From a virus (lineage: Duplodnaviria; Caudoviricetes): a DNA stretch of 61,640 nucleotides. Both the position numbers and the translations under genes were made by a program. Position 1 is the stretch's first letter; every line of letters begins with the position of its first letter. The stretch covers positions 1 through 61,640 of the IMG/VR virus record IMGVR_UViG_3300045747_000506. One strand, 5' to 3'. Under the pieces are notes generated by a model. The model was given only the letters and a program-made list of their open reading frames with translations. It ran no database searches and was not told the DNA's origin. Of this stretch, positions 1 to 61,640 are shown piece by piece.

Positions 1-226
1 AAAAGAATCCGCACATCCAATACCAGGAGTTATTCTAACCGCTTCTCCAGTAACAACATCAATACCATCAGTAGTATTTCTTATTTTGTGTTTTACTACT
101 ACTGTAGCAGACCCATTGTATCCAGCAGCTCTAGCTATTATTTTATAAGTTCCAGCACCTAATTGGAAATCAGTATTAGTTCCTCCTGTACCAGTAAAAG
201 CACTAGGATTTAAAACTATTCCTGTA
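1..226. repeat. Terminal direct repeat (assembly circularisation overlap), left copy
   Basis: 1-226 matches 61415-61640 except C99 vs T61513; lies inside a CDS. Confidence 0.95.
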
Positions 227-3200
227 GCATCTTTTAAAGTATTTATATACCGTGATACATAAGTACCTGCTACAGATGCTTGTCCTGAAGCCCCAGATGT
301 AAACTGTCCAGTGATAGATGCTGTTCTAACCATTAAATTAGGTAGCGAAACTAAACTAGGTGATTTTGAAGCTGTAAAAGTAAAATATCCATTACCAAGA
401 ACAGTGGAGTCAATTCCTGTAATTGATGCATAAGGAACTTCAACTTCTATTGTCAATATCCCTGTAGTAGGAGAGTATTTATGAATACATCCAGTATATG
501 CGGAACCTGAATTTCCTTGTCTATAATCATATGATGAAGGACTTATTTTACCAGTACCGAAAAAAGCATCTACTTGTCTAGATTGTAATCCAGTACCGAT
601 CATAATATCAAATCTAGTTGGAAGTGCAGTAGTAGAAGCCGAAGTATAACCTACTCCAGTTACTAATATACCATTTGTATTCATACTAGAAGTAGTTTGA
701 GTAGGAGCTACTGTATTTAAAACTGTTGCAAAATTATTAGAAGCATTTTTTAAATAAGTATTAAAAGTACCTATAGCATCCGAAGTTGTAATAGCAGTAG
801 TCTTAAACACAAAACTCATTGTATCTGAACTTACTTGTTGAGTTGGGGATGCTGTAGCGTTGTTATCGGCTGTGGCAAGAATTGTAACTAAGTTAGACGT
901 TGTTGTACTATTTCCGTTTTTAGCATAAAAAGTATCCCCTGCAACAACTTCAAAACTAGCTGAGGCTGATGCTATATAACTATTAGTCGCTACAGACCAT
1001 CCTTGTGCCATCACCGTACTATTTTTATAAACTTGAGCAAATGCAACACTCACTCCCCCTAGAGAGGCACTTACGTTAACATTGGCATTCTTTAAAGCAG
1101 TATATATACCCGTAGTTGAATCATATTTATATATTCCAGTATTTGAATTTTGAGTCAATGCTCCACTAATAATTGCAGTACCGAATGCTGTACTAGAACT
1201 TAAAAATGAACTCTGAGTATCAGTAATCTTCATATTCACAAAAGGAGTTACGTCTACTGAGGTTAAATTAGGCTTACCGACTTTTGAGATAGTGAATTTA
1301 GCTTCCACTGTTCCATTAGAACCAGTTGCCGTTCCTTCAGTATGGGCACGTATTATATCTCCAGCATTTAATTGCCCCGACCACGAAACTTCGCCAGGTA
1401 AGTTTGCCGCTGAGATAGCAAATGCTGCCAACAATGAAGATGGAACTGTTAATGATTGAGGAGAAATAGTTCCCTCTGAACTATTCTTAGTTATCCCCAA
1501 CATATTTCCACCAACAAAACAGTCAGTATAAGAAATATTAAAATTACCATCTACGTTTATTTTAAAATATCCACCTAATGCAGCATCGTCTGTATAGATA
1601 ACATCACTACCTAAGTTCTGTACCATATTGCTAAATCTTCTAATTTTTGTATTAGTACTCCCATACCCGTTTGCAGTACGTAGTTGAACACAAGAATCCG
1701 ACTGACTCCATTGTGGTAAAACATTTGAAAAATTTGCTGGGATTGAGGTTTCTGTTAAAGATAGAGATAGTATATTTAAAGCATTAGCGGTAGGAGCTAC
1801 ATCAGCACCTATTCTTATTTTATCTCCAATATTAACATCAAAAGTACAGGACATTATTGAAGGATAGTTTAAAGCATAGACACTCCCTCTACATTGTAAT
1901 TCAGAAGTTGTTGGAGTGGTAGTTAATATAGATTGATTTTTAGATATGTAAGTAAACATACCAGCCACACCAAGAAGGTTTGCTTGTACTGAAAGTTTAC
2001 CAGCTTTATTCATCTGTACTACTGTACCATTTACAGAAGGTGTACCAATAATTGTCCAAGCATCACCTTGAGTAATGGCTTGCGTATCAAATTTAACGAT
2101 AAAAGTATCTGTACTTCCTCTAGCACTAGCACCTTCAAATCTTAATTGGTGAGTTGGTATGGTGATTTTAGAGTCTGAAGATACGTTGAGTTGTTTCAGG
2201 GAGCCTTGTTTAGAGATTGAGAAATGTACTGGAGCGACAACATACGGAGTAGTTGCAGCATCAGTTTGTATTCTTATAATGTCGTTTACATTTAAGTACC
2301 CTGTCCATGATAGTTTTTGAGGGAGCCTTGTAGAAGATATACTATTTGATCCAGCTATATCTAGTATAGATGCCGATGGTATTGAAGAAAATCCAGCTAT
2401 AGTTAAACTTGCAGAGTTTAATGTGAAAGCTACGTTAGTTCCTGTAGAAGTGTCGGCAAGTTGAGAGTAATTTAAAGTATAAGTTCCAGCAGTAAGTGCA
2501 GTCCAACTATCTCCGAATACTGAATCAGATACATATTTTATATCTGATCCAGTATTTGATGCTAAATTTGTAAGTCTAGCTACTCCAGTATTTGTTGATC
2601 CATAACCTGTCCATCCATTTAATGCCATATAACTATCAGGAGTCTGAACTAATTGAGCTGAAGTAAGAGGGATTGTAGTAGTTGTAGAATTATTTTCACT
2701 CCATCCTTGTACGGGTATTGGCCCTGTCTCAAAAGAAAACGCTTCAGTGTTTGCAATCATTGATCCAGCATTTGCCTTTGTAAGAGATGCATTACTTGTT
2801 CCTTGCATAGAAAATGTAAAATAACTTTTAGAAGGTTCAATTAAAACATAATTAGATACTGCTGCGGAGTTTGCTCTAACTAGTATTCCAGCATATCGTA
2901 TTGTAGAAAATGCAGTTGAAGTTAGACCTGCTGGTAGAGATATTTGAGCTTCAGCAGCAAGCGTAGTCCCAGAAGTCCCTTTAAATTTAACATATAAATC
3001 AGAACCTTTTCTTTTATAATAACAATCTAATCCAGACATTGTACCAAAAGAACCATTGGGAGAACTTGGAGTAAAAGAAGTCCAATCAAAATCATTGATT
3101 ACAGGTATTGTAATACTAGTACTAGTTAAAGCTGTAGCTGTTAATTGTACTACAATATCATCTAAATATGATTCTGTATTAGCTTCAACTACACTTGGAA

Positions 3201-5502
3201 TAGTATAAGACATACTTAAGCAATTAGCTGGTACGTCAAAACTAAATGACTTTCTATTCACTAAATCTGAAATTCTAATACCTGTACTAACACCTGTAGC
3301 GGCTTGAGATAGAGTAGCTGTTAATGTAGAAGTATTTAAAGCTGTAATTGTTGTACCAACTGGAATAGCACTACCTGTAATTACCATACCTACTTTAAGT
3401 GTATTAAATGCACTTGTAGTCATTCCCGTAAGAGAGGTAGAAGTATTAGCTGTAGTAGCCGTTAAAGCTTGAGAGTTTGTAGCTATTGATTGAGATGCTG
3501 CTAAAGTTGTAGCGTTAGTTTCATCTGAAATTAATATGTTTAAATTTCCTGAAGTAGCCGAAGAAACTACGTCTAAATTTAATGTTAAGTTTTTACCTCT
3601 AAACTTTTTATCAACTGCAATTACTTTTTTGAAAGATTTAATTGAAGTTGAATGTTGAAGTCTGAATGATTTTGTACCGTGAAGAACTGGAGCAGTTACT
3701 AATTCAAGTCCAGTTTGAGTGTAGTCAGTTAACGTAGAAGAGTCTGCTTGATCTGTTGATAATATATCTACTGACCCTACTCCGCTTCCTCCCCCACCTA
3801 CTGCACTAAGAGCTCCATCCTTAACAGTAAAAAATTCTTTAGTATCACTGGCCCAAACTAACTCCCCGTTTTGAGCAGTAGTTGCGTATGTAGTTAAGTT
3901 AGCTTTTGTATCCTTCTTAGGGTCAAGTCTACTTGGATTTTGAATACTTTTATTTGTTAAATTTTCTACTCCTGTAGGAGTTGTGTAGTCAGTGCCTGCC
4001 ACTAAAGCAGACTGTTTGGCGTTCCAAGTGGCTTTCTCTGTATCAGTAGCAAATCTATGAGTCGCATCTTGAGTAATATTTGCAGGATTGCTTGTGTCTA
4101 AGTTCGGAACATTTGAAAGTCCTACTTGAGTTTTAGTTAGCCCTGTCAACCCACTACCATTTCCAGTTGGAGCTAAATAATCTGTTCCTGCGGTAAGTGC
4201 AGACTGTTTTGCTGTCCATGCCGTTTGTTGAGCATCTGTAGTAAATCTATGAGTAGAATCTTGAGTAATATTTGAAGCTACTGTAGCATCCACATTAGGT
4301 ACATTATCTAAATTAATATTAGTTTTAGCATTTGTTTTCTGAGTTCCAGTTAATCCTTGAGCTGCTGTATCTACTCTTAGTCTATTTCCTAACCCAGTTG
4401 CAACCGTAGAAGCAAAATTGGCATCGTTACCTAAGGCCGTTGCTAATTCGTTTAAAGTGTCGAGTGCAGTTGGAGCAGAAGCTATTAACGCATTTATTGC
4501 AGTTGTGATATCTGCTGGAGTTGCTTTAGAGTTTAATTGAGTTTGAATAGCACTAGTTACTCCATGAACATAACTAAGTTCAGTGTTAGTAAGAGTCCCA
4601 ATTTTTAAATTTGGAATATCTACACTAGTACCATCAACTGTAATTTGATCTACAAAAGTAGTGCTTCCAATATTTTTAGTTCTAAAAATTACCTTAGACC
4701 CATTGGCCAGTGTAGTATGATTTTCTGTAGCTAGAACTTCTATATTAGCAACTTCAACTTCTGCCCCAGTGTCGTTAGTAGAGGTGAAAGATTGTTTTGC
4801 AATTGTGTCACCACTCTGAACTTGGCCAACACCAGTTACTCTTTTCTTTCTAAGAATTGTTTTTACTCCAACTGTATCGTCGCTAGCATGTTCTGCTTTT
4901 ATACCAGTTCCTGTTACGTGAAGAGTTTCCTCTGGGGATTGAGTACCAATTCCCATTTTACCGTCTATCAACCGCATCCACTCAGAAAGTGTAGATGCTC
5001 CTAAAGTTACACCTTCAAATAATATTTTTGACCCATAGGCAGAACTTGTTACATCATTTTGAGATAAAGATCTTATTCTAGCTTGTAGTCTTTGAGTATC
5101 TGCATCGTCATTTCCTACGAAATCTACTTCACCTATAATATCTCCAGATTTTGTCTGGTTTCCGCTAGGTCTTTTCTTAAATAATTTTAGTACTGCTCCG
5201 ACTGAATCATTACTACTTTTTGTAATTTGGAATAAACTACTAGTAGCTGATATGGATGCAGATCCAGTTCCTAAATCTATTGTAAAAAGTTGTATATCAA
5301 TAGATCCAGTGTATATTTTTAATGTCCATGAAGTGGGGTCATTTGTGGTATCAACCCAGCATCCCCCTGCCTGTAAAGCAGATGGTCTAGAAGTGCCACT
5401 CATTCCTGAAACAATAGCATCTTTAAAGTTAAGTAGTATTGTCGCTAGATCTATTCCCGATTCAACATAAGGATTTAATGAAGTAAATATTGATTGGCTC
5501 AT
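1..5502 (-). CDS. Giant tail fibre / receptor-binding protein, 5' part (continues across the junction to 61274; ~1880 aa total)
   Basis: ATG at 5502 with AGGAG RBS (MSQSIFTSLNPYVESG...); frame reaches base 1 and joins in frame with 61414-61274; DTLNELATALGNDANFA fibre motif; tandem beta-sandwich modules; directly downstream of TipJ. Missing from ORF track because the stop is across the break. Confidence 0.88.
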   Translation of the reverse strand, partial: MSQSIFTSLNPYVESGIDLATILLNFKDAIVSGMSGTSRPSALQAGGCWVDTTNDPTSWTLKIYTGSIDIQLFTIDLGTGSASISATSSLFQITKSSNDSVGAVLKLFKKRPSGNQTKSGDIIGEVDFVGNDDADTQRLQARIRSLSQNDVTSSAYGSKILFEGVTLGASTLSEWMRLIDGKMGIGTQSPEETLHVTGTGIKAEHASDDTVGVKTILRKKRVTGVGQVQSGDTIAKQSFTSTNDTGAEVEVANIEVLATENHTTLANGSKVIFRTKNIGSTTFVDQITVDGTSVDIPNLKIGTLTNTELSYVHGVTSAIQTQLNSKATPADITTAINALIASAPTALDTLNELATALGNDANFASTVATGLGNRLRVDTAAQGLTGTQKTNAKTNINLDNVPNVDATVASNITQDSTHRFTTDAQQTAWTAKQSALTAGTDYLAPTGNGSGLTGLTKTQVGLSNVPNLDTSNPANITQDATHRFATDTEKATWNAKQSALVAGTDYTTPTGVENLTNKSIQNPSRLDPKKDTKANLTTYATTAQNGELVWASDTKEFFTVKDGALSAVGGGGSGVGSVDILSTDQADSSTLTDYTQTGLELVTAPVLHGTKSFRLQHSTSIKSFKKVIAVDKKFRGKNLTLNLDVVSSATSGNLNILISDETNATTLAASQSIATNSQALTATTANTSTSLTGMTTSAFNTLKVGMVITGSAIPVGTTITALNTSTLTATLSQAATGVSTGIRISDLVNRKSFSFDVPANCLSMSYTIPSVVEANTESYLDDIVVQLTATALTSTSITIPVINDFDWTSFTPSSPNGSFGTMSGLDCYYKRKGSDLYVKFKGTSGTTLAAEAQISLPAGLTSTAFSTIRYAGILVRANSAAVSNYVLIEPSKSYFTFSMQGTSNASLTKANAGSMIANTEAFSFETGPIPVQGWSENNSTTTTIPLTSAQLVQTPDSYMALNGWTGYGSTNTGVARLTNLASNTGSDIKYVSDSVFGDSWTALTAGTYTLNYSQLADTSTGTNVAFTLNSASLTIAGFSSIPSASILDIAGSNSISSTRLPQKLSWTGYLNVNDIIRIQTDAATTPYVVAPVHFSISKQGSLKQLNVSSDSKITIPTHQLRFEGASARGSTDTFIVKFDTQAITQGDAWTIIGTPSVNGTVVQMNKAGKLSVQANLLGVAGMFTYISKNQSILTTTPTTSELQCRGSVYALNYPSIMSCTFDVNIGDKIRIGADVAPTANALNILSLSLTETSIPANFSNVLPQWSQSDSCVQLRTANGYGSTNTKIRRFSNMVQNLGSDVIYTDDAALGGYFKINVDGNFNISYTDCFVGGNMLGITKNSSEGTISPQSLTVPSSLLAAFAISAANLPGEVSWSGQLNAGDIIRAHTEGTATGSNGTVEAKFTISKVGKPNLTSVDVTPFVNMKITDTQSSFLSSSTAFGTAIISGALTQNSNTGIYKYDSTTGIYTALKNANVNVSASLGGVSVAFAQVYKNSTVMAQGWSVATNSYIASASASFEVVAGDTFYAKNGNSTTTSNLVTILATADNNATASPTQQVSSDTMSFVFKTTAITTSDAIGTFNTYLKNASNNFATVLNTVAPTQTTSSMNTNGILVTGVGYTSASTTALPTRFDIMIGTGLQSRQVDAFFGTGKISPSSYDYRQGNSGSAYTGCIHKYSPTTGILTIEVEVPYASITGIDSTVLGNGYFTFTASKSPSLVSLPNLMVRTASITGQFTSGASGQASVAGTYVSRYINTLKDATGIVLNPSAFTGTGGTNTDFQLGAGTYKIIARAAGYNGSATVVVKHKIRNTTDGIDVVTGEAVRITPGIGCADSF

Positions 5503-5523
5503 TTATATATCTCCTAATAGTAA

Positions 5524-8500
5524 CTATATAGTATTTGTGCTTCTAGCACCCCATCCCCTAGCCGCTAAATCGAATTGACGACTAACTTGTGCGTTAGATA
5601 CATCATAGAATATAATTTCTAAACTAGAAAGTGTCTTACTAGATATAACGTATCTATCTCCAGATTGCGCTGCATCTTGTGTGATTTGTATATTGGGAGA
5701 AGTACCTGGCCCTTTAAAGGGAGTTGAATAAGTTATAACTGTAGGAGTAGAAGCAGAGGATATAACATTATTATATATGTCAGTGCGTGAAGGCATGTTG
5801 GCTACTATTTTTGCATCTGATACTTTTGGAGTTGTGCTGGCCTTAAGACTGATTAAGTGTAATCGAAATTGGAACACTCTCCCAGTAAAGTCACCAATGG
5901 AGAAAGACCTCCACTCAGTATATGCACTAGAAGACCCTAGTGCCATTGTATCTACAGTACTAAGCAACCCCCAATTAGCTAGTGTGCTTATAGTGTTGGT
6001 TGCACGATATTGTGTTTCTACATCCCAATCAGTATTTCTAGAACTACTAATTGATGCCATAGTGCTTAGTGGAGTCCAACTTGACATTAAATCTGCAACT
6101 GTAAAACCAGATGCCAATATTGAAGACTGTAACCTAACTGTATAAATGTCACCTAAATCTAGTAGTGAGTCGAAGTAATAATACCCATCTGAAAAGTATT
6201 CATTAGTAGTTATCCCACCAGAAACTTTATTTTGAATTAACAGCTCATTTCCCAGTTTATATGTCTTATCGAATACTCCCGTTAATGTTGGGAAGTCATC
6301 TATCTGAGATATTAGATTTAAGTTTGTCAAACTTGGAATTGATGTTATTGCAAATGCCGCAGAATTAGATTCGTTTCCATTCCAATCAATCGCCTTAATT
6401 AAATACGTTCCAGTTCTGGCCTGGGCCTGGGCCATAATACTTGTACTACCAGTTTTTAAAAGCTGAGTTGATGACTCCCAGTACCCATTTGTAGAAGGAG
6501 AATATCTTATTGAATATTGTTTTATGTCGGTATCTAAAACTAGCGGCCAAGTAAACTGAATAACCTCACTAGTTATATTTATATAGAGGGCCAATACATC
6601 GCTCGGTGGGGTAGTTTTTGAAACTGGAGTACAGGTTACTGCTGTAACGGCTCCTAGATCTAACTTAGTTCCGTTTGCACTTACCGCTAAAACTTTAAAA
6701 CTATATAGTGTACCTAATTTAGTTGAGTCCACTAGCACACGATAGTTTGCGTTCCTTGTTACACCGTATAAGTCAAAACCTGTTCCGCTATTTACGTAAA
6801 CTTCATACGCTTCATACGTCCCACCAGTTGTAGGGTAATTCCAATCTAGGTCTACAAAATATTGATACCCACTTCCAGTAAAATACCAAGAGTTACTTAG
6901 TACTTCTAAACTTCTAACTGGACCAGGAGGAGTAATGCCTTCTACTAATGAATTAGTGATTTGAGGAACGTATGCTGGAAGAATCATTGAAGATTCAGCA
7001 GCGTAAACTCCATCTGCTTTTTCTACTAATAGTAATTGTGCCGTTAAATCAGAGGAAGGATTTATCGCCTTAACGATACAGTCTAAAACTATCTCTCCAA
7101 CTTTACCTATTACAATTAAGTCTCCCTCACTTGGGATAGTCCCATTTACAATAAAAGTTTTAGAGTTAACTACACTTAAAGTATTAGTAACAATTCCTGA
7201 AACCGTTCTGGCAACATAGCCGTAACTAACTCCAACTTCAGTAGTAACTCCATCATCTGTAGTAATTGTACTTCCGCTTACAGATGATACTCTAGCTGGC
7301 TGCCCACCTGCCATCATCACATCTTGAGTTATTTGAACATAGTCCCCACGACTACAAACTAAATATTCAAAATCTACCGTAATAGAAATTTGCTCTTGTC
7401 TTAAAATATTTTGGGCCATCATGTAGCGGCCATATCTCCAAGCTTGCTCATAATTAGTACAAGCAAAAGAAGGTAATGGATTAAAAATTACTGCATTGGA
7501 AGAGTTAAATCCATCACTATATACAATTGCTTCTGAAGAGGCCCATGCACTATTTTGATCGATGTATGTTACTTTAACTGCATCGGGAGAGTCGGGATAA
7601 TTTCTTGCAGATGCGAAATTGCTAGAGTTTCTTGGAGTGAAAACTTGAACTGGAACTGTCTTTAACCTATCAACTAATACTCCATATTTTCCATCTATGA
7701 TGTTCAAACTTGCTTGAGCAGAGTTAGCCACTGAGTTTAAAATATTTTGTAGTGTGGTATTAAAATCTAAAATAAAATTTGCCTCAAATCTAGGCATTGT
7801 GTATGTAGATCCAATTGGGGCCGTAGGTACTTGGTCACAATAGTTTGCCCATTCGAGGAGGGAGGGTATATCTAATCGAGATTTCGCTACGGCCTTTTTA
7901 TTTACTTCTCCAGTTAATAAATCTGCAAAAATCCAAGCTGGATTATTTGTAGGTCTTTTAACCCATGTATTTGTGGTAGTATCATAAACATCTAAAACAG
8001 ATGTACATACCGCAGATAAATTCTGAATAGCTCCATTTAATTGTCCAGTTGCTTTTATCTTTAACTCTAAAAATAAGTGTCTTTTTTTAGTTATAATAGG
8101 TACTGTATCAAATCGTGTAACCACTTCATAAAGTGTAAGTAGATCTACTATTTGAAAAGTTGCCGAAGAGGTTGAAGACGCTCTAGTAATCTTTACTTTA
8201 TATTCTCCAACTTCTTTTGGAGCAAATTTAAAAGTTGCATACACTGGAGCATTATTACTTCCAGTAATGTTAGAATCCCCACCTGGAGCTATCTGTCTCT
8301 GAGTAAGTGGATAGTTAACAGTTATTAGTCCAGAAGGAACATGTACAGTTATTATAATGTAATAAGTTTTTGTTAGCGGCCTATCCAAAACAATTACTAC
8401 AGTGCCGAAAGCTGGGGAAGAGGTATTATTATAGTCGGAATGGTTGTGGAAAGATGCTATTCTTCCTATGAATTCCCCACCCAAAAATACGTAATTTCCT

Positions 8501-9765
8501 ACGATAGGTTTTTTAGCAGTAGGTGGGTTTGAAGGATGCACCCAAGCGTAAACAATAGAAGTTCCTTGATTGTAATATCTAGCCGAAGTATAAGTTCCAG
8601 TTTGTGTAGCATCTGCTGCTGATTCATCAAATGTTAAGTCAGAGAAAAATATGTCAGACCCTCCAAGATGACTGTAGCTGGATACGTAAGTTAGATCGTT
8701 ATATGCCTTTCCTTGGGTGTTAAAATCCTCTCCCACTTTACAGAAAATAATATTCATATTTATTGTTCTGTCGTGCCTAGTACCTTGAGTATCTATGGCG
8801 TAAAGCCCACTAGGGCAAACAAAATCTATACTTATTTCTTGAAGATAGTTATTTGGATTGGCTTGGCAGTTTCTTTCTGCTGCATATTCAGAATAAACTA
8901 CTCCTGCATCACTTAAGTTTTTATTTAAAACTATATTTGTGGAGTCTGTATGGACTTGCCCTTTGTACCACTTCATATCGGATGAAACAAAATCATCCCA
9001 AACTCCAGTAGAGATCGCAGGTTTATTTAAATCGAAGAAGTTGAAGCTGTAACCTGTATAACTATTTAGTGGAGTATTCCCTATATAAATATTTCCTTCA
9101 CTGATTGGAGCTATAGGGCCAAAACCAAAATCGTATATAGCGTAGAAATATTGAACTAAATCTCCAGTTGCTGGGTTAGTCTCTAGTACCGTATAGGGAG
9201 AAGCAGCTATCATTGGGAACATTTTAAATGTACCGTAGACTTTTGGCACGTTTCCAAACTTAGAAATATTGTTGGCCTGTCCTGTAATGGCATACATTTG
9301 AGAAGAGTTCGCAGCATTACTACCGAGTCCAAGATTACTTCCACCAAGAGATGGTGGGGGAATAAGAGAGTTCATTAAAAGAGACGCTGCTATCCCAGTA
9401 CCTGCCATTGCAAAAGCGTATGTAAAAGGATTGTCCACTGCAAATTCTGGTCCTAGAAATACAGATACGGCGACTACTGCTGCCAGTATTGCTACCTGTT
9501 TGAACATTTGTCCAAACTCTCCACCTCTAATAACGGGAGCTATTAAAATATTAGAATTTTCTTTTACTGCACAAAATTCCCAAAAACCTGCTGGTATTAC
9601 AACCCCATCTACCAATACGGTAAAGTGTTTTAATACGTTATCATCATCTGGATTTAAATTATTTTCTTGGAGAGATCTGCTTATTAGCTCAGTTAGAGTT
9701 TCATTCTCTTCGTATTTTATTTCAATCTCATTACTTGAGATTGCATTTAATTTTAATTTAATCAT
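5524..9765 (-). CDS. Central tail tip / host-specificity protein (TipJ-like) with N-terminal ubiquitin-like gpI domain and FN3-like domains
   Basis: VPKVYG, TNNPAWIFADLL, FEANFILD, EQAWRYGRY motifs; N-terminal domain ending IAPVIRGG followed by hydrophobic segments. Confidence 0.9.
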   Translation of the reverse strand: MIKLKLNAISSNEIEIKYEENETLTELISRSLQENNLNPDDDNVLKHFTVLVDGVVIPAGFWEFCAVKENSNILIAPVIRGGEFGQMFKQVAILAAVVAVSVFLGPEFAVDNPFTYAFAMAGTGIAASLLMNSLIPPPSLGGSNLGLGSNAANSSQMYAITGQANNISKFGNVPKVYGTFKMFPMIAASPYTVLETNPATGDLVQYFYAIYDFGFGPIAPISEGNIYIGNTPLNSYTGYSFNFFDLNKPAISTGVWDDFVSSDMKWYKGQVHTDSTNIVLNKNLSDAGVVYSEYAAERNCQANPNNYLQEISIDFVCPSGLYAIDTQGTRHDRTINMNIIFCKVGEDFNTQGKAYNDLTYVSSYSHLGGSDIFFSDLTFDESAADATQTGTYTSARYYNQGTSIVYAWVHPSNPPTAKKPIVGNYVFLGGEFIGRIASFHNHSDYNNTSSPAFGTVVIVLDRPLTKTYYIIITVHVPSGLITVNYPLTQRQIAPGGDSNITGSNNAPVYATFKFAPKEVGEYKVKITRASSTSSATFQIVDLLTLYEVVTRFDTVPIITKKRHLFLELKIKATGQLNGAIQNLSAVCTSVLDVYDTTTNTWVKRPTNNPAWIFADLLTGEVNKKAVAKSRLDIPSLLEWANYCDQVPTAPIGSTYTMPRFEANFILDFNTTLQNILNSVANSAQASLNIIDGKYGVLVDRLKTVPVQVFTPRNSSNFASARNYPDSPDAVKVTYIDQNSAWASSEAIVYSDGFNSSNAVIFNPLPSFACTNYEQAWRYGRYMMAQNILRQEQISITVDFEYLVCSRGDYVQITQDVMMAGGQPARVSSVSGSTITTDDGVTTEVGVSYGYVARTVSGIVTNTLSVVNSKTFIVNGTIPSEGDLIVIGKVGEIVLDCIVKAINPSSDLTAQLLLVEKADGVYAAESSMILPAYVPQITNSLVEGITPPGPVRSLEVLSNSWYFTGSGYQYFVDLDWNYPTTGGTYEAYEVYVNSGTGFDLYGVTRNANYRVLVDSTKLGTLYSFKVLAVSANGTKLDLGAVTAVTCTPVSKTTPPSDVLALYINITSEVIQFTWPLVLDTDIKQYSIRYSPSTNGYWESSTQLLKTGSTSIMAQAQARTGTYLIKAIDWNGNESNSAAFAITSIPSLTNLNLISQIDDFPTLTGVFDKTYKLGNELLIQNKVSGGITTNEYFSDGYYYFDSLLDLGDIYTVRLQSSILASGFTVADLMSSWTPLSTMASISSSRNTDWDVETQYRATNTISTLANWGLLSTVDTMALGSSSAYTEWRSFSIGDFTGRVFQFRLHLISLKASTTPKVSDAKIVANMPSRTDIYNNVISSASTPTVITYSTPFKGPGTSPNIQITQDAAQSGDRYVISSKTLSSLEIIFYDVSNAQVSRQFDLAARGWGARSTNTI

Positions 9766-10123
9766 TTACAACTCGATAATAATTTACAATTAATTTTTTC
9801 CACTTATTAATAGAGTCAATATGAGATCCTAAAGCAATAGAGGTATGGAGCATCTTCCCATCTCCAAGATAAATTGCAATATGTGACTCCACTCCAAAAA
9901 GTTTAATCAATACAATATCCCCAAATTCAGGATTATCTACAACTATAAAGTCTCCAATATTAGTGTATATTAAATTTTTTGTAGTGTCTCTACTAGATGG
10001 CAGGTCGTCATAATACCTTTTTAACTCTATGCCGTATGTCAATAGGTAAAACTCTCTGGCTATATCCCAGCAGTTTAGTTCAGAATAACTTATACCAATA
10101 AGTTTGGAGTATTTCGGAGTCAA
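9758..10123 (-). CDS. NlpC/P60 tail-tip assembly protein (gpK-like, no JAB domain)
   Basis: LNCW, GDIVL, HIAIYLGDGKMLH motifs; position before TipJ. Confidence 0.88.
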   Translation of the reverse strand: MTPKYSKLIGISYSELNCWDIAREFYLLTYGIELKRYYDDLPSSRDTTKNLIYTNIGDFIVVDNPEFGDIVLIKLFGVESHIAIYLGDGKMLHTSIALGSHIDSINKWKKLIVNYYRVVND

Positions 10124-10132
10124 TAATTCTCC

Positions 10133-10621
10133 TTAAAAAATTCCAGGAAAATTTTGCGGTGTATATTGCTCACTGGTCATCCCAATGTTTAAGAAATCGT
10201 CCATTGAAAGTGTGGCAGAAATAGTAGATTTATTATAAGAAATATTTCTAATGTGTAGATCGGTAAGTTCAATTTGAACTTGATTTGGATTAGAGGCCAA
10301 TACCATTTCTATCTTTACAGAAATGGGCGTAGTAATAGATCTTAGCTTTCCTATTAAATCTAGTCCTACATTATCAAAAGTTATTTTAGCTTGTCTGGTA
10401 GTTGTGCCGTCATCAGCAGGTAATGTAATTTTCATTGGGAAAGCAATATATAAATTACTTCTTGAAGTTATATCAACTCGATTATTTACTAAGTATTGAG
10501 GAGAAGTAAAACTAGAGTGTGTTAGAGTTACCAGCATCAAAAAGGGATCTTCACTGTCTTGTTTATAAAACTGGGCCAGTAGTTCTGGTGTTACGACATT
10601 CATGTCGGAACTTCTTCCCAA
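10133..10621 (-). CDS. Tail tip hub protein (DUF1833 / gpL-like)
   Basis: LVTLTH, YIAFPMKITLP, ITFDNV, YTPQNFPGIF; synteny. Confidence 0.8.
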   Translation of the reverse strand: MGRSSDMNVVTPELLAQFYKQDSEDPFLMLVTLTHSSFTSPQYLVNNRVDITSRSNLYIAFPMKITLPADDGTTTRQAKITFDNVGLDLIGKLRSITTPISVKIEMVLASNPNQVQIELTDLHIRNISYNKSTISATLSMDDFLNIGMTSEQYTPQNFPGIF

Positions 10622-10956
10622 GTCATTGACAAGGTAAAGTAATTACCCCCTAAGGGAGTTATTGCTGGTTGGGCCATTCTATACTTAGTAGTAACTTGAG
10701 TTATTGGGTGAGGAAATGTGAAGGGTAGAACTCCTCCGTTTAATGTAACGTCGAAAAAATTTTTAAATGTTGTATATAAAGATTTCTCAAAAACTACCGA
10801 ACAGGTAAAAGTTTCATAAACCATTGTGGTTTGTCTTCTTCTTTTCTTTGGCCCCACATCAGTTGCAGACTCTATCCACGAACTGGGAATAGTTAAATTA
10901 AAACTTGATTGCTCTAGACGTTGAGATAATGTACTAGGCCATGAAGCTGTAGCCAT
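10600..10956 (-). CDS. Distal tail protein (Dit/gpM-like)
   Basis: WPSTL, TDVGPKKRRR, FFDVTLNGGVLPFTFPHP; immediately after TMP. Confidence 0.8.
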   Translation of the reverse strand: MATASWPSTLSQRLEQSSFNLTIPSSWIESATDVGPKKRRRQTTMVYETFTCSVVFEKSLYTTFKNFFDVTLNGGVLPFTFPHPITQVTTKYRMAQPAITPLGGNYFTLSMTWEEVPT

Positions 10957-10958
10957 CG

Positions 10959-13439
10959 TTACGCTCCTTGACGGCTAAGGCCGTAAATAGATTGCATAGT
11001 TTTATCCATAGATCCATTTGAAAATAGTTCTTTAGTTTTTGTAGCAATAATTACATCTATAGTTTTAGTCCCATCAGAATTTGTAGTTTGTTTTTGAGTT
11101 ACTTCAGATCCAGAATTGTTAATAATATTTACTACAACTCCTCCACCTTTTACTCCGAGTTTACCAGATGAATCTCTAGATAGTGGCATAATTGCTTCAG
11201 GGCCTGCTTCTCCCATAACCCCAGTTCCACCAGAGTAGTTGAAAGAAGTTGGAGAGTTTACAACTCCACCGTTAGCAAAAAATTCAATTCCGTTATTATA
11301 TGCCCCACCCAACGCTTTAGCTGGGCCGTCAGGTAGTGAAGTATACGACTTCATCGTACTGCCGTTGTTTGCAGTACCTCCAGATCCCCACCCTGCTGAC
11401 ATCAGACCTTGAATACCGTTTGCTAGTGGTTGAACTATAGCAGCTCTTAAAATAATTTTTTGTAAGTCGTCTAATATCGCCTGAGTAAATTTAGCAAATT
11501 CAAACTTACCTGTTTTTGTAAATTTGAATAACTCAGTTTCAAGATTGCTGAAAACTAGCGTTATGCTTTTTGATACGTTTTGTGCGAATGTTCCAGATGA
11601 TTGAATATAAGCTTCAGTTCCTGTATATAAAACAGACCCTGGCCTAAAATCATCCGCTAGCTTTAATACTTCTTGATGGTATTGAAGTGCTGATACTTTA
11701 CCTGCTTCAAATTTAGCAGTTATTTGTTCCAGTTTAATTGCTCTTAAGGCAACATCGAATTTAGCAACCAGCATATTTCCGCGTTCAAACTCGCTGCCTA
11801 GATCTGCTTCTTTTATTTTTAAAATTTCTTCTTTATATTGGAATAGAGAAATTTTACCGTTATTAAATTTAGCGGTAAGTTCTTCTATTTTTAACTCATT
11901 CATTTTTTTACTAAACTGTTCCAGGTTTAATCCACCTGACTCAAACGACCTTGCCACATTTTCTTGACCTATTTTTATTAGATCTAATTTTTCTTGAAAC
12001 TGAGTCATTGATCCTGTTTTAATTTTTAAGTCATCTAGCTTGTGAGTGAGTGATAGGATACTTGTATTGAAATCTTCTACTGGTACTTTTCCTTGCTGGA
12101 AATTAGATGTTAAAGCACCTATGGCCAATTTAACTGCTTCGATTTGTTGAGCTAAAGTTAGAGGTATTACAGGGGCATTTTTTAAAACATCTGGCTTATC
12201 TGCACCTTTATTTCCAGCAATGTTGGCATCTAATTCTGCTAACAATTTTCTCTCATCTAAAACTTTTTTCATTTCTTTAACAGCATCGCTGCTGGCCTTA
12301 GCTGCACTTTCCTTTAGGCCATCAAATAGGTTTTCAAACCCTAGAGCTCTACCTATTCTTCCTTTTGAAAATTCTGAAAGTTTATTAACTATGGATTCAA
12401 TTATTTTAGAAAATATTAAATTAGTGCTTAGTCTAAAACCTTCAAAATATTCGGTAATTGATTTTAAATTATCGGATACCAATACTGCTAGTCCACCTAT
12501 AACAGTTGCTATAGCAGTAAGCGGAGTAAATGCTGCCGCTATTTTAATAGCTACATTACCTAAAGAAGTTAGCATGGTAGGAATTTGAAGTGCCGTTAAT
12601 ACTCCTATGGCCGCTGCAAGTAGTTTAATATGTTCGGTTGCAAAATCTACAGCAATAACAAACTTTCCGTTTAGGTTTAAGTCTTTACTAACCTCACCAA
12701 CTTTCTCTGTAAATTTGTTCATTGCTATAGTAAGTGTCTGACCGAATGTTTGTCCCAACTGTCCAGCTTTCAAATTTAGTTCGTCGAAGTGTTTATTTAA
12801 TACTCCCGTAAATTCTGAAATAGTTAGCCCTCTTGATATAACTTCTTGCCAATTTTTACCTGCGGCTAATGCATCTTCTTTTAATAAATTTACTAACACT
12901 TGGTTAGTCTTTAACATCGTATTTAACTCTCTACCTTTAATCGTACCAGTTTCAAAACCTTTACCAAGCATTGCAATCCCAGTACTGGCAGCCTCGGCAG
13001 TAGTTCCAGAAATCCTATATGTTTGATATAAAGCCTGAGTGATACCTAGAACATCATTGCTACTAGCACCTAAGTCTTTAGTGGCTAGGGATATGGTATT
13101 AAAAGACCTACCAAGATCTGCAATTGGAACTTTCGTATAGTTTGCAACTTCAGCTATCTTTTTTACCGTTTCTGCTGCTACTTCAGAAGACCCAGACATT
13201 ATTTTAATTCTGTCAGTTAGTAGTTGCATGGAGTCTGCCATATCCGTTAATTGCTTAAATCCGAAACCAACTCCAAATACAGCGGCCAGTCCTAAAAATT
13301 TAGATCTCAAATCGTCTAGTGTACTGGCAGTTTGTTGGGAGCTGCTGGCTACTTTTTTTAAAGCGTCTGCAACACCGTTAACTGAATCAGTTCCATCACT
13401 CTTTACTTGTAATGTAATTGTCCTAATTTGGGATGCCAT
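10959..13439 (-). CDS. Tail tape measure protein
   Basis: 826 aa helical protein; tape-measure domain near N-terminus; C-terminal FANGGVV...GEAGPEAIMPL motif; periodic F-x-x-G-K repeats. Confidence 0.93.
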   Translation of the reverse strand: MASQIRTITLQVKSDGTDSVNGVADALKKVASSSQQTASTLDDLRSKFLGLAAVFGVGFGFKQLTDMADSMQLLTDRIKIMSGSSEVAAETVKKIAEVANYTKVPIADLGRSFNTISLATKDLGASSNDVLGITQALYQTYRISGTTAEAASTGIAMLGKGFETGTIKGRELNTMLKTNQVLVNLLKEDALAAGKNWQEVISRGLTISEFTGVLNKHFDELNLKAGQLGQTFGQTLTIAMNKFTEKVGEVSKDLNLNGKFVIAVDFATEHIKLLAAAIGVLTALQIPTMLTSLGNVAIKIAAAFTPLTAIATVIGGLAVLVSDNLKSITEYFEGFRLSTNLIFSKIIESIVNKLSEFSKGRIGRALGFENLFDGLKESAAKASSDAVKEMKKVLDERKLLAELDANIAGNKGADKPDVLKNAPVIPLTLAQQIEAVKLAIGALTSNFQQGKVPVEDFNTSILSLTHKLDDLKIKTGSMTQFQEKLDLIKIGQENVARSFESGGLNLEQFSKKMNELKIEELTAKFNNGKISLFQYKEEILKIKEADLGSEFERGNMLVAKFDVALRAIKLEQITAKFEAGKVSALQYHQEVLKLADDFRPGSVLYTGTEAYIQSSGTFAQNVSKSITLVFSNLETELFKFTKTGKFEFAKFTQAILDDLQKIILRAAIVQPLANGIQGLMSAGWGSGGTANNGSTMKSYTSLPDGPAKALGGAYNNGIEFFANGGVVNSPTSFNYSGGTGVMGEAGPEAIMPLSRDSSGKLGVKGGGVVVNIINNSGSEVTQKQTTNSDGTKTIDVIIATKTKELFSNGSMDKTMQSIYGLSRQGA

Positions 13440-13444
13440 ATACT

Positions 13445-13768
13445 TTACGCCTTATCTTTAGCTTTCTTTTCTTTTATACACACTAGTAGTTTCTTATCCA
13501 TTGATCGGATTATATAGTGAAAGTCTTCAAAATCTTCTTCAACTATATTATATATTTTAGAGTATTCTGCTATAGAGGTAAAGGGGATAGGGCCTTCCCC
13601 ATCTCTACAAGTAGATAGCTCTATAAAAGAATCCCTATAAAAAGCATATTGATCAACTTCTGGCTCTAAATCGTTCTTTGAAATTTTCCCGTCAGCGAGT
13701 AGTTTGTAGTACCATCCAGAGGAAATATCATCACCCCATTTAAAAATGAATCCTACCCACTGGGACAT
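13445..13768 (-). CDS. Tail assembly chaperone, gpT-like (probably expressed as G-T fusion)
   Basis: FIELSTCR..GPIPFTSIAEY motif; in -1 frame relative to upstream gene. Confidence 0.8.
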   Translation of the reverse strand: MSQWVGFIFKWGDDISSGWYYKLLADGKISKNDLEPEVDQYAFYRDSFIELSTCRDGEGPIPFTSIAEYSKIYNIVEEDFEDFHYIIRSMDKKLLVCIKEKKAKDKA

Positions 13769-14163
13769 TAGTTTCCCAGTTCTTCCTTAAAGTTAGAATA
13801 ATCTTGCGAGTATTTAGTTAGAGCATCAAATAGCTCAGGAAGTTCTTCAAAAAAAGACACCGCTATTTCAGGATTGTATACGGTGTCTTTCCCGTCTATC
13901 TCAATCCCCTTCCAATCAATTAGAGAGGAATCAACAAACAGTTTTATTAATATCTTTCTTTCAATTCTTGGATCTAATTCACCCAACTGAATTTGTCTTA
14001 TATACGGCTTGTAGTGTTTAGTCATTGCAGCTTTCATTTTAGTGTTGTTAAGTCCACCAAATCTCCTAACTAAAAAACCTACTCCTTCTTTTAGCTCAAA
14101 CCAGATACCATCTGATTCGAATTTATCATTAGTTTTAAATAACGAATCTAAATTTGTTTTCAT
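13768..14163 (-). CDS. Tail assembly chaperone, gpG-like
   Basis: FKTN..E.DGIW, LIDWKG, ELPELF, ends EELGN*; between tail tube and TMP. Confidence 0.85.
   Translation of the reverse strand: MKTNLDSLFKTNDKFESDGIWFELKEGVGFLVRRFGGLNNTKMKAAMTKHYKPYIRQIQLGELDPRIERKILIKLFVDSSLIDWKGIEIDGKDTVYNPEIAVSFFEELPELFDALTKYSQDYSNFKEELGN
13771..13777 (-). promoter_or_regulatory. -1 programmed ribosomal frameshift slippery site G GGA AAC
   Basis: CTG GGA AAC TAA at the end of G; a -1 shift reads GGG AAA CTA ATG TCC into the T frame. Confidence 0.85.
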
Positions 14164-14235
14164 ACCGATCCCTCCATCTTAATTACTAGTAGATATTTTT
14201 TCTTTTTAATTGTATAGAGTCAATACCAAGTAGAT

Positions 14236-14261
14236 AAAAATACGCCCTCGCAATGAGGGCG
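14236..14261 (-). terminator. Rho-independent terminator
   Basis: CGCCCTC-ATTGC-GAGGGCG hairpin followed by TATTTTT on the minus strand. Confidence 0.75.
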
Positions 14262-14371
14262 ATATTTAGGGCTTATGATAGTAACGAATTGTTACTGGTT
14301 TGTTGCAACATATAGAAAGCCTTACTAGTATTTTTATATAACTAGTAAGATATTTCAATTAAAATTAAGAT

Positions 14372-15124
14372 CTATAGGAATCGAATAGGGTCTAATAGCT
14401 CTCTCCAAGATTCATTTTCATTTGTTCCGTCAAAAGAACTCCCTTTAACAGTATTTTCTATGAAAGTCAGGTATTGGAGATTTTCTAGAGTGTGTAGGCC
14501 GCAAACCCTTTCATTAATGATGGGAATAATATGGTCTACATGACAATCATCTGGGACTCTTCTCTTGAACTTATTTATTGCCCGTATGTCTGCGTATTTC
14601 GGAGTAGAAAGTTTTATCTTAATTCTCCTATTCTCACTATATGCTCTTACGGAATCTGGATTTTCTCTCTTCCATTTTTTATTTTTCTCTGACTTATCCT
14701 TACGATTTGCAGAATACCAATCCCTATTTCTTCCAGATATGCTTTTTGAATTTTCCAATCTCCACTCTTTATAGTATTCAGGATTTAATTCTTTAAATTT
14801 TTTATTATTTTTTTTAGTTATTTCTGGGTTATTTTCTCGATACCTTTTCCCAAATATTTTACTACAATATTTACACCTTCTTGCCCATCCCTCGTTAGTA
14901 GTAATGTCTTTTGAAAAATGTGCTATATCTTTAATCAGTAGACATACGTTACATTTTTTAAATTTTATGTCTAACCGTTTTCTTATTTTAGAATCTAGTT
15001 TAGACTTATCACTCCTACATTGCTTACAGATTGGGTTAGCACCATCAATCTTATTTTTATTTTTATGGTAGCACCCCATTTCTTTTGTAATGTTGCACCT
15101 AATGCATTTCTTCATTTGTTGCAC
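14372..15124 (-). CDS. Free-standing HNH homing endonuclease with two CxxC zinc-ribbon repeats
   Basis: HVDHIIPI..RVCGLH.LENLQYL..EN..K; CIRC/CKQC and CNVC/CKYC pairs. Confidence 0.9.
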   Translation of the reverse strand: MQQMKKCIRCNITKEMGCYHKNKNKIDGANPICKQCRSDKSKLDSKIRKRLDIKFKKCNVCLLIKDIAHFSKDITTNEGWARRCKYCSKIFGKRYRENNPEITKKNNKKFKELNPEYYKEWRLENSKSISGRNRDWYSANRKDKSEKNKKWKRENPDSVRAYSENRRIKIKLSTPKYADIRAINKFKRRVPDDCHVDHIIPIINERVCGLHTLENLQYLTFIENTVKGSSFDGTNENESWRELLDPIRFL

Positions 15125-15168
15125 TAGATACTATATAAATGGAAATAGATCAATATCTACCCTATAAA

Positions 15169-16674
15169 CTAGGACCTATATATAACTAAAGCACTTTCCC
15201 CATTGGCCCCTACCTTTGCATCACCCTTCATTGCTAGTGATATTTGCTGGTTAGCTCCTGCCGAGCTTGGGTCTGCGAAGCTTGTCTGAACTGCTGGCAT
15301 ATAAAACCCGTACCATCCGTTAGTATTTTTTAATACGAAACCAATTGCAAAAGGGTCTTGAGACAATTTCTTGCTTAAAACAGGCCAGTTAATATCTGAT
15401 AGGTAAGTTGAAAGGTTTACTGAAATTGCTGCTTGGCCAGGGGAGTAATCTTTTGGAGCGGCTACACCAATACAGTTTTCTGCAATGTAGTTATTTTTTA
15501 AATCCAATGAAAGAGATTGAATACAAAAGTTAACTGAGTCTAAAGTCCCTAATGCACTTGAGCTGATAAACGGCATATCGATTGATCCGTTAAACGAGTT
15601 AGTAGTAGCTGGAGGAACAATAGTTTTTTGGTAGCTAGCAAAATTAGCTTGTGCATCTTCTACTGCATAAGAAGTTCCTTCAAAACCAAATGACCCTGTA
15701 ACGATTGACCCGTAAGCTACGTTTAATGCCATTGAAGAACAAACATTACCTTTATAGACAAAAGCTTTATTAGTTAAATCTAAAAACGATTTTTCAACTG
15801 TAAAAGATTTTTTATGAGATCCGATTGTTAACTTATCTGCTCTCTTATATGCAGATGTCACTGTAGCTACTTCTGAAATAAGAGATTTAGCAACTACTCT
15901 TATTACTGTAGCAGATACAAACTCTACTACTTGAACTTGAGTATTGTTAACTGCATTTGTAAATCCAGATAAAGTTAAAATATCTCCCACGACTAAAGCA
16001 GTGGCCCAAATACCTACAGCTCTTGTAATTGTGTTTGTAAAGTATGTTACACCATCAACAATATATGGAGTAACTGTAATAGTTAAATCCACACCTACTG
16101 CTGGCAGAATGTCCCAATCATTTAACATAGCACCAGACATTAATTTATCAATTGCTGTTTCTTTAGCTAATTCGAAGTTCATAGAAGAAGCAACTGCCAA
16201 TGAGGTTACAATTTGTCCTGACGACATTCTATCTGTTCTAATCTGTTTTGATTGAGTCGTAGTTGGAGTTGCTGAGAAAGATTCACTTGTATATCTAACA
16301 GTTGTTAAATCTCCAAGTCCTCCAGCTAGTTGTAGAATTGATTGAACAATTTGTGTATTAGATCCAACACCGCTCACTACTACTGAGAGTAATGCCATAG
16401 CTGCTGGAGTAGCATCTATTGCTGCTTTAATCTGAGTTGCTGTAGAAGCTCCACCAGAAATTTGAACGCTAATTGCATTTCCAACTACTGATACTACTTC
16501 AGCTCCAGCAGTTGCTCCACCTGTATAAGTGACACTTATTAAGTTACCACTTTCTGAATGTGCATTTGCAATATATGTTAAATCTTGAACTATTAAAATT
16601 GCTTGATTTGACGGCTGAACTCCTACTACAGATTCTTCAGCTATCACTACTCGGACTTGATTCGACGAACTCAT
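15169..16674 (-). CDS. Major tail tube protein with inserted accessory domains
   Basis: RYTSESF...SKQIRTDR, KSFTVEKSFLD, SLDLKNN motifs of the phage tube family; synteny. Confidence 0.85.
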   Translation of the reverse strand: MSSSNQVRVVIAEESVVGVQPSNQAILIVQDLTYIANAHSESGNLISVTYTGGATAGAEVVSVVGNAISVQISGGASTATQIKAAIDATPAAMALLSVVVSGVGSNTQIVQSILQLAGGLGDLTTVRYTSESFSATPTTTQSKQIRTDRMSSGQIVTSLAVASSMNFELAKETAIDKLMSGAMLNDWDILPAVGVDLTITVTPYIVDGVTYFTNTITRAVGIWATALVVGDILTLSGFTNAVNNTQVQVVEFVSATVIRVVAKSLISEVATVTSAYKRADKLTIGSHKKSFTVEKSFLDLTNKAFVYKGNVCSSMALNVAYGSIVTGSFGFEGTSYAVEDAQANFASYQKTIVPPATTNSFNGSIDMPFISSSALGTLDSVNFCIQSLSLDLKNNYIAENCIGVAAPKDYSPGQAAISVNLSTYLSDINWPVLSKKLSQDPFAIGFVLKNTNGWYGFYMPAVQTSFADPSSAGANQQISLAMKGDAKVGANGESALVIYRS

Positions 16675-16697
16675 TATATACCTTCCTTGTATAATCG

Positions 16698-17150
16698 TTA
16701 TGGGCTTAAATTTCTCATATAATGTACCATAAAAGATGCAGAGGTATACCCACCAGCAAAATTTATAGATACTCCACTTCCAAAATTTGGTGGAGTAACA
16801 CTTTCTATTAGTATAGAGTTTATATTACTACCTCGCAATAATGATCTAATTGCCTCTGCCCTAGATAGTATAGCGTTATGACCCCCTAAACTAGCTAGTG
16901 CCACGACATGAATATAGACTACCCCAATCTCCTTGTAAGTTCCTTGGGTATTGTTTGCGTTAAGTGCTATTGGAATTTCAGAAGATCCAATAAAATGAAC
17001 TCCTGTCCAATCCCCACCCAACGGAATTTCGTGGTAAGTCAATAATTGTTGTAAATCCTCTACCTCAGAAGTAAGGTCTACAACTTTCTCGGTACTACAT
17101 TGTGTAGTAATAAAATTTAGTAATTCATCTCTAACAAATTTACTACTCAC
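16698..17150 (-). CDS. Tail terminator protein
   Basis: Size, EIGVVYIHV..G...AEAIRSLLRG pattern, position before tail tube. Confidence 0.65.
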   Translation of the reverse strand: MSSKFVRDELLNFITTQCSTEKVVDLTSEVEDLQQLLTYHEIPLGGDWTGVHFIGSSEIPIALNANNTQGTYKEIGVVYIHVVALASLGGHNAILSRAEAIRSLLRGSNINSILIESVTPPNFGSGVSINFAGGYTSASFMVHYMRNLSP

Positions 17151-18012
17151 TAGGTGTTTCTCCGTTAGTTATTCCAGCACCGATTACATTTATTACTATG
17201 CAAGGGTAGAAGTATGGCTTCCCAGTTCTGTCACTACTTTTTCTTCCATTACCTTTTCCGTTAACATACCTATTTATTGGTAATCCACCTGAGTCGGTAG
17301 AAACTCCGCTAATAGCTCCTCCGTCAATGAAGGAGAAACTTATGAAAGAGTTTTTCCCATATCTTCTTTTAGCTAGAGATGCTTCTAAGGCATAAACTCC
17401 ACTTGGAAGGTAAGATTCTTTATACCCTAATAAGTCTCTATTCTTTTTCTTATTTACTTTTAATTTAGCATAGTGAAGCTTGCCGCTCCCTCTCTCTTTG
17501 GTAATCCCATATCTTTCAAGCTTTCTGGCATAGGGGGAAATATTTACAAATCTTATTTGATCTTTACTTTCAAAGGCAGGGTTAGTTGCTAGGTAGGCCA
17601 CTAATTCATCCATGTCAGTTGCAATTTGAGTGTTGTTATAAAATATTAAATTATTTTTTTGATACCTTCCCGTAAGTATTGGGGAGGTGGCCAGTATTCT
17701 TTCATAAATATCTAGCAACATTTCATACATGTCAGCTCTTGCTACATATTGAACTTTACCAAAAGGCTCTACATCTGCTAAATCTTTTCTAACATCGTTA
17801 TCAACAAACCTATTAGCTTTAGGGTCAAAACCATTTGCTAATTCTTCTTGATAAACTTCATTCGTTACATCTATGAAAATAGTTTTAATAGCATTTCTTA
17901 AATAGAGAATATTATCTATACCCTCAAGGTCAGATTTTATAGAATAATTAGTATCTTTAACTACCCCGTCTTCTACAGTTTCATACTTAAGTACTACTTC
18001 CATTATCCGCAC
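17143..18012 (-). CDS. Neck / tail completion protein (HK97 gp10-like)
   Basis: SPILTGRY and N.SPYARKLE motifs; synteny. Confidence 0.6.
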   Translation of the reverse strand: MRIMEVVLKYETVEDGVVKDTNYSIKSDLEGIDNILYLRNAIKTIFIDVTNEVYQEELANGFDPKANRFVDNDVRKDLADVEPFGKVQYVARADMYEMLLDIYERILATSPILTGRYQKNNLIFYNNTQIATDMDELVAYLATNPAFESKDQIRFVNISPYARKLERYGITKERGSGKLHYAKLKVNKKKNRDLLGYKESYLPSGVYALEASLAKRRYGKNSFISFSFIDGGAISGVSTDSGGLPINRYVNGKGNGRKSSDRTGKPYFYPCIVINVIGAGITNGETPSE

Positions 18013-18632
18013 CGAATCCTGTAGCCAATTATTATCCCACCGAAACCCATCATCTCAATTACTTCTGTAACAGAGTTGGCCCCAATTTGAGAGTCTAGAA
18101 TTCTATCCCCTCTTTTAATATTGGGGAAATTAACTGCATCTAAAACACTTTTAGATATAACGAACTCTCCGTTAAATATTGCAGTTTCTTCTAGAGAAAT
18201 GGATGTTTTATAACTATTTGCCGAAGCAATTTTTATTGGAGTAGGACTAATGGCATATAAGCTTTTATATTTTGCTAGGAAAGTTATAGCTGTAATCGAC
18301 GTTGCATCTGTTACTACCTTAGCAAGTCTTAAAGTGTCGGCAAATAAAGCAGGAGTAGGATCTCCATTATTAACTATAGTATAAATTATCCCAGTCATAC
18401 CTACGTCAAAATAGGTATCTTTGTTTGCAGCATAGGTCATAGGGAAATCTTGAACGGAAACTCTATTTCCTTTTATATATGCCACTCCAGCAGATACTGA
18501 GGATACGAGATTTGCAGAAGGCTGAGGGATAAAACCACTCACTACTTCCGATCCACCTAATCTCTCAATAGTTGCGGGCCTAGCTATTAAGCTAAGGATA
18601 GAATTAAATGCATTTGATAAATTATCTGCCAT
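18003..18632 (-). CDS. Head closure (stopper) protein with inserted domain
   Basis: C-terminal IKRGDRI motif; position after adaptor. Confidence 0.55.
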   Translation of the reverse strand: MADNLSNAFNSILSLIARPATIERLGGSEVVSGFIPQPSANLVSSVSAGVAYIKGNRVSVQDFPMTYAANKDTYFDVGMTGIIYTIVNNGDPTPALFADTLRLAKVVTDATSITAITFLAKYKSLYAISPTPIKIASANSYKTSISLEETAIFNGEFVISKSVLDAVNFPNIKRGDRILDSQIGANSVTEVIEMMGFGGIIIGYRIRCG

Positions 18633-18638
18633 AAAATC

Positions 18639-19325
18639 CTATGGAATATTTTCTACATAAACTGGTCTTACGCTACCTACTAACGCACGATCACTTCTGT
18701 AATAGTCTAATACGTTTAAGTTATTTCCCAATACAGATCCAAACGGAGTTTTTCTATCATTACTACTAAGTGTACTGTCGTATTGAATACTCATTACACC
18801 AGCAATGCTGACCCCCTGAACATCTGGACCAAAATTTAAATTTATACCGCTCTTTTCTTTATTGTATCTTTCTTGAACGATGGAATAAATAACCTGAGTT
18901 ATAGGAGTAGGTATACTCACATACCCTGCTGTATAAGATACTTCCACAATCATTGCTCCACTCCAAAAGAAATTGTAAGTAGAGTTCCCATAAATATGTT
19001 TTTTAATAACTTTAGAAACATCTTTATTTATTCTAAAATCTGTAACAGGAGTTCCCGTATCCGTATCTAAAAATTTCTCTACTATTCCTTCCACCGATAT
19101 TAACGGGAAGTGATGTAGTGTTAAATTATCCAGAGGTTTGTCTTTATTTAATAGTTCTTCTAAATAGAAAGTTTGAACGTATTTAGTTGAACTAAATGTT
19201 CTACCACAATATGCTTCAATGGCTTCTGATAACATCGTAATTTGCTGAGTTAGGAATCCATCATAAGTAGTGTCTGCTACTCCAATTCCTAAATATGCTT
19301 TCATGTCTGCTAGTAGTACCAACAT
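18639..19325 (-). CDS. Head-tail adaptor (connector) protein
   Basis: LADMKAYLGI..D, IEAYCGRTF, VSYTAGY..P motifs. Confidence 0.85.
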   Translation of the reverse strand: MLVLLADMKAYLGIGVADTTYDGFLTQQITMLSEAIEAYCGRTFSSTKYVQTFYLEELLNKDKPLDNLTLHHFPLISVEGIVEKFLDTDTGTPVTDFRINKDVSKVIKKHIYGNSTYNFFWSGAMIVEVSYTAGYVSIPTPITQVIYSIVQERYNKEKSGINLNFGPDVQGVSIAGVMSIQYDSTLSSNDRKTPFGSVLGNNLNVLDYYRSDRALVGSVRPVYVENIP

Positions 19326-19337
19326 AATATTTACCTT

Positions 19338-19916
19338 TTAATTAATGCAAGATACTACTTGCACAACACTATCCCAAATATTTTGAGGAGTAACTTTTTT
19401 AAGACCAAAAGTATTCATAGAGTCTATCGCTTCAGCTTCTTCTGCCTTTGCTTGATCCCAAGCAAAAAATACAAGCTTCGAGCAATACCATTTCTTTTCA
19501 ATTCCCCATGAAAAAGAAAAGTCGTATGAGTCACCTAGTTGATCGTTTAAAAAACTAATCATCAAAGAGCATTGGTCATCTGTCCAATCAGATCCTTGTA
19601 GTCTACCAAGTCCTAAACTATCTTTTCTGAAACAAAACATTTCTAACGATATTTTTCTAACACCTTTAGTAGTTGCTTCATAAACCCATCCGTCGAAATA
19701 TATGGCTGCATGACCCCAGAACGATCCAGTTAAAATCTTTTCTGCAACATTGCTTAATTCCCACTCTACCCTAGAGACTAATACGTCTCCATTTTTAATT
19801 TCATTTTTTATTATTTTAAAATTTTTATCTGATACTCTTGGCTCAGGCTTACTTATTTTTGAAATAAACTTAGAAACTCTCCAAGTTAAATTAATAATTA
19901 TTGATTGAACTACCAT
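19338..19916 (-). CDS. Permuted papain-like amidase (YiiX/YaeF-type NlpC/P60)
   Basis: GDVLV, WGHAAIY, YDFSF, WYCSKLV, VTPQ: His precedes Cys. Confidence 0.85.
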   Translation of the reverse strand: MVVQSIIINLTWRVSKFISKISKPEPRVSDKNFKIIKNEIKNGDVLVSRVEWELSNVAEKILTGSFWGHAAIYFDGWVYEATTKGVRKISLEMFCFRKDSLGLGRLQGSDWTDDQCSLMISFLNDQLGDSYDFSFSWGIEKKWYCSKLVFFAWDQAKAEEAEAIDSMNTFGLKKVTPQNIWDSVVQVVSCIN

Positions 19917-19924
19917 AATTAACC

Positions 19925-20308
19925 TTATAGAGAGCTAGCAACTATCCATAGCTGGTCTAGTTGTTGGTTATTAAAATTTAACATTGCCGCTATAACTGGA
20001 ATTAAAGCATTATGTCTCTGAAACATAGTTGAATATTTCCAAGCTATCATTGCAGCTTCTTTTGTTGGAGAAGTGAGGGAGTTAATTACACTATCAATCA
20101 TTGCCTCAGTAACACCTGCTCCAAGCAGCGCTAGCCTTATTTGTCTGGGAGTTACGTCGGCAATATCTGTACTCTGTGCGATAGGTATTTCTTTAGTGAT
20201 TTGTTCTACTGTAGAATTAATTCCTTTCTGAGCTATAAAATAGTTTGCTTCTTCCTGAGTTGAAAACTCAATATCACTATTTCCGTTTTTAACTTTATAA
20301 ACAATCAC
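19925..20308 (-). CDS. Putative fibre-associated chaperone
   Basis: VTPRQIRLAL..IAWKYS..F.R..QLDQLW pattern typical of genes after fibres. Confidence 0.55.
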   Translation of the reverse strand: MIVYKVKNGNSDIEFSTQEEANYFIAQKGINSTVEQITKEIPIAQSTDIADVTPRQIRLALLGAGVTEAMIDSVINSLTSPTKEAAMIAWKYSTMFQRHNALIPVIAAMLNFNNQQLDQLWIVASSL

Positions 20309-20311
20309 TAA

Positions 20312-21415
20312 TTACCTCGAATTAACATATAGTTTACTTATTTCATAAAAATCTATATCTACAGATTTTGCCGCAGCATTTGTAGATCCAGCAGATACTT
20401 TTATTTGTGGAGCCATTATAATTGCTGTCGGAAGATTGGTAGTAGATGCTCCTATAAAAGCATTATTTACATAGAAATATGATTGAGTTCCTGATGCATT
20501 TATAACCATAGATAACTTGTACCAACTTCCTGCTACAACTTGAACACCGCTATCGATAGTAGTTGTTAAAGTTGCACTTGAACTAAATCCAAATATATTT
20601 CCTGCTGTAGCTGCACTTCCTTGATAAGAAAATCCAATTGCATTTAATGGATTTGACCCAATAGCAACTGCCGTAGTTGCATTTAACAGCCCTGCATGAA
20701 AGTTAAATTGATTGGCAGCCGTACCGCCAATAGATGGAAAGCTTATTTTTGTTTCTATAAATATTGCCGAATTATTTATTAAAACCTGAGTTACTGTACC
20801 TAAGCTCAATGCACCTAGACCGTTATTAGCAGTTGAAGAGTTTAATCTAATTATACCAAACTGGTCTGTAGTTACCGCTTGAGAAGCTACTGTTCCCGAT
20901 GTTAATGTCCACCCTAAAGCACCGAGTGTAAGTGTTGCCGTACTAGCTGTAACAAAATCCTCAAACAGTTTTACTTGGCCATAGTCCATATCATATGAAG
21001 CTATAGACCATATTCCTGCTGCCGTTGTATTATCTATTAAAATTACTTTTACTTCTTTTGTGGGAAGAATCATTGTTTGAAAAGATCCTGCACTATTAGT
21101 AATTTTTATAAGTGGGTCGGACTTATTTACTAGAAAATATATTTTCCCTATTGCTAGTGTGGTTGCATTTGGAAGCTGAACAATTTGTCCTCCAGCAGTG
21201 CCTGTAAATATTTGTCCGTCATTACTTGCTGAAGTAAGTACTAGTGTACTATTTGCTACGGTATTTACGACCCAAGTTGTACCGCTACCGCCCCCACCTG
21301 AATTAGCTAGAACATAAGCTCTAGTAGCCGCATCTTGTGGGTTTATTGGATCGGGGAGATTAGTAAGTTTACTAACCCCTCCGAAATCTAAATTTGTTAA
21401 TACTGGACTGGCCAT
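20312..21415 (-). CDS. Virion fibre/appendage protein with lectin-like C-terminal domain
   Basis: NLPDP..PQDAATRAYV fibre motif; beta-rich C-terminus (WYKLSMVIN, FYVNN). Confidence 0.6.
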   Translation of the reverse strand: MASPVLTNLDFGGVSKLTNLPDPINPQDAATRAYVLANSGGGGSGTTWVVNTVANSTLVLTSASNDGQIFTGTAGGQIVQLPNATTLAIGKIYFLVNKSDPLIKITNSAGSFQTMILPTKEVKVILIDNTTAAGIWSIASYDMDYGQVKLFEDFVTASTATLTLGALGWTLTSGTVASQAVTTDQFGIIRLNSSTANNGLGALSLGTVTQVLINNSAIFIETKISFPSIGGTAANQFNFHAGLLNATTAVAIGSNPLNAIGFSYQGSAATAGNIFGFSSSATLTTTIDSGVQVVAGSWYKLSMVINASGTQSYFYVNNAFIGASTTNLPTAIIMAPQIKVSAGSTNAAAKSVDIDFYEISKLYVNSR

Positions 21416-21419
21416 TTAA

Positions 21420-22208
21420 TTACCCTATAACCACACATCTTAAAGCATTTGAAGCTGGAGCAGATGAGAAGTTTAATCTAACTACTGTAGTAGAAAGTTT
21501 AGTAACATCACAAATAACGGACATACCAGTAGAAACTACTTGTACGTCTACATGTACATCTAAAGTACCAAGTGAGTGAGTAATATCATATTGAGTAGCT
21601 GACCCATCACCGAATGTAGTTGAATATTTTTTAAGTAAGAAAGATGCTGCTTTTAGGGTAGCAGGAGAAACTGATTGAGCAGTATCTGTTCCTGCGTCTA
21701 CTATAGTTTGAGTAGCTATTTGAACTGTACCTTGGCTTGACGTTGTAGCTACAGGTACTGATGTACCAAAATTAATAAAAACTATTGCAGTAGTCCCTAC
21801 CGTAGGGTTTAAAGCAGTTTGTCTAAATGTAATTCCTGCACTAGTACCCCCAGTTACATAAACTAAAGCATTATTGAATTCTGCTGAAGCGTTCATATTT
21901 GCAGCTCTAGTGGCAACTACAGAAGCTCCATTCCAAATATAAGTTCCGCAATCAAAAGAGTTAGTTTGGGCCTTTGCTAAAAATACAAATCCCACTGACA
22001 TTGTAACACCGTCAATAGCAGCTCCTGGAGATGCTAAGTTAATGTTTGAAGAAGCTGCACATACGGCAGTTCCTTTATCTTGTAGTCCTTCAATCAATGC
22101 ATTTACTTGAGCTAGTGTAGTTGGAGATTGTAAAGCTATCGCATCAGGAAGATTTACAATTTTTGAAACGCTACTAAAATCTAAGTCTGATAATATTGGC
22201 TTAGCCAT
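21420..22208 (-). CDS. Virion fibre/appendage protein
   Basis: N-terminus paralogous to 20312..21415; ATTSSQGTVQIAT..VDAGTD..VSP fibre repeat; ITHSLGT.DV domain. Confidence 0.6.
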   Translation of the reverse strand: MAKPILSDLDFSSVSKIVNLPDAIALQSPTTLAQVNALIEGLQDKGTAVCAASSNINLASPGAAIDGVTMSVGFVFLAKAQTNSFDCGTYIWNGASVVATRAANMNASAEFNNALVYVTGGTSAGITFRQTALNPTVGTTAIVFINFGTSVPVATTSSQGTVQIATQTIVDAGTDTAQSVSPATLKAASFLLKKYSTTFGDGSATQYDITHSLGTLDVHVDVQVVSTGMSVICDVTKLSTTVVRLNFSSAPASNALRCVVIG

Positions 22209-22221
22209 TTTTTACTCCGTT

Positions 22222-22560
22222 TTATATTAGCCTTGCGAATCCTGCAAAAGCTGTATTAAATGATACCGTTAAGGTGTTACTATTTAAATTAAGTACATCT
22301 GCTTCCACTGATAACCCACCCGATGAAAATATTGATACTATAGGATTATATCCAAGGTTATGAGCTATTGTCCATATAGACAATGGGCTAGATTGAGTGT
22401 GTATATATGGAGTAACTCCTGACATCATACTCCAGTCACTAGAGCTAGATGTACCTACAGAGATATAAGATTTCTTATTAGTTGTGTCTATATAGTGTTG
22501 ACCGATATCGGTCGGTGTTATTGTGGGAGTTCCTACCCCTGAAATTATGTGTTGAGCCAA
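22222..22560 (-). CDS. Small virion protein (TTG start)
   Basis: YIHTQS..WTIAHNLGYNP domain; GGAG RBS. Confidence 0.55.
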   Translation of the reverse strand: MAQHIISGVGTPTITPTDIGQHYIDTTNKKSYISVGTSSSSDWSMMSGVTPYIHTQSSPLSIWTIAHNLGYNPIVSIFSSGGLSVEADVLNLNSNTLTVSFNTAFAGFARLI

Positions 22561-22561
22561 G

Positions 22562-22768
22562 CTAAACTCCTAATAAAACTCTACCTTTGTGGTCGTATAG
22601 AGTTTGAAACTTTTCATTGCATAGTATCCTATCTTCATTAAAAGATGGACCACTTGTAGTACCTAGGGTAGCACCTATATATACCAGTGCATCAGCTAGG
22701 TCGTATTCAGTAGGTGTATCATATTCTACACCGTCTTTTTCTAGTATAGCTACTTTTAAATTTGCCAT
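22562..22768 (-). CDS. Hypothetical protein
   Basis: ORF in operon, tightly packed. Confidence 0.55.
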   Translation of the reverse strand: MANLKVAILEKDGVEYDTPTEYDLADALVYIGATLGTTSGPSFNEDRILCNEKFQTLYDHKGRVLLGV

Positions 22769-22817
22769 GCCTACCTACATAGAGGGCCTAGTATCTCTAC
22801 TAGACCCTTGCGTTAGA

Positions 22818-24224
22818 TTAAGATTGTTTTTTAACATGTTCTTTAGAAACAAATAAACTTGTAGCACTCATTGCAGTACCAACTCTGTATACGTTCTTTC
22901 CAGATCCAGTAGGGATAGAGTAAACATATCCGTTTCCGTCCCAGTAAACTTTAGCGTTGATTGCAGCTCCGGTTAAAACTCCTGAAAGCTCGGTATTATT
23001 TTCTAGAACTATTACGCTTGCACCAGCAACTGCTGAGTTAGCAGCTACTCCAGCAACGTATTCGTCACTAGTAAGTGTATTGTATGTTGAAACAGTATTT
23101 GCAGCAGAGATATAAACTAAATCGCCTTTTGTAACACCCCCTAAACCAGCGATAAAAGTTACGCCCTCGTGTTGAATTTCACTTGCTAATTGAGCTAAAG
23201 CTGCTTCTACGTTTTTAGTTGTGAAGTAGTTTGCTGAATCAGAAATAGGAAGTGCAGTTGCTTGAACTTGGCCAGCACCTGTACCGAAATCAACCATCCC
23301 AGTTTTGATACCAAGATTTTTTACTTTTAATGAATCAGATACTATCTCAATTGAAGATGCATCAACATTAACTGCTAATGCTCCTGCTGAGAAACCTAAT
23401 CCGCTACCAGCTAAACTTGGATCAACTTGAATATCTAATCCTGATTTAACTAAACCAGTAGAGGCAGTAGTAGCTTCAAAAATCTTAGCTACTAAAATAG
23501 TTCCGTTATATTGATAAATAAGTGAAGGCTCATTATCTACTGAAACAAATTGTCCAAATAAAATTGAGTAGAAAGACCAAGCAGTTCCAGACCATGTAGC
23601 AATAGTATTATTATGGCCAACAAAAGCACCAGTAAGTGTAGCTACTTGAGAGTCAACCAAAACCATCAAACCAGTTGCTGGAGAAGCTGGAGGAGCTGCT
23701 AATCTAGTAGCTGCGTTTAACCAGTTAGTCCCAATGTGTGCTGCAACGATTGCATCATCAACATATTTTTTATGTACTAATTGAGGATCTGCTGAAATTG
23801 TTAAAGCAGATGAATAAGCTTGAACTGCTGTTAAGTTTCTTGATCCATCAGTCATTAAAAATTTAGTGTGAGCAGTAGAGTTTGCTACATCTGAAAGTGC
23901 ATCGTGAGTTAATCCGCTTTCAATCGAAGTTAGATTTAAAAATGAAGATGGGATTAAACCAGCAGCATCAGTCTTAATCGGTTTACCTGCGTCAGCTACA
24001 CCAGTAGTTGAAGAGATAAATTGAGTCTGTTTAAAATATTGATTATCATGTAAGTGGCCAATCGTCGGATTGTTTTCAGCTCCGTCGATTAGGTTTGCTA
24101 ATTTAGCATCTGTTAATTCTGTAGTAGCAAGTTTCAAAGATAATAACTTAATACTATCCGCAGCTTCGCTATGCTCTTGGTCCATACCATGAGCGTTTTT
24201 GTAGATGACTTTAATGTCTGACAT
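22818..24224 (-). CDS. Head fibre / decoration protein with C-terminal capsid-cement-like domain
   Basis: HKKYVD, KNVEAALAQL, KGDLVYISAA..GVA motifs; Ala/Thr/Gly-rich. Confidence 0.6.
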   Translation of the reverse strand: MSDIKVIYKNAHGMDQEHSEAADSIKLLSLKLATTELTDAKLANLIDGAENNPTIGHLHDNQYFKQTQFISSTTGVADAGKPIKTDAAGLIPSSFLNLTSIESGLTHDALSDVANSTAHTKFLMTDGSRNLTAVQAYSSALTISADPQLVHKKYVDDAIVAAHIGTNWLNAATRLAAPPASPATGLMVLVDSQVATLTGAFVGHNNTIATWSGTAWSFYSILFGQFVSVDNEPSLIYQYNGTILVAKIFEATTASTGLVKSGLDIQVDPSLAGSGLGFSAGALAVNVDASSIEIVSDSLKVKNLGIKTGMVDFGTGAGQVQATALPISDSANYFTTKNVEAALAQLASEIQHEGVTFIAGLGGVTKGDLVYISAANTVSTYNTLTSDEYVAGVAANSAVAGASVIVLENNTELSGVLTGAAINAKVYWDGNGYVYSIPTGSGKNVYRVGTAMSATSLFVSKEHVKKQS

Positions 24225-24246
24225 AGTTTATCCTCCTAGATAAATA

Positions 24247-24597
24247 TTATTCGATTAACTTCCCTGTCTCGTTATCGTAAGAAAAGTGTTCTCCCTTTAG
24301 ATCGTACTTATTACTAATGTCTCTAATTATAAGATTATACTTTTTCTTCATATTTTCATAGGCAGAACTTTTCTGTACTACTGCTTCTTTCTGCTTTTGT
24401 ATATTAATTTCTAATAGCTTATGTTCTAACAATAGGTTTTTTAATGCCTGTTCTTCTACTGCCATTAGTAACTGAGCGTTCTCTACTTCTTTAGGTAGTA
24501 CCAATATCTGTCTATGGTCATCTGGGCTTAGATACTTGTCAGTATCTACTAGATCTTTTTCCGATTCTTTTACTTTTTTTCTTGACGTGGTTGCCAT
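24247..24597 (-). CDS. Coiled-coil hypothetical protein
   Basis: Heptad pattern; AGGAG RBS. Confidence 0.6.
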   Translation of the reverse strand: MATTSRKKVKESEKDLVDTDKYLSPDDHRQILVLPKEVENAQLLMAVEEQALKNLLLEHKLLEINIQKQKEAVVQKSSAYENMKKKYNLIIRDISNKYDLKGEHFSYDNETGKLIE

Positions 24598-24606
24598 AAA
24601 ATTCTC

Positions 24607-25068
24607 CTAAGCTAATTTGGTGATTGCTCCGATCTGTACGAATATTGATCCTCCTCCTAAAGACTTCCCTATAGGAGAAATATATTTATTGTTAGGAAGA
24701 ACTGGTCGAACGTCCGTTATTCCTCCACTTATGTCTAAAAATAATTGAGCATCTAAACTGAAGACGCTATAAATGTCGTTATAAATAACTCCCATTAAAA
24801 CAACTACTACAGACCCACCTGCACTTACTCCGTTGGCGGCTACTCCCAATACAGATGCATTAGTGTAGTCAATGTTATTAGTTGCCAAGCTAACATTTGT
24901 AACTGAATCAGACTTGACACATTCTCCTGAAAGTATGTCCTCACTAGCAATTCGTGTAAGCTGTAAACTTGCAGCAGATGCACTTACTACTCCAATATCT
25001 AAAGAGTCACCTATAGGTAATTCTTTTAAAATGTTATCGACTTCTACAATGGGTTTTCTTACTACCAT
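24607..25068 (-). CDS. Capsid-cement-like (DUF2190-type) protein
   Basis: ASEDILSGECV..VLGVA..V.V..G..LFL..G.IT..P..IGK pattern. Confidence 0.55.
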   Translation of the reverse strand: MVVRKPIVEVDNILKELPIGDSLDIGVVSASAASLQLTRIASEDILSGECVKSDSVTNVSLATNNIDYTNASVLGVAANGVSAGGSVVVVLMGVIYNDIYSVFSLDAQLFLDISGGITDVRPVLPNNKYISPIGKSLGGGSIFVQIGAITKLA

Positions 25069-25069
25069 A

Positions 25070-26653
25070 TTATGCCTTCACCACTGGAGTGCCTTTCAGT
25101 ACTAAAAATTGTGTGGCACTAAAAGGCTGACCTAGTTTTAAAACAACATGGCCAGTTATAGATAATATTGGGTCAGTAGTTATTGCACCTGCTACTGTAT
25201 CACTTAGTACATATTCTTTTGAAACGTCTAGTCCCGTAAATACATCGGCAGTTACTCCCAATACTCTAACGGTACAAGTTGTTTCAGATTCTTTTGAGTC
25301 TATTATTCCCAATACGTTTGAAGTAGCTGTACTAGTTGCGATTGCATTGTGAACTGTTCCGAATGAATCTGTATAAACTGCTGCTCCTTTATAAACAGAA
25401 GCATCGCAATTAACCCCAGGAAGAATAATATTTGTGGCAGCAGTAGTATTTCCACTACCGATTCCGAATGAAGTTGAATTATAAATATTGGTAGCAACTC
25501 TTTTTGGAAGAGTTACTGAGTTAGTTTTTATTGTCGACCCATCACTATACTTAAAGTCGAAATACATTTCACTGTCTTTCAAAACAGTTAATTGGATATC
25601 ATCAACTATTGGAGCGTCCTTACCGTCAACTCCATCTATTCCATCTTTACCTTTTATACCTTGAAGACCTGTTGGCCCAACTTCTCCACGAAGAGATATC
25701 CCATCTTTTCCGTTGATTCCGTCTTTACCGTTAAGTCCATTTTCTCCCTGCCGTCCTCTCTGACCTCTAGCCCCTCTTAAAGATAATCTTTCTTCATAGG
25801 TTAGATTTTCGAACTTCAGTTTTAATTCTGATTTTTCTTCTTCTGCTAGATCACTAAATTTTAATTTTAGTTTATCTGTAGAATTATTTACTATATTTAA
25901 AAGTGACTCTTCTATTAACGGTAAGGAATCAGGTAAAGAAAAATCTTTACCTGCCTTACCTCGTTGACCTCTAGGCCCACGTAATTCTTCCCTTTCATCG
26001 GGAGATAGATCTATTAATTTTAGCTTATGCTTTTCTGCAAGGGAATCAAGGGTGGGTAGAATCTCATCCACTGAGAAGTCTTTACCGTTTTCACCTTTCA
26101 ACCCTCTTGGTCCAGCATCGCCTTTTAATAGAAATTTTTCTTCATCTGTTAAATCACTAAACTTTAATTTGTATTCTTCTTTATTTGAGTCTATTACTTC
26201 TGAAATTATTTTTAATATGTCTTTTGAGTGTGTAGAAAAATCAAAACTTTCTCCAGATTTTCCTCTCTGACCTCTGGCACCTTTAATACTTAATTTATCT
26301 TCTTCAGTAAGATCGCTAAACTTTAATTTTAAAGTATCCCTAATTTCTAAAACAGTTTTATCAACTGCTGACTTAAGGAATTCTAAATTATCTTCTAAGT
26401 TAAAATCTTTTCCGTCTTTACCGTCCCTACCATCTCTTCCTTGTAGGGATTCAAGTTGCTCAACTGTTAATTGAACATTAGCGTTTTCTATTATTAAATG
26501 TACGATTGATTCTTTATGGTCTTCAAGGTTAAAGTCGTTTCCGTCTTTACCTTTAAGTCCTCGTTTCCCTTTTATTGGATCGGGAATTACAATTTTTGAT
26601 ACAGCATCTTCAACTAAAGAGTCTACTAATGCTAGTAGTAGTTCATTATCCAA
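25070..26653 (-). CDS. Collagen-like fibre protein (TTG start) with C-terminal cement-like domain
   Basis: Gly-X-Y runs alternating with repeated KLKFSDLTEE.K..L.G modules. Confidence 0.8.
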   Translation of the reverse strand: MDNELLLALVDSLVEDAVSKIVIPDPIKGKRGLKGKDGNDFNLEDHKESIVHLIIENANVQLTVEQLESLQGRDGRDGKDGKDFNLEDNLEFLKSAVDKTVLEIRDTLKLKFSDLTEEDKLSIKGARGQRGKSGESFDFSTHSKDILKIISEVIDSNKEEYKLKFSDLTDEEKFLLKGDAGPRGLKGENGKDFSVDEILPTLDSLAEKHKLKLIDLSPDEREELRGPRGQRGKAGKDFSLPDSLPLIEESLLNIVNNSTDKLKLKFSDLAEEEKSELKLKFENLTYEERLSLRGARGQRGRQGENGLNGKDGINGKDGISLRGEVGPTGLQGIKGKDGIDGVDGKDAPIVDDIQLTVLKDSEMYFDFKYSDGSTIKTNSVTLPKRVATNIYNSTSFGIGSGNTTAATNIILPGVNCDASVYKGAAVYTDSFGTVHNAIATSTATSNVLGIIDSKESETTCTVRVLGVTADVFTGLDVSKEYVLSDTVAGAITTDPILSITGHVVLKLGQPFSATQFLVLKGTPVVKA

Positions 26654-26681
26654 GTTTATACCTACTGCGCGTAAAGCGAGT

Positions 26682-27998
26682 TTAGTGTCTCTTCTCTAGG
26701 ATCTCTAATATTTTTTTTCTAGCTGCTCTAGCTATTTCATCACTATTTTGTACATCTGCATTTTTGGGGGGAGCTTCGGTACTGGGAGTTGGAGCTGCTA
26801 TTTGTTTTGGAGCTACTCTTGCGTCAATAATTTCATCCTGTCTATCTTCTGGTGTAAAATTATTAGAAGCTATATAATACCTGTCTCCACCTGAATATGG
26901 CTCTAACCCTTCTTGTCTTCTAATTTCATTTGGAGTTATAGCTCCAGATTGCATCATGATATTGAAGTAAGCAGATCGTGTCGACATATCTCCTCTGAAT
27001 ACTGCGTACAGATCCAGCATTGTTCGATATCCCTTATATCTCTTACCTAGTAATTTAATATCTGCTTCAAGTTCTAAGTTTTTACACCAGCTATCCAGCG
27101 TATCGGTAGCAACTTCTAAGTTTGCATGTTCGATGTTATTATACTTGGCCGCGTGAGGGTCAAATAGTTTTGTTGGAGGTACACCTAAGAATCTAGACAT
27201 TTCAGAAATATTAAATTTTCTTGATTCGAGAAATTGTAATACATCGGGTCCCCAAGAAACTGGATTGAAAGTCATACCGTCTTCTAGTATTGCAGTTTGA
27301 CCAGTTTTTCTTCCACCGTTATCAGATGCCCATGTTTCTTTTAATCTAAGAAACGCTTCATCAGATAATTTTCCTGGATATGTTAATGTACCACTTGGCA
27401 TCCCACCGTTTGCATAAAGTGAGTTAGCAAATTTATCTGCTCCAAGATTTATTCCAAGAGTATCCATTGCATATCCAACTACACCCTGGCCCTGAAATCC
27501 GTCTTTAGTATGAAAATTTCTAACGATGTAAACATCTTTTGGATCTAAGTAAACATCAGATCCAGAATCGCTTCCACCTAATACGTGATACCATAAAACT
27601 CCCTGAGCATCTCTTACGGGATATACTCTTCTAGGATTTATTGGCCAAAGTGCTTTAGGTCTTCCTAGCAAATCTCTTTCAATTTCTGCATAAGAATTTC
27701 CCAATACTATTGCTGTCTGAATCATGAAACATTTAAAATTAAATGCTGTCATTTCAGGATTTGGTTGAATGTTTAATAAATATGAAACATCATTATCAAT
27801 TATTTTATTGTTTGAATCTTTTACTTCAAAAGGTAATTTTGCAATTTGGGTAGATATATAAATTATTCCGCGATAAAAAGCAGATGATTGCATTGAAGTA
27901 TCTTCATCTACTCTAGTACCTGCTGAGTATCCTACAGTTCTTCTCGTAGGAGTTATGAATTTTTCCTTCACTCTATTAAAAAAAGTTGAAAACTTCAT
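26682..27998 (-). CDS. HK97-family portal protein
   Basis: IAKLP, PNPEMT, GNSYAEI.R, QFLESRKF, FLGVPP, TPNEIR..EGL.P..GGD. Confidence 0.97.
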   Translation of the reverse strand: MKFSTFFNRVKEKFITPTRRTVGYSAGTRVDEDTSMQSSAFYRGIIYISTQIAKLPFEVKDSNNKIIDNDVSYLLNIQPNPEMTAFNFKCFMIQTAIVLGNSYAEIERDLLGRPKALWPINPRRVYPVRDAQGVLWYHVLGGSDSGSDVYLDPKDVYIVRNFHTKDGFQGQGVVGYAMDTLGINLGADKFANSLYANGGMPSGTLTYPGKLSDEAFLRLKETWASDNGGRKTGQTAILEDGMTFNPVSWGPDVLQFLESRKFNISEMSRFLGVPPTKLFDPHAAKYNNIEHANLEVATDTLDSWCKNLELEADIKLLGKRYKGYRTMLDLYAVFRGDMSTRSAYFNIMMQSGAITPNEIRRQEGLEPYSGGDRYYIASNNFTPEDRQDEIIDARVAPKQIAAPTPSTEAPPKNADVQNSDEIARAARKKILEILEKRH

Positions 27999-28001
27999 CT
28001 A

Positions 28002-28328
28002 CTATAGACCTTTTTTAGATTTACTACCTTTCTTATTGTCGGCTTTAACTTCTACAATTGCAACTTCCTCGCCTACTTGACCGCCTAAAACATCTAGTGC
28101 TTCCTCAGTAGATTGCTCAACTTCTATAGGCTTAACTTCCTCTACTATAGCTACTGGAATTTCTATTTTAAGTTCTTCAAAAACTTCTTCGGCAATACCG
28201 CGTTTAATCCACATAGAAGCAGACCCAAATTCATTGGAGACTTCATAAGTCTCACCTGTTTTGTATACTACTACTCCACTAATAACCGCATCACCTGAAA
28301 ATTTCAATTTCATAATATCTCCAAACAA
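28002..28328 (-). CDS. Hypothetical head-associated protein
   Basis: WIKRGIA N-terminal domain plus acidic/basic tail, typical after capsid genes; true start may be the second Met. Confidence 0.55.
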   Translation of the reverse strand: MFGDIMKLKFSGDAVISGVVVYKTGETYEVSNEFGSASMWIKRGIAEEVFEELKIEIPVAIVEEVKPIEVEQSTEEALDVLGGQVGEEVAIVEVKADNKKGSKSKKGL

Positions 28329-28356
28329 ATAGGGGCCAAATCTCTTCAGCCCCTAT
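28329..28356 (-). terminator. Putative hairpin/terminator after decoration gene
   Basis: ATAGGGGC...GCCCCTAT inverted repeat followed by T-rich sequence on the minus strand. Confidence 0.45.
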
Positions 28357-28391
28357 ATTATCTTTAATTAAACTGGCCGACTACCTAAAAA

Positions 28392-28880
28392 CTAGATAGC
28401 TAGAGAGTAAGCTGGTTGGTAGCTACTGTCTCTAAGGATATAAACCGCTGCTCCAATTTTAGCTGCTGTAGAGTCTGCAACGTCGATTGAGAAGTGAGTA
28501 AACCCGTTGTTAACATCTAAATCGCTGTCTAAAACTTCAAAAACGATAACACCAGCGTTAGCTGCGAAATCAGTTGATAAGTCATAAAGAGCTGCCGCAA
28601 CTGTAGGCTCAACTTGTGTGAAAGAGGTTGCTGCTCCAGCTTTTACATAATACTTGTTAGCTACTGATAAATCTTTAGATGTACCAGCAGTAGCTGCGTT
28701 ATGTTGTTTTAAAGTAACTTGTAATAAAGCTGCTGTAGATGCTCCTACAGAAATTACTACTGCCACTCTTTTGTTAGCAGCTAAAGAAACTCTGTTTCCT
28801 GTAATAGCTGCTGCGTTCAAGTCAACTGGTGTAAAGGCTTGTTTTGCATTGTATTCTTCTAGTAAAAAATAGTTATCCAT
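28392..28880 (-). CDS. Capsid decoration / minor capsid protein
   Basis: Beta-rich 162 aa directly after MCP; LDVNNGFTH motif. Confidence 0.65.
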   Translation of the reverse strand: MDNYFLLEEYNAKQAFTPVDLNAAAITGNRVSLAANKRVAVVISVGASTAALLQVTLKQHNAATAGTSKDLSVANKYYVKAGAATSFTQVEPTVAAALYDLSTDFAANAGVIVFEVLDSDLDVNNGFTHFSIDVADSTAAKIGAAVYILRDSSYQPAYSLAI

Positions 28881-28906
28881 TGTGTACTCCTAATTTAAAT
28901 TTTTAA

Positions 28907-28929
28907 AGGAGAGTATTTCTACTCTCCTA
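28907..28929 (-). terminator. Rho-independent terminator after MCP
   Basis: AGGAGAGTA-TTTC-TACTCTCCT perfect hairpin with A/T tails. Confidence 0.75.
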
Positions 28930-28934
28930 TTTTA

Positions 28935-30188
28935 TTAAGCTCTAACTGCTAAAGTAACGATTGCTGACATAGAGTGATTTCCAAACTCAGTTACAACTGG
29001 AGTTTTAAATGGACACTTACCATCTAAACGAAGTGTAAATTTATAAGCTTGTAAGTCGCGGTCGAAGTATAAGTGAGAAGAAACAGCTTGTTTCATTCCA
29101 CCAGACTTAACGATACTGTAGTAATAGTTAAAATTAACTAGCATGATATCGCCTTCATCACCAAGAGCTGGCATAGACCCGATAAGTGGGATTACTGGAA
29201 GGCCTAAAAGCATACCATAAACCGACTGATTCATTTGAGATCCTGGAGCTAAATAAATGAAATTTCCGAAATCATCTTTCATCATTCTTAATTGTTCTTC
29301 ACAACCAGCATTGATGTGCCATGCAGCTCCTGCTCTAGCAGAAGGAATCATAGATGAGTACATTTTAATTACGTTTCTAGCAACGATTGTAGCAGCTACT
29401 TGAGAAGTTTCTTTTGCTACAGCTACTTTAAACCCAGAATTTAAAATACCCATTGGCTTACCAACACCGTCACCAGTAAGGATAGCACTGTTAACTTTAT
29501 GCATGATTGCTTCTGGGGCCATAGTTTTGATGTATGACTCTAGAGCAACTGTATCTTCTAAAAGTTCATCAGAGATAGTTACGTTTGCTGTTAATTTATG
29601 TAATTTTAATGAAGCAAGACCGAATTTCGATTTTGAATCAGATCTTACTGCACCTTCAGATGCCCATGCTACAGATACACCGCCATTCCATGGTGAAGTT
29701 TCATCAGTTGGAAGTGTAAGTGAGTTTCCTGATACAGAAAATTGCTTAGTTTTTCCTAAAAGAGAATCGTCAGCTTGTAACTTCTTAGCTACTTCTCCAA
29801 CCATCTCCTCAGGAATTAAGAAACCGCCATCTTCCCCGTTTTTTTCAAACATAACATTGTTGAAACGTGGATCAAATTTTCCAGAAGCTGCATTTTTTAC
29901 AGATCCTAAGAATTCTCCGAAAGATTTAAATCCTCCGTTTTTATCTTGTCTAGTTGCCATAACTTCTACTCTAGTTTCTGGAGAAACTTTTCTTGTAGAT
30001 GCAGAAGAAGCTGCCATAGTTACAGCTAATTTTTCTTTAGCTTCAATTGTGTTTTTTAATTTTTCAAATTCAGCACTGAATTCATTAATTTCTGCAACTA
30101 CTGAATCAGTGAAATTTTCTACTGCATTTAATTCTTCTAGTTTCGCTAATACTACACCTAGACGTGCTTTCATTTGTTCCAAGTCCAT
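28935..30188 (-). CDS. HK97-fold major capsid protein with delta (scaffold) domain
   Basis: DGGFLIPEE, ISDELLED, GDGVGKPMGIL, LLGLPV, RLDG; coiled-coil N-terminus. Confidence 0.97.
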   Translation of the reverse strand: MDLEQMKARLGVVLAKLEELNAVENFTDSVVAEINEFSAEFEKLKNTIEAKEKLAVTMAASSASTRKVSPETRVEVMATRQDKNGGFKSFGEFLGSVKNAASGKFDPRFNNVMFEKNGEDGGFLIPEEMVGEVAKKLQADDSLLGKTKQFSVSGNSLTLPTDETSPWNGGVSVAWASEGAVRSDSKSKFGLASLKLHKLTANVTISDELLEDTVALESYIKTMAPEAIMHKVNSAILTGDGVGKPMGILNSGFKVAVAKETSQVAATIVARNVIKMYSSMIPSARAGAAWHINAGCEEQLRMMKDDFGNFIYLAPGSQMNQSVYGMLLGLPVIPLIGSMPALGDEGDIMLVNFNYYYSIVKSGGMKQAVSSHLYFDRDLQAYKFTLRLDGKCPFKTPVVTEFGNHSMSAIVTLAVRA

Positions 30189-30258
30189 GTTAATTCTCCT
30201 ATCTATTGTTGTTTAATAAAATCGTTAGTCTAGCTGCGCGTACTGCGAGCTTAAAAAA

Positions 30259-30984
30259 CTATTTTTTGTTTAATTCTTTTTTAGCTTTAGCTATAAATTC
30301 GTTTAACTTGTTTTTAATAACTACATCTGTACCTTTCATTTGTGGCTTTTTATTGAAAGGAGTTCTTTCAATAAATTTAGCTGCAATATGAAGTTGGTCA
30401 CAAGCTGCAAAACTACTATCCGCTAATCCCATATCTAGTGCTTCTTGAGATGTAATCCAAGTTTCAGCGGCCAGCATATTAGCTATTTCTAATTTATTCA
30501 TTCCAGTTTTCTTAGCGTAGATGTTGATCATTTGATCTTCGATCTTATCTAGAATATTAATCATTCTTTCAAAATCAGAAGCGTTTCCAGCACACCCTAC
30601 ACTTGGCTTATGCCACATAAGCATAGACCCATCTCCAACGATGATCTCATCAGCAGCTAAAATAATTACAGAAGCAATAGATGCAGCAAGCCCATCTACA
30701 TAGGCTACTACTTTACGTCCCTTATTTTTCTCTGCCTTAATTAGTTCATAGATAGTCATCCCAGAAAAAACTTGTCCTCCAGGAGAATTAACTCTTAATT
30801 GGATTTCTTTACATGTAGCAGGTAGTTTATTTAAAGCATCCTTGAAATCTTTTTCAGATATACCATCACCCCACATACTGGCCCCAATGTCACCATAGAG
30901 TAGTATTTCAGAAACAGTTTCCGATTTATTTATAATCTCAAAAGGTTTTACCTTTAGAGATTTAATATCTATTAAGTCTGTCAT
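30259..30984 (-). CDS. ClpP-type head maturation protease
   Basis: NSPGG, DGLAASIASVI, MWHKP, ETWITSQEA..GLAD. Confidence 0.95.
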   Translation of the reverse strand: MTDLIDIKSLKVKPFEIINKSETVSEILLYGDIGASMWGDGISEKDFKDALNKLPATCKEIQLRVNSPGGQVFSGMTIYELIKAEKNKGRKVVAYVDGLAASIASVIILAADEIIVGDGSMLMWHKPSVGCAGNASDFERMINILDKIEDQMINIYAKKTGMNKLEIANMLAAETWITSQEALDMGLADSSFAACDQLHIAAKFIERTPFNKKPQMKGTDVVIKNKLNEFIAKAKKELNKK

Positions 30985-31130
30985 ATTAGGTACTCCTATC
31001 TTAAAGTAGAATATATAATATATATTTTGTCTACTAGAGAATTATATACCTAATCGGCTATAGTGTGTATATCTAAAGCCCGAAGGGAGCGTGAAAATAG
31101 TTGAAGTAAATAGTATGACAATAGGTGTTA

Positions 31131-32834
31131 CTATAAAAATCTAATGCCACGATCATTATAATTACTGCCTTCCTCTTTCTCATTAATCCACCCAGCAAGG
31201 CACATTAATGCACAAACGATTGGATCTATTTTTAAACTTTCGTTAGATTTACGGGGGTAATAATTTCCAGCAGCATCTGCTTTGGCCACTACGTTTCCGA
31301 TACAGAATTTTAATAGGGGAGATCCGTTATGATGAAACCTACCCTCTCTAATTAGAGCATCTAATGTCTTCATCGGCTCGGAGTAATTTGCTACAGTTTG
31401 TCTGAACTCTACAACATTTACATGTTTCTTTTCTAAGTTCTGGCTGAATGATACAGCGTTCCACGGGTCAAAAAAGGTAGCATGGTTTCTTAAATTTTTT
31501 ATCATTAGGAGAAAATCTTCTTCTAATTTATTGTAGTGAATCGCCTCTCCTGGAGTTGTGAATAAATACCCATCTCCAATACAATTATCATAAAGAGCAT
31601 TTCTAGCTTCTTGAACTGTCTTCTCAGGTATGTGGCATTTATCGAAGAAATAGTAATGGCCATTTTTTCTAAATAGAAATCCAAAAGCAGTTAAGTCAGT
31701 TTTTGAGGCCAAGTCAATTGCAGAATAACAATATTCATTTTTAAAGTTTTCTATTTTTAAAGTTGGGTCAGCACACGCTTCCCATTTGTCGACATTGAAA
31801 AATGCTGCTGATTCTGAAATCCAGCAATTTAAGGATTTAACTTTAAAGTTGGCCAAATCTGAAGGAACTTCTCTTGCCTTAATTGCTGCTGCTTCAAACG
31901 CAATCGGATCTACTGATACTCCATAATTCGGGTTAGCTTTTTTCCATGTATCCTCAACAAATAAGTCATCGTTGTCATCAATAGTATAGACTACTGCGCA
32001 GAAGGTTTCGTCCTCTAGCTCCCCTAGTGCCACTTTCTTAGCATACTGACTCTGAGAAAATCCTATCCCCTCAATCGAAAATCCAGCAGTAGTGCAACAT
32101 ATAGTCAGAGAGTCATTTCTCTTTTTTTGCCCAGAAATTATAACCTCGTAGAGATCTCGACTCATCGCGTGAAGCTCATCTAGAAAAGCTACTCTTAAGT
32201 TTAACCCATCCATAGACTTCGACTCTGAAGACATAGAAACCATTTCAGAATCAGTAGAGTCGTCTACTAACTTATGGGCCAATACTTTTACATTACTTGC
32301 TTTTAAATATTGTTCAGACTTCCTGGCCATTGATCTCGATCCATCTAAAATAATTCTTGATTGAGAACTTTTAGTCGCAAAACATGCAATCTTCTCACCA
32401 GCTCTATTTTTTTCTAGCCCTAGAAAAAATAGGGCACACTGGCTTGCCATAGTCGACTTAGCACAACCGCGCGGTATTTCTATATGGATAGTTCTATATT
32501 TAGGTATTCTAGGATTCCACCTATGTTTAAACCCGAGGGCAAATGCCCATACCCACTTTTGCCAAGATTGGTACTTTATATTGGGTGTCTCCCATGTACC
32601 TATATAGTGTTCAAATTTCTGTACTAGTTTTAAATATCTTTCTGCGTACTCTACGTCGAAAAAATATTTTGACTCTGGGTTTTTAGATAGCTCTATATCT
32701 TTTAAAAATCTTTTAGCCGCCCCTTTAATATATTTACAAGAAATTATTCTACCTTCCACAACTTCAGCAGCATAATGAAAAGCCTCAAAACAGTTTACTT
32801 GATCTTCCCAATCGAAAGGATTTTCTAAAGACAT
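31131..32834 (-). CDS. terL: Terminase large subunit (HK97/cos-type family)
   Basis: IPRGCAKS Walker A, LDELHA, TTAG, WKKANPNYG, DLASKTDLTA, KIDP. Confidence 0.97.
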   Translation of the reverse strand: MSLENPFDWEDQVNCFEAFHYAAEVVEGRIISCKYIKGAAKRFLKDIELSKNPESKYFFDVEYAERYLKLVQKFEHYIGTWETPNIKYQSWQKWVWAFALGFKHRWNPRIPKYRTIHIEIPRGCAKSTMASQCALFFLGLEKNRAGEKIACFATKSSQSRIILDGSRSMARKSEQYLKASNVKVLAHKLVDDSTDSEMVSMSSESKSMDGLNLRVAFLDELHAMSRDLYEVIISGQKKRNDSLTICCTTAGFSIEGIGFSQSQYAKKVALGELEDETFCAVVYTIDDNDDLFVEDTWKKANPNYGVSVDPIAFEAAAIKAREVPSDLANFKVKSLNCWISESAAFFNVDKWEACADPTLKIENFKNEYCYSAIDLASKTDLTAFGFLFRKNGHYYFFDKCHIPEKTVQEARNALYDNCIGDGYLFTTPGEAIHYNKLEEDFLLMIKNLRNHATFFDPWNAVSFSQNLEKKHVNVVEFRQTVANYSEPMKTLDALIREGRFHHNGSPLLKFCIGNVVAKADAAGNYYPRKSNESLKIDPIVCALMCLAGWINEKEEGSNYNDRGIRFL

Positions 32835-33679
32835 TTAACGGCCTCGTGAAATAAAATTCTATTACCAATAATTTCTGGGATAGCTGGTACTACAGAATTT
32901 CCAAGCTGTCTGATACGCTGAGCTCTAGCTCGGTCCAATCTTCTATGTAACCCATCATCCACTCTACAAACTGAGGATTCAACTTCCCACCGACTACGGA
33001 ATTTAGCGGTGGCTTCTGTCCACCACTCGGATTTTTCTTTCTCGGAGGTAAAGGTGGGCCAGAATCGAAAGTTGTGGGAGTTGGTAGCTGAAGTTTGTTC
33101 ATTCTCACTAGAGTTTCTAGACTCTCCCGAATCGGTCCCGTCCTGCCAGCTCCCCCCTCCCTGATTTGACCCGTACGGATTTGCAGTTGGGTAGGCAACA
33201 ATCCATATTCTCTCCCTGAGATGAGGGGCACCAACGGATCTTGCTGATATAATTTCCCACTCTGCATCGTACCCGATCTTCCAGAGATCTTGCAGAACTG
33301 TGACAAGTCCATTACTTCGCAAGTTTGCCACGTTTTCGATAATGACGTAACTTGGTAGTGTCGTTTCGATGATTCTTTTGTATTCAAACCACAATCCACT
33401 TCTAGTACCATCTGATATGCCCCTTTGCTGCCCTGCGACGGAAATATCCTGACAAGGAAATCCTCCCACTATAACGTCTATTTTAGAGTGTTCTCCAAGA
33501 CAAGTTAGATTTTTTATATCTTTAAATTTAGTAGTAACTGGCCAATGCTTATTTAAAACTCTCTGGCAGTGTTCATCGATCTCACAAAATGCTACTGTCT
33601 CAAACCCCCCAGTAGATTCAAGTCCTAGGGAAAAACCCCCTATTCCGCTAAATAAATCTAATACTTTTAATTTACGCAA
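32825..33679 (-). CDS. DNA (cytosine-5) methyltransferase, alpha-type chain (motifs I-VIII and X)
   Basis: DLFSGIGG, GGFPCQD, IENV, PHLRERIW, LGNSVVP; no motif IX in this frame. Confidence 0.95.
   Translation of the reverse strand: MRKLKVLDLFSGIGGFSLGLESTGGFETVAFCEIDEHCQRVLNKHWPVTTKFKDIKNLTCLGEHSKIDVIVGGFPCQDISVAGQQRGISDGTRSGLWFEYKRIIETTLPSYVIIENVANLRSNGLVTVLQDLWKIGYDAEWEIISARSVGAPHLRERIWIVAYPTANPYGSNQGGGSWQDGTDSGESRNSSENEQTSATNSHNFRFWPTFTSEKEKSEWWTEATAKFRSRWEVESSVCRVDDGLHRRLDRARAQRIRQLGNSVVPAIPEIIGNRILFHEAVKCL
32890..33411 (-). CDS. Nested +1-frame methyltransferase beta-type chain (TRD-like region plus motif IX)
   Basis: LLPT / LPTPTTFD and KLNPQFVEWMMGYIEDWT; AGGGG SD-like sequence upstream of ATG 33411; exact start uncertain. 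Confidence 0.75.
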   Translation of the reverse strand: MVLEVDCGLNTKESSKRHYQVTSLSKTWQTCEVMDLSQFCKISGRSGTMQSGKLYQQDPLVPLISGREYGLLPTQLQIRTGQIREGGAGRTGPIRESLETLVRMNKLQLPTPTTFDSGPPLPPRKKNPSGGQKPPLNSVVGGKLNPQFVEWMMGYIEDWTELELSVSDSLEIL

Positions 33680-33950
33680 ACAATTTCTTCTCTAACACTG
33701 AGGTTAAATGAAAAATATCTTTACAGTATCCATGCATGATAACTGCTCTAGGAGTTGGAGTGTGTCTTCTGCCGTGAACTTCAAATAATTTTATTCCCAA
33801 CTGTTTTTCAAATCTTGTAATAGTGGCACTTACTACAGGCTGGGTAGTACCTAATCTCTCTGCTGCTTCAGTCTGATTTCTAGAACTCATCACTACATAA
33901 AAGCAGTACAAATGATTTAAGTTTTCTATTCTTCTATATTTAAACATCAA
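33672..33950 (-). CDS. Stand-alone LysR-type winged-HTH protein
   Basis: NLNHL..F..V, AAERLGTTQPVVSATI..FEKQLGIKLF, PTPRA; no effector domain. Confidence 0.88.
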   Translation of the reverse strand: MMFKYRRIENLNHLYCFYVVMSSRNQTEAAERLGTTQPVVSATITRFEKQLGIKLFEVHGRRHTPTPRAVIMHGYCKDIFHLTSVLEKKLFA

Positions 33951-33961
33951 TAACTCCTAAA

Positions 33962-34324
33962 TTAATCGAACTCATTATATCTATCATCCATGTTATTCAT
34001 TACCCTATCCTCAACCAATACGAGGCCAAGTATGTTTGAGTAGCTTCTAATTTCTGCAATAGTACTTTTCTGTAGAGCTACTAGTGGGTGAATTTTAATT
34101 TGCGTCCCATTCCTACCGACTGACTCATAGGTCTTCCCAGTGAACTCCAGCTCAGCGTCTATTTCATCAAGTGTGACGAATAGGGAGCATAAAACTTTTA
34201 TCTGCTGTAAGTGGGAAAACTTAAGATTTTCTCTTTCTTGAACATCGGGAATTACGCTATTCCAATAATAGGTAAACTCTACGTCCTGCGGCTTAGGTGA
34301 TGGGTGTTTTATTATAGTAGTCAT
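33962..34324 (-). CDS. terS: Terminase small subunit (P27 family)
   Basis: GRNGTQIKIHPLV..Q...IRSYSNILGL; upstream of TerL. Confidence 0.8.
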   Translation of the reverse strand: MTTIIKHPSPKPQDVEFTYYWNSVIPDVQERENLKFSHLQQIKVLCSLFVTLDEIDAELEFTGKTYESVGRNGTQIKIHPLVALQKSTIAEIRSYSNILGLVLVEDRVMNNMDDRYNEFD

Positions 34325-34330
34325 GTATCT

Positions 34331-34359
34331 ACTATATAGATTGGTATATAGTATGTAAA
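34331..34359 (-). promoter_or_regulatory. Putative sigma70 promoter for the packaging operon
   Basis: TTTACA-17-TATAGT on the minus strand just before terS. Confidence 0.45.
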
Positions 34360-34378
34360 GCTATAAAGTAGAGTATTG

Positions 34379-35986
34379 CTATAGAGCGTCTATGGGGTCA
34401 TAAGTACCATCTATTATATGTTTATTTCTCATATATTCCTGTTCAACATATCGAAGAAACTCAGGATTTGGCATAATACAGTTAATTTCTTTACCAGAAG
34501 AATCGTCAATATCCTTCATGTAAGATCCAATATAATAGTCACCACGATACTTATAGTCTTTCAAGAATAGTTCAAATGTCTGAACTCTATCTGGAAACTT
34601 AAGAGTCTTAGCCTTACCGTCTCCAGAGTCATATTTTATTTTAAAAGCAACTGACATATCTCTAAATGGAATTGGCTCACCCTCGACACCGTTTTCTTTA
34701 ACGTATTCGATAATAAAATTCTTCCACTCTGCAATGGCCATATTACAAAGGAAGTAATAGTAGTCACCTTTGACGGCATACATAAAACTTCTTTTAGGTC
34801 TTCTTTCAAGAATATACTCACCAAATTCTGCAACTTCTCTAAAGATTTCCTCACCCTCTAAGTTATCATTAAAATCCTGGATATCCTTTTCAGATATAAC
34901 AGTTCTTAGATCGTGATCTGCAACTCTTGGCACTGAGAATCTTCTATCTTGAGACTCAATTCTTAATTGGGATATATCATTTAACAGAATTGCCATTGAA
35001 GTGAAGTTATCTATTGTCTGAGAGTCAACTCCCTTCTCTTCTAATACAATTCTATTATTGGCCATAGCTTTAAGCTTATTGATGGCAATGTTGCTGGCAA
35101 CTTCTACTTCTTCAAAGATGATTAGTCTTTTATTCTTAAAAGCTGAATTAAATTTATCTTCTAATATTTCCTGATTAACCTGCTCAGAGTATTCATGGCC
35201 CACTAAGTAAGAAACTATAGACATCAATAAAGACTTCCCAGTACCTCTAGGGCCAGCTAGGCACAGAATCGTCCCATTTCTACGAGTAACCGCATAATGA
35301 ATCCAATCCAGCACGTCCTCGCGTTCCTGGGCTATGGGAAATAGATGCTCCATAAGTCTTTTAACGAATCCACCATAATTGGGAGTAGCTTCAGCGAATC
35401 TCCAACGAGGTGGGACATAGGTATTTAAGTGTTTTACTGGGACACCTAATTGATGGTTTATCTTCTCAGTAAATGGCTCTAGTGAGTATGGATTAAATTG
35501 AGGTATTACAGATACCACATCAGAAGAAACTATGATGTCTGCCTCTTTTTGACCTGTCTTTAGAAGATATACTTCAGTACTTATCTCATTAACTATTCTA
35601 AAAGTTTCTGGGTGTAGTAGTAGTATCTTCTCTTTACTATTGGCAGATAAATTAACTACGGGGTATAGAGAACGAACAGTATTAGACAAACCAGATTCAG
35701 TAGTAGTGCTATAAATTGCTAGGTCGGTGTCTATTAAAACTCTATTGGCCTTATGACCGTTTAGTACTTCTGCTACCTCGCTGTACATGGTATCGAAATC
35801 GATTAGTACGTCATTTAATTCTTCTCTATGATTTTTTAAGGCAGTTGGAAAGTTGATGCTTTTAAACAACCTTTTAACGTCAATAAAATTACCTAAGGTA
35901 GTAGTGTATTTTGCCCCTCTTCTTCCTTGGTATCCATTATCAATTGCCGTATTTAAAATTAGATCTTTTTGGTTCTCTGTTAACAT
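34379..35986 (-). CDS. SF3-like / D5-type helicase (DUF5906-like)
   Basis: GPRGTGKS Walker A, KFNS, LIIFEE, EEKG, DRRF; no obvious primase domain. Confidence 0.85.
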   Translation of the reverse strand: MLTENQKDLILNTAIDNGYQGRRGAKYTTTLGNFIDVKRLFKSINFPTALKNHREELNDVLIDFDTMYSEVAEVLNGHKANRVLIDTDLAIYSTTTESGLSNTVRSLYPVVNLSANSKEKILLLHPETFRIVNEISTEVYLLKTGQKEADIIVSSDVVSVIPQFNPYSLEPFTEKINHQLGVPVKHLNTYVPPRWRFAEATPNYGGFVKRLMEHLFPIAQEREDVLDWIHYAVTRRNGTILCLAGPRGTGKSLLMSIVSYLVGHEYSEQVNQEILEDKFNSAFKNKRLIIFEEVEVASNIAINKLKAMANNRIVLEEKGVDSQTIDNFTSMAILLNDISQLRIESQDRRFSVPRVADHDLRTVISEKDIQDFNDNLEGEEIFREVAEFGEYILERRPKRSFMYAVKGDYYYFLCNMAIAEWKNFIIEYVKENGVEGEPIPFRDMSVAFKIKYDSGDGKAKTLKFPDRVQTFELFLKDYKYRGDYYIGSYMKDIDDSSGKEINCIMPNPEFLRYVEQEYMRNKHIIDGTYDPIDAL

Positions 35987-36037
35987 GCCTATATCCTTGG
36001 ATAGTGTTTCTTTAATAATTTACTCGCAGTTGTGAAC

Positions 36038-36066
36038 AATATAATTATCTAAAGATCTATTGTCAA
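36038..36066 (-). promoter_or_regulatory. sigma70-like promoter for the helicase gene
   Basis: TTGACA-17-TATATT on the minus strand. Confidence 0.65.
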
Positions 36067-36207
36067 TTGACGAAAAGGAATATAATATGTGTTAGTCATA
36101 GTCTGTGGTAATCCTTTGTGTATCTTAATGATGACCTCGCAGTTACCAAAAAGAATTCAGTTAGCATGACCACAGACTTGACTTCAAACCAACCAAAATC
36201 CATGACC

Positions 36208-36480
36208 CACTGCAACTGTAGTACTGTAACGGAAAATAAAACTAAAAGTTTTAAAAAGAAAGATATTTATTTTATAAGTTCTACAGTAAACAGCAGTGTT
36301 TTCAAGTACCTAATTTTATTCAGTCCACCTATTTGGGCCATAGCTTTATGCTATATGGGTATGCTTTTTTTCGTCTAAAAAGGCCTAAACACTGTCTACT
36401 GTAACGAAAATAAAACTTTTAAAAAATTGTTTTTAAAACAAAAAAATATTTTTTCTAAATTTCGTTACAGTATACAGTAC
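36208..36480. repeat. Putative replication origin: two inverted-repeat units around A/T-rich spacers
   Basis: TACTGTAACG(G)AAAATAAAACT at 36222 and 36397; inverted arms near 36279-36298 and TTCGTTACAGTA at 36461. Confidence 0.6.
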
Positions 36481-36516
36481 CGTAAGTAGTAATAATTACA
36501 TTGTAGATATTACCTA

Positions 36517-36545
36517 TTGAATAATGCTATGAATTATAGTATATT
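36517..36545 (+). promoter_or_regulatory. sigma70-like promoter
   Basis: TTGAAT-17-TATATT upstream of 36584. Confidence 0.55.
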
Positions 36546-36583
36546 GTTATAGAGTACTAAAAAAGCCCCACTAGGAGATAATT

Positions 36584-36943
36584 ATGAAATTTAGAACGCA
36601 TGAGAGACGGATTTCTGCTAATGCTGACCTAACTAAGTTTAGAGTTCAGTATAAAGTTGGAGGGAAAGCTAGAGCTAATATTCTATCTAGCATTGAAGAG
36701 GCCAGAGTATTAAGGGATAAGACTGACACTCCAGATACTAAGAAACAATTAAAAGCTGGTACAATGACTAATGACCCTAGAGGAGTAATGCCTTTAGAAG
36801 TGGCACTATCATCTTCTAATAAGAGAGAGGAAGTAGCTCCTAAGTCTGTAAACCTATCAGGATCTAAAGAGCCAATGAGTGAAGAGAAAAAGGCACTATT
36901 AGAGATGCACATGAACTTAATGAAAAAAGTATTTGGGATATAG
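36584..36943 (+). CDS. Putative DNA-binding protein (AP2/arm-binding-like N-terminus)
   Basis: KFRVQYKVGGK...SIEEARVLRD pattern; AGGAG RBS. Confidence 0.5.
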   Translation: MKFRTHERRISANADLTKFRVQYKVGGKARANILSSIEEARVLRDKTDTPDTKKQLKAGTMTNDPRGVMPLEVALSSSNKREEVAPKSVNLSGSKEPMSEEKKALLEMHMNLMKKVFGI

Positions 36944-36950
36944 GTAATAT

Positions 36951-37871
36951 ATGCAGAGGCTAACTCTAGATAAAATACTTAAAAGTACTGTTAAAAACGC
37001 TAGAGATCCTCTGTTTTATTTCACTAATTTAATTAAATATTCTAAGTTAAATATGGGAGGAGATTACTGGAGGTTAGATACTTCAGTTGCCTCCGAAATT
37101 ATGGCAAGGATAAATCCTGAGTCTGCCCTCTTTATAGATAAGTACTTAGGACAATCTGGATCTATAGAAAAGAAGATAATATTTCACGGAGTAGAATACC
37201 GAGAAGGCAATTTTGATAACTATGTTGTGTCTAAGCCACTGTTGGAAGTTCTAGGGAAAGTTAGAGTTGATATGCCTGTATCTCAAATCAAACTGGGAGT
37301 TAACTCCTATTTTGAGCTTGGAGGATACAAAGGATTTGAATTTGCCTTAATATCTACTTACATAAAACCAGCAGGTCTAACTCTAGGTGGGGTACAATTA
37401 AAAATTTCTGCTTATAACGATACTACGGGTAAGGTGGCCTATTGGGGAATAGACTTAGGGGAAGACACTCTTGAGAAGTGTTTGGCCAAAGTAAATGCTT
37501 TTTACGGGCAAGAATGGGACCTAGCTACTGTAGAGGCTCCAGATGACATATTCCACACTTTTGCTAACTTACTAATATACATTTCCAACCCTACAGACGA
37601 GTTCAAAAAAGAGTTTAACTCCTTCTCAAGCAACAATAAGAAATGTCAAAAGGAGAAACTTGAGTATACTCAAAAACCATTTATTAGAATTGGGTATGAT
37701 GCAACTTTCTTAAGACTAGTCACTGAAACAGAATTTGGAGTTAGAGGGCACTTTAGATGGCAGCCATTCGGTGTTGGTAGGGTACAAAGAAAGTTAATAT
37801 TTATAGACCCTTTCACTAAGACTCAAAAAAAGTTTATAGAAGTAGATAAAGATTATATACCAGTAGACTAA
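36951..37871 (+). CDS. Conserved phage hypothetical protein
   Basis: C-terminal VRGHFRWQPFG..RKLIFIDP motif recurrent in phage proteins of unknown function. Confidence 0.7.
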   Translation: MQRLTLDKILKSTVKNARDPLFYFTNLIKYSKLNMGGDYWRLDTSVASEIMARINPESALFIDKYLGQSGSIEKKIIFHGVEYREGNFDNYVVSKPLLEVLGKVRVDMPVSQIKLGVNSYFELGGYKGFEFALISTYIKPAGLTLGGVQLKISAYNDTTGKVAYWGIDLGEDTLEKCLAKVNAFYGQEWDLATVEAPDDIFHTFANLLIYISNPTDEFKKEFNSFSSNNKKCQKEKLEYTQKPFIRIGYDATFLRLVTETEFGVRGHFRWQPFGVGRVQRKLIFIDPFTKTQKKFIEVDKDYIPVD

Positions 37872-37892
37872 TATATAGCTTTATGCTATACT
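37864..37892 (+). promoter_or_regulatory. sigma70 promoter overlapped by a palindromic operator-like site
   Basis: TAGACT-17-TATACT with extended TG; ATAGCTTTATGCTATA at 37875-37890 is also present at 36340-36355. Confidence 0.55.
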
Positions 37893-38195
37893 TATATTGT
37901 GGCTTAACAAATTGGAGTTTTAAATGATTAAAAAGATTACTGAAATAATGGTTTCTATCAATGTTGCTCTAGGAATTTTCTTTGTAGTACTTGTAGCATT
38001 AAAGACTATTGGAACTATCTAGAACTATACGCAACTATTGCTAACTTTCGTTCAAGAAATTCAAACAATTAGCAACTATCTAAAGCAAAACCTGAGCAAA
38101 ATACAACCTAAACCCCCTGAAATTATTAGTAAAATACATAAAACCTAGTAATTACGGGGCTTTAGGACATCGAATTATAGCTATAAATAATGAAT

Positions 38196-38243
38196 TCCCC
38201 GACGGTGCTGGACCCCTACAAGTTTGTCTAGCTATCCCCCCGT
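38196..38243 (-). other. GC-rich cos-like site A (candidate genome end)
   Basis: GGGGGGATAGC...AGGGGTCCAGCACCGTCGGGG in a long AT-rich non-coding region, upstream of terS in minus orientation. Confidence 0.4.
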
Positions 38244-38941
38244 ATTCATTGAGGAATTTCTTCGTTTGATTTATTAATGCTACTAAGTCAGGGTAGGACT
38301 ACATAGTCATGTCTAATGAGCTCTAATAGCTTTTAAATATAAGTATTGGATATAAAATAGGTCGTTGAATTACAATGAGTTTAGTCACTCAAACAAAATA
38401 AAGTATAACAATATCAAGTAGTTATAGCACCTCCTCTCTAATGGCCCTTAAACGATTCGCTTTAAAAAGATAAGTAATTGATATTGAGTAAAAAATATAA
38501 CTACTAGATTGCTGATAGGCCGACGCTATTTAAATCAATCAATCAATCAATATAACTTTTTTCTTTAATGGGTAGTAGTTAACTAGATACATCTAACAAT
38601 GCATAGGTACTATTATCATCTAACTAAATTGATCATTATAAGGGGAAGTCGTTAAAATGATCATTATAGTAGTAACCATAATTAATAAGTATATAGTGAG
38701 ACTCTCCTGGCCATTGATCGAATAACGCCTATAAATATAGTCAAATAGTATGTATTAGCTTCTAATTTTCACCTTTAAGACTTGGAAGAGTGAAACTATT
38801 TCATTATCTAAGTATCTATTAACATAGTAAATAATAGAAATATATTAGAACAATATATAATTATCTAATCTATACTAAAAAGCTATGGTATTATCTCTAT
38901 AGTAAAGGAAATAAGGATTCTTTAATAAAGGAGATAAAAAA

Positions 38942-39169
38942 ATGAAACTAGAGAGATTAATTTATGAACTAAATTGCAAAAAGACATGTTTAGAAAAAGC
39001 CATTATAGAGCAAAAACAACACGCTATAGATCAGTTTACTAAGGAAGTTGAACTATATACTAGTGCGATAGCTAACTATAACAATACTTTAAGTGCTAAT
39101 GAAATTGAAATTGTTAAAAATACTATCAAGGCACTAACTAACCTACTTAATAAAGGAGAAAAAAAATGA
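38942..39169 (+). CDS. Early hypothetical protein
   Basis: Strong AAGGAG RBS; first gene of the plus-strand operon. Confidence 0.7.
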   Translation: MKLERLIYELNCKKTCLEKAIIEQKQHAIDQFTKEVELYTSAIANYNNTLSANEIEIVKNTIKALTNLLNKGEKK

Positions 39170-39475
39170 AACTTTATAAAATATGGTCAATGGAACTAAA
39201 TAGATTTACAGGCCATAACTTTAAAACAGAAATTGAGGCCTTAGAATTTTTGCATACTCTAGATAAACGAATTCAATACTTTATTATCGAAACAATTAAT
39301 TAATTAGGAGAAAAAAATGAAAAACGAGAGAGTAATTCACATTAGAGTTTTATCTTCAAAAAAAGAATTAAGAGAGGTTGATTTAGGATTCTTTTACATA
39401 AATTTAGCTATTATGAGTACTTTAGTTGCCTCAATTTTAACAATGCTTAAATAATTATTATTAAAGGAGATTTTT

Positions 39476-40417
39476 ATGGGTGATTCAAAAAAAGTTTTAG
39501 AGTTAATTGGTTCGGGCCTTGTACCTCACTTAGTAGGACCAAGGGGAGAGGGTAAGACTACTTATGTTAAAGATTTAGCTAAATTACTTAATAAAGAACT
39601 AACAATTTTAAATTTATCGGCCATTGAGGCAACCGACTTTTGCGGCCTTCCTTTTATAGAAAATAATCTAACAAAATATGCCCGACCTCAATTTCTAAAT
39701 AGTGATTTTCTATTTCTAGATGAGATTGACCGAGTGAGAGATAGTTCAGTAAAATCAAGTCTTTTATCTCTTTTAGTTGACCGTAAAATTCAAGGCCATG
39801 AATTAAAAGAAAATTGTATTATTATATCGGCCGGTAATGGCCAGGTAGAAGGCTATGACACCACTGATTTTGATATAGCCTTAGAAGATCGACTATTAAT
39901 TAAAGATTTTACTTACTCAATTTCTGAAAAGTTGGGCTATTTAAATGCTAAATATCCTCATAACACTTTTATTAAATTTTTAGAAATTAAACCTGAAATT
40001 TTAAGTGAATTTTCAGGCCGTAGAATTGAAGCTTTTTTAAAAGTAAATAATGTTCAATGTGAAATATTTTTTAACAAAGAAGTTGCTAGAATGTATAAGC
40101 ATTTTATAGAGGAAACAATGGTTACGTTAGATGATATTAAAAAGGGAGTTTACGACTTTAATATTTTATCGACTATTAGTAAATCAAGTTTAGTTATCGA
40201 CATAGTAAACGACTTTTACCGACTTGATACTAAAGACGCAAAAAATATAAATAAATTTATTAATCTTTTACGGGCCGAAGAAAAATCTAGTTATTTTACT
40301 AAACTTAAAAAATTATGTTTAGAAAATCCTGAAAATTTTACTGAAAAATCTAATGAGTTAAATGAGGCCGGTCTATTTAAAGGCCAAAAAGATTTTTTAA
40401 CCGAACTAACTAAGTAG
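39476..40417 (+). CDS. MoxR-like AAA+ ATPase
   Basis: GPRGEGKT, D..GLP, LFLDEIDR, SAGN, ALEDR. Confidence 0.9.
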   Translation: MGDSKKVLELIGSGLVPHLVGPRGEGKTTYVKDLAKLLNKELTILNLSAIEATDFCGLPFIENNLTKYARPQFLNSDFLFLDEIDRVRDSSVKSSLLSLLVDRKIQGHELKENCIIISAGNGQVEGYDTTDFDIALEDRLLIKDFTYSISEKLGYLNAKYPHNTFIKFLEIKPEILSEFSGRRIEAFLKVNNVQCEIFFNKEVARMYKHFIEETMVTLDDIKKGVYDFNILSTISKSSLVIDIVNDFYRLDTKDAKNINKFINLLRAEEKSSYFTKLKKLCLENPENFTEKSNELNEAGLFKGQKDFLTELTK

Positions 40418-40429
40418 GAGATTAATTTT

Positions 40430-41182
40430 ATGAGTAAGAATAAAATAATGACTAATATTGATAGCATGTTTAATCATTTTGGCCATAGCTTATTTATAGA
40501 CTATAAAAATAGATACGTTTTAGCAGAATTACAAAGCTATGGAAATAATCAACTTAATAATTTAAAGAGTAACTTAAATATAATTAAAAAAATTAAAGGC
40601 TTTAAAATTGATATATTTATTTCCGAAGATCACTTGAAATATTATATCTCATCCCCTACTTATGGCCGCGATACTATTGAATTCTTATTAAATGATGTAA
40701 TTTCTACTTATACGCTTTTTACGGGAAAATCAGATTTTGAAAATAGTATTCATACTATTAATTTTTCTAAATTAAAAAAAGTTACTAAAGACGAATTAAA
40801 CGTATTAAGTGAGATTAATAAAGAGAAAAAGAAAATTAATAAAATGTTAAAGACTTATTTAATCACGGGCCATAAAGCCAATATTAAATTAAAGCATTTA
40901 GATTTAAATAAGGCCCCTAAAATTATCATTTCAGCGTCGGATTGTTTTTTAGCTATAAAAAAAGTTGATCTAAAAGATTTAAAGAAATTTTACACTATTA
41001 ATAACTATCATAATACTAAAGAACTTAGAATGGATCAATTCGTCTATACTAAAGAGGCCGTTAAAAGTATCACTTTAGGCGATATTGAAAAGCTAAAAGA
41101 GTTAGGATTTACTTTCGATAATAAATGTACAATTTACAGTAAATTAGTTGCGACTAAGGTTTTAACTAATTTAGGAGATTAA
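40430..41182 (+). CDS. Early hypothetical protein
   Basis: 250-aa ORF with AGGAG RBS. Confidence 0.75.
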   Translation: MSKNKIMTNIDSMFNHFGHSLFIDYKNRYVLAELQSYGNNQLNNLKSNLNIIKKIKGFKIDIFISEDHLKYYISSPTYGRDTIEFLLNDVISTYTLFTGKSDFENSIHTINFSKLKKVTKDELNVLSEINKEKKKINKMLKTYLITGHKANIKLKHLDLNKAPKIIISASDCFLAIKKVDLKDLKKFYTINNYHNTKELRMDQFVYTKEAVKSITLGDIEKLKELGFTFDNKCTIYSKLVATKVLTNLGD

Positions 41183-41185
41183 TTT

Positions 41186-42340
41186 ATGAAAATATATAAA
41201 GCATTAGTAGAAATAGAAAAGAATTGTCCAGAAATATTTTATTTAATTAGGCATTGTAAAATTGAGGTAACTGATAAAATATCGTCGGCCAGTATTGGTA
41301 AAACAAAATCAGGATTTATAATGAAGATAAATGATCAATGGGTAAATAATTTTGATCAATTCAACCTATGTGCAATTATTGAACATGAGTTACTTCATTT
41401 AGTTTTATCTCATTGCTCTGAAATTTCTAGTTTTAGCAATCCTAAAATGGCCAATGTAGCACAAGATTTAATCATAAATGACATTGGCAACTATTTTCAA
41501 AATGAATCTAAATTAAATAGTGAACTACAGGCCGGTTGTTTTTTACATAAATTTAATAAGCAGTATAAAACTGAATTTAATTCTAATCAAAATACATCAC
41601 TAGAAATTTATAATTTTCTTTTAAAACAATCTGGAGAAAAACAAGAAAAAAGTAAATCATTCGATGAAGGATTTAAAGATGATAGCTCTAATGAGGATAG
41701 TGAAGGCCGGGCCGAAGAAAATGCAGAAATTGATTTAGAGGAAATTTTAAGTCAATCCGAACTATCAGAAATTGTTAAAAAATACTCTAAAGATTCTAAA
41801 GATCTTAAAAAGTTTTTTAGTGAAATTGAAAAAAGAAATAAAGATAAAAAGATTAAAAAAGCTATTGAGCAGTTTTTTAACTCTCATAAAGCTGAATTTA
41901 AAAAATCAATGAAGAAAAAAAATAAAAGATTTTCTTTTTTGCCTTATGGCCGTGTAAAAGATTCTAAACAAAAAATTTTAATAGCTTTAGACGTTAGTGG
42001 AAGTATGCTATGCCCTGACGATTTAGAAAAATTAAAAATGTCAGTAAATAGTGCAACTAGTAATGGCTTTCAGGTTGATTTAATTTTTGGAGATACTAAA
42101 AAAATTGGAGATTTTAAAGACATAAAGAATAATTTTAATTTTGAAGAAAATATTAAAGGTGGGGGCGGTACTGATTTAAAATTTATTTTTGATGAAAAAC
42201 TAAAAGACTACGATTGTACTGTAATTGTAACCGATGGGGAATTTTATCAGGGAGATATCCCGACTAAATTAAAAAGAGATTTACTATTTTTAAATACAAC
42301 ACTAAAAGAAATTTCAGGATTTAAAAACTTATTTATTTAA
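41186..42340 (+). CDS. Metallopeptidase-VWA protein (DUF2201-like), MoxR partner
   Basis: HELLH zincin motif, N.AQD..IN, MIDAS DVSGS, GGGTD, VTDG. Confidence 0.9.
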   Translation: MKIYKALVEIEKNCPEIFYLIRHCKIEVTDKISSASIGKTKSGFIMKINDQWVNNFDQFNLCAIIEHELLHLVLSHCSEISSFSNPKMANVAQDLIINDIGNYFQNESKLNSELQAGCFLHKFNKQYKTEFNSNQNTSLEIYNFLLKQSGEKQEKSKSFDEGFKDDSSNEDSEGRAEENAEIDLEEILSQSELSEIVKKYSKDSKDLKKFFSEIEKRNKDKKIKKAIEQFFNSHKAEFKKSMKKKNKRFSFLPYGRVKDSKQKILIALDVSGSMLCPDDLEKLKMSVNSATSNGFQVDLIFGDTKKIGDFKDIKNNFNFEENIKGGGGTDLKFIFDEKLKDYDCTVIVTDGEFYQGDIPTKLKRDLLFLNTTLKEISGFKNLFI

Positions 42341-42354
42341 AAAGGAGATATTTT

Positions 42355-43053
42355 ATGTGGGCCTCAAGTTGTAATTTAACTAAAAGAAGAGACGGTCATT
42401 TTACGAATTCGACTAAAACATGCGAGATTTTCGAAAATTGTGCTATGTCATACGCTGAAAAAATAGCGATAATTGATCATGAAAAACAGTATATTTTATT
42501 TAACGATCATATATTTAGTGTAACTACTAATCATCATCAAACTGCTACTTATTTTCATTTAGTAAAAAAATACCCTAATTATAAAAAATATTCATTTGAT
42601 AGTTATTCAATAAATGATTTTAATTTTAAAGACGCTAGGACATTAGGAAATGGGCTAATTTTTTCAGATTCACTAATTAGATTTATCTCTGAACAATACC
42701 CTACTAAAGATAATGAAGATTTTTTACATGAGTTACAATGGAAAAACATTTATAGAAGTGTAGAAAATGCAATTTATAAATCTAATAGAGATAAAGAAAA
42801 AAGATTAAATAAAAAGATTGAAAAATTAGATTTTAAAAGTATAGCCGATCTAGAAAAAGCCCTTGGAAAGAATACCTATGTAAAAATTAGAGGATATTAT
42901 TTAGAAAATGATGGCAATAAAAAGAACTTATTTTCTAAATATGTTTTAGATTACATTGATAGGTTTAACATAGTTGATAGATATAAACCTGATTTTATAA
43001 ATGTATTAAAAACTAATATTACTATTAATTCACTAGGCACATTAGGAGATTAA
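42355..43053 (+). CDS. Early hypothetical protein
   Basis: SY..IA..D...FSVTTNHHQ motif seen in phage early proteins; RBS. Confidence 0.7.
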   Translation: MWASSCNLTKRRDGHFTNSTKTCEIFENCAMSYAEKIAIIDHEKQYILFNDHIFSVTTNHHQTATYFHLVKKYPNYKKYSFDSYSINDFNFKDARTLGNGLIFSDSLIRFISEQYPTKDNEDFLHELQWKNIYRSVENAIYKSNRDKEKRLNKKIEKLDFKSIADLEKALGKNTYVKIRGYYLENDGNKKNLFSKYVLDYIDRFNIVDRYKPDFINVLKTNITINSLGTLGD

Positions 43054-43057
43054 TAAA

Positions 43058-43267
43058 ATGAAAATGTTAAAATTTAGTGAAATATTCCCTGAAAAATGTA
43101 TTAAAGAATTGTTAAAAGTTAAAGATAAAAAGTGTAAAAATTTTACTCCGATAATTGAGAAATATTTAACTGAAATAAATTCTAAAACTAATCAGGAAAA
43201 TGATTTAACTTATTTAGGTTACATGGCCGAGTACTTTTTAAAATTAGGAGGCGAAAATGGAAAATGA
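43058..43267 (+). CDS. Early hypothetical protein
   Basis: RBS; INSKTNQEND..YLGYM. Confidence 0.65.
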   Translation: MKMLKFSEIFPEKCIKELLKVKDKKCKNFTPIIEKYLTEINSKTNQENDLTYLGYMAEYFLKLGGENGK

Positions 43268-43454
43268 AAATAAATATAAAAAATCCAGAATTGGTAGGCC
43301 TGAAGAAATGGCCACTATATCAGCCTATGTACCGAAAAGTTTAGTAAAATTTATTAGAGATAATGAAATAAATTTTTCTTTTTTTGTGAGAGATAAATTA
43401 GATACTTTAATAAAAGAACATGTAGAGAAAATGAAACAATTTAATAAAGAGTGA
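43257..43454 (+). CDS. Ribbon-helix-helix DNA-binding protein
   Basis: GRP..MATISAYVP...NFSFFVRDKL. Confidence 0.6.
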   Translation: MENENKYKKSRIGRPEEMATISAYVPKSLVKFIRDNEINFSFFVRDKLDTLIKEHVEKMKQFNKE

Positions 43455-43458
43455 TTTT

Positions 43459-43719
43459 ATGATTTTAGAAATAAAAGAAAAAATTAAATCATTAGATAAA
43501 AAAGAAAAATTCATTCCTATAGGGAATTTTAAATTTCCTGTTAGGCCTATTAAGGCCCTTTTAAAATTGTTAAATTCTAAAGAAAAAATAAAATGTAATA
43601 TTTTACACGAAGGCCAGATATTAAAAATAGTATGGGGAGATAATAGAGGGTATATAAATTTTAAATGCGAGTATTATAACTATGAACATACTGATTTATT
43701 TAAAACATTAGGAGATTAA
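43459..43719 (+). CDS. Early hypothetical protein
   Basis: ORF in operon. Confidence 0.65.
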   Translation: MILEIKEKIKSLDKKEKFIPIGNFKFPVRPIKALLKLLNSKEKIKCNILHEGQILKIVWGDNRGYINFKCEYYNYEHTDLFKTLGD

Positions 43720-43722
43720 AAA

Positions 43723-43983
43723 ATGAATGATCAATTGAAAAACACTTGTCTTAAATTAGGCCTTGAAAAAAGACTAGATAATAACATTAAAAGGGTAGAA
43801 TTTAAATTTAACGAGTTTCAAAATAGCGAAAATGGAGTTATGGCCAGTGATTTAAATTTTTTAGAAGGTTTTATTAAAGCTATAAACGAGGAAAATGAAG
43901 AAATTAAAAAAGAGCTAGCCGTTATTAGTACCTTTAATAAATTAGGCGATAGTAATTTTACCATTGACGATATACCCTTTTAA
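43723..43983 (+). CDS. Early hypothetical protein with DDIPF C-terminus
   Basis: RBS; ends TIDDIPF like bacterial SSB tails. Confidence 0.7.
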   Translation: MNDQLKNTCLKLGLEKRLDNNIKRVEFKFNEFQNSENGVMASDLNFLEGFIKAINEENEEIKKELAVISTFNKLGDSNFTIDDIPF

Positions 43984-44009
43984 TCTTTAAATCTATCAAT
44001 TGAACGATT

Positions 44010-44034
44010 AGGGCCTCTAAATGGGGCCTTTTTT
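44010..44034 (+). terminator. Rho-independent terminator of the early operon
   Basis: AGGGCCTC-TAAAT-GGGGCCTT plus T-tract. Confidence 0.8.
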
Positions 44035-44602
44035 ATACTTTGTAATTAGTTCACCCTAATAAAATAAATCAAAAAACTATTTCTATTATTTTTCTAACAA
44101 TTTTATTATTTAAGTAGGTGTCTATAAATATCTATTTTTTAAAGAGATTTTTTGGCCTATTTAAATGCCTTTAAATCACTTAAAAAAGAAAATAGTTCAT
44201 TAGAACGATTATTTTTATAAAGAGTATTAAAGGAGGTTACAATCGATTTTGAAATTTTTAGATTTTTTGGCTTCTCAATATGCCTTTAAATCAGTTTTTA
44301 TTTCTACCCTAGCCTATAGGCCATGAATAATTATTCGATTTAAAGTCAAAAATTTCTCTTAAGAAACGTACTTTTTTACCGTCAATTTTACCTCTGGCCC
44401 GTCAAAGTTCAAATGAAATCCATTTTCTGGCCAGGAAAATTTTTTACAAAATTTCCAGATTTTTTTATTTTAGAAAACTCTCCAAAAATTTAAGCTTTTT
44501 GGAGATAGGTGCATAAAAATTAGCAACAATTTCTACAGAAATATTTGAAATAATTTCTAGGAATTTTGCATCAATTTGTGGGTAAAATATTTTAAGAATT
44601 GT

Positions 44603-44718
44603 GGTGGAATATTGGTGGATTATAGGTGGAATATTGGTGGAAAATGTAGGTAAGTTATGGTGGGAATATGGAAGAAATGTAGCGGAAACTTGGTGGAATA
44701 TTGGCGGTAAAGTTGCGG
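44603..44718 (+). repeat. 11-bp-period GGTGG(AATATT) tandem array
   Basis: GGTGG/GGCGG or degenerate copies at 44603, 44614, 44625, 44636, 44659, 44681, 44692, 44703, 44714. Confidence 0.9.
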
Positions 44719-44729
44719 TAAGTTATACT

Positions 44730-44786
44730 AACTTCTAGTATATAATTGCACCAACTTCTAGTTAATAGTTGCACTAGCTTCTAGTA
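44730..44786 (+). repeat. 23-bp-period direct repeat CTTCTAGT..TTGCAC
   Basis: CTTCTAGT at 44732, 44755, 44778. Confidence 0.85.
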
Positions 44787-44834
44787 AAAAACGGTAGATA
44801 TTAGGATTATATAGTTAGACTATTAGAAAAATAT

Positions 44835-44888
44835 GGCAGGTGGGGGACACTTTTCTAGCGTGACCCTCCTTTTTTACCCTACCCCCCT
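44835..44888 (-). other. GC-rich cos-like site B
   Basis: GGGGGGTAGGGTAAAAAAGGAGGGTCACGC on the minus strand in non-coding DNA. Confidence 0.35.
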
Positions 44889-45035
44889 ATTTAAGAGTAT
44901 ACAGAATTATTGCTAATGAAATTATGGCTGAAATTATCATTTATTTCATTTTCCTATAGACTGCAATTAAAAAACCAACGCTAATTAATTGGGCAATTAT
45001 TGACAACAATTTAAGAATTAGTGCTATGTCTTTAT

Positions 45036-45284
45036 TCATTTATTTTCCCCATATTTTTCAAGCCAAGCATCTCTTCTACATTGCTCATCTTCGTCGGGCG
45101 AGCATAGATTTTCAACAAATCCAATCGCCTCCTTGATCGCCTTATCTTTTTCAACCAACGCATTTAATATTTTATTCATCTCGCTAACCTCAACAATAAT
45201 TTGCTTTTCGTCTAATGACATAAATTTAAAATTCATTTTCCATCCGCTCTTCCTTTTTCTTTTATCCTTAAACACACCGAACAA
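45036..45284 (-). CDS. Hypothetical protein (true start probably MNFKF)
   Basis: Small gene in a coupled accessory cluster. Confidence 0.55.
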   Translation of the reverse strand: MFGVFKDKRKRKSGWKMNFKFMSLDEKQIIVEVSEMNKILNALVEKDKAIKEAIGFVENLCSPDEDEQCRRDAWLEKYGENK

Positions 45285-45433
45285 GTTATTTCATCGGATA
45301 TATTTACCATGTTCGCAATCTTGTTGCAAAAAGTTCTACCATTAGATTTTTCACCATGAAATAAGCCTACTCCTTTTGTTTTATAATACCAATTTTTCCA
45401 ACGCAATCTATCGGCTTCTGAGTTTTTATTCAT
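45233..45433 (-). CDS. Small Cys/His hypothetical protein
   Basis: H..C...ITCSVC pattern. Confidence 0.55.
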   Translation of the reverse strand: MNKNSEADRLRWKNWYYKTKGVGLFHGEKSNGRTFCNKIANMVNISDEITCSVCLRIKEKGRADGK

Positions 45434-45452
45434 TCACACTCTCACTCATTTT

Positions 45453-45695
45453 TTACTCTGCTATGTAATTAAATAACCTACAATCAATAAGTGTCTCAAT
45501 TAAACTTTGCTTATGAACAACTTTTATTTTTGTGCAAGTTTGCTCATTCTCTGGGAAGCAATCTTTAAGCATTTGAAGAAAACAGTTACACTTAAAAATA
45601 TCGTAGTCTAGCTCGTTTTCAATTGGCATCTTAAACAGTGAATAGTCACGAAAGAAACAATTCAAAAACAAGTTGTACAATATTTCGTCTTTCAT
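45453..45695 (-). CDS. Hypothetical protein
   Basis: ATGA overlap with upstream gene. Confidence 0.55.
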   Translation of the reverse strand: MKDEILYNLFLNCFFRDYSLFKMPIENELDYDIFKCNCFLQMLKDCFPENEQTCTKIKVVHKQSLIETLIDCRLFNYIAE

Positions 45696-45961
45696 TTACT
45701 TATCTCCAGATCATACTTTGACAATCTCTCATTCAACGCTGTTTCAAACTTTTTCTGTGCGTTTTCATCCCACTCATAAACTTCAGTTATTTTGCAAGTA
45801 AAATTCCCATCAAGGTCTGGTTCATTAAAAGGATCACTAAAAACTAAATCCCTTAACAATTCTTTTGCTTCTTCAATTGAATCTGCTTCAACTGAATACT
45901 CGCCTTCGTATGTGTATATAAACCCAACTTGATATTTCATTTTAAAAACCCTTATACTCAA
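45692..45961 (-). CDS. Hypothetical protein
   Basis: VEADSIEEAKE motif common in small phage proteins. Confidence 0.65.
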   Translation of the reverse strand: MSIRVFKMKYQVGFIYTYEGEYSVEADSIEEAKELLRDLVFSDPFNEPDLDGNFTCKITEVYEWDENAQKKFETALNERLSKYDLEISK

Positions 45962-46160
45962 ATATAAATCTTTGACTTAAAAAATTATCAACTTCCCTCT
46001 GAGAGCTAAGACCACATATAGATAATCCTTTAATTATTCCATTCTTTTTTGTCTCAATTAATAAGTCAAAAGGATGGCAATTGCATGGGTTTTGAGTAAC
46101 TGAAAAATTAAAAAAACATCTGTCCATAAAAAATCTTTCTTTCATGTTATTCATCTCCAA
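45942..46160 (-). CDS. Hypothetical protein
   Basis: ORF in coupled cluster. Confidence 0.5.
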   Translation of the reverse strand: MEMNNMKERFFMDRCFFNFSVTQNPCNCHPFDLLIETKKNGIIKGLSICGLSSQREVDNFLSQRFIFEYKGF

Positions 46161-46414
46161 ATATCTTTTGTTTTAATTGATTTTTTCTATCGTTCGTCCA
46201 CGTTAAAGCACTCGCAAATTCCCATGCCTTATCAAACTCGCTCTCCGTTATCTCAATCTTTTTTTCAGGTACTTCGAATTCGATAATAATTTTCACATCA
46301 GAAACTTGCTTTCTTTTATGGCTAGGTTAATATTGCAAGTATTATATTCACGCATGCTTAAGGCATAGTTTTCAAAACTATACCTATTTACCCAAAATTC
46401 TTTTCTAATTGTTT

Positions 46415-46750
46415 TCACTTTAAAACCTCCGCGATTTGTTCAATATCAAAAGGCTTGCTTAGTATTCCATCGTATAAGCTTCTATCAAACCTTCCTGTAT
46501 CACCTGAAAATCGGTAGCACTTAATCCCAATAGGTTTTAACACACTTGCAAGTAAATCTCCTTTACCCTCTAGTCCATCTATAAATGCGTGAGTAACCTT
46601 ATTAGTCTTGGCCAATGCTTCGGGAACATCGCTTGCAAGCTGAATTGATATGCAAACATTAATATTTAAGTTCATAATTAAATCTTGCATAATATCTAAA
46701 ATCTCTGGCTCGTCGTCCACGATTAATAAACTTATTTTTACTTCACTCAT
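46415..46750 (-). CDS. Stand-alone response-regulator receiver (CheY-like)
   Basis: LLIVDDEPEI, AFID (phospho-acceptor Asp), FSG, LSKPF. Confidence 0.85.
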   Translation of the reverse strand: MSEVKISLLIVDDEPEILDIMQDLIMNLNINVCISIQLASDVPEALAKTNKVTHAFIDGLEGKGDLLASVLKPIGIKCYRFSGDTGRFDRSLYDGILSKPFDIEQIAEVLK

Positions 46751-46956
46751 TTAAATATCGCCTCTATGATTAATTCAATCATGTGTCTGTGATCCTTTAT
46801 TGGCATCAAGGTTATTTTATGTAGGTCTTTAGCAAGCTTACGTCTATAGTTAATTTCACCGTCAACATATCCACTAGCGTAACATTGAATGGAGTTTGCT
46901 CTACCATTAGATTCAAAAGACTTTTGTATTTCTTTAAATTTTTCTTCATCGCTCAT
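46747..46956 (-). CDS. Hypothetical protein
   Basis: Start/stop overlap with receiver gene. Confidence 0.55.
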   Translation of the reverse strand: MSDEEKFKEIQKSFESNGRANSIQCYASGYVDGEINYRRKLAKDLHKITLMPIKDHRHMIELIIEAIFK

Positions 46957-47035
46957 TTAAACGCTCGATAAATATTATAAGAATTAAATGTTATAAAAAT
47001 AAATATAAAAATATTCTGAGCTAATTCTATCTTAC

Positions 47036-47245
47036 TCATTTAACACTCCTAATTTTTGGCTCTGGCTTATTTAGTATTTCACTTTCCACATTACACAATA
47101 GTGACCGTATCATCTCCACTCCATTATATAACCCTCTTTGATACTCACAACTATGTGCTGTACTTTTTAGAGACTTTTTTAACGACTCAATTGTCTTTAT
47201 TGTTTCTGTTAGTTTTCTAGTATGGCTACTCACCCTTACCTCCAA
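47036..47245 (-). CDS. Hypothetical protein
   Basis: EYQRGLYNGVE motif. Confidence 0.55.
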   Translation of the reverse strand: MEVRVSSHTRKLTETIKTIESLKKSLKSTAHSCEYQRGLYNGVEMIRSLLCNVESEILNKPEPKIRSVK

Positions 47246-47320
47246 ATATGTAGGACAAAAACGCTACAAGTATTACTAAAGCAACTAAGGATTGTTCTAA
47301 CTCATTTATGTATTCAGTTG

Positions 47321-47548
47321 TCATTGGGCCACACCTATTACCCCCAATATTAAGAAAACTACAGCAGCAGAGAAAACGATAAATGAAATTACTACCCATA
47401 ATAGGATTTCATACCCAGACATTTCTCCCCGTAACATTTTTTTAGGTAGCTCTAATTTTTCATAAGCTGGATATGACCTAGCAGCGATATCCAACATAAA
47501 AGTTTGCGACCCAACTGATTTTTTAGTTAGTTTATTTTCTGATTTCAT
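47321..47548 (-). CDS. Small membrane protein
   Basis: C-terminal hydrophobic helix. Confidence 0.55.
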   Translation of the reverse strand: MKSENKLTKKSVGSQTFMLDIAARSYPAYEKLELPKKMLRGEMSGYEILLWVVISFIVFSAAVVFLILGVIGVAQ

Positions 47549-47554
47549 AGTTCC

Positions 47555-47773
47555 TCAAAAGTTAAATAAATCGATATGCATGTTTGCTTTTTCAAAAATC
47601 ATTTTGAAATTATTTTTACGTTCCATAAATTCTTTTACTGTAAGTGTGGCAGGGCATTTACGACATCGTTTGATTAGCTTGTCTTTATTGCCTTCGAAGA
47701 TAGTCCAATGGGACCAAGAATGTTTTATACAATAAGGTTTTCCAATTAATTTTCTAGTTGCTACGGCATCCAC
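47555..47773 (-). CDS. Small zinc-finger-like protein
   Basis: C..H.W...RCRKC. Confidence 0.5.
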   Translation of the reverse strand: MDAVATRKLIGKPYCIKHSWSHWTIFEGNKDKLIKRCRKCPATLTVKEFMERKNNFKMIFEKANMHIDLFNF

Positions 47774-47797
47774 TATTAAATCCTAAAAAACCTACAT

Positions 47798-47979
47798 TGC
47801 ACATGAACTGCACATGAGATTTTAAGCGATTTTAGGAGTTAAATAGTTGGAATTATAAGAGTATAGATAGAAAAGGGGCCTCCTGCAAAGCCTCCATCTC
47901 TTCCGTAACATGCTGTAATTATTGGATATTTTTACAGCTTTTTGATCCTTGCACATGAGTTGCACATAGGATTGCACAT
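47798..47979. mobile_element. attP-like site: integrase arm-type repeats flanking a core
   Basis: TGCACAT x2 (47798, 47809) and x3 (47950, 47961, 47973), directly after the integrase stop; GC-rich core near 47875-47896 ending GCCTCCA. Confidence 0.7.
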
Positions 47980-49338
47980 CTACTCCCGAACTAAATGTTC
48001 ACTTTCCTTCCAATTTGCTCCTAAATTCTGTTTATATTTTTTAGCATAGTGATCCTTCATAGTTTTCATATCCCCACCATAGAGCTCAACAAGAATTGAA
48101 TCGGCAACACCATTTTGAAACAGTGCCGACAATGTAGAATTTCTCGTACCTCTGTGTAGGTCAACAAACTTAGAAAGCTTCTTCTGCATAATTAATTTTT
48201 TAGCACTCTTTGACCATTCTTGATAAAGAGCATTTTTACCTAATATCTCTCCACTCTTTCCTTTGAATACTAATTCTTTATTATTCAAACTTGGAGTAAG
48301 TCCCATTAACATTTCATAAAGGCCTGGGAAAAAGTCGTACTTTAATGAACTATCTGGACTACTTTTTAGCCCACCTAATTCTTCAGAATCAACTGCCCCC
48401 TTCCCATCGGAAATATGTCTGCTAAAAGTTATTTCTCTTTTCTTGAAATTTATATCACCCCACCTTAAGCAAATAACCTCAGACTTTCTTCGTGTGTAGT
48501 TTGCCAAGATTGTAATAGCAATTCGTATTTCTTTTTTATCGATATTGTTTATGACTAAGTTTCTTTCTTCTAAGGTATAGAAGTCAGCCGCCTTAAATTT
48601 TTTGGATTTAATTTTCTTAGGAAATTCTGGAGTATATTTTGTAAACCCTTCTATTTCGGCCCAGCTAAATATAGGTCCTAACTCTTTTATAATTTCTGTT
48701 TTGATAGAATCTGAAAGATTAACTCTTTTAGAAAATCTATTAACATATTTGTAGCTTAGTAATTGTTTACTTAAAACTTGGTAGCTTAGTTCTGAAAAAG
48801 AATATTCCCCAAAAATTGGGATCATATAAAGTCTGACTACTCTTTCTTTTTTAGCATACCCTCCTGGAGTTAGCTTATCAGAAAAAGAATTACCGACCCT
48901 ATCTTTTTGATATTCTAGATATTGGTACATGCAGTTCTTAATAAGGAGGGAATTTCTCTGAGACTTATTCCCAATTGTTCTTGGGTCGAAATTGTTTCCA
49001 TCTTTAGCGAATTTATCTTTAATAAATTCACAGAAACTATCTGCTCTAGATGCAGTATCTAATCTTTTATCGGTGTCATCAGTAGTTTTTTGAATTAGCT
49101 GTATAGAGTTAGTACCTATAATAGGTGTATTAAAACTAACCCTAAAAAGATTGGGAGTACTACCACATGAAATACATCTAGGTATTTCATTAATATACTC
49201 CCTACTTTTTTTCTTCTTAAATTTCATTCCATTACAATCAACACACTTGGCCCTAGTGGCAGGACTAATATAAGGCTTCATAGCTTTCCCCCTTCGCAAT
49301 TTTCTTTTTTGCTCGGGTGATATTAAATCTACGTCCAT
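47980..49338 (-). CDS. int: Tyrosine recombinase (integrase) with N-terminal CxxC zinc finger
   Basis: TRRKSEVICLRWGDI, LKS, LHRGTR, KDHY catalytic Tyr; second His box degenerate. Confidence 0.88.
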   Translation of the reverse strand: MDVDLISPEQKRKLRRGKAMKPYISPATRAKCVDCNGMKFKKKKSREYINEIPRCISCGSTPNLFRVSFNTPIIGTNSIQLIQKTTDDTDKRLDTASRADSFCEFIKDKFAKDGNNFDPRTIGNKSQRNSLLIKNCMYQYLEYQKDRVGNSFSDKLTPGGYAKKERVVRLYMIPIFGEYSFSELSYQVLSKQLLSYKYVNRFSKRVNLSDSIKTEIIKELGPIFSWAEIEGFTKYTPEFPKKIKSKKFKAADFYTLEERNLVINNIDKKEIRIAITILANYTRRKSEVICLRWGDINFKKREITFSRHISDGKGAVDSEELGGLKSSPDSSLKYDFFPGLYEMLMGLTPSLNNKELVFKGKSGEILGKNALYQEWSKSAKKLIMQKKLSKFVDLHRGTRNSTLSALFQNGVADSILVELYGGDMKTMKDHYAKKYKQNLGANWKESEHLVRE

Positions 49339-49413
49339 TATATTAAAATCCTATAATTGCTGACTCAAGTGGTTATCAATAAGTTACTTATTCAAATATT
49401 TCTTTTTAATATG

Positions 49414-49662
49414 CTACAGTGTTCCAATATATGTAACTATGGTGTCACAAACAAGGGCAGTATCTTTTACTTCTCTCTTCTTTGTTGTTTGATTGTAGGT
49501 AGCAACCTTTCCTTCTGTTTTTCTATTATCAAGTAGTATCAACTCTCCAGAGAAAACATCTAAGTAGACACCTTCTTTTCCGTCAAAAAATAATTTAGAA
49601 GCAAATTTTTTCATCTTCATTTCTGGTAGCCCTTTATTAATACTGTTTACAACTATATTCAT
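49414..49662 (-). CDS. Hypothetical protein
   Basis: GAGGAG RBS; divergent from repressor. Confidence 0.6.
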   Translation of the reverse strand: MNIVVNSINKGLPEMKMKKFASKLFFDGKEGVYLDVFSGELILLDNRKTEGKVATYNQTTKKREVKDTALVCDTIVTYIGTL

Positions 49663-50006
49663 ATCTAATACTCCTCTAAGTGTATAGTGCTATTTTGTGT
49701 AAAAACCTTACTGGTATATAATTTATATAGATTAGCAGATAGATAGACATAACTCCTCCTCCGAATAGAAATTATGTATATAATTAAAGTGTATAAATAT
49801 ACTTTAAAGCTATAAATTATTTCTGAGGAATATGACTCAACCTAAAGGCAATATCAATATCAATTTTAGTAAAATATACGTATTTCCATAATTTACACGT
49901 ACTTATAATACCCCAATAAGGGTATATTTCGGTACGCCGTAATTTTTGACTTATTTTTAAAGCTATGAAATTGCGTAAACTTATAGTTTTGTGATATGTT
50001 TAATGT

Positions 50007-50486
50007 ATGCCAATAGTAGCCAATTTTTTAGAAAACTTTACAGCCGCCATGAAGAAGGCTGGAAATCTTACTTATCAAGATTTGGAGGATATTTCTGGTG
50101 TGCCAAAACGCAGAATAACTACATGGGCATACCGTAAAACTGTTCCAAATCCTGACGACTTAGAAAAAATATCAACTGCCTTAAAAGTAGAGCCACACTA
50201 TTTCTTTATGAAACCTGGAACTCAACTAAAAATAGAATATGTTTCTTGTGCTTTTGATAAGTTTATTGATGAGCTGGCAGAGAAAGTTTTATCTCCTTCC
50301 GATAAAGCATCTTACATAGAAAAAGGCGGGGCCAAAGAGTTTGTCAGAGTGTTGAGAGAAAACTATGAAACAGATTCTCTAGTAATTTCTGAATGGTATT
50401 TACAATTAAATAAAGAACTTTCAAATTATGTAACTTTAGATTTAAAAAAGAAAGTTATAGAAAAGTTTGATTTAAAAAACAGGTAA
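50007..50486 (+). CDS. XRE/CI-like HTH repressor
   Basis: LTYQDLEDISGVPKRRITTW...PNPDDLEKISTALKV..YFF. Confidence 0.85.
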   Translation: MPIVANFLENFTAAMKKAGNLTYQDLEDISGVPKRRITTWAYRKTVPNPDDLEKISTALKVEPHYFFMKPGTQLKIEYVSCAFDKFIDELAEKVLSPSDKASYIEKGGAKEFVRVLRENYETDSLVISEWYLQLNKELSNYVTLDLKKKVIEKFDLKNR

Positions 50487-50487
50487 T

Positions 50488-50841
50488 TCACCTATTTTCT
50501 AATTTTCTTAAACAACTTAATATCTCCCAAGAATCCCCTCCTTTATCTAGATATGCCACATGTTTAATTTTTTTAATAGCACTACTTCCACTGAATAATA
50601 CCAATTTTTCGGTATCAATTAATTCTTCATACTCATCTAAATTTACACCCCCAAAACACCAATCAGAAATGATCCACCTATGTTGGCCTTTGTGCGGAAT
50701 GTAGCTGTCAGGAGATTTATAGACATCAAGTTCGTATTCAGAAGTGCTAAACATAAAAGTAAGCAACTCAATTACCGTATCATTGTCTTCAATAAGTGCT
50801 ATTTTTGCTGCCTTCATATACACCCCGTTTGTTATCAACAA
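50488..50841 (-). CDS. Stand-alone response-regulator receiver
   Basis: IALIEDND, IISDW (phospho-acceptor Asp), LFSG, YLDK. Confidence 0.8.
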   Translation of the reverse strand: MLITNGVYMKAAKIALIEDNDTVIELLTFMFSTSEYELDVYKSPDSYIPHKGQHRWIISDWCFGGVNLDEYEELIDTEKLVLFSGSSAIKKIKHVAYLDKGGDSWEILSCLRKLENR

Positions 50842-50953
50842 TATTAGTGTAGTCCCATAAATCGAGACTAATTAAAAATAGAGTAAAATTTACCCGTAAT
50901 TGAGGATTTACAAAGGTTATACAAACATTATTTATAACTTAAATAACTGGCAG

Positions 50954-51328
50954 CTATCTCTGCTTTAAGGGTATTGGAACAACCTTAACCACAATAGTTG
51001 TATTTGTTTCTACTCTTTTTGCGGTTATCCAACTCAATTTTTGTTCAATTCGGCTATCTACATGTCTATCAAAAAGGCCCGTGATTTTATCATGATCCTC
51101 CTTGCATAGAGGTATATAGTTATAGGCATCCCAGAATTTTTTCTCATCACCTTTATGGCTTACAACATGGTCCACTATTACTGCCCTAGCTCCGCAAGCA
51201 TAACATTTAGGATTAACTGCTATAAATTTATTTCTATATTCAATCCAATCTACTGATTCATATAATCTAGGTTTGCTGAATTTTTTAGCGTTAGATGTTT
51301 TCGGTTTGAACATTGCTGCTTTTTTCAA
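50954..51328 (-). CDS. HNH endonuclease, HK97 gp74-like terminase cofactor
   Basis: LY...W...R..F...NPKCYACG..A.IVDHV..HKGD...FWD..N..PLCK.DHDKIT. Confidence 0.85.
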   Translation of the reverse strand: MKKAAMFKPKTSNAKKFSKPRLYESVDWIEYRNKFIAVNPKCYACGARAVIVDHVVSHKGDEKKFWDAYNYIPLCKEDHDKITGLFDRHVDSRIEQKLSWITAKRVETNTTIVVKVVPIPLKQR

Positions 51329-51551
51329 GTATAACTCCTTCTGGTAATAGTTCTGGTGGAAGGTTTACATTGTTTTTCCTAACAAACTGAATGAAACACT
51401 CTATATGGGAATATTTAGAATAAAACCCTAATACCTTATCTTTTCCAGCAGTATAGTATGCGGGCCAAAGAGGTTTAATTATGTTGTTACATAAATAGCA
51501 AGTTTGCTCTTTCTGGATATTTTTAGTTATTCTTATTTTAATATTTCCCAT
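51291..51551 (-). CDS. CxxC...HxxC zinc-finger protein
   Basis: CYLC..I...YSHIECF. Confidence 0.55.
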   Translation of the reverse strand: MGNIKIRITKNIQKEQTCYLCNNIIKPLWPAYYTAGKDKVLGFYSKYSHIECFIQFVRKNNVNLPPELLPEGVILEKSSNVQTENI

Positions 51552-51557
51552 AGACCC

Positions 51558-52829
51558 TCAGTTAACTGCGATATTGATAGTTTCGTTTTTCTCTTCTAGT
51601 TTTTTTAAGATGTATAAATCTTGATAGCTACCAATTACTCTATGGTAGAAGCACGTTTTAGTTTGTCCAATTCTTCTAATTCTTGCGTATGTTTGAAGAA
51701 GATCTCCAGGAGTCCAACAATAATCTGAAATTACCATGTGATTTGTAGCGGTGAGAGTTATGCCAGTTGAGAAAGATCCAATAGTAGCGACGATAATATG
51801 CAAATCACCTTTTTGAAATTCGTTGGCCAAATACTCTCTAATTTTCATTGGAGTATTACCAGTTATGGCAGTTGCTTCTAAACCTTTTGCCAAGGCTTCA
51901 CATGAATCAACATGGTCAGTATATACAACTACTTTTTCAACCGATTGAAGTAAATCTTTTACATAGGAAATAGTAAATGGAACTTTAGCTAGAGCAGCTT
52001 TTGCTTTTATGTCTGGTTTAACACTTTTATTTTCTTCGATAAAGCTATTAAAAGACTCTAATAATTCTGGATTATCTATTTCAGAAATTACCACATCATT
52101 AAATATACTTTCTGGAAGATCTAAAACTTTATCGGCCTCAAATCGGATATAAATATTTCTTAGCCACCCTTTTAACTCTTCAACATTTCTAATCCCACTC
52201 CATTGTTGAACTACACGGCTTCTTCCTCCACCTAATTTTACTTCATACTCTTGAAGAAAAGAAAACCTATTGGCAAATTCTACGTAAGATGGGTATAGGG
52301 TAAGGAAACTAGAGTCTATTATTGCAGGATTGTAATTACATAAACAGATAAGAGAATAGAATTCATAAACTCTGTTTTTAAGTGGAGTGCCAGTTAACAG
52401 TAATAATCTTTCGATAGAGTTTTCAAATACGAATTTGTGGAATATCTCACTTCTCTTACTTGTCATTTGTTTTAAGTATGTCGCCTCATCTGCCACTACT
52501 AAGTTGGCCCACTCAAATAATTTTTCTGATTTTTCTAGCGACTCATAACTTATTATTGCGATGTCACTGTCAACTGGGTAGTAAATATCTTTAGATGATT
52601 CGAAAGTAGAAACAATAGTATCGGGATACCATTTTGCAATTTCCCTTTTCCAAACTAATCTTAAATATGCTGGACACACAATTAATGTTTTTAATTTAGT
52701 TCTTCGAGATATTTCTAAAGCAACTACAGATTTTCCCAAGCCCATACTTAGGGCCAGGATAGAATAATTATTTTTTATTCCATAATCTATAGTCTTATTT
52801 TGAAAGTCTCGAAGAACTAATTCCGTCAC
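51558..52829 (-). CDS. SNF2-family (HARP-like) helicase
   Basis: MGLGKS, DEAT, LTGTP, GITLT, Q..ARIRRIGQ. Confidence 0.93.
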   Translation of the reverse strand: MTELVLRDFQNKTIDYGIKNNYSILALSMGLGKSVVALEISRRTKLKTLIVCPAYLRLVWKREIAKWYPDTIVSTFESSKDIYYPVDSDIAIISYESLEKSEKLFEWANLVVADEATYLKQMTSKRSEIFHKFVFENSIERLLLLTGTPLKNRVYEFYSLICLCNYNPAIIDSSFLTLYPSYVEFANRFSFLQEYEVKLGGGRSRVVQQWSGIRNVEELKGWLRNIYIRFEADKVLDLPESIFNDVVISEIDNPELLESFNSFIEENKSVKPDIKAKAALAKVPFTISYVKDLLQSVEKVVVYTDHVDSCEALAKGLEATAITGNTPMKIREYLANEFQKGDLHIIVATIGSFSTGITLTATNHMVISDYCWTPGDLLQTYARIRRIGQTKTCFYHRVIGSYQDLYILKKLEEKNETINIAVN

Positions 52830-53431
52830 TAATATGCTCTTAAATAATTTAAAAACGATTCTTTAAATTGAGGGATTATAATTCCTTCAGCGTCTAAGTA
52901 GTCTGTACCAGCTAATTCAGTTGAAGCTTTTCCAGCTTTAGCTAAATTTTTTGGCTGTTTCCACTCAGGAAAATCGTTATCTAGAAATGAAGACAATAGT
53001 TTTTTATGGGTATCTAAAGTTCTATCGTAGGGAGTATTCTTGCTTTTTGCTAAGGCAGCTTTTGCTTTAGTAGCTTTAGTTTCTTTAGCAGGAGTAGCTT
53101 CAACTTCTTCTTTATTTTCTTTAACTTCTTCAACTTTTTCTCCTTCCAATTTTACTGGAGCTGGCACTGGTTTTTCAAATTTAGGTTTAGCGATAATTGT
53201 AGTTTCAGGTTTTCTTTGAGTTACTTTTGTTGAAGTAACAACAGTTGGATTAGAGCTAACATCTACATCATTATTAGCCGCCAATACTACTCCAGTTAAT
53301 TCATTAAGAGCGTCTAAAGCACTGGCCCCTTCATGTAAAGTAGCTGTAGCAGTTAGTTTATTGCTCTCATAAGCTTTAGGACCGTTTCTAGTTAATTCAA
53401 CTTTAATTTCCGTTACGTTTATTAGTGACAT
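52829..53431 (-). CDS. Hypothetical replication-module protein
   Basis: Long ORF with AGGAG RBS; Lys/Glu/Pro linker. Confidence 0.7.
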   Translation of the reverse strand: MSLINVTEIKVELTRNGPKAYESNKLTATATLHEGASALDALNELTGVVLAANNDVDVSSNPTVVTSTKVTQRKPETTIIAKPKFEKPVPAPVKLEGEKVEEVKENKEEVEATPAKETKATKAKAALAKSKNTPYDRTLDTHKKLLSSFLDNDFPEWKQPKNLAKAGKASTELAGTDYLDAEGIIIPQFKESFLNYLRAY

Positions 53432-53441
53432 TTAATTCTCC

Positions 53442-54392
53442 TTAATTATTTAAATAGTTCAGTTCATTATAAAAAGTTGGCCCACACTCCCCAATTGAAT
53501 CTTCAAAAGTCCAATCGTTTTCAATACACTTAGCTAATAGTAAAATTGCTTTCTTCCACTTGGCCCTTCCAACTTTCTTATTTTTTTCAGAGGCAATCCA
53601 AGTTTTAGAATTACCGAAGTCCTTACTACTGAATATCCAGAAGAAAGAATGGTAAACGGTATTGGTAGCTGCTGTAAAAACATCTAAGTATAGAGATGCT
53701 GAAAGGTCGTAGTCATAGTCTGCAACTTTTTGTTTAATAGAGTGTTCGTCTTTACAATTTCCTCTAGTTGATTTTAAATCAGAAATAACTCCACTACCTA
53801 TACGAATTGAGTCAGCTCTAACTTTCAATCTAATCTTAGTTGCAAAATCAGTCAGCATTGCAATTCCAATTAGCTCAGTTTCAACCCATCCTTCAATAGT
53901 TAGTATGTGAGTTTTCTTAGCAATTTCTGTATAAATTTCATCATTGAAAACGTATACATCAATAAATGCTGAAACCTCTACACTACTGTCTTTTAAAAGT
54001 TTGAGTGCTATCGGTGATTCTTTAACCGCACCGATTAAAACATTGGCCTCAATTAATCCACTTGAGTTAAGAATAGCTTTTCCATCGTGTAGTTTTTTAA
54101 ATTCTTCCCAATCTTTTCCTCTGCGAATTGATCCTGGATATATTGCACACTCAGCTTCTAATTTATCAGGCTCAAGAATTGCACAATGAAAATATGTTCC
54201 AACATCAAATGCTGAACTTTCCTCTTTCTCAATTTCTTTAGTTATATATTTTTTATAAAATATTTCTGGATCTTGGAGCATAGTTTTGAGCTGAGAAGAA
54301 GAATATGAATTCTTCTCCCCATGATACTCAGAACTTGGCATATCAAGAATTAAATTACTAGAGGGCATCACTTGCATCCATTTCGTAGTCAT
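53442..54392 (-). CDS. PD-(D/E)xK exonuclease (RecE/ExoVIII-like)
   Basis: EYH..SSSQLK, GTYFH..LEP, KVRAD, DLKST, Y..SA.LY. Confidence 0.88.
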   Translation of the reverse strand: MTTKWMQVMPSSNLILDMPSSEYHGEKNSYSSSQLKTMLQDPEIFYKKYITKEIEKEESSAFDVGTYFHCAILEPDKLEAECAIYPGSIRRGKDWEEFKKLHDGKAILNSSGLIEANVLIGAVKESPIALKLLKDSSVEVSAFIDVYVFNDEIYTEIAKKTHILTIEGWVETELIGIAMLTDFATKIRLKVRADSIRIGSGVISDLKSTRGNCKDEHSIKQKVADYDYDLSASLYLDVFTAATNTVYHSFFWIFSSKDFGNSKTWIASEKNKKVGRAKWKKAILLLAKCIENDWTFEDSIGECGPTFYNELNYLNN

Positions 54393-54804
54393 TACTTGAA
54401 GTAATTTCTTCTAATCCAGTATCTGAAAAATTATGATAAAGTTGGAAATCTTTCGGGTCTGTTCCACGTTTTTTACCTTCGTAAACAAATTGGAAAACCA
54501 TACCTTTCTCAGCAGTTTCTAATAATTTGTTGATAGTTCCAGCAGAGTTTAAAGTTAGTAACTCTCCAGTTGGATTTACCATTTTACCGTCTTTACTAAC
54601 TTGAAAGTTACATTCTAAAACTTTACAAATGTGGTTAGGACATGGTTTACCTTGATAAGTAGTCATCTTAGTTGAAACGAATTCTGCCATTAAAGCGTCT
54701 CCAGCTTTCCAATCTTTCCACCCTCTAAATAAAGTAGGAATCATTCCACCCTGTTTAGTGATGTTAAGCTGTCTTTTAAATGCTGGTCTAGTGTCTGTGG
54801 CCAT
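54358..54804 (-). CDS. Putative single-stranded DNA-binding (OB-fold) protein
   Basis: Beta-rich, YEGKK..YHNF, acidic tail; next to exonuclease. Confidence 0.55.
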   Translation of the reverse strand: MATDTRPAFKRQLNITKQGGMIPTLFRGWKDWKAGDALMAEFVSTKMTTYQGKPCPNHICKVLECNFQVSKDGKMVNPTGELLTLNSAGTINKLLETAEKGMVFQFVYEGKKRGTDPKDFQLYHNFSDTGLEEITSSNDYEMDASDAL

Positions 54805-54859
54805 GTGTGATCTCCTTGCTATGGGGAAAATCCCCTATGCTTATTTTAGATGACTGTAA

Positions 54860-55168
54860 TTAGTCATCAGTTACTACGTGATTAAATATGTATGCGTAAT
54901 CGATGAATTCACCAAATATAGTGTTTCTTTTTAAAGTTTTTAATTTGAACACACCCTGTGAAACTTTATTCCCCTTGGAAGGTTTATCCTCGTCTACTAA
55001 AATTCTTACAAACTCATCAGTATATTCGTCCACCTCTACAGGGATGATTGCCTCATTTGGAGAAATCGTTCCTTCTATTGGAACTTCATGAAATGTTCTA
55101 TTCATGTCATGTTCTGCATCTTCAAGGTTGATATAAAATTTGCAGAGAACGTCTCTTACTTCTTTCAT
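54860..55168 (-). CDS. Hypothetical protein
   Basis: ATGA overlap with polA. Confidence 0.6.
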   Translation of the reverse strand: MKEVRDVLCKFYINLEDAEHDMNRTFHEVPIEGTISPNEAIIPVEVDEYTDEFVRILVDEDKPSKGNKVSQGVFKLKTLKRNTIFGEFIDYAYIFNHVVTDD

Positions 55169-57192
55169 AGATAGTCATCCTCGATACGATTTTCAAAATA
55201 TTTTTTGAATTGGTTGAACTCATTTACTGAGCGATCATCTACGTAAATATCTGTTACAGCTACTTCAACTCCATTGGGAGTAATTATTGTTGAGTCTTTT
55301 TGATAATCAGGACTCCAACTAAATAGATCCATTTTTATTTTAGATGCAGTTTCTTTTAGTTCTTCTGGAAAATAAAACATGAAAGCTTCTTTCATTATTT
55401 TTAAAAACGCATCTAGTACTTTAAAATCTCCAGAATCGTATTCGATATAAAGAGCATCATGTAATGTAACGATTGTTTCTAATCCAGCTTCTTCTGCCAT
55501 CTCAACTGCTTTACGCATAATAGATGCCCCAAAACCTTGAATGTTAAAATTTCCTGAGCTTCTTTCGTTATCGTTATCTCCAAATAGATACCATCCGCAT
55601 GGAAGCTTTAATTTACTTTCTGTTTTGTATTTAGCAGCTAACTTTATTTGATTTCCCCTGAACTCAGGGTAAGAAGCATAAAATTTATCGATTAATATCT
55701 GGGCCTGAGTCTCTGTAAATTCTTCTCCAGTTTCTTCAGATAGTTTTCTGGATAGTCCCTTTGCAGTTTGCATATAAGAAATTGAAAGAGTAACAGCTTT
55801 AAATATGTTTCTTTCTTTCTTATATTGTTCCCTTGCACCATCCATAGGTACTGCCTTAGCTAGTTTTGCGAAGTATAAATAAACATCTCCAGATAAGTAT
55901 GCATCAATCATGTTTTTACAATTACTAGTTAGAGCAGAAATAAAAAATTCTTCAGACCCGTAATCTATAGATGCAATAGCTCTACCTTTTTGTGGAGAAC
56001 ATAGAGATCTCATCCACGCTGGCTTTAAAAATAAAAAAGAAGTTGATCCAGGTTGAGATCTAGAACCAATAGACCCATAAGGATTAAAATACGGTCTAAC
56101 TCTTTTGTCAGATCCAACTGCACCCCAAAAATTCTTTTTATTCTTACTGGCACTAGGTACAAATCCATTTAAGTTTTGCTTCAACTTTAAATAACGTACC
56201 ATCTGCGCCCCAAAATTATCTTTTGGGTATTCATGTTTGAAGTCGTAAAAGTTTGTCCAAGCATCTAACGATAAAGACAAATCACCATTATCAGTCTCCA
56301 TCCATTTTTTAGTATCTACATTTTTAATTAACCACTCTTTAATGTTTCTAGTATTCATTGAGAATCTTCTAGTTTTTCTTTCGTATCTGAATGGTTTTAT
56401 TTCTGGGAATAGTTCGTTAATTTCTCTCTGGCACTCATCTAATAAAGGGCCAACTGAGGATGAAAAGTTTTTAGTCTTTTGAAAATCTATTGGATATCCG
56501 CGAGATTCCATCTTAGCAGTTAGGGCAGCATACTTACCCCTAAGTAACATTTCTTTTTCCAGCATTTCAAGATTACATCTTTTACCTAATGCAATTTTAA
56601 ATTGATTTATTATCTCGCTGTAAATTTTAGGAAGGTGAATAACATCTTCTGTACAGTATTCTTGAACTAATTTTTTCTCTTCTTCTGTAAATGATTCTGG
56701 ATTGGAGATAATTAAATCTCTCATTATATCTTTATGTTCTGTATCTCTAACCTGGCCAGTTAGTTTAAAAGTAGCTTCAGCTAAACTATGAGTTGGCCTA
56801 AAACCATTAATTGAGTCTTCTTCAGTTCTTTGCCATTTTGGAGGAGGTTTTTTAGTCTTTTTAATTTGCCCGTTAACTAGTTGATCACCATAACTTAAAT
56901 TCTTATTATGGTTTGTTAGGCATCTATACTCTAGAAACCCATCTACCCATTTAAAACTCACTGGATCTAAACCTAATGCCATAAACGATCTAGATTCAGC
57001 AGTTGCCATATAGCCGAAATAAATTTCATTAGAGTTTTTATTTAAGTAGCTGGCCAATTCCATTTGCATAAATGGGTCATTGTGTAGCCACCATTCTAAA
57101 GTCTCACCAGTTTTGTCGTCGAAAGTAGTACAGCAAACCAGCTTAACTACTGGCTCCACTACTTCTGTAAACTCAAAATCTGTGAAGATCAT
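55165..57192 (-). CDS. polA: Family A DNA polymerase with 3'-5' exonuclease
   Basis: ExoI DFE, YC.EDV; motif A DYGSEE, motif B R..FKAVTLSISY, motif C LHDAL. Confidence 0.95.
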   Translation of the reverse strand: MIFTDFEFTEVVEPVVKLVCCTTFDDKTGETLEWWLHNDPFMQMELASYLNKNSNEIYFGYMATAESRSFMALGLDPVSFKWVDGFLEYRCLTNHNKNLSYGDQLVNGQIKKTKKPPPKWQRTEEDSINGFRPTHSLAEATFKLTGQVRDTEHKDIMRDLIISNPESFTEEEKKLVQEYCTEDVIHLPKIYSEIINQFKIALGKRCNLEMLEKEMLLRGKYAALTAKMESRGYPIDFQKTKNFSSSVGPLLDECQREINELFPEIKPFRYERKTRRFSMNTRNIKEWLIKNVDTKKWMETDNGDLSLSLDAWTNFYDFKHEYPKDNFGAQMVRYLKLKQNLNGFVPSASKNKKNFWGAVGSDKRVRPYFNPYGSIGSRSQPGSTSFLFLKPAWMRSLCSPQKGRAIASIDYGSEEFFISALTSNCKNMIDAYLSGDVYLYFAKLAKAVPMDGAREQYKKERNIFKAVTLSISYMQTAKGLSRKLSEETGEEFTETQAQILIDKFYASYPEFRGNQIKLAAKYKTESKLKLPCGWYLFGDNDNERSSGNFNIQGFGASIMRKAVEMAEEAGLETIVTLHDALYIEYDSGDFKVLDAFLKIMKEAFMFYFPEELKETASKIKMDLFSWSPDYQKDSTIITPNGVEVAVTDIYVDDRSVNEFNQFKKYFENRIEDDYL

Positions 57193-57423
57193 CTGTTATC
57201 CATTTAAAATAACGCTATAGAAATTACGGTAACTATAGCGTTAGATATATACTAGATACATATAGTACCCAGTTTATGCCGTTGTGATTTATGATTAAAC
57301 TAAATGGCATACGGCACGTCAACCAAAACAGTCTAGATTATTATACATTTATACGTTTTAACTATATATTTAGACGCTTACGGTATTGCGTTGTCAGTAG
57401 GAAATATTAGATAATTATATTCA

Positions 57424-57813
57424 ATGGATAAGAATACAGTAAAATATCTAATAAGCACTCTTCGATCTGCCACGGTCACTTGGTCGGGTAGAAGTTTATG
57501 CATGAATGAGGGTAGAAGAAAAAGAATTCTTGGTAAGCACAAGAATGGAACAGAGAAATTTATTTGGGAAAACGATTGTAAAGAGTGTGGTAAGTGGTTT
57601 GCTTTAAAAGATGGCAAGCTTGAAATTGATCATAAAGAAGAAATTGGTCCGTTTAGTGGTGATTGGAATGAATATATTAATAGAATGTTTTGTGATCAAT
57701 CTAATTTACAACGTCTATGTATTCAGTGTCACCTTATTAAGACCTCTCGTTTCAACTCTACTTTAAGATACGAAAGAAAAAATAAAAACATCGATCCAAT
57801 GGATTATTTATGA
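57424..57813 (+). CDS. HNH endonuclease
   Basis: CKECG, IDH, NLQRLCIQCH..KT. Confidence 0.85.
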   Translation: MDKNTVKYLISTLRSATVTWSGRSLCMNEGRRKRILGKHKNGTEKFIWENDCKECGKWFALKDGKLEIDHKEEIGPFSGDWNEYINRMFCDQSNLQRLCIQCHLIKTSRFNSTLRYERKNKNIDPMDYL

Positions 57814-58037
57814 AACCTTTCTCACCTTACGTATTTAAAGCTAGAAACCCTAGTCGTGGCTATTTGATGATAACAGATGACGGACTACCCTTTTATGAGA
57901 TGGAACTAAATGAAGACCACATAGCTTTTGCAGCAGCTAGGGCAATTATGTTGATCGATGCTAACTCAATGACAATATATGACTACCTAACAGGAGAATG
58001 GCAGCCTCTAATGAAGCTGTCAGAGATCACAAGATGA
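57810..58037 (+). CDS. Hypothetical protein
   Basis: ATGA overlap with HNH. Confidence 0.55.
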   Translation: MKPFSPYVFKARNPSRGYLMITDDGLPFYEMELNEDHIAFAAARAIMLIDANSMTIYDYLTGEWQPLMKLSEITR

Positions 58038-58232
58038 TAAGTAAAAGAGCAATATTTAAGGAGTATCTAAGGTCTTTAAATATTATATTATTCGCAGTTT
58101 TATTCTTATTTTTATTTTTCTGGGTATTAGGATTTTTTGAATAAAATAGCTAGAAATTTGCAACTTCCTAGCTACCATATTTATCAAAATCTTCCTTGAC
58201 GTTGATATAATCAACTTGCAGGAGAAATGTAA

Positions 58233-58619
58233 TTATTTAATTTTACCTTTAGTAGCAATAAGAAAACTAGAAATTTCTTTAGAAATTATCTGTAATTTTT
58301 CTTTCATTTCTTTAGAGCATCTATTACCCAATAATACGCAAGCTTGCTCAATAGCAGTTTTCTGGGCCATGAAGTCAGATAGTGGCTGGCAAATAGCTCC
58401 TCCTCTAATCTTATCAGGCTCTAAAAAAGCAACAAATTCCTCGAAGGTCATTGAGGTCCTTTGATGACTATAGAAAGTTGTACAGTCGGCCCCTGCACTC
58501 ATTAATCCAGCTACCGTACACATTTTAGAATCAGGTATTACTACCGATCCGCAAGATGAGAGGATCACCAGAAGACTCGACAGCAGAATAAAATTTCTTT
58601 TTTTCAATTTCGTGAGCAT
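58233..58619 (-). CDS. Lipoprotein, putative o-spanin (Rz1-like)
   Basis: MLTKLKKRNFILLSSLLVILSSC signal and lipobox; overlaps 3' end of the upstream gene; in lysis cassette. Confidence 0.6.
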   Translation of the reverse strand: MLTKLKKRNFILLSSLLVILSSCGSVVIPDSKMCTVAGLMSAGADCTTFYSHQRTSMTFEEFVAFLEPDKIRGGAICQPLSDFMAQKTAIEQACVLLGNRCSKEMKEKLQIISKEISSFLIATKGKIK

Positions 58620-58914
58620 CTTTAAACTCCTTGGAGTTAATACCCGACTCAATGGCCACAATTTTTAGTTTAACCATAGAGGTATCAAGGGCCTTTTGGT
58701 GGGAATCATTTACCAATTTAATAGTCTCAAGCTTAACCTGTTTAATAAACAGTTCATAAAACTTATCCAAAACTGGAATTAAAATTTTAAAAGCGATAAC
58801 CGAAATTGGGCCTGTTGTAGAAATCGCTAAAGAAGTTAAAAAGCTATTAATAACCTCTTTAGCCGTTAAGTCCCATACAAATTTTTTAAATACACTTGAT
58901 AGGTAAATTTCCAT
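58531..58914 (-). CDS. Lysis-cassette protein, possible i-spanin
   Basis: Overlaps lipoprotein gene; only weak hydrophobic segment. Confidence 0.4.
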   Translation of the reverse strand: MEIYLSSVFKKFVWDLTAKEVINSFLTSLAISTTGPISVIAFKILIPVLDKFYELFIKQVKLETIKLVNDSHQKALDTSMVKLKIVAIESGINSKEFKDAHEIEKKKFYSAVESSGDPLILRIGSNT

Positions 58915-59129
58915 TAAGCAGCTTTAAATTTTGCAATAAACTCTGCAATTAATTTTTCTAACTCCACTTTTAAAGGAGGTAAAACCATAGCCGCAATTGC
59001 GTCATCAACTGGATTTTTTGTATCAGCAACTACTTTTTGTAAAGCAGGTACTAGTAAATTTTCAATAGCTACTACTGGCAATTCTTCAACTTTTGATTCA
59101 AGAATTTGTTTTTTAAGTTCTGGTGTCAT
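58914..59129 (-). CDS. Small lysis-cassette protein
   Basis: V.DTKNPVDD motif; GGAG RBS. Confidence 0.6.
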   Translation of the reverse strand: MTPELKKQILESKVEELPVVAIENLLVPALQKVVADTKNPVDDAIAAMVLPPLKVELEKLIAEFIAKFKAA

Positions 59130-59131
59130 AC

Positions 59132-59293
59132 CTACTCCCTTTTAAATATGGCCTTTAACATCTTTGTTAGGCCGTTTAATATAAGTTCTAATATTGAATT
59201 TGATTTTACTTTATCTGTTTTACCAAGGAAGAATTCCAATAAAGCACAAGTTACTCCCTGAGCGATGAATACCAGCATAGTATTTTTATCCAT
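59132..59293 (-). CDS. 53-aa holin-like membrane protein (not in ORF track)
   Basis: MDKNTMLVFIAQGVTCALLEFFLGKTDKVKSNSILELILNGLTKMLKAIFKRE; fills the gap exactly. Confidence 0.6.
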   Translation of the reverse strand: MDKNTMLVFIAQGVTCALLEFFLGKTDKVKSNSILELILNGLTKMLKAIFKRE

Positions 59294-59295
59294 AC

Positions 59296-59739
59296 TTACC
59301 CCTTTTTTAGTATTACCAAATTGTCTTTATTTTCTTTAGCTTCTTGCTCTCTTTTTTCGTACATAGCTTTTACACTCTGATGTACTAGACTAATTGCCTG
59401 TTTTAAATTTCCTATGTCGTGGGTAATTTTTTTAAGATCTGTTTGATCTATTTTAATAGTCATATTTTTTCTCAGATCGTAAAGTTCTTCATTTGTTTTA
59501 ACTTGAATTGCAATAATTCTTTGAGAGGATTCGTTGAGACTAGAAACCATACGATCAAGTCGGTCGTTTAAATTTCTTTTCATTTCAGCGTTCATTTCTG
59601 CTTCTTTTCTAATGTGATCTTCTAGTAATTCTTTAGTTTTATCTCCAGCCTTCCATTTCTCATTAAAGAACAATTTTACTAAAAAATAAATTGCCCCTAA
59701 CAGTGCTGTAGCTACAGATCCTTGAAGAATCATTTCCAC
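59296..59739 (-). CDS. N-terminal TM plus coiled-coil protein (holin/spanin-like)
   Basis: Hydrophobic N-terminus then heptads; follows endolysin. Confidence 0.55.
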   Translation of the reverse strand: MEMILQGSVATALLGAIYFLVKLFFNEKWKAGDKTKELLEDHIRKEAEMNAEMKRNLNDRLDRMVSSLNESSQRIIAIQVKTNEELYDLRKNMTIKIDQTDLKKITHDIGNLKQAISLVHQSVKAMYEKREQEAKENKDNLVILKKG

Positions 59740-59749
59740 TAATTAACTC

Positions 59750-60151
59750 CTACGGTTTAAAAAAACGATGACCACTAGCTGGGGCCACAGATTGTATGTG
59801 TACCCAATTAGCTGTATTACTAAAATCTTCAAACCAAACTTCAATTTGTTCCATTAAGTGGATATTTTCTTTTACGTAATTTTGTAATTTATGGTCAGGG
59901 TCGTAAACGTCAATTGCTTGACATGTAAAATGTTTACTACCCATGTGCATTTTAGATTCATCTGTAATCCCTTTAGCACTATAAATTCTGATTTGATCTA
60001 ACCTATCTCTAAACCCAGAAGTTACATGCATAGGAAATCCAAAAGCATCTCTTATCTTATTTACTTTTATTAAGAGCTCTAATAAGTTTTCTTCTAACTC
60101 TTCTGGACACTCTTTACCTTTTAATATTTCTTCTCTAGAGATCATAGACAT
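59750..60151 (-). CDS. Endolysin, peptidase M15 family
   Basis: VTSGFR, SKHFTCQAID, WVHIQ zinc ligands. Confidence 0.9.
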   Translation of the reverse strand: MSMISREEILKGKECPEELEENLLELLIKVNKIRDAFGFPMHVTSGFRDRLDQIRIYSAKGITDESKMHMGSKHFTCQAIDVYDPDHKLQNYVKENIHLMEQIEVWFEDFSNTANWVHIQSVAPASGHRFFKP

Positions 60152-60821
60152 TTCCTCTCTTATCTAATTCTACAAAAATTGGAAAATCTTTATCTTCCCC
60201 ATAAAAGTAGTATCTAAGAATTGAGTTAATATATTTTTCACCATATTGTTTTTTCATTCTATAAACATAAAATTTTTTAAGTATTTTATTTATAAAAGTC
60301 TGTGGCATATTCACCATATCCAACCAATACAGAATTTTTGTCGATGTGTTGTTTGCTTCTTTCGATAAAGCGATTATTAGATTTATTACGTAGAAAGGTA
60401 AAAATAAATAAGCAAGCCATGAATCGCATAAGATTCCCCATGAATAGTAGTTAGCAGGATTAAAAGGTAGGTAGTCCATTAATTTTCCTGTATTGTTATA
60501 TGATCCGAAATGTGAAATCAAGTGATTCCAAATTATTTTTTTATGTTCAGTATTTAACAGGTAGCTAGAGTGTACCCATCCCGATATTTCATCTTGAGAA
60601 ACAGATCGCGTATCATTTCCAGAACGCCTATTGAATACGTCTCGTTTGCAGTTGTATTTTAGAATCATGTTATTGGTGAACATGTTGTGTAGTAAAAAGC
60701 TATCTACATCGGATATTGGTTTCTTTAGAGTTACTAGCTCCGAGTAGAATAAATTACAATTCTCAGAGTTAGGATCTTGTTTTGTAACTAAACCATATCC
60801 AGGTTTAAAATAGTTAAACAC
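60135..60821 (-). CDS. Hypothetical protein
   Basis: 228 aa, overlaps both neighbours; SQDE motif, hydrophobic stretch. Confidence 0.7.
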   Translation of the reverse strand: MFNYFKPGYGLVTKQDPNSENCNLFYSELVTLKKPISDVDSFLLHNMFTNNMILKYNCKRDVFNRRSGNDTRSVSQDEISGWVHSSYLLNTEHKKIIWNHLISHFGSYNNTGKLMDYLPFNPANYYSWGILCDSWLAYLFLPFYVINLIIALSKEANNTSTKILYWLDMVNMPQTFINKILKKFYVYRMKKQYGEKYINSILRYYFYGEDKDFPIFVELDKRGNVYDL

Positions 60822-61263
60822 TTAATATCCCCACAATTATATCTTTCATTTCTTGAGTTACTATTGTCCCATCTGCTGTAACTGAGTTTATTAGGGACAA
60901 TGCCGAAGTAGGTCTATTCATTTGTAGTTGAATTAATATAGGAGAAAATGTTGTAACCATAGAGTCTATTTGAGTAGCTGTTAAATTTGATTCGTTATAT
61001 CCTGCAATTACATCTAACACTTTTTGACACTTTTCTCTTGCAGCAGCTCCAACTGCCAATTTGTCTGCTATTAATTTTTCCTTAGTTTGTTTAGCTTGTA
61101 CAACTGGAATTAAAGCATCTAACTCTTCTTGAGTAGGGCAAGCTATATTAGTAAATCTCCAATCCTGAATTTGATTATTAACGATATTAATCGAGTCATT
61201 TTCTGTATCTCTTAAAGCTGTTTTATCTTTTAGGTATTCTTCAATTAAAAATGCGATATCCAT
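60814..61263 (-). CDS. Tail-fibre-associated protein (XkdW-like N-terminus)
   Basis: IQDW....CPTQEEL; directly after the fibre gene. Confidence 0.55.
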   Translation of the reverse strand: MDIAFLIEEYLKDKTALRDTENDSINIVNNQIQDWRFTNIACPTQEELDALIPVVQAKQTKEKLIADKLAVGAAAREKCQKVLDVIAGYNESNLTATQIDSMVTTFSPILIQLQMNRPTSALSLINSVTADGTIVTQEMKDIIVGILSV

Positions 61264-61273
61264 ATTTTATTCC

Positions 61274-61640
61274 TTATTTAATTTTAATTACTTGAATATT
61301 AGCATAAGTCTCATTAGACCCATCTCCGTAAGCAACTCCAAAAACTCCAGAAGCCGAACCCATTATAGACATCATTTGGAATGTTTTTGTTCCAGTAATT
61401 GTAAATTCATCGGCAAAAGAATCCGCACATCCAATACCAGGAGTTATTCTAACCGCTTCTCCAGTAACAACATCAATACCATCAGTAGTATTTCTTATTT
61501 TGTGTTTTACTATTACTGTAGCAGACCCATTGTATCCAGCAGCTCTAGCTATTATTTTATAAGTTCCAGCACCTAATTGGAAATCAGTATTAGTTCCTCC
61601 TGTACCAGTAAAAGCACTAGGATTTAAAACTATTCCTGTA
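61274..61640 (-). CDS. Giant tail fibre, 3' end (TAA at 61274-61276)
   Basis: ...GCADSFADEFTITGTKTFQ...ETYANIQVIKIK*; in frame with 1..5502. Confidence 0.88.
   Translation of the reverse strand, partial: TGIVLNPSAFTGTGGTNTDFQLGAGTYKIIARAAGYNGSATVIVKHKIRNTTDGIDVVTGEAVRITPGIGCADSFADEFTITGTKTFQMMSIMGSASGVFGVAYGDGSNETYANIQVIKIK
61415..61640. repeat. Terminal direct repeat, right copy
   Basis: Matches 1-226 with one mismatch. Confidence 0.95.

Follow-up and report, generated by a model that had tools for sequence, protein, structure and literature searches.

In E. coli, the very-short-patch (VSP) repair of the Dcm/Vsr system leaves a footprint in which CCWGG is in excess and CTWGG/CTAG are deficient. 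This oligonucleotide footprint was reportedly described by Bhagwat and McClelland in 1992. The HIP1 palindrome of cyanobacteria is explained, as far as the source presents it, by a model in which orphan methyltransferases and methyl-dependent mismatch repair act together as a ratchet (Elhai 2015, PMC4390886); this model is unproven, and its repair system is hypothetical. M.EcoHK31I is characterized, in the description considered here, as a heterodimeric C5-methyltransferase with YGGCCR as its recognition site, in which the inner cytosine is methylated (PMC2836561). The DNA analysed here (the window) is the complete 61.6-kb record of a siphophage, with the following overall feature:

1..61640, no strand: genome-wide GGCC excess (156 sites) with GGCT/AGCC deficit, from tetramer statistics and codon anatomy

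The expected number of GGCC sites in the window was 51 by composition and 72 by the Markov model, which made GGCC the most over-represented tetramer (z 12.2, Markov). The lowest tetramers were GGCT/AGCC, tied with CCGG (z -8.1), and the other one-letter neighbours of GGCC were neutral or far weaker. The flanks of the word were variable and its core was GGCC, as had been proposed in an earlier note on this DNA: the YGGCCR form accounted for 46 of the 156 window sites and 13 of the 41 sites of the island described below. The TipJ-like gene (5524-9765), named in the same note as enriched, contained 15 sites (3.5 per kb). CCGG (5 vs 46-51 expected) and GCGC (7 vs 24.5) were avoided, as is known for short palindromes in phages under restriction; GGCC runs opposite to this avoidance and is therefore not a restriction-avoidance phenomenon. 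The reported rarity of CCGG, GCGC and CGCG was valid for the island (4, 0 and 1 sites, respectively), whereas CGCG was not rare in the whole window (15 vs 13 expected).

GGTC and GACC were neutral in the structural genes (49 vs 48.5 and 40 vs 44.1, respectively), in agreement with the earlier note, where their neutrality was taken to weaken the case for VSP repair. The depleted neighbour is GGCT/AGCC, which deviates at the outer position and had not been considered there. With this footprint, the genome-wide excess is best read as the result of a VSP-type repair bias, one of the options raised previously. The same order, GGCC as the top and GGCT/AGCC as the bottom tetramer, was determined for the relatives G001 and G003 and the phage-like contig L014. 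In 23 core orthologues, 14 of 59 window GGCC sites shared the alignment column with G001; the core sites turn over rather than stay positionally conserved.

The codon correction proposed earlier was performed with synonymous shuffles (n=300) which preserved the amino-acid sequence and the codon usage of each gene. The excess persisted in the island genes (32 GGCC vs 12.4, z 8.3), the structural genes (70 vs 26.8, z 10.6) and the remaining genes (35 vs 12.9, z 8.0). By codon phase, 77 sites were in phase 2, 41 in phase 0 and 19 in phase 1, and 19 sites were located between genes. The Ala codon GCT made up 13% after G and 46% elsewhere, GCC 36% and 10%, respectively, while the usage of GCA and GCG after G was unchanged. 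GCC was favoured after G and not after A or C, and the shift from GCT to GCC after G, again with GCA and GCG unchanged, was also observed in G001 and G003. The genome-wide cause of the GGCC excess looks mutational.

A search for hosts with the same GGCC excess, suggested in the earlier note, led to the chromosomes of one family of predatory bacteria of the Bdellovibrionota, the family to which GTDB assigns a MAG titled Bacteriovoracaceae bacterium. The non-phage contigs of G004 (85.6 kb) contained 264 GGCC vs 151 expected (z 11.6) and 97 GGCT vs 227 (z -11.7), while GGCA, GGCG, GGTC and GGAC were neutral. The corresponding values in 420 kb of G025 were 1486 vs 649 (z 43) and 220 vs 800 (z -28), and GGCA/TGCC was also lowered (z -9.7); GGTC/GACC was neutral. 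The NNCC/NNCT ratio of G025 was 6.7 after GG, 0.18 after AG and 0.41-0.65 in the other 14 contexts; GGCC was enriched with every flank. Among 20 further family genomes, where most genomes of the family were sampled over about 20 kb or less each, GGCC ranked first in 14, GGCT/AGCC last in 15 and both in 13; the codon-level effect was found in 17. Both marks together were detected in none of 20 genomes outside the family, these bacterial controls being all from the host's own phylum, and in none of 34 unrelated contigs, viral or metagenomic and each 10 kb or longer. The signature of the host chromosomes was stronger than that of the phages.

This family is the probable host, an assignment which draws on the signature and three weaker links. 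A 10-kb contig of one MAG encodes a portal and a capsid 57% and 46% identical to those of the phage, although the binning of this contig may itself have used tetranucleotide content. The second link is a distant prophage capsid gene, which together with the MAG contig gives 2 of 237 genomes in all. The third is the match of the integrase gene:

47980..49338, minus strand: tyrosine integrase (PF00589, phrog_1)

This gene matches the family genome G117 over 197 bp with 70% nucleotide identity, and its presence predicts that the window phage is temperate. No tyrosine integrase was found in G001.

An orthologous orphan C5-methyltransferase of about 380 aa was present in all 21 family genomes and in none of the 20 outgroup genomes. 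Its target-recognition region had no match to any solved structure. Two genomes of the family, G005 and G022, lack the signature although they encode the methyltransferase and its target-recognition region is no less conserved there. Of 61 family genomes, 2 had canonical Vsr (PF03852), as did 1 of the 41 genomes of the phylum sample; DUF559 was detected in 2 of 21 and 3 of 41, respectively, and no Vsr was found among the window proteins scanned.

The resemblance to Dcm/Vsr lies in the excess of a methylatable word with a specific deficiency of the word bearing T for one C, and in an effect which is genome-wide and independent of coding. In contrast to Dcm/Vsr, the word is GGCC, the deficient neighbour is changed at the outer position, Vsr is nearly lacking in the family, the methyltransferase is an orphan and the lineage is a family of Bdellovibrionota. 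As with HIP1 in the description of the source, a palindrome is much more frequent than predicted in a lineage that shares orphan methyltransferases, its one-letter deviants are concentrated at the two end positions, and a dedicated Vsr is not needed (PMC4390886). Unlike HIP1 in that account, the word has 4 bp instead of 8 bp, the host phylum is different and phages are affected too. The GGCC excess, the orphan methyltransferase and the end-position deviants fit a ratchet of the HIP1 type as a correlation at the family level.

We regard it as probable that the pattern has two layers, a GGCC signature of the host lineage which extends over the whole phage genome and an island cassette which lies above the host bias. 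In the host lineage, a context-specific bias would turn GGCT/AGCC into GGCC and would also keep GGCC from decaying to GGCT/AGCC, the footprint to be expected of a VSP-like correction of T:G to C:G tied to cytosine methylation. The phage DNA replicates in, and as that of a temperate phage may reside in, the host cells, and would thus acquire the same bias. As the agents, we infer methylation by the conserved orphan C5-methyltransferase of the family and a putative T:G repair activity; the repair agent is other than canonical Vsr. The first layer leaves the peak of the island unexplained, because the density and the Gly-before-C saturation there exceed the host levels. The island and its larger cassette genes are:

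38440..44435, no strand: AT-rich island dense in GGCC (41 sites at 6.8 per kb, 9 of these intergenic; GC 26%)
39476..40417, plus strand: MoxR-like AAA ATPase (Pfam AAA_5/AAA, phrog_1297)
40430..41182, plus strand: 250-aa protein without family match (family searches negative)
41186..42340, plus strand: metallopeptidase-like (HExxH) and VWA-like protein of DUF2201 type (phrog_1314 at 1.7e-34)
42355..43053, plus strand: 232-aa protein without family match, the last larger cassette gene (family searches negative)

The earlier estimate of about 40 GGCC in some 6 kb was accurate: 41 sites were counted vs 1.6 expected by composition, and the maximal-order Markov model gave 24.6, a figure itself inflated by the GGCC sites. 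Within the island 31.5% of GC dinucleotides were inside GGCC vs 6.1% elsewhere in the genome, and the preference of GGCC over GGC[AG]/[CT]GCC differed from the rest of the genome with a Fisher P of 1.9e-9. The intergenic DNA was as dense as the genes (9 sites in 1028 bp). The gaps between the sites fitted an exponential distribution (KS P 0.85), and no periodicity, helical phasing or extended motif was detected among them. Ala after G was encoded by GCC in 16 of 18 cases and Gly before C by GGC in 14 of 18 (78%); GGA, the commonest Gly codon, preceded C in 1 of 18 cases vs 25 of 51 elsewhere. GGCC was used at 10 of 13 synonymous opportunities in the ATPase gene, 5 of 5 in the gene of the 250-aa protein and 6 of 6 in the VWA-like gene. 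The Pfam matches of the VWA-like protein to DUF2201_N and DUF2201 fall below the cut-off, and its homologues carry PF13203.

The host chromosomes had on average 21 and at most 37 sites per 6 kb, so that the 41 sites in 6 kb of the island exceeded all 139 host windows sampled. The share of GC dinucleotides in GGCC was 0.315 in the island vs a host maximum of 0.212, and Gly-before-C GGC reached 8-50% across the host samples. A homologous cassette was found in another phage, L148, where Ala after G was GCC in 16 of 20 and Gly before C was GGC in 17 of 20 cases, with 41 sites in the 5.2-kb cassette vs 13 in the adjoining 6.5 kb. L151 had 39 sites in 7.9 kb. The ATPases of the window and L148 are 57.5% identical, with 7 of 10 GGCC sites in the same column, and the 232-aa protein is 28% identical to its L148 neighbour. 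The MoxR-like ATPase/VWA-like cassette, as well as its homologue, would thus represent the second layer, exceeding the host bias in both codon phases. For this surplus, the likeliest sources are selection for GGCC density or an earlier residence in a genome of stronger bias. It is proposed tentatively, and is rather doubtful as a whole, that Bacteriovoracaceae and their phages have a methylation-linked repair ratchet, independent of Vsr, by which GGCC is introduced into their DNA, and that the mobile cassette is in addition selected for GGCC saturation. The ratchet would require the orphan C5-methyltransferase specific to the family and a putative further repair factor. The saturated cassette would be an exceptionally densely methylated stretch, e.g. 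one whose expression or protection is switched by the methylation state.

It is unlikely that the GGCC sites are under selection in the phage for a function of their own (as methylation marks, decoys or protein-loading sites), with the island as their concentrated form. The decoys, self-mimicry or protein loading of the earlier note find no support as a general cause, since the host chromosomes share the signature, core sites are seldom conserved in position (14 of 59) and the marine phage KT997847 has no excess. Selection at equilibrium should also lower GCA as much as GCT, and GCA is unchanged; the random spacing of the island sites, without phasing or an extended motif, is a further objection. 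Within the island, selection on GGCC retains some weight, because the density is above the host level and recurs in the homologous cassette. The saturation there includes both codon phases, and the replacement of GGA before C does not directly follow from an outer-position T-to-C bias alone. The L148 cassette is saturated too at 48-58% protein identity, though the rest of L148 is GGCC-sparse, and 11 of 16 sites of the ATPase and VWA genes share the L148 column. Such sharing is expected at conserved amino acids, because both cassettes are about 80-90% saturated.

The phage has a C5-methyltransferase of its own, located between TerS/LysR-HTH and TerL:

32825..33679, minus strand: main frame of the C5 cytosine methyltransferase, bearing motifs I-VIII and X (PF00145 at 5.8e-50, phrog_363)
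32890..33411, minus strand: other-frame ORF wholly within the methyltransferase gene (PTPT...LNPQFVEWMMGY..DWT), an open, conserved frame

The segment LNPQFVEWMMGY..DWT of the inner ORF we take to resemble motif IX. The main frame aligns to M.HhaI over residues 4-163 and 251-271. The inner frame is open and conserved in G001 and G003 (26 invariant columns) and in the GenBank phage KT997847, where a tblastn match (54.5% over 33 residues) falls at the annotated methyltransferase locus and is again read in an overlapping frame. The inner ORF had no Pfam match, and its hhalign probability against canonical host methyltransferases was 0.2%. Judged from its conservation, it may encode a second chain; programmed frameshifting is also possible. 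The packaging-operon enzyme is thus of the EcoHK31I type, as implied earlier, in its layout: compared by description, both have motifs I-VIII and X on one polypeptide and a second encoded inside in another frame (PMC2836561). Unlike in M.EcoHK31I, as far as described, the inner ORF of the phage extends over the part that follows motif VIII as well, with PTPT repeats.

That this enzyme marks GGCC-containing sites and, with host T:G repair, drives the phage excess is improbable. Homologues are present in all three larger relatives examined (window, G001 and G003), the layout is that of a recogniser of YGGCCR, and G001 bears the signature in spite of lacking a detectable integrase. However, the host chromosomes show a stronger signature with a different methyltransferase, similar to the phage enzyme only in the catalytic half. 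The enriched word is wider than YGGCCR, and the footprint is at the outer cytosine, whereas M.EcoHK31I is described as methylating the inner one (PMC2836561). KT997847 has the same two-frame enzyme type without the signature (GGCC 30 vs 22.8, rank 49 of 256).

A recent import of the island, without a function of its own, from a genome or mobile element of much stronger GGCC bias has a similarly low probability. The island is accessory: the complete relative G001 lacks it, as do G002 and G003. It deviates from the rest of the phage in codon usage and GC content (26% vs 34%), and GGCC density is module-dependent elsewhere in the phage as well. The L148 island has GGCT+AGCC in excess (46, O/E 3.5) and GGTC+GACC not (8, O/E 0.6), as expected of decaying sites. 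On the other hand, no donor was found, the VWA protein having no match in 237 host-family genomes, and no sampled host attains the island values. Three cassettes, 35-58% identical, are all still GGCC-dense, which therefore indicates continued pressure and not inheritance. It is scarcely credible that the excess simply follows from the usage of amino acids, codons or codon pairs: 118 of 156 sites are in phases 2 and 0 and involve Ala GCC and Gly GGC, but the shuffles (z 8-10.6), the restriction of GCC to positions after G, the equally dense intergenic DNA of the island and the lack of excess in low-GC phage contigs of other sources refute it.

If the two-layer reading is correct, elevated GGCC with lowered GGCT/AGCC marks one family of predatory bacteria and its phages, and the two words would allow culture-free host assignment of uncultured phages. 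To our knowledge, very few phages have been described for hosts of this family. A VSP footprint would exist in a lineage which is nearly devoid of Vsr and in which an orphan C5-methyltransferase is universal; the family would therefore be well suited to a search for a new T:G or methyl-directed repair activity and to a test of the ratchet model proposed for HIP1.

Two regions had been named in the earlier note as nearly free of GGCC, and the counts agreed:

1..3800, minus strand: distal part of the tail-fibre gene (1834 aa), poor in GGCC (1 site, 7.9 expected)
45000..47300, minus strand: block of small ORFs, likewise poor in GGCC (1 site, 4.8 expected)

With the expectation taken from the non-island density, the Poisson P values were 0.003 and 0.05, respectively. 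Both modules fit recent imports. If the two-layer reading is correct, GGCC density, which depends on the module, may trace long-term resident and recently imported parts of the phage. In the tail-fibre part, 4 of 28 synonymous opportunities were used, and only the first 318 residues of the protein match G001.

The GGCC excess was found to be real. In the island (38440-44435), 41 sites at 26% GC were counted versus 1.6 expected from composition, so the extreme density described in the earlier note was confirmed; the whole window contained 156 sites versus 51 (composition) or 72 (maximal-order Markov). The claimed scarcity of CCGG and GCGC held as well (5 and 7 copies in the whole window). The flanks were variable, as had been stated, with YGGCCR accounting for 13 of 41 sites in the island and 46 of 156 in the window. 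The same note had named the loss of enrichment after codon correction as the refuting outcome. With the protein sequence and the per-gene codon usage kept constant, the enrichment survived in island genes (z 8.3), structural genes (z 10.6) and the remaining genes (z 8.0). The sites occurred in every codon phase and in intergenic DNA. Among all 256 tetramers of the window, GGCC was the most over-represented (z 12.2) and the minimum was occupied by GGCT/AGCC, level with CCGG (z -8.1). GGTC/GACC, which had appeared not to be depleted, was neutral in the window.

The direction of the bias was judged from the alanine codons. After a codon ending in G, GCC reached 36% (10% otherwise) and GCT fell to 13% (46% otherwise), whereas the frequencies of GCA and GCG were unchanged; the shift was also detected in two relatives. 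Selection for GGCC at equilibrium is expected to deplete GCA as much as GCT. The GCT-specific drain points to a directional process in which the final T of GGCT becomes C, seen on the other strand as the leading A of AGCC becoming G. The higher use of GGC before C in core genes was consistent with simple dilution, as GGA and GGT dropped by similar factors. The genome-wide excess is probably a repair or mutation signature of the host lineage, known in kind and new in its setting. Literature searches on GGCC over-representation, on very-short-patch (VSP) repair and on GGCC in Halobacteriovorax, Bacteriovorax, Bacteriovoracaceae and Bdellovibrio did not reveal this signature among the matches listed.

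AGCT was moderately over-represented in the window (336 vs 298), in the related phage G001 (z 4.6) and in the bacterial genomes G004 (z 5.2) and G025 (z 12) described below. Since AGCT and GGCC were both elevated, the palindromic RGCY words were up and the non-palindromic pair was down.

With 61,640 bp and 34% GC, the window represents a complete virus record, and its gene set is that of a lambda-like siphophage. The presence of a tyrosine integrase and a repressor-like gene indicates that the phage is temperate. No tRNA genes were found in the window. The main features were the following:

Structural and packaging genes: portal, HK97-type capsid, ClpP-like protease, TerL, TerS and tape measure
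Tail tip: DUF1833, NlpC/P60 and a 1413-aa TipJ-like protein
Replication module: family A polymerase, SNF2 helicase and PDDEXK protein
Tyrosine integrase and HTH repressor-like gene
C5 cytosine methyltransferase, between TerS/LysR-HTH and TerL

The LysR-type HTH ORF of 92 aa (33672-33950, minus strand) lies in the packaging operon between TerS and the methyltransferase, an unusual site for such a regulator.

The GenBank phage collection contained no DNA match to the island and no close relative, the capsid matches being at most 35% identical. The TerL scan of genome contigs gave no match; the portal search of viral contigs resulted in three relatives. G001 is a complete genome with direct terminal repeats; it is syntenic with the window at 45-81% protein identity and is devoid of the window's 36.9-50.9 kb, island and integrase included. 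In both G001 and a second relative, G003, GGCC was the top tetramer and GGCT/AGCC the bottom one, and both carried a homologue of the methyltransferase. The signature of G001 was equal in strength to that of the window. As no tyrosine integrase was detected in G001 (L004-L006), lysogeny via this integrase is unnecessary for the bias. Across 23 aligned core genes, 59 GGCC sites were counted in the window and 66 in G001, with only 14 in a common column; thus the core-gene sites turn over, as an ongoing bias predicts.

The alignment-based scan of genome contigs revealed one relative (portal 57%, capsid 46% identical), a 10.4-kb contig of a metagenome-assembled genome titled Bacteriovoracaceae bacterium (G004), and this contig carries the signature. 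The other contigs of G004 (85.6 kb) contained 264 GGCC vs 151 expected (z 11.6) and 97 GGCT vs 227 (z -11.7), with GGCA, GGCG, GGTC and GGAC neutral. The sampling was extended to 20 further genomes out of the 237 of its GTDB family, with about 20 kb from each (4-12 kb in five). GGCC ranked first in 14 and GGCT/AGCC last in 15, both in 13. The codon-level effect was detected in 17 of the 20; it was absent from G005 and G022 and unclear in G010 with its 64% GC. In G025 (420 kb, 33% GC), 1486 GGCC vs 649 and 220 GGCT vs 800 were determined. The NNCC/NNCT ratio of G025 was 0.41-0.65 in 14 contexts, 6.7 for GG and 0.18 for AG, and GGCC was enriched with all four flanking bases on both sides, so the core is GGCC. 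Neither mark was found in any of 20 same-phylum genomes outside the family or in any of 34 unrelated contigs, viral or metagenomic, that were 10 kb or longer. The signature is therefore common to the phage and this family and missing from the controls, which identifies the phage's signature as that of the family. Within the one phylum sampled, this family is most probably the host.

The links to the host that are independent of the signature are thin. A capsid homologue was present in 2 of the 237 family genomes, one being the above MAG contig, the binning of which may have used tetranucleotide content. A DNA search with 36000-50100 of the window against the 237 genomes returned an integrase match (70% DNA identity) and otherwise AT-rich noise, with no att-like match.

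CCGG and GCGC were strongly avoided in the window (5 vs 46-51 and 7 vs 24.5 expected). No such avoidance was observed in G003 (35 vs 34 and 28 vs 29) or in the G004 sample (73 vs 75.5 and 100 vs 113). This pattern suggests restriction pressure of the HpaII/HhaI kind at strain level.

As a candidate cause in the host, a C5-methyltransferase of about 380 aa was present in all 21 family genomes (loci L015 and L060-L076, in G004 and other host genomes) at 44-66% full-length identity; in G025, whose contig ends within the gene, the identity was 53% over residues 47-370. This orphan enzyme was detected in none of the 20 outgroup genomes. Its neighbours are housekeeping genes, and no restriction enzyme was recognised beside it in six loci scanned. 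The target-recognition region was as conserved as the catalytic half and had no match among solved structures. The match to 8YF3, described as a GC-specific carboxymethyltransferase (PMC12783734), was rejected, being confined to the motif IX-X part once the C-terminal half was searched alone.

The nearest published idea is the HIP1 model of Elhai for cyanobacteria, in which orphan methyltransferases act with methyl-dependent mismatch repair and one-letter deviants, mainly at word ends, are described as being ratcheted into full sites (PMC4390886); the host signature may be analogous. The VSP-like repair bias proposed earlier was retained in part: the footprint, at GGCT/AGCC, is of that type, but canonical Vsr was found in only 2 of 61 family genomes and therefore is not the agent. 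DUF559 was likewise too rare (2 of 21). Two genes near the methyltransferase tracked the signature poorly: the Ppx/GppA-like gene downstream, overlapping its 3' end, was adjacent in 4 of 30 loci, and a 206-282-aa ORF just upstream, which resembles a degenerate ABC ATPase and has no Pfam family, in 9 of 30. Evidence against a simple methyltransferase story comes from G005 and G022 (G005:C1 and G022:C1; L038, L046), in which the orthologue has the conserved target-recognition region, yet the GGCC/GGCT signature is missing. On a classical VSP reading, a footprint at this position would mean that the outer cytosine is methylated, which also counts against such a story. G005 and G022 offer naturally occurring negatives with which the missing repair factor could be sought.

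The alignment of the phage methyltransferase with the host enzyme was confined to the catalytic half. Two overlapping frames were determined in the phage gene:

32825-33679, minus strand: methyltransferase main frame, 284 aa, aligned with M.HhaI over motifs I-VIII and again motif X
32890-33411, minus strand: inner ORF of 173 codons in another frame, fully within the main frame (PTPT...RKKNPSGGQK...LNPQFVEWMMGY..DWT)

In G001 and G003 the second frame is likewise open and conserved (26 invariant columns), and it is also present in KT997847, an unrelated marine podophage, the gene of which is annotated as two pieces; both frames are conserved in all three. Judged from this conservation, the gene appears to be dual-coding, and either two subunits or programmed frameshifting is possible. 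In M.EcoHK31I, the beta chain is reported to be encoded inside the alpha gene in another frame, and the target is given as YGGCCR with the inner cytosine methylated (PMC2836561). The window gene would resemble that enzyme in having the second chain's ORF nested in the main gene in another frame. The EcoHK31I-type label thus fits the architecture as published, and the window enzyme is a putative member of that type; neither a Pfam family nor the profiles of canonical enzymes matched the inner ORF. KT997847 (32% GC) has the same enzyme type without an excess of GGCC (30 vs 22.8, rank 49), so the enzyme type is not sufficient by itself for the signature.

The island exceeded the host signature. 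Its GGCC density was 6.8 per kb (26% GC), compared with a mean of 3.5 per kb in G025, where the maximum was 37 per 6 kb (139 windows). The proportion of GC dinucleotides lying in GGCC was 31.5% in the island and at most 21.2% in the host. In host genes, phase 2 (an Ala codon after G, where GCC makes GGCC) was saturated, with 65% GCC and 2% GCT, whereas phase 0 (a Gly codon before C, where GGC makes GGCC) was hardly so (20% GGC), no family sample exceeding 50%. In island genes, the corresponding values were 16 of 18 and 14 of 18, and GGA before C was nearly gone. An AT-rich stretch of G003 showed no enrichment, so low GC alone is insufficient. No extended motif, periodicity or clustering of the island sites was found. 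The island encodes:

MoxR-like AAA ATPase
250-aa protein
Metallopeptidase-like and VWA-like protein, DUF2201 type
Small ORFs

PADLOC gave no convincing defence-system match for the island. Viral contigs scanned with the ATPase and with the VWA protein, each singly, gave no match, and the alignment scan for a source returned only relatives of 21-31% identity. The metagenome contig L148 carried the same cassette, with 57.5% identity for the ATPase and 47.7% for the VWA protein; the adjoining replication genes were 54-58% identical to those of the window. Its 5.2-kb cassette part contained 41 GGCC, compared with 13 in the other 6.5 kb, and the saturation was 16 of 20 (phase 2) and 17 of 20 (phase 0). 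GGCT+AGCC were in excess in this cassette (46, O/E 3.5) and GGTC+GACC were not (8, O/E 0.6), indicating that the outer position is again the mobile one. The effect in the L148 backbone was weak at most (after G, GCT 3/24 vs 43/78 otherwise and GCC 8/24 vs 21/78). In L151, a third cassette with about 35% identity, 39 GGCC were counted in 7.9 kb at 30% GC; the more remote homologues of other AT-rich phage contigs had 0-2 GGCC per kb. The spacing of GGCC was random in all three cassettes, and neither a periodicity nor a longer motif was seen. The island peak is a genuine, conserved anomaly beyond the host signature.

Three readings of this peak are considered. GGCC density may have been selected in this cassette, or the cassette may have descended from a more strongly biased genome; these two are not ranked against each other, and for the latter no donor was found, the 237 family genomes giving no match to its VWA protein. 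The third reading is locally intensified biased repair, for instance because heteroduplexes form often in a mobile cassette.

Read by eye, GGCC pairs 10-13 bp apart at 43544-43562 and 44012-44035 could form short hairpins. The latter pair, with a T run behind it, closes the island operon and has a terminator-like look.

The GGCC-poor modules named in the earlier note were located at 45.0-47.3 kb, which was upheld, and in the distal tail fibre (1-3800), where 1 GGCC vs 7.9 expected was counted and GC3 was 0.16. The latter is part of the following gene:

1-5502, minus strand: tail-fibre gene, only the first 318 residues of which match G001

The distal tail fibre resembles a receptor-binding module acquired by swapping from a source that lacks the signature, and both modules fit recent imports. 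Large genes using almost none of their GGCC opportunities were also observed in the host genome G025 (L122:7791-11558, 1/12 and 0/20; L122:14959-17064, 0/3 and 0/7), and these may be recent acquisitions of that genome.
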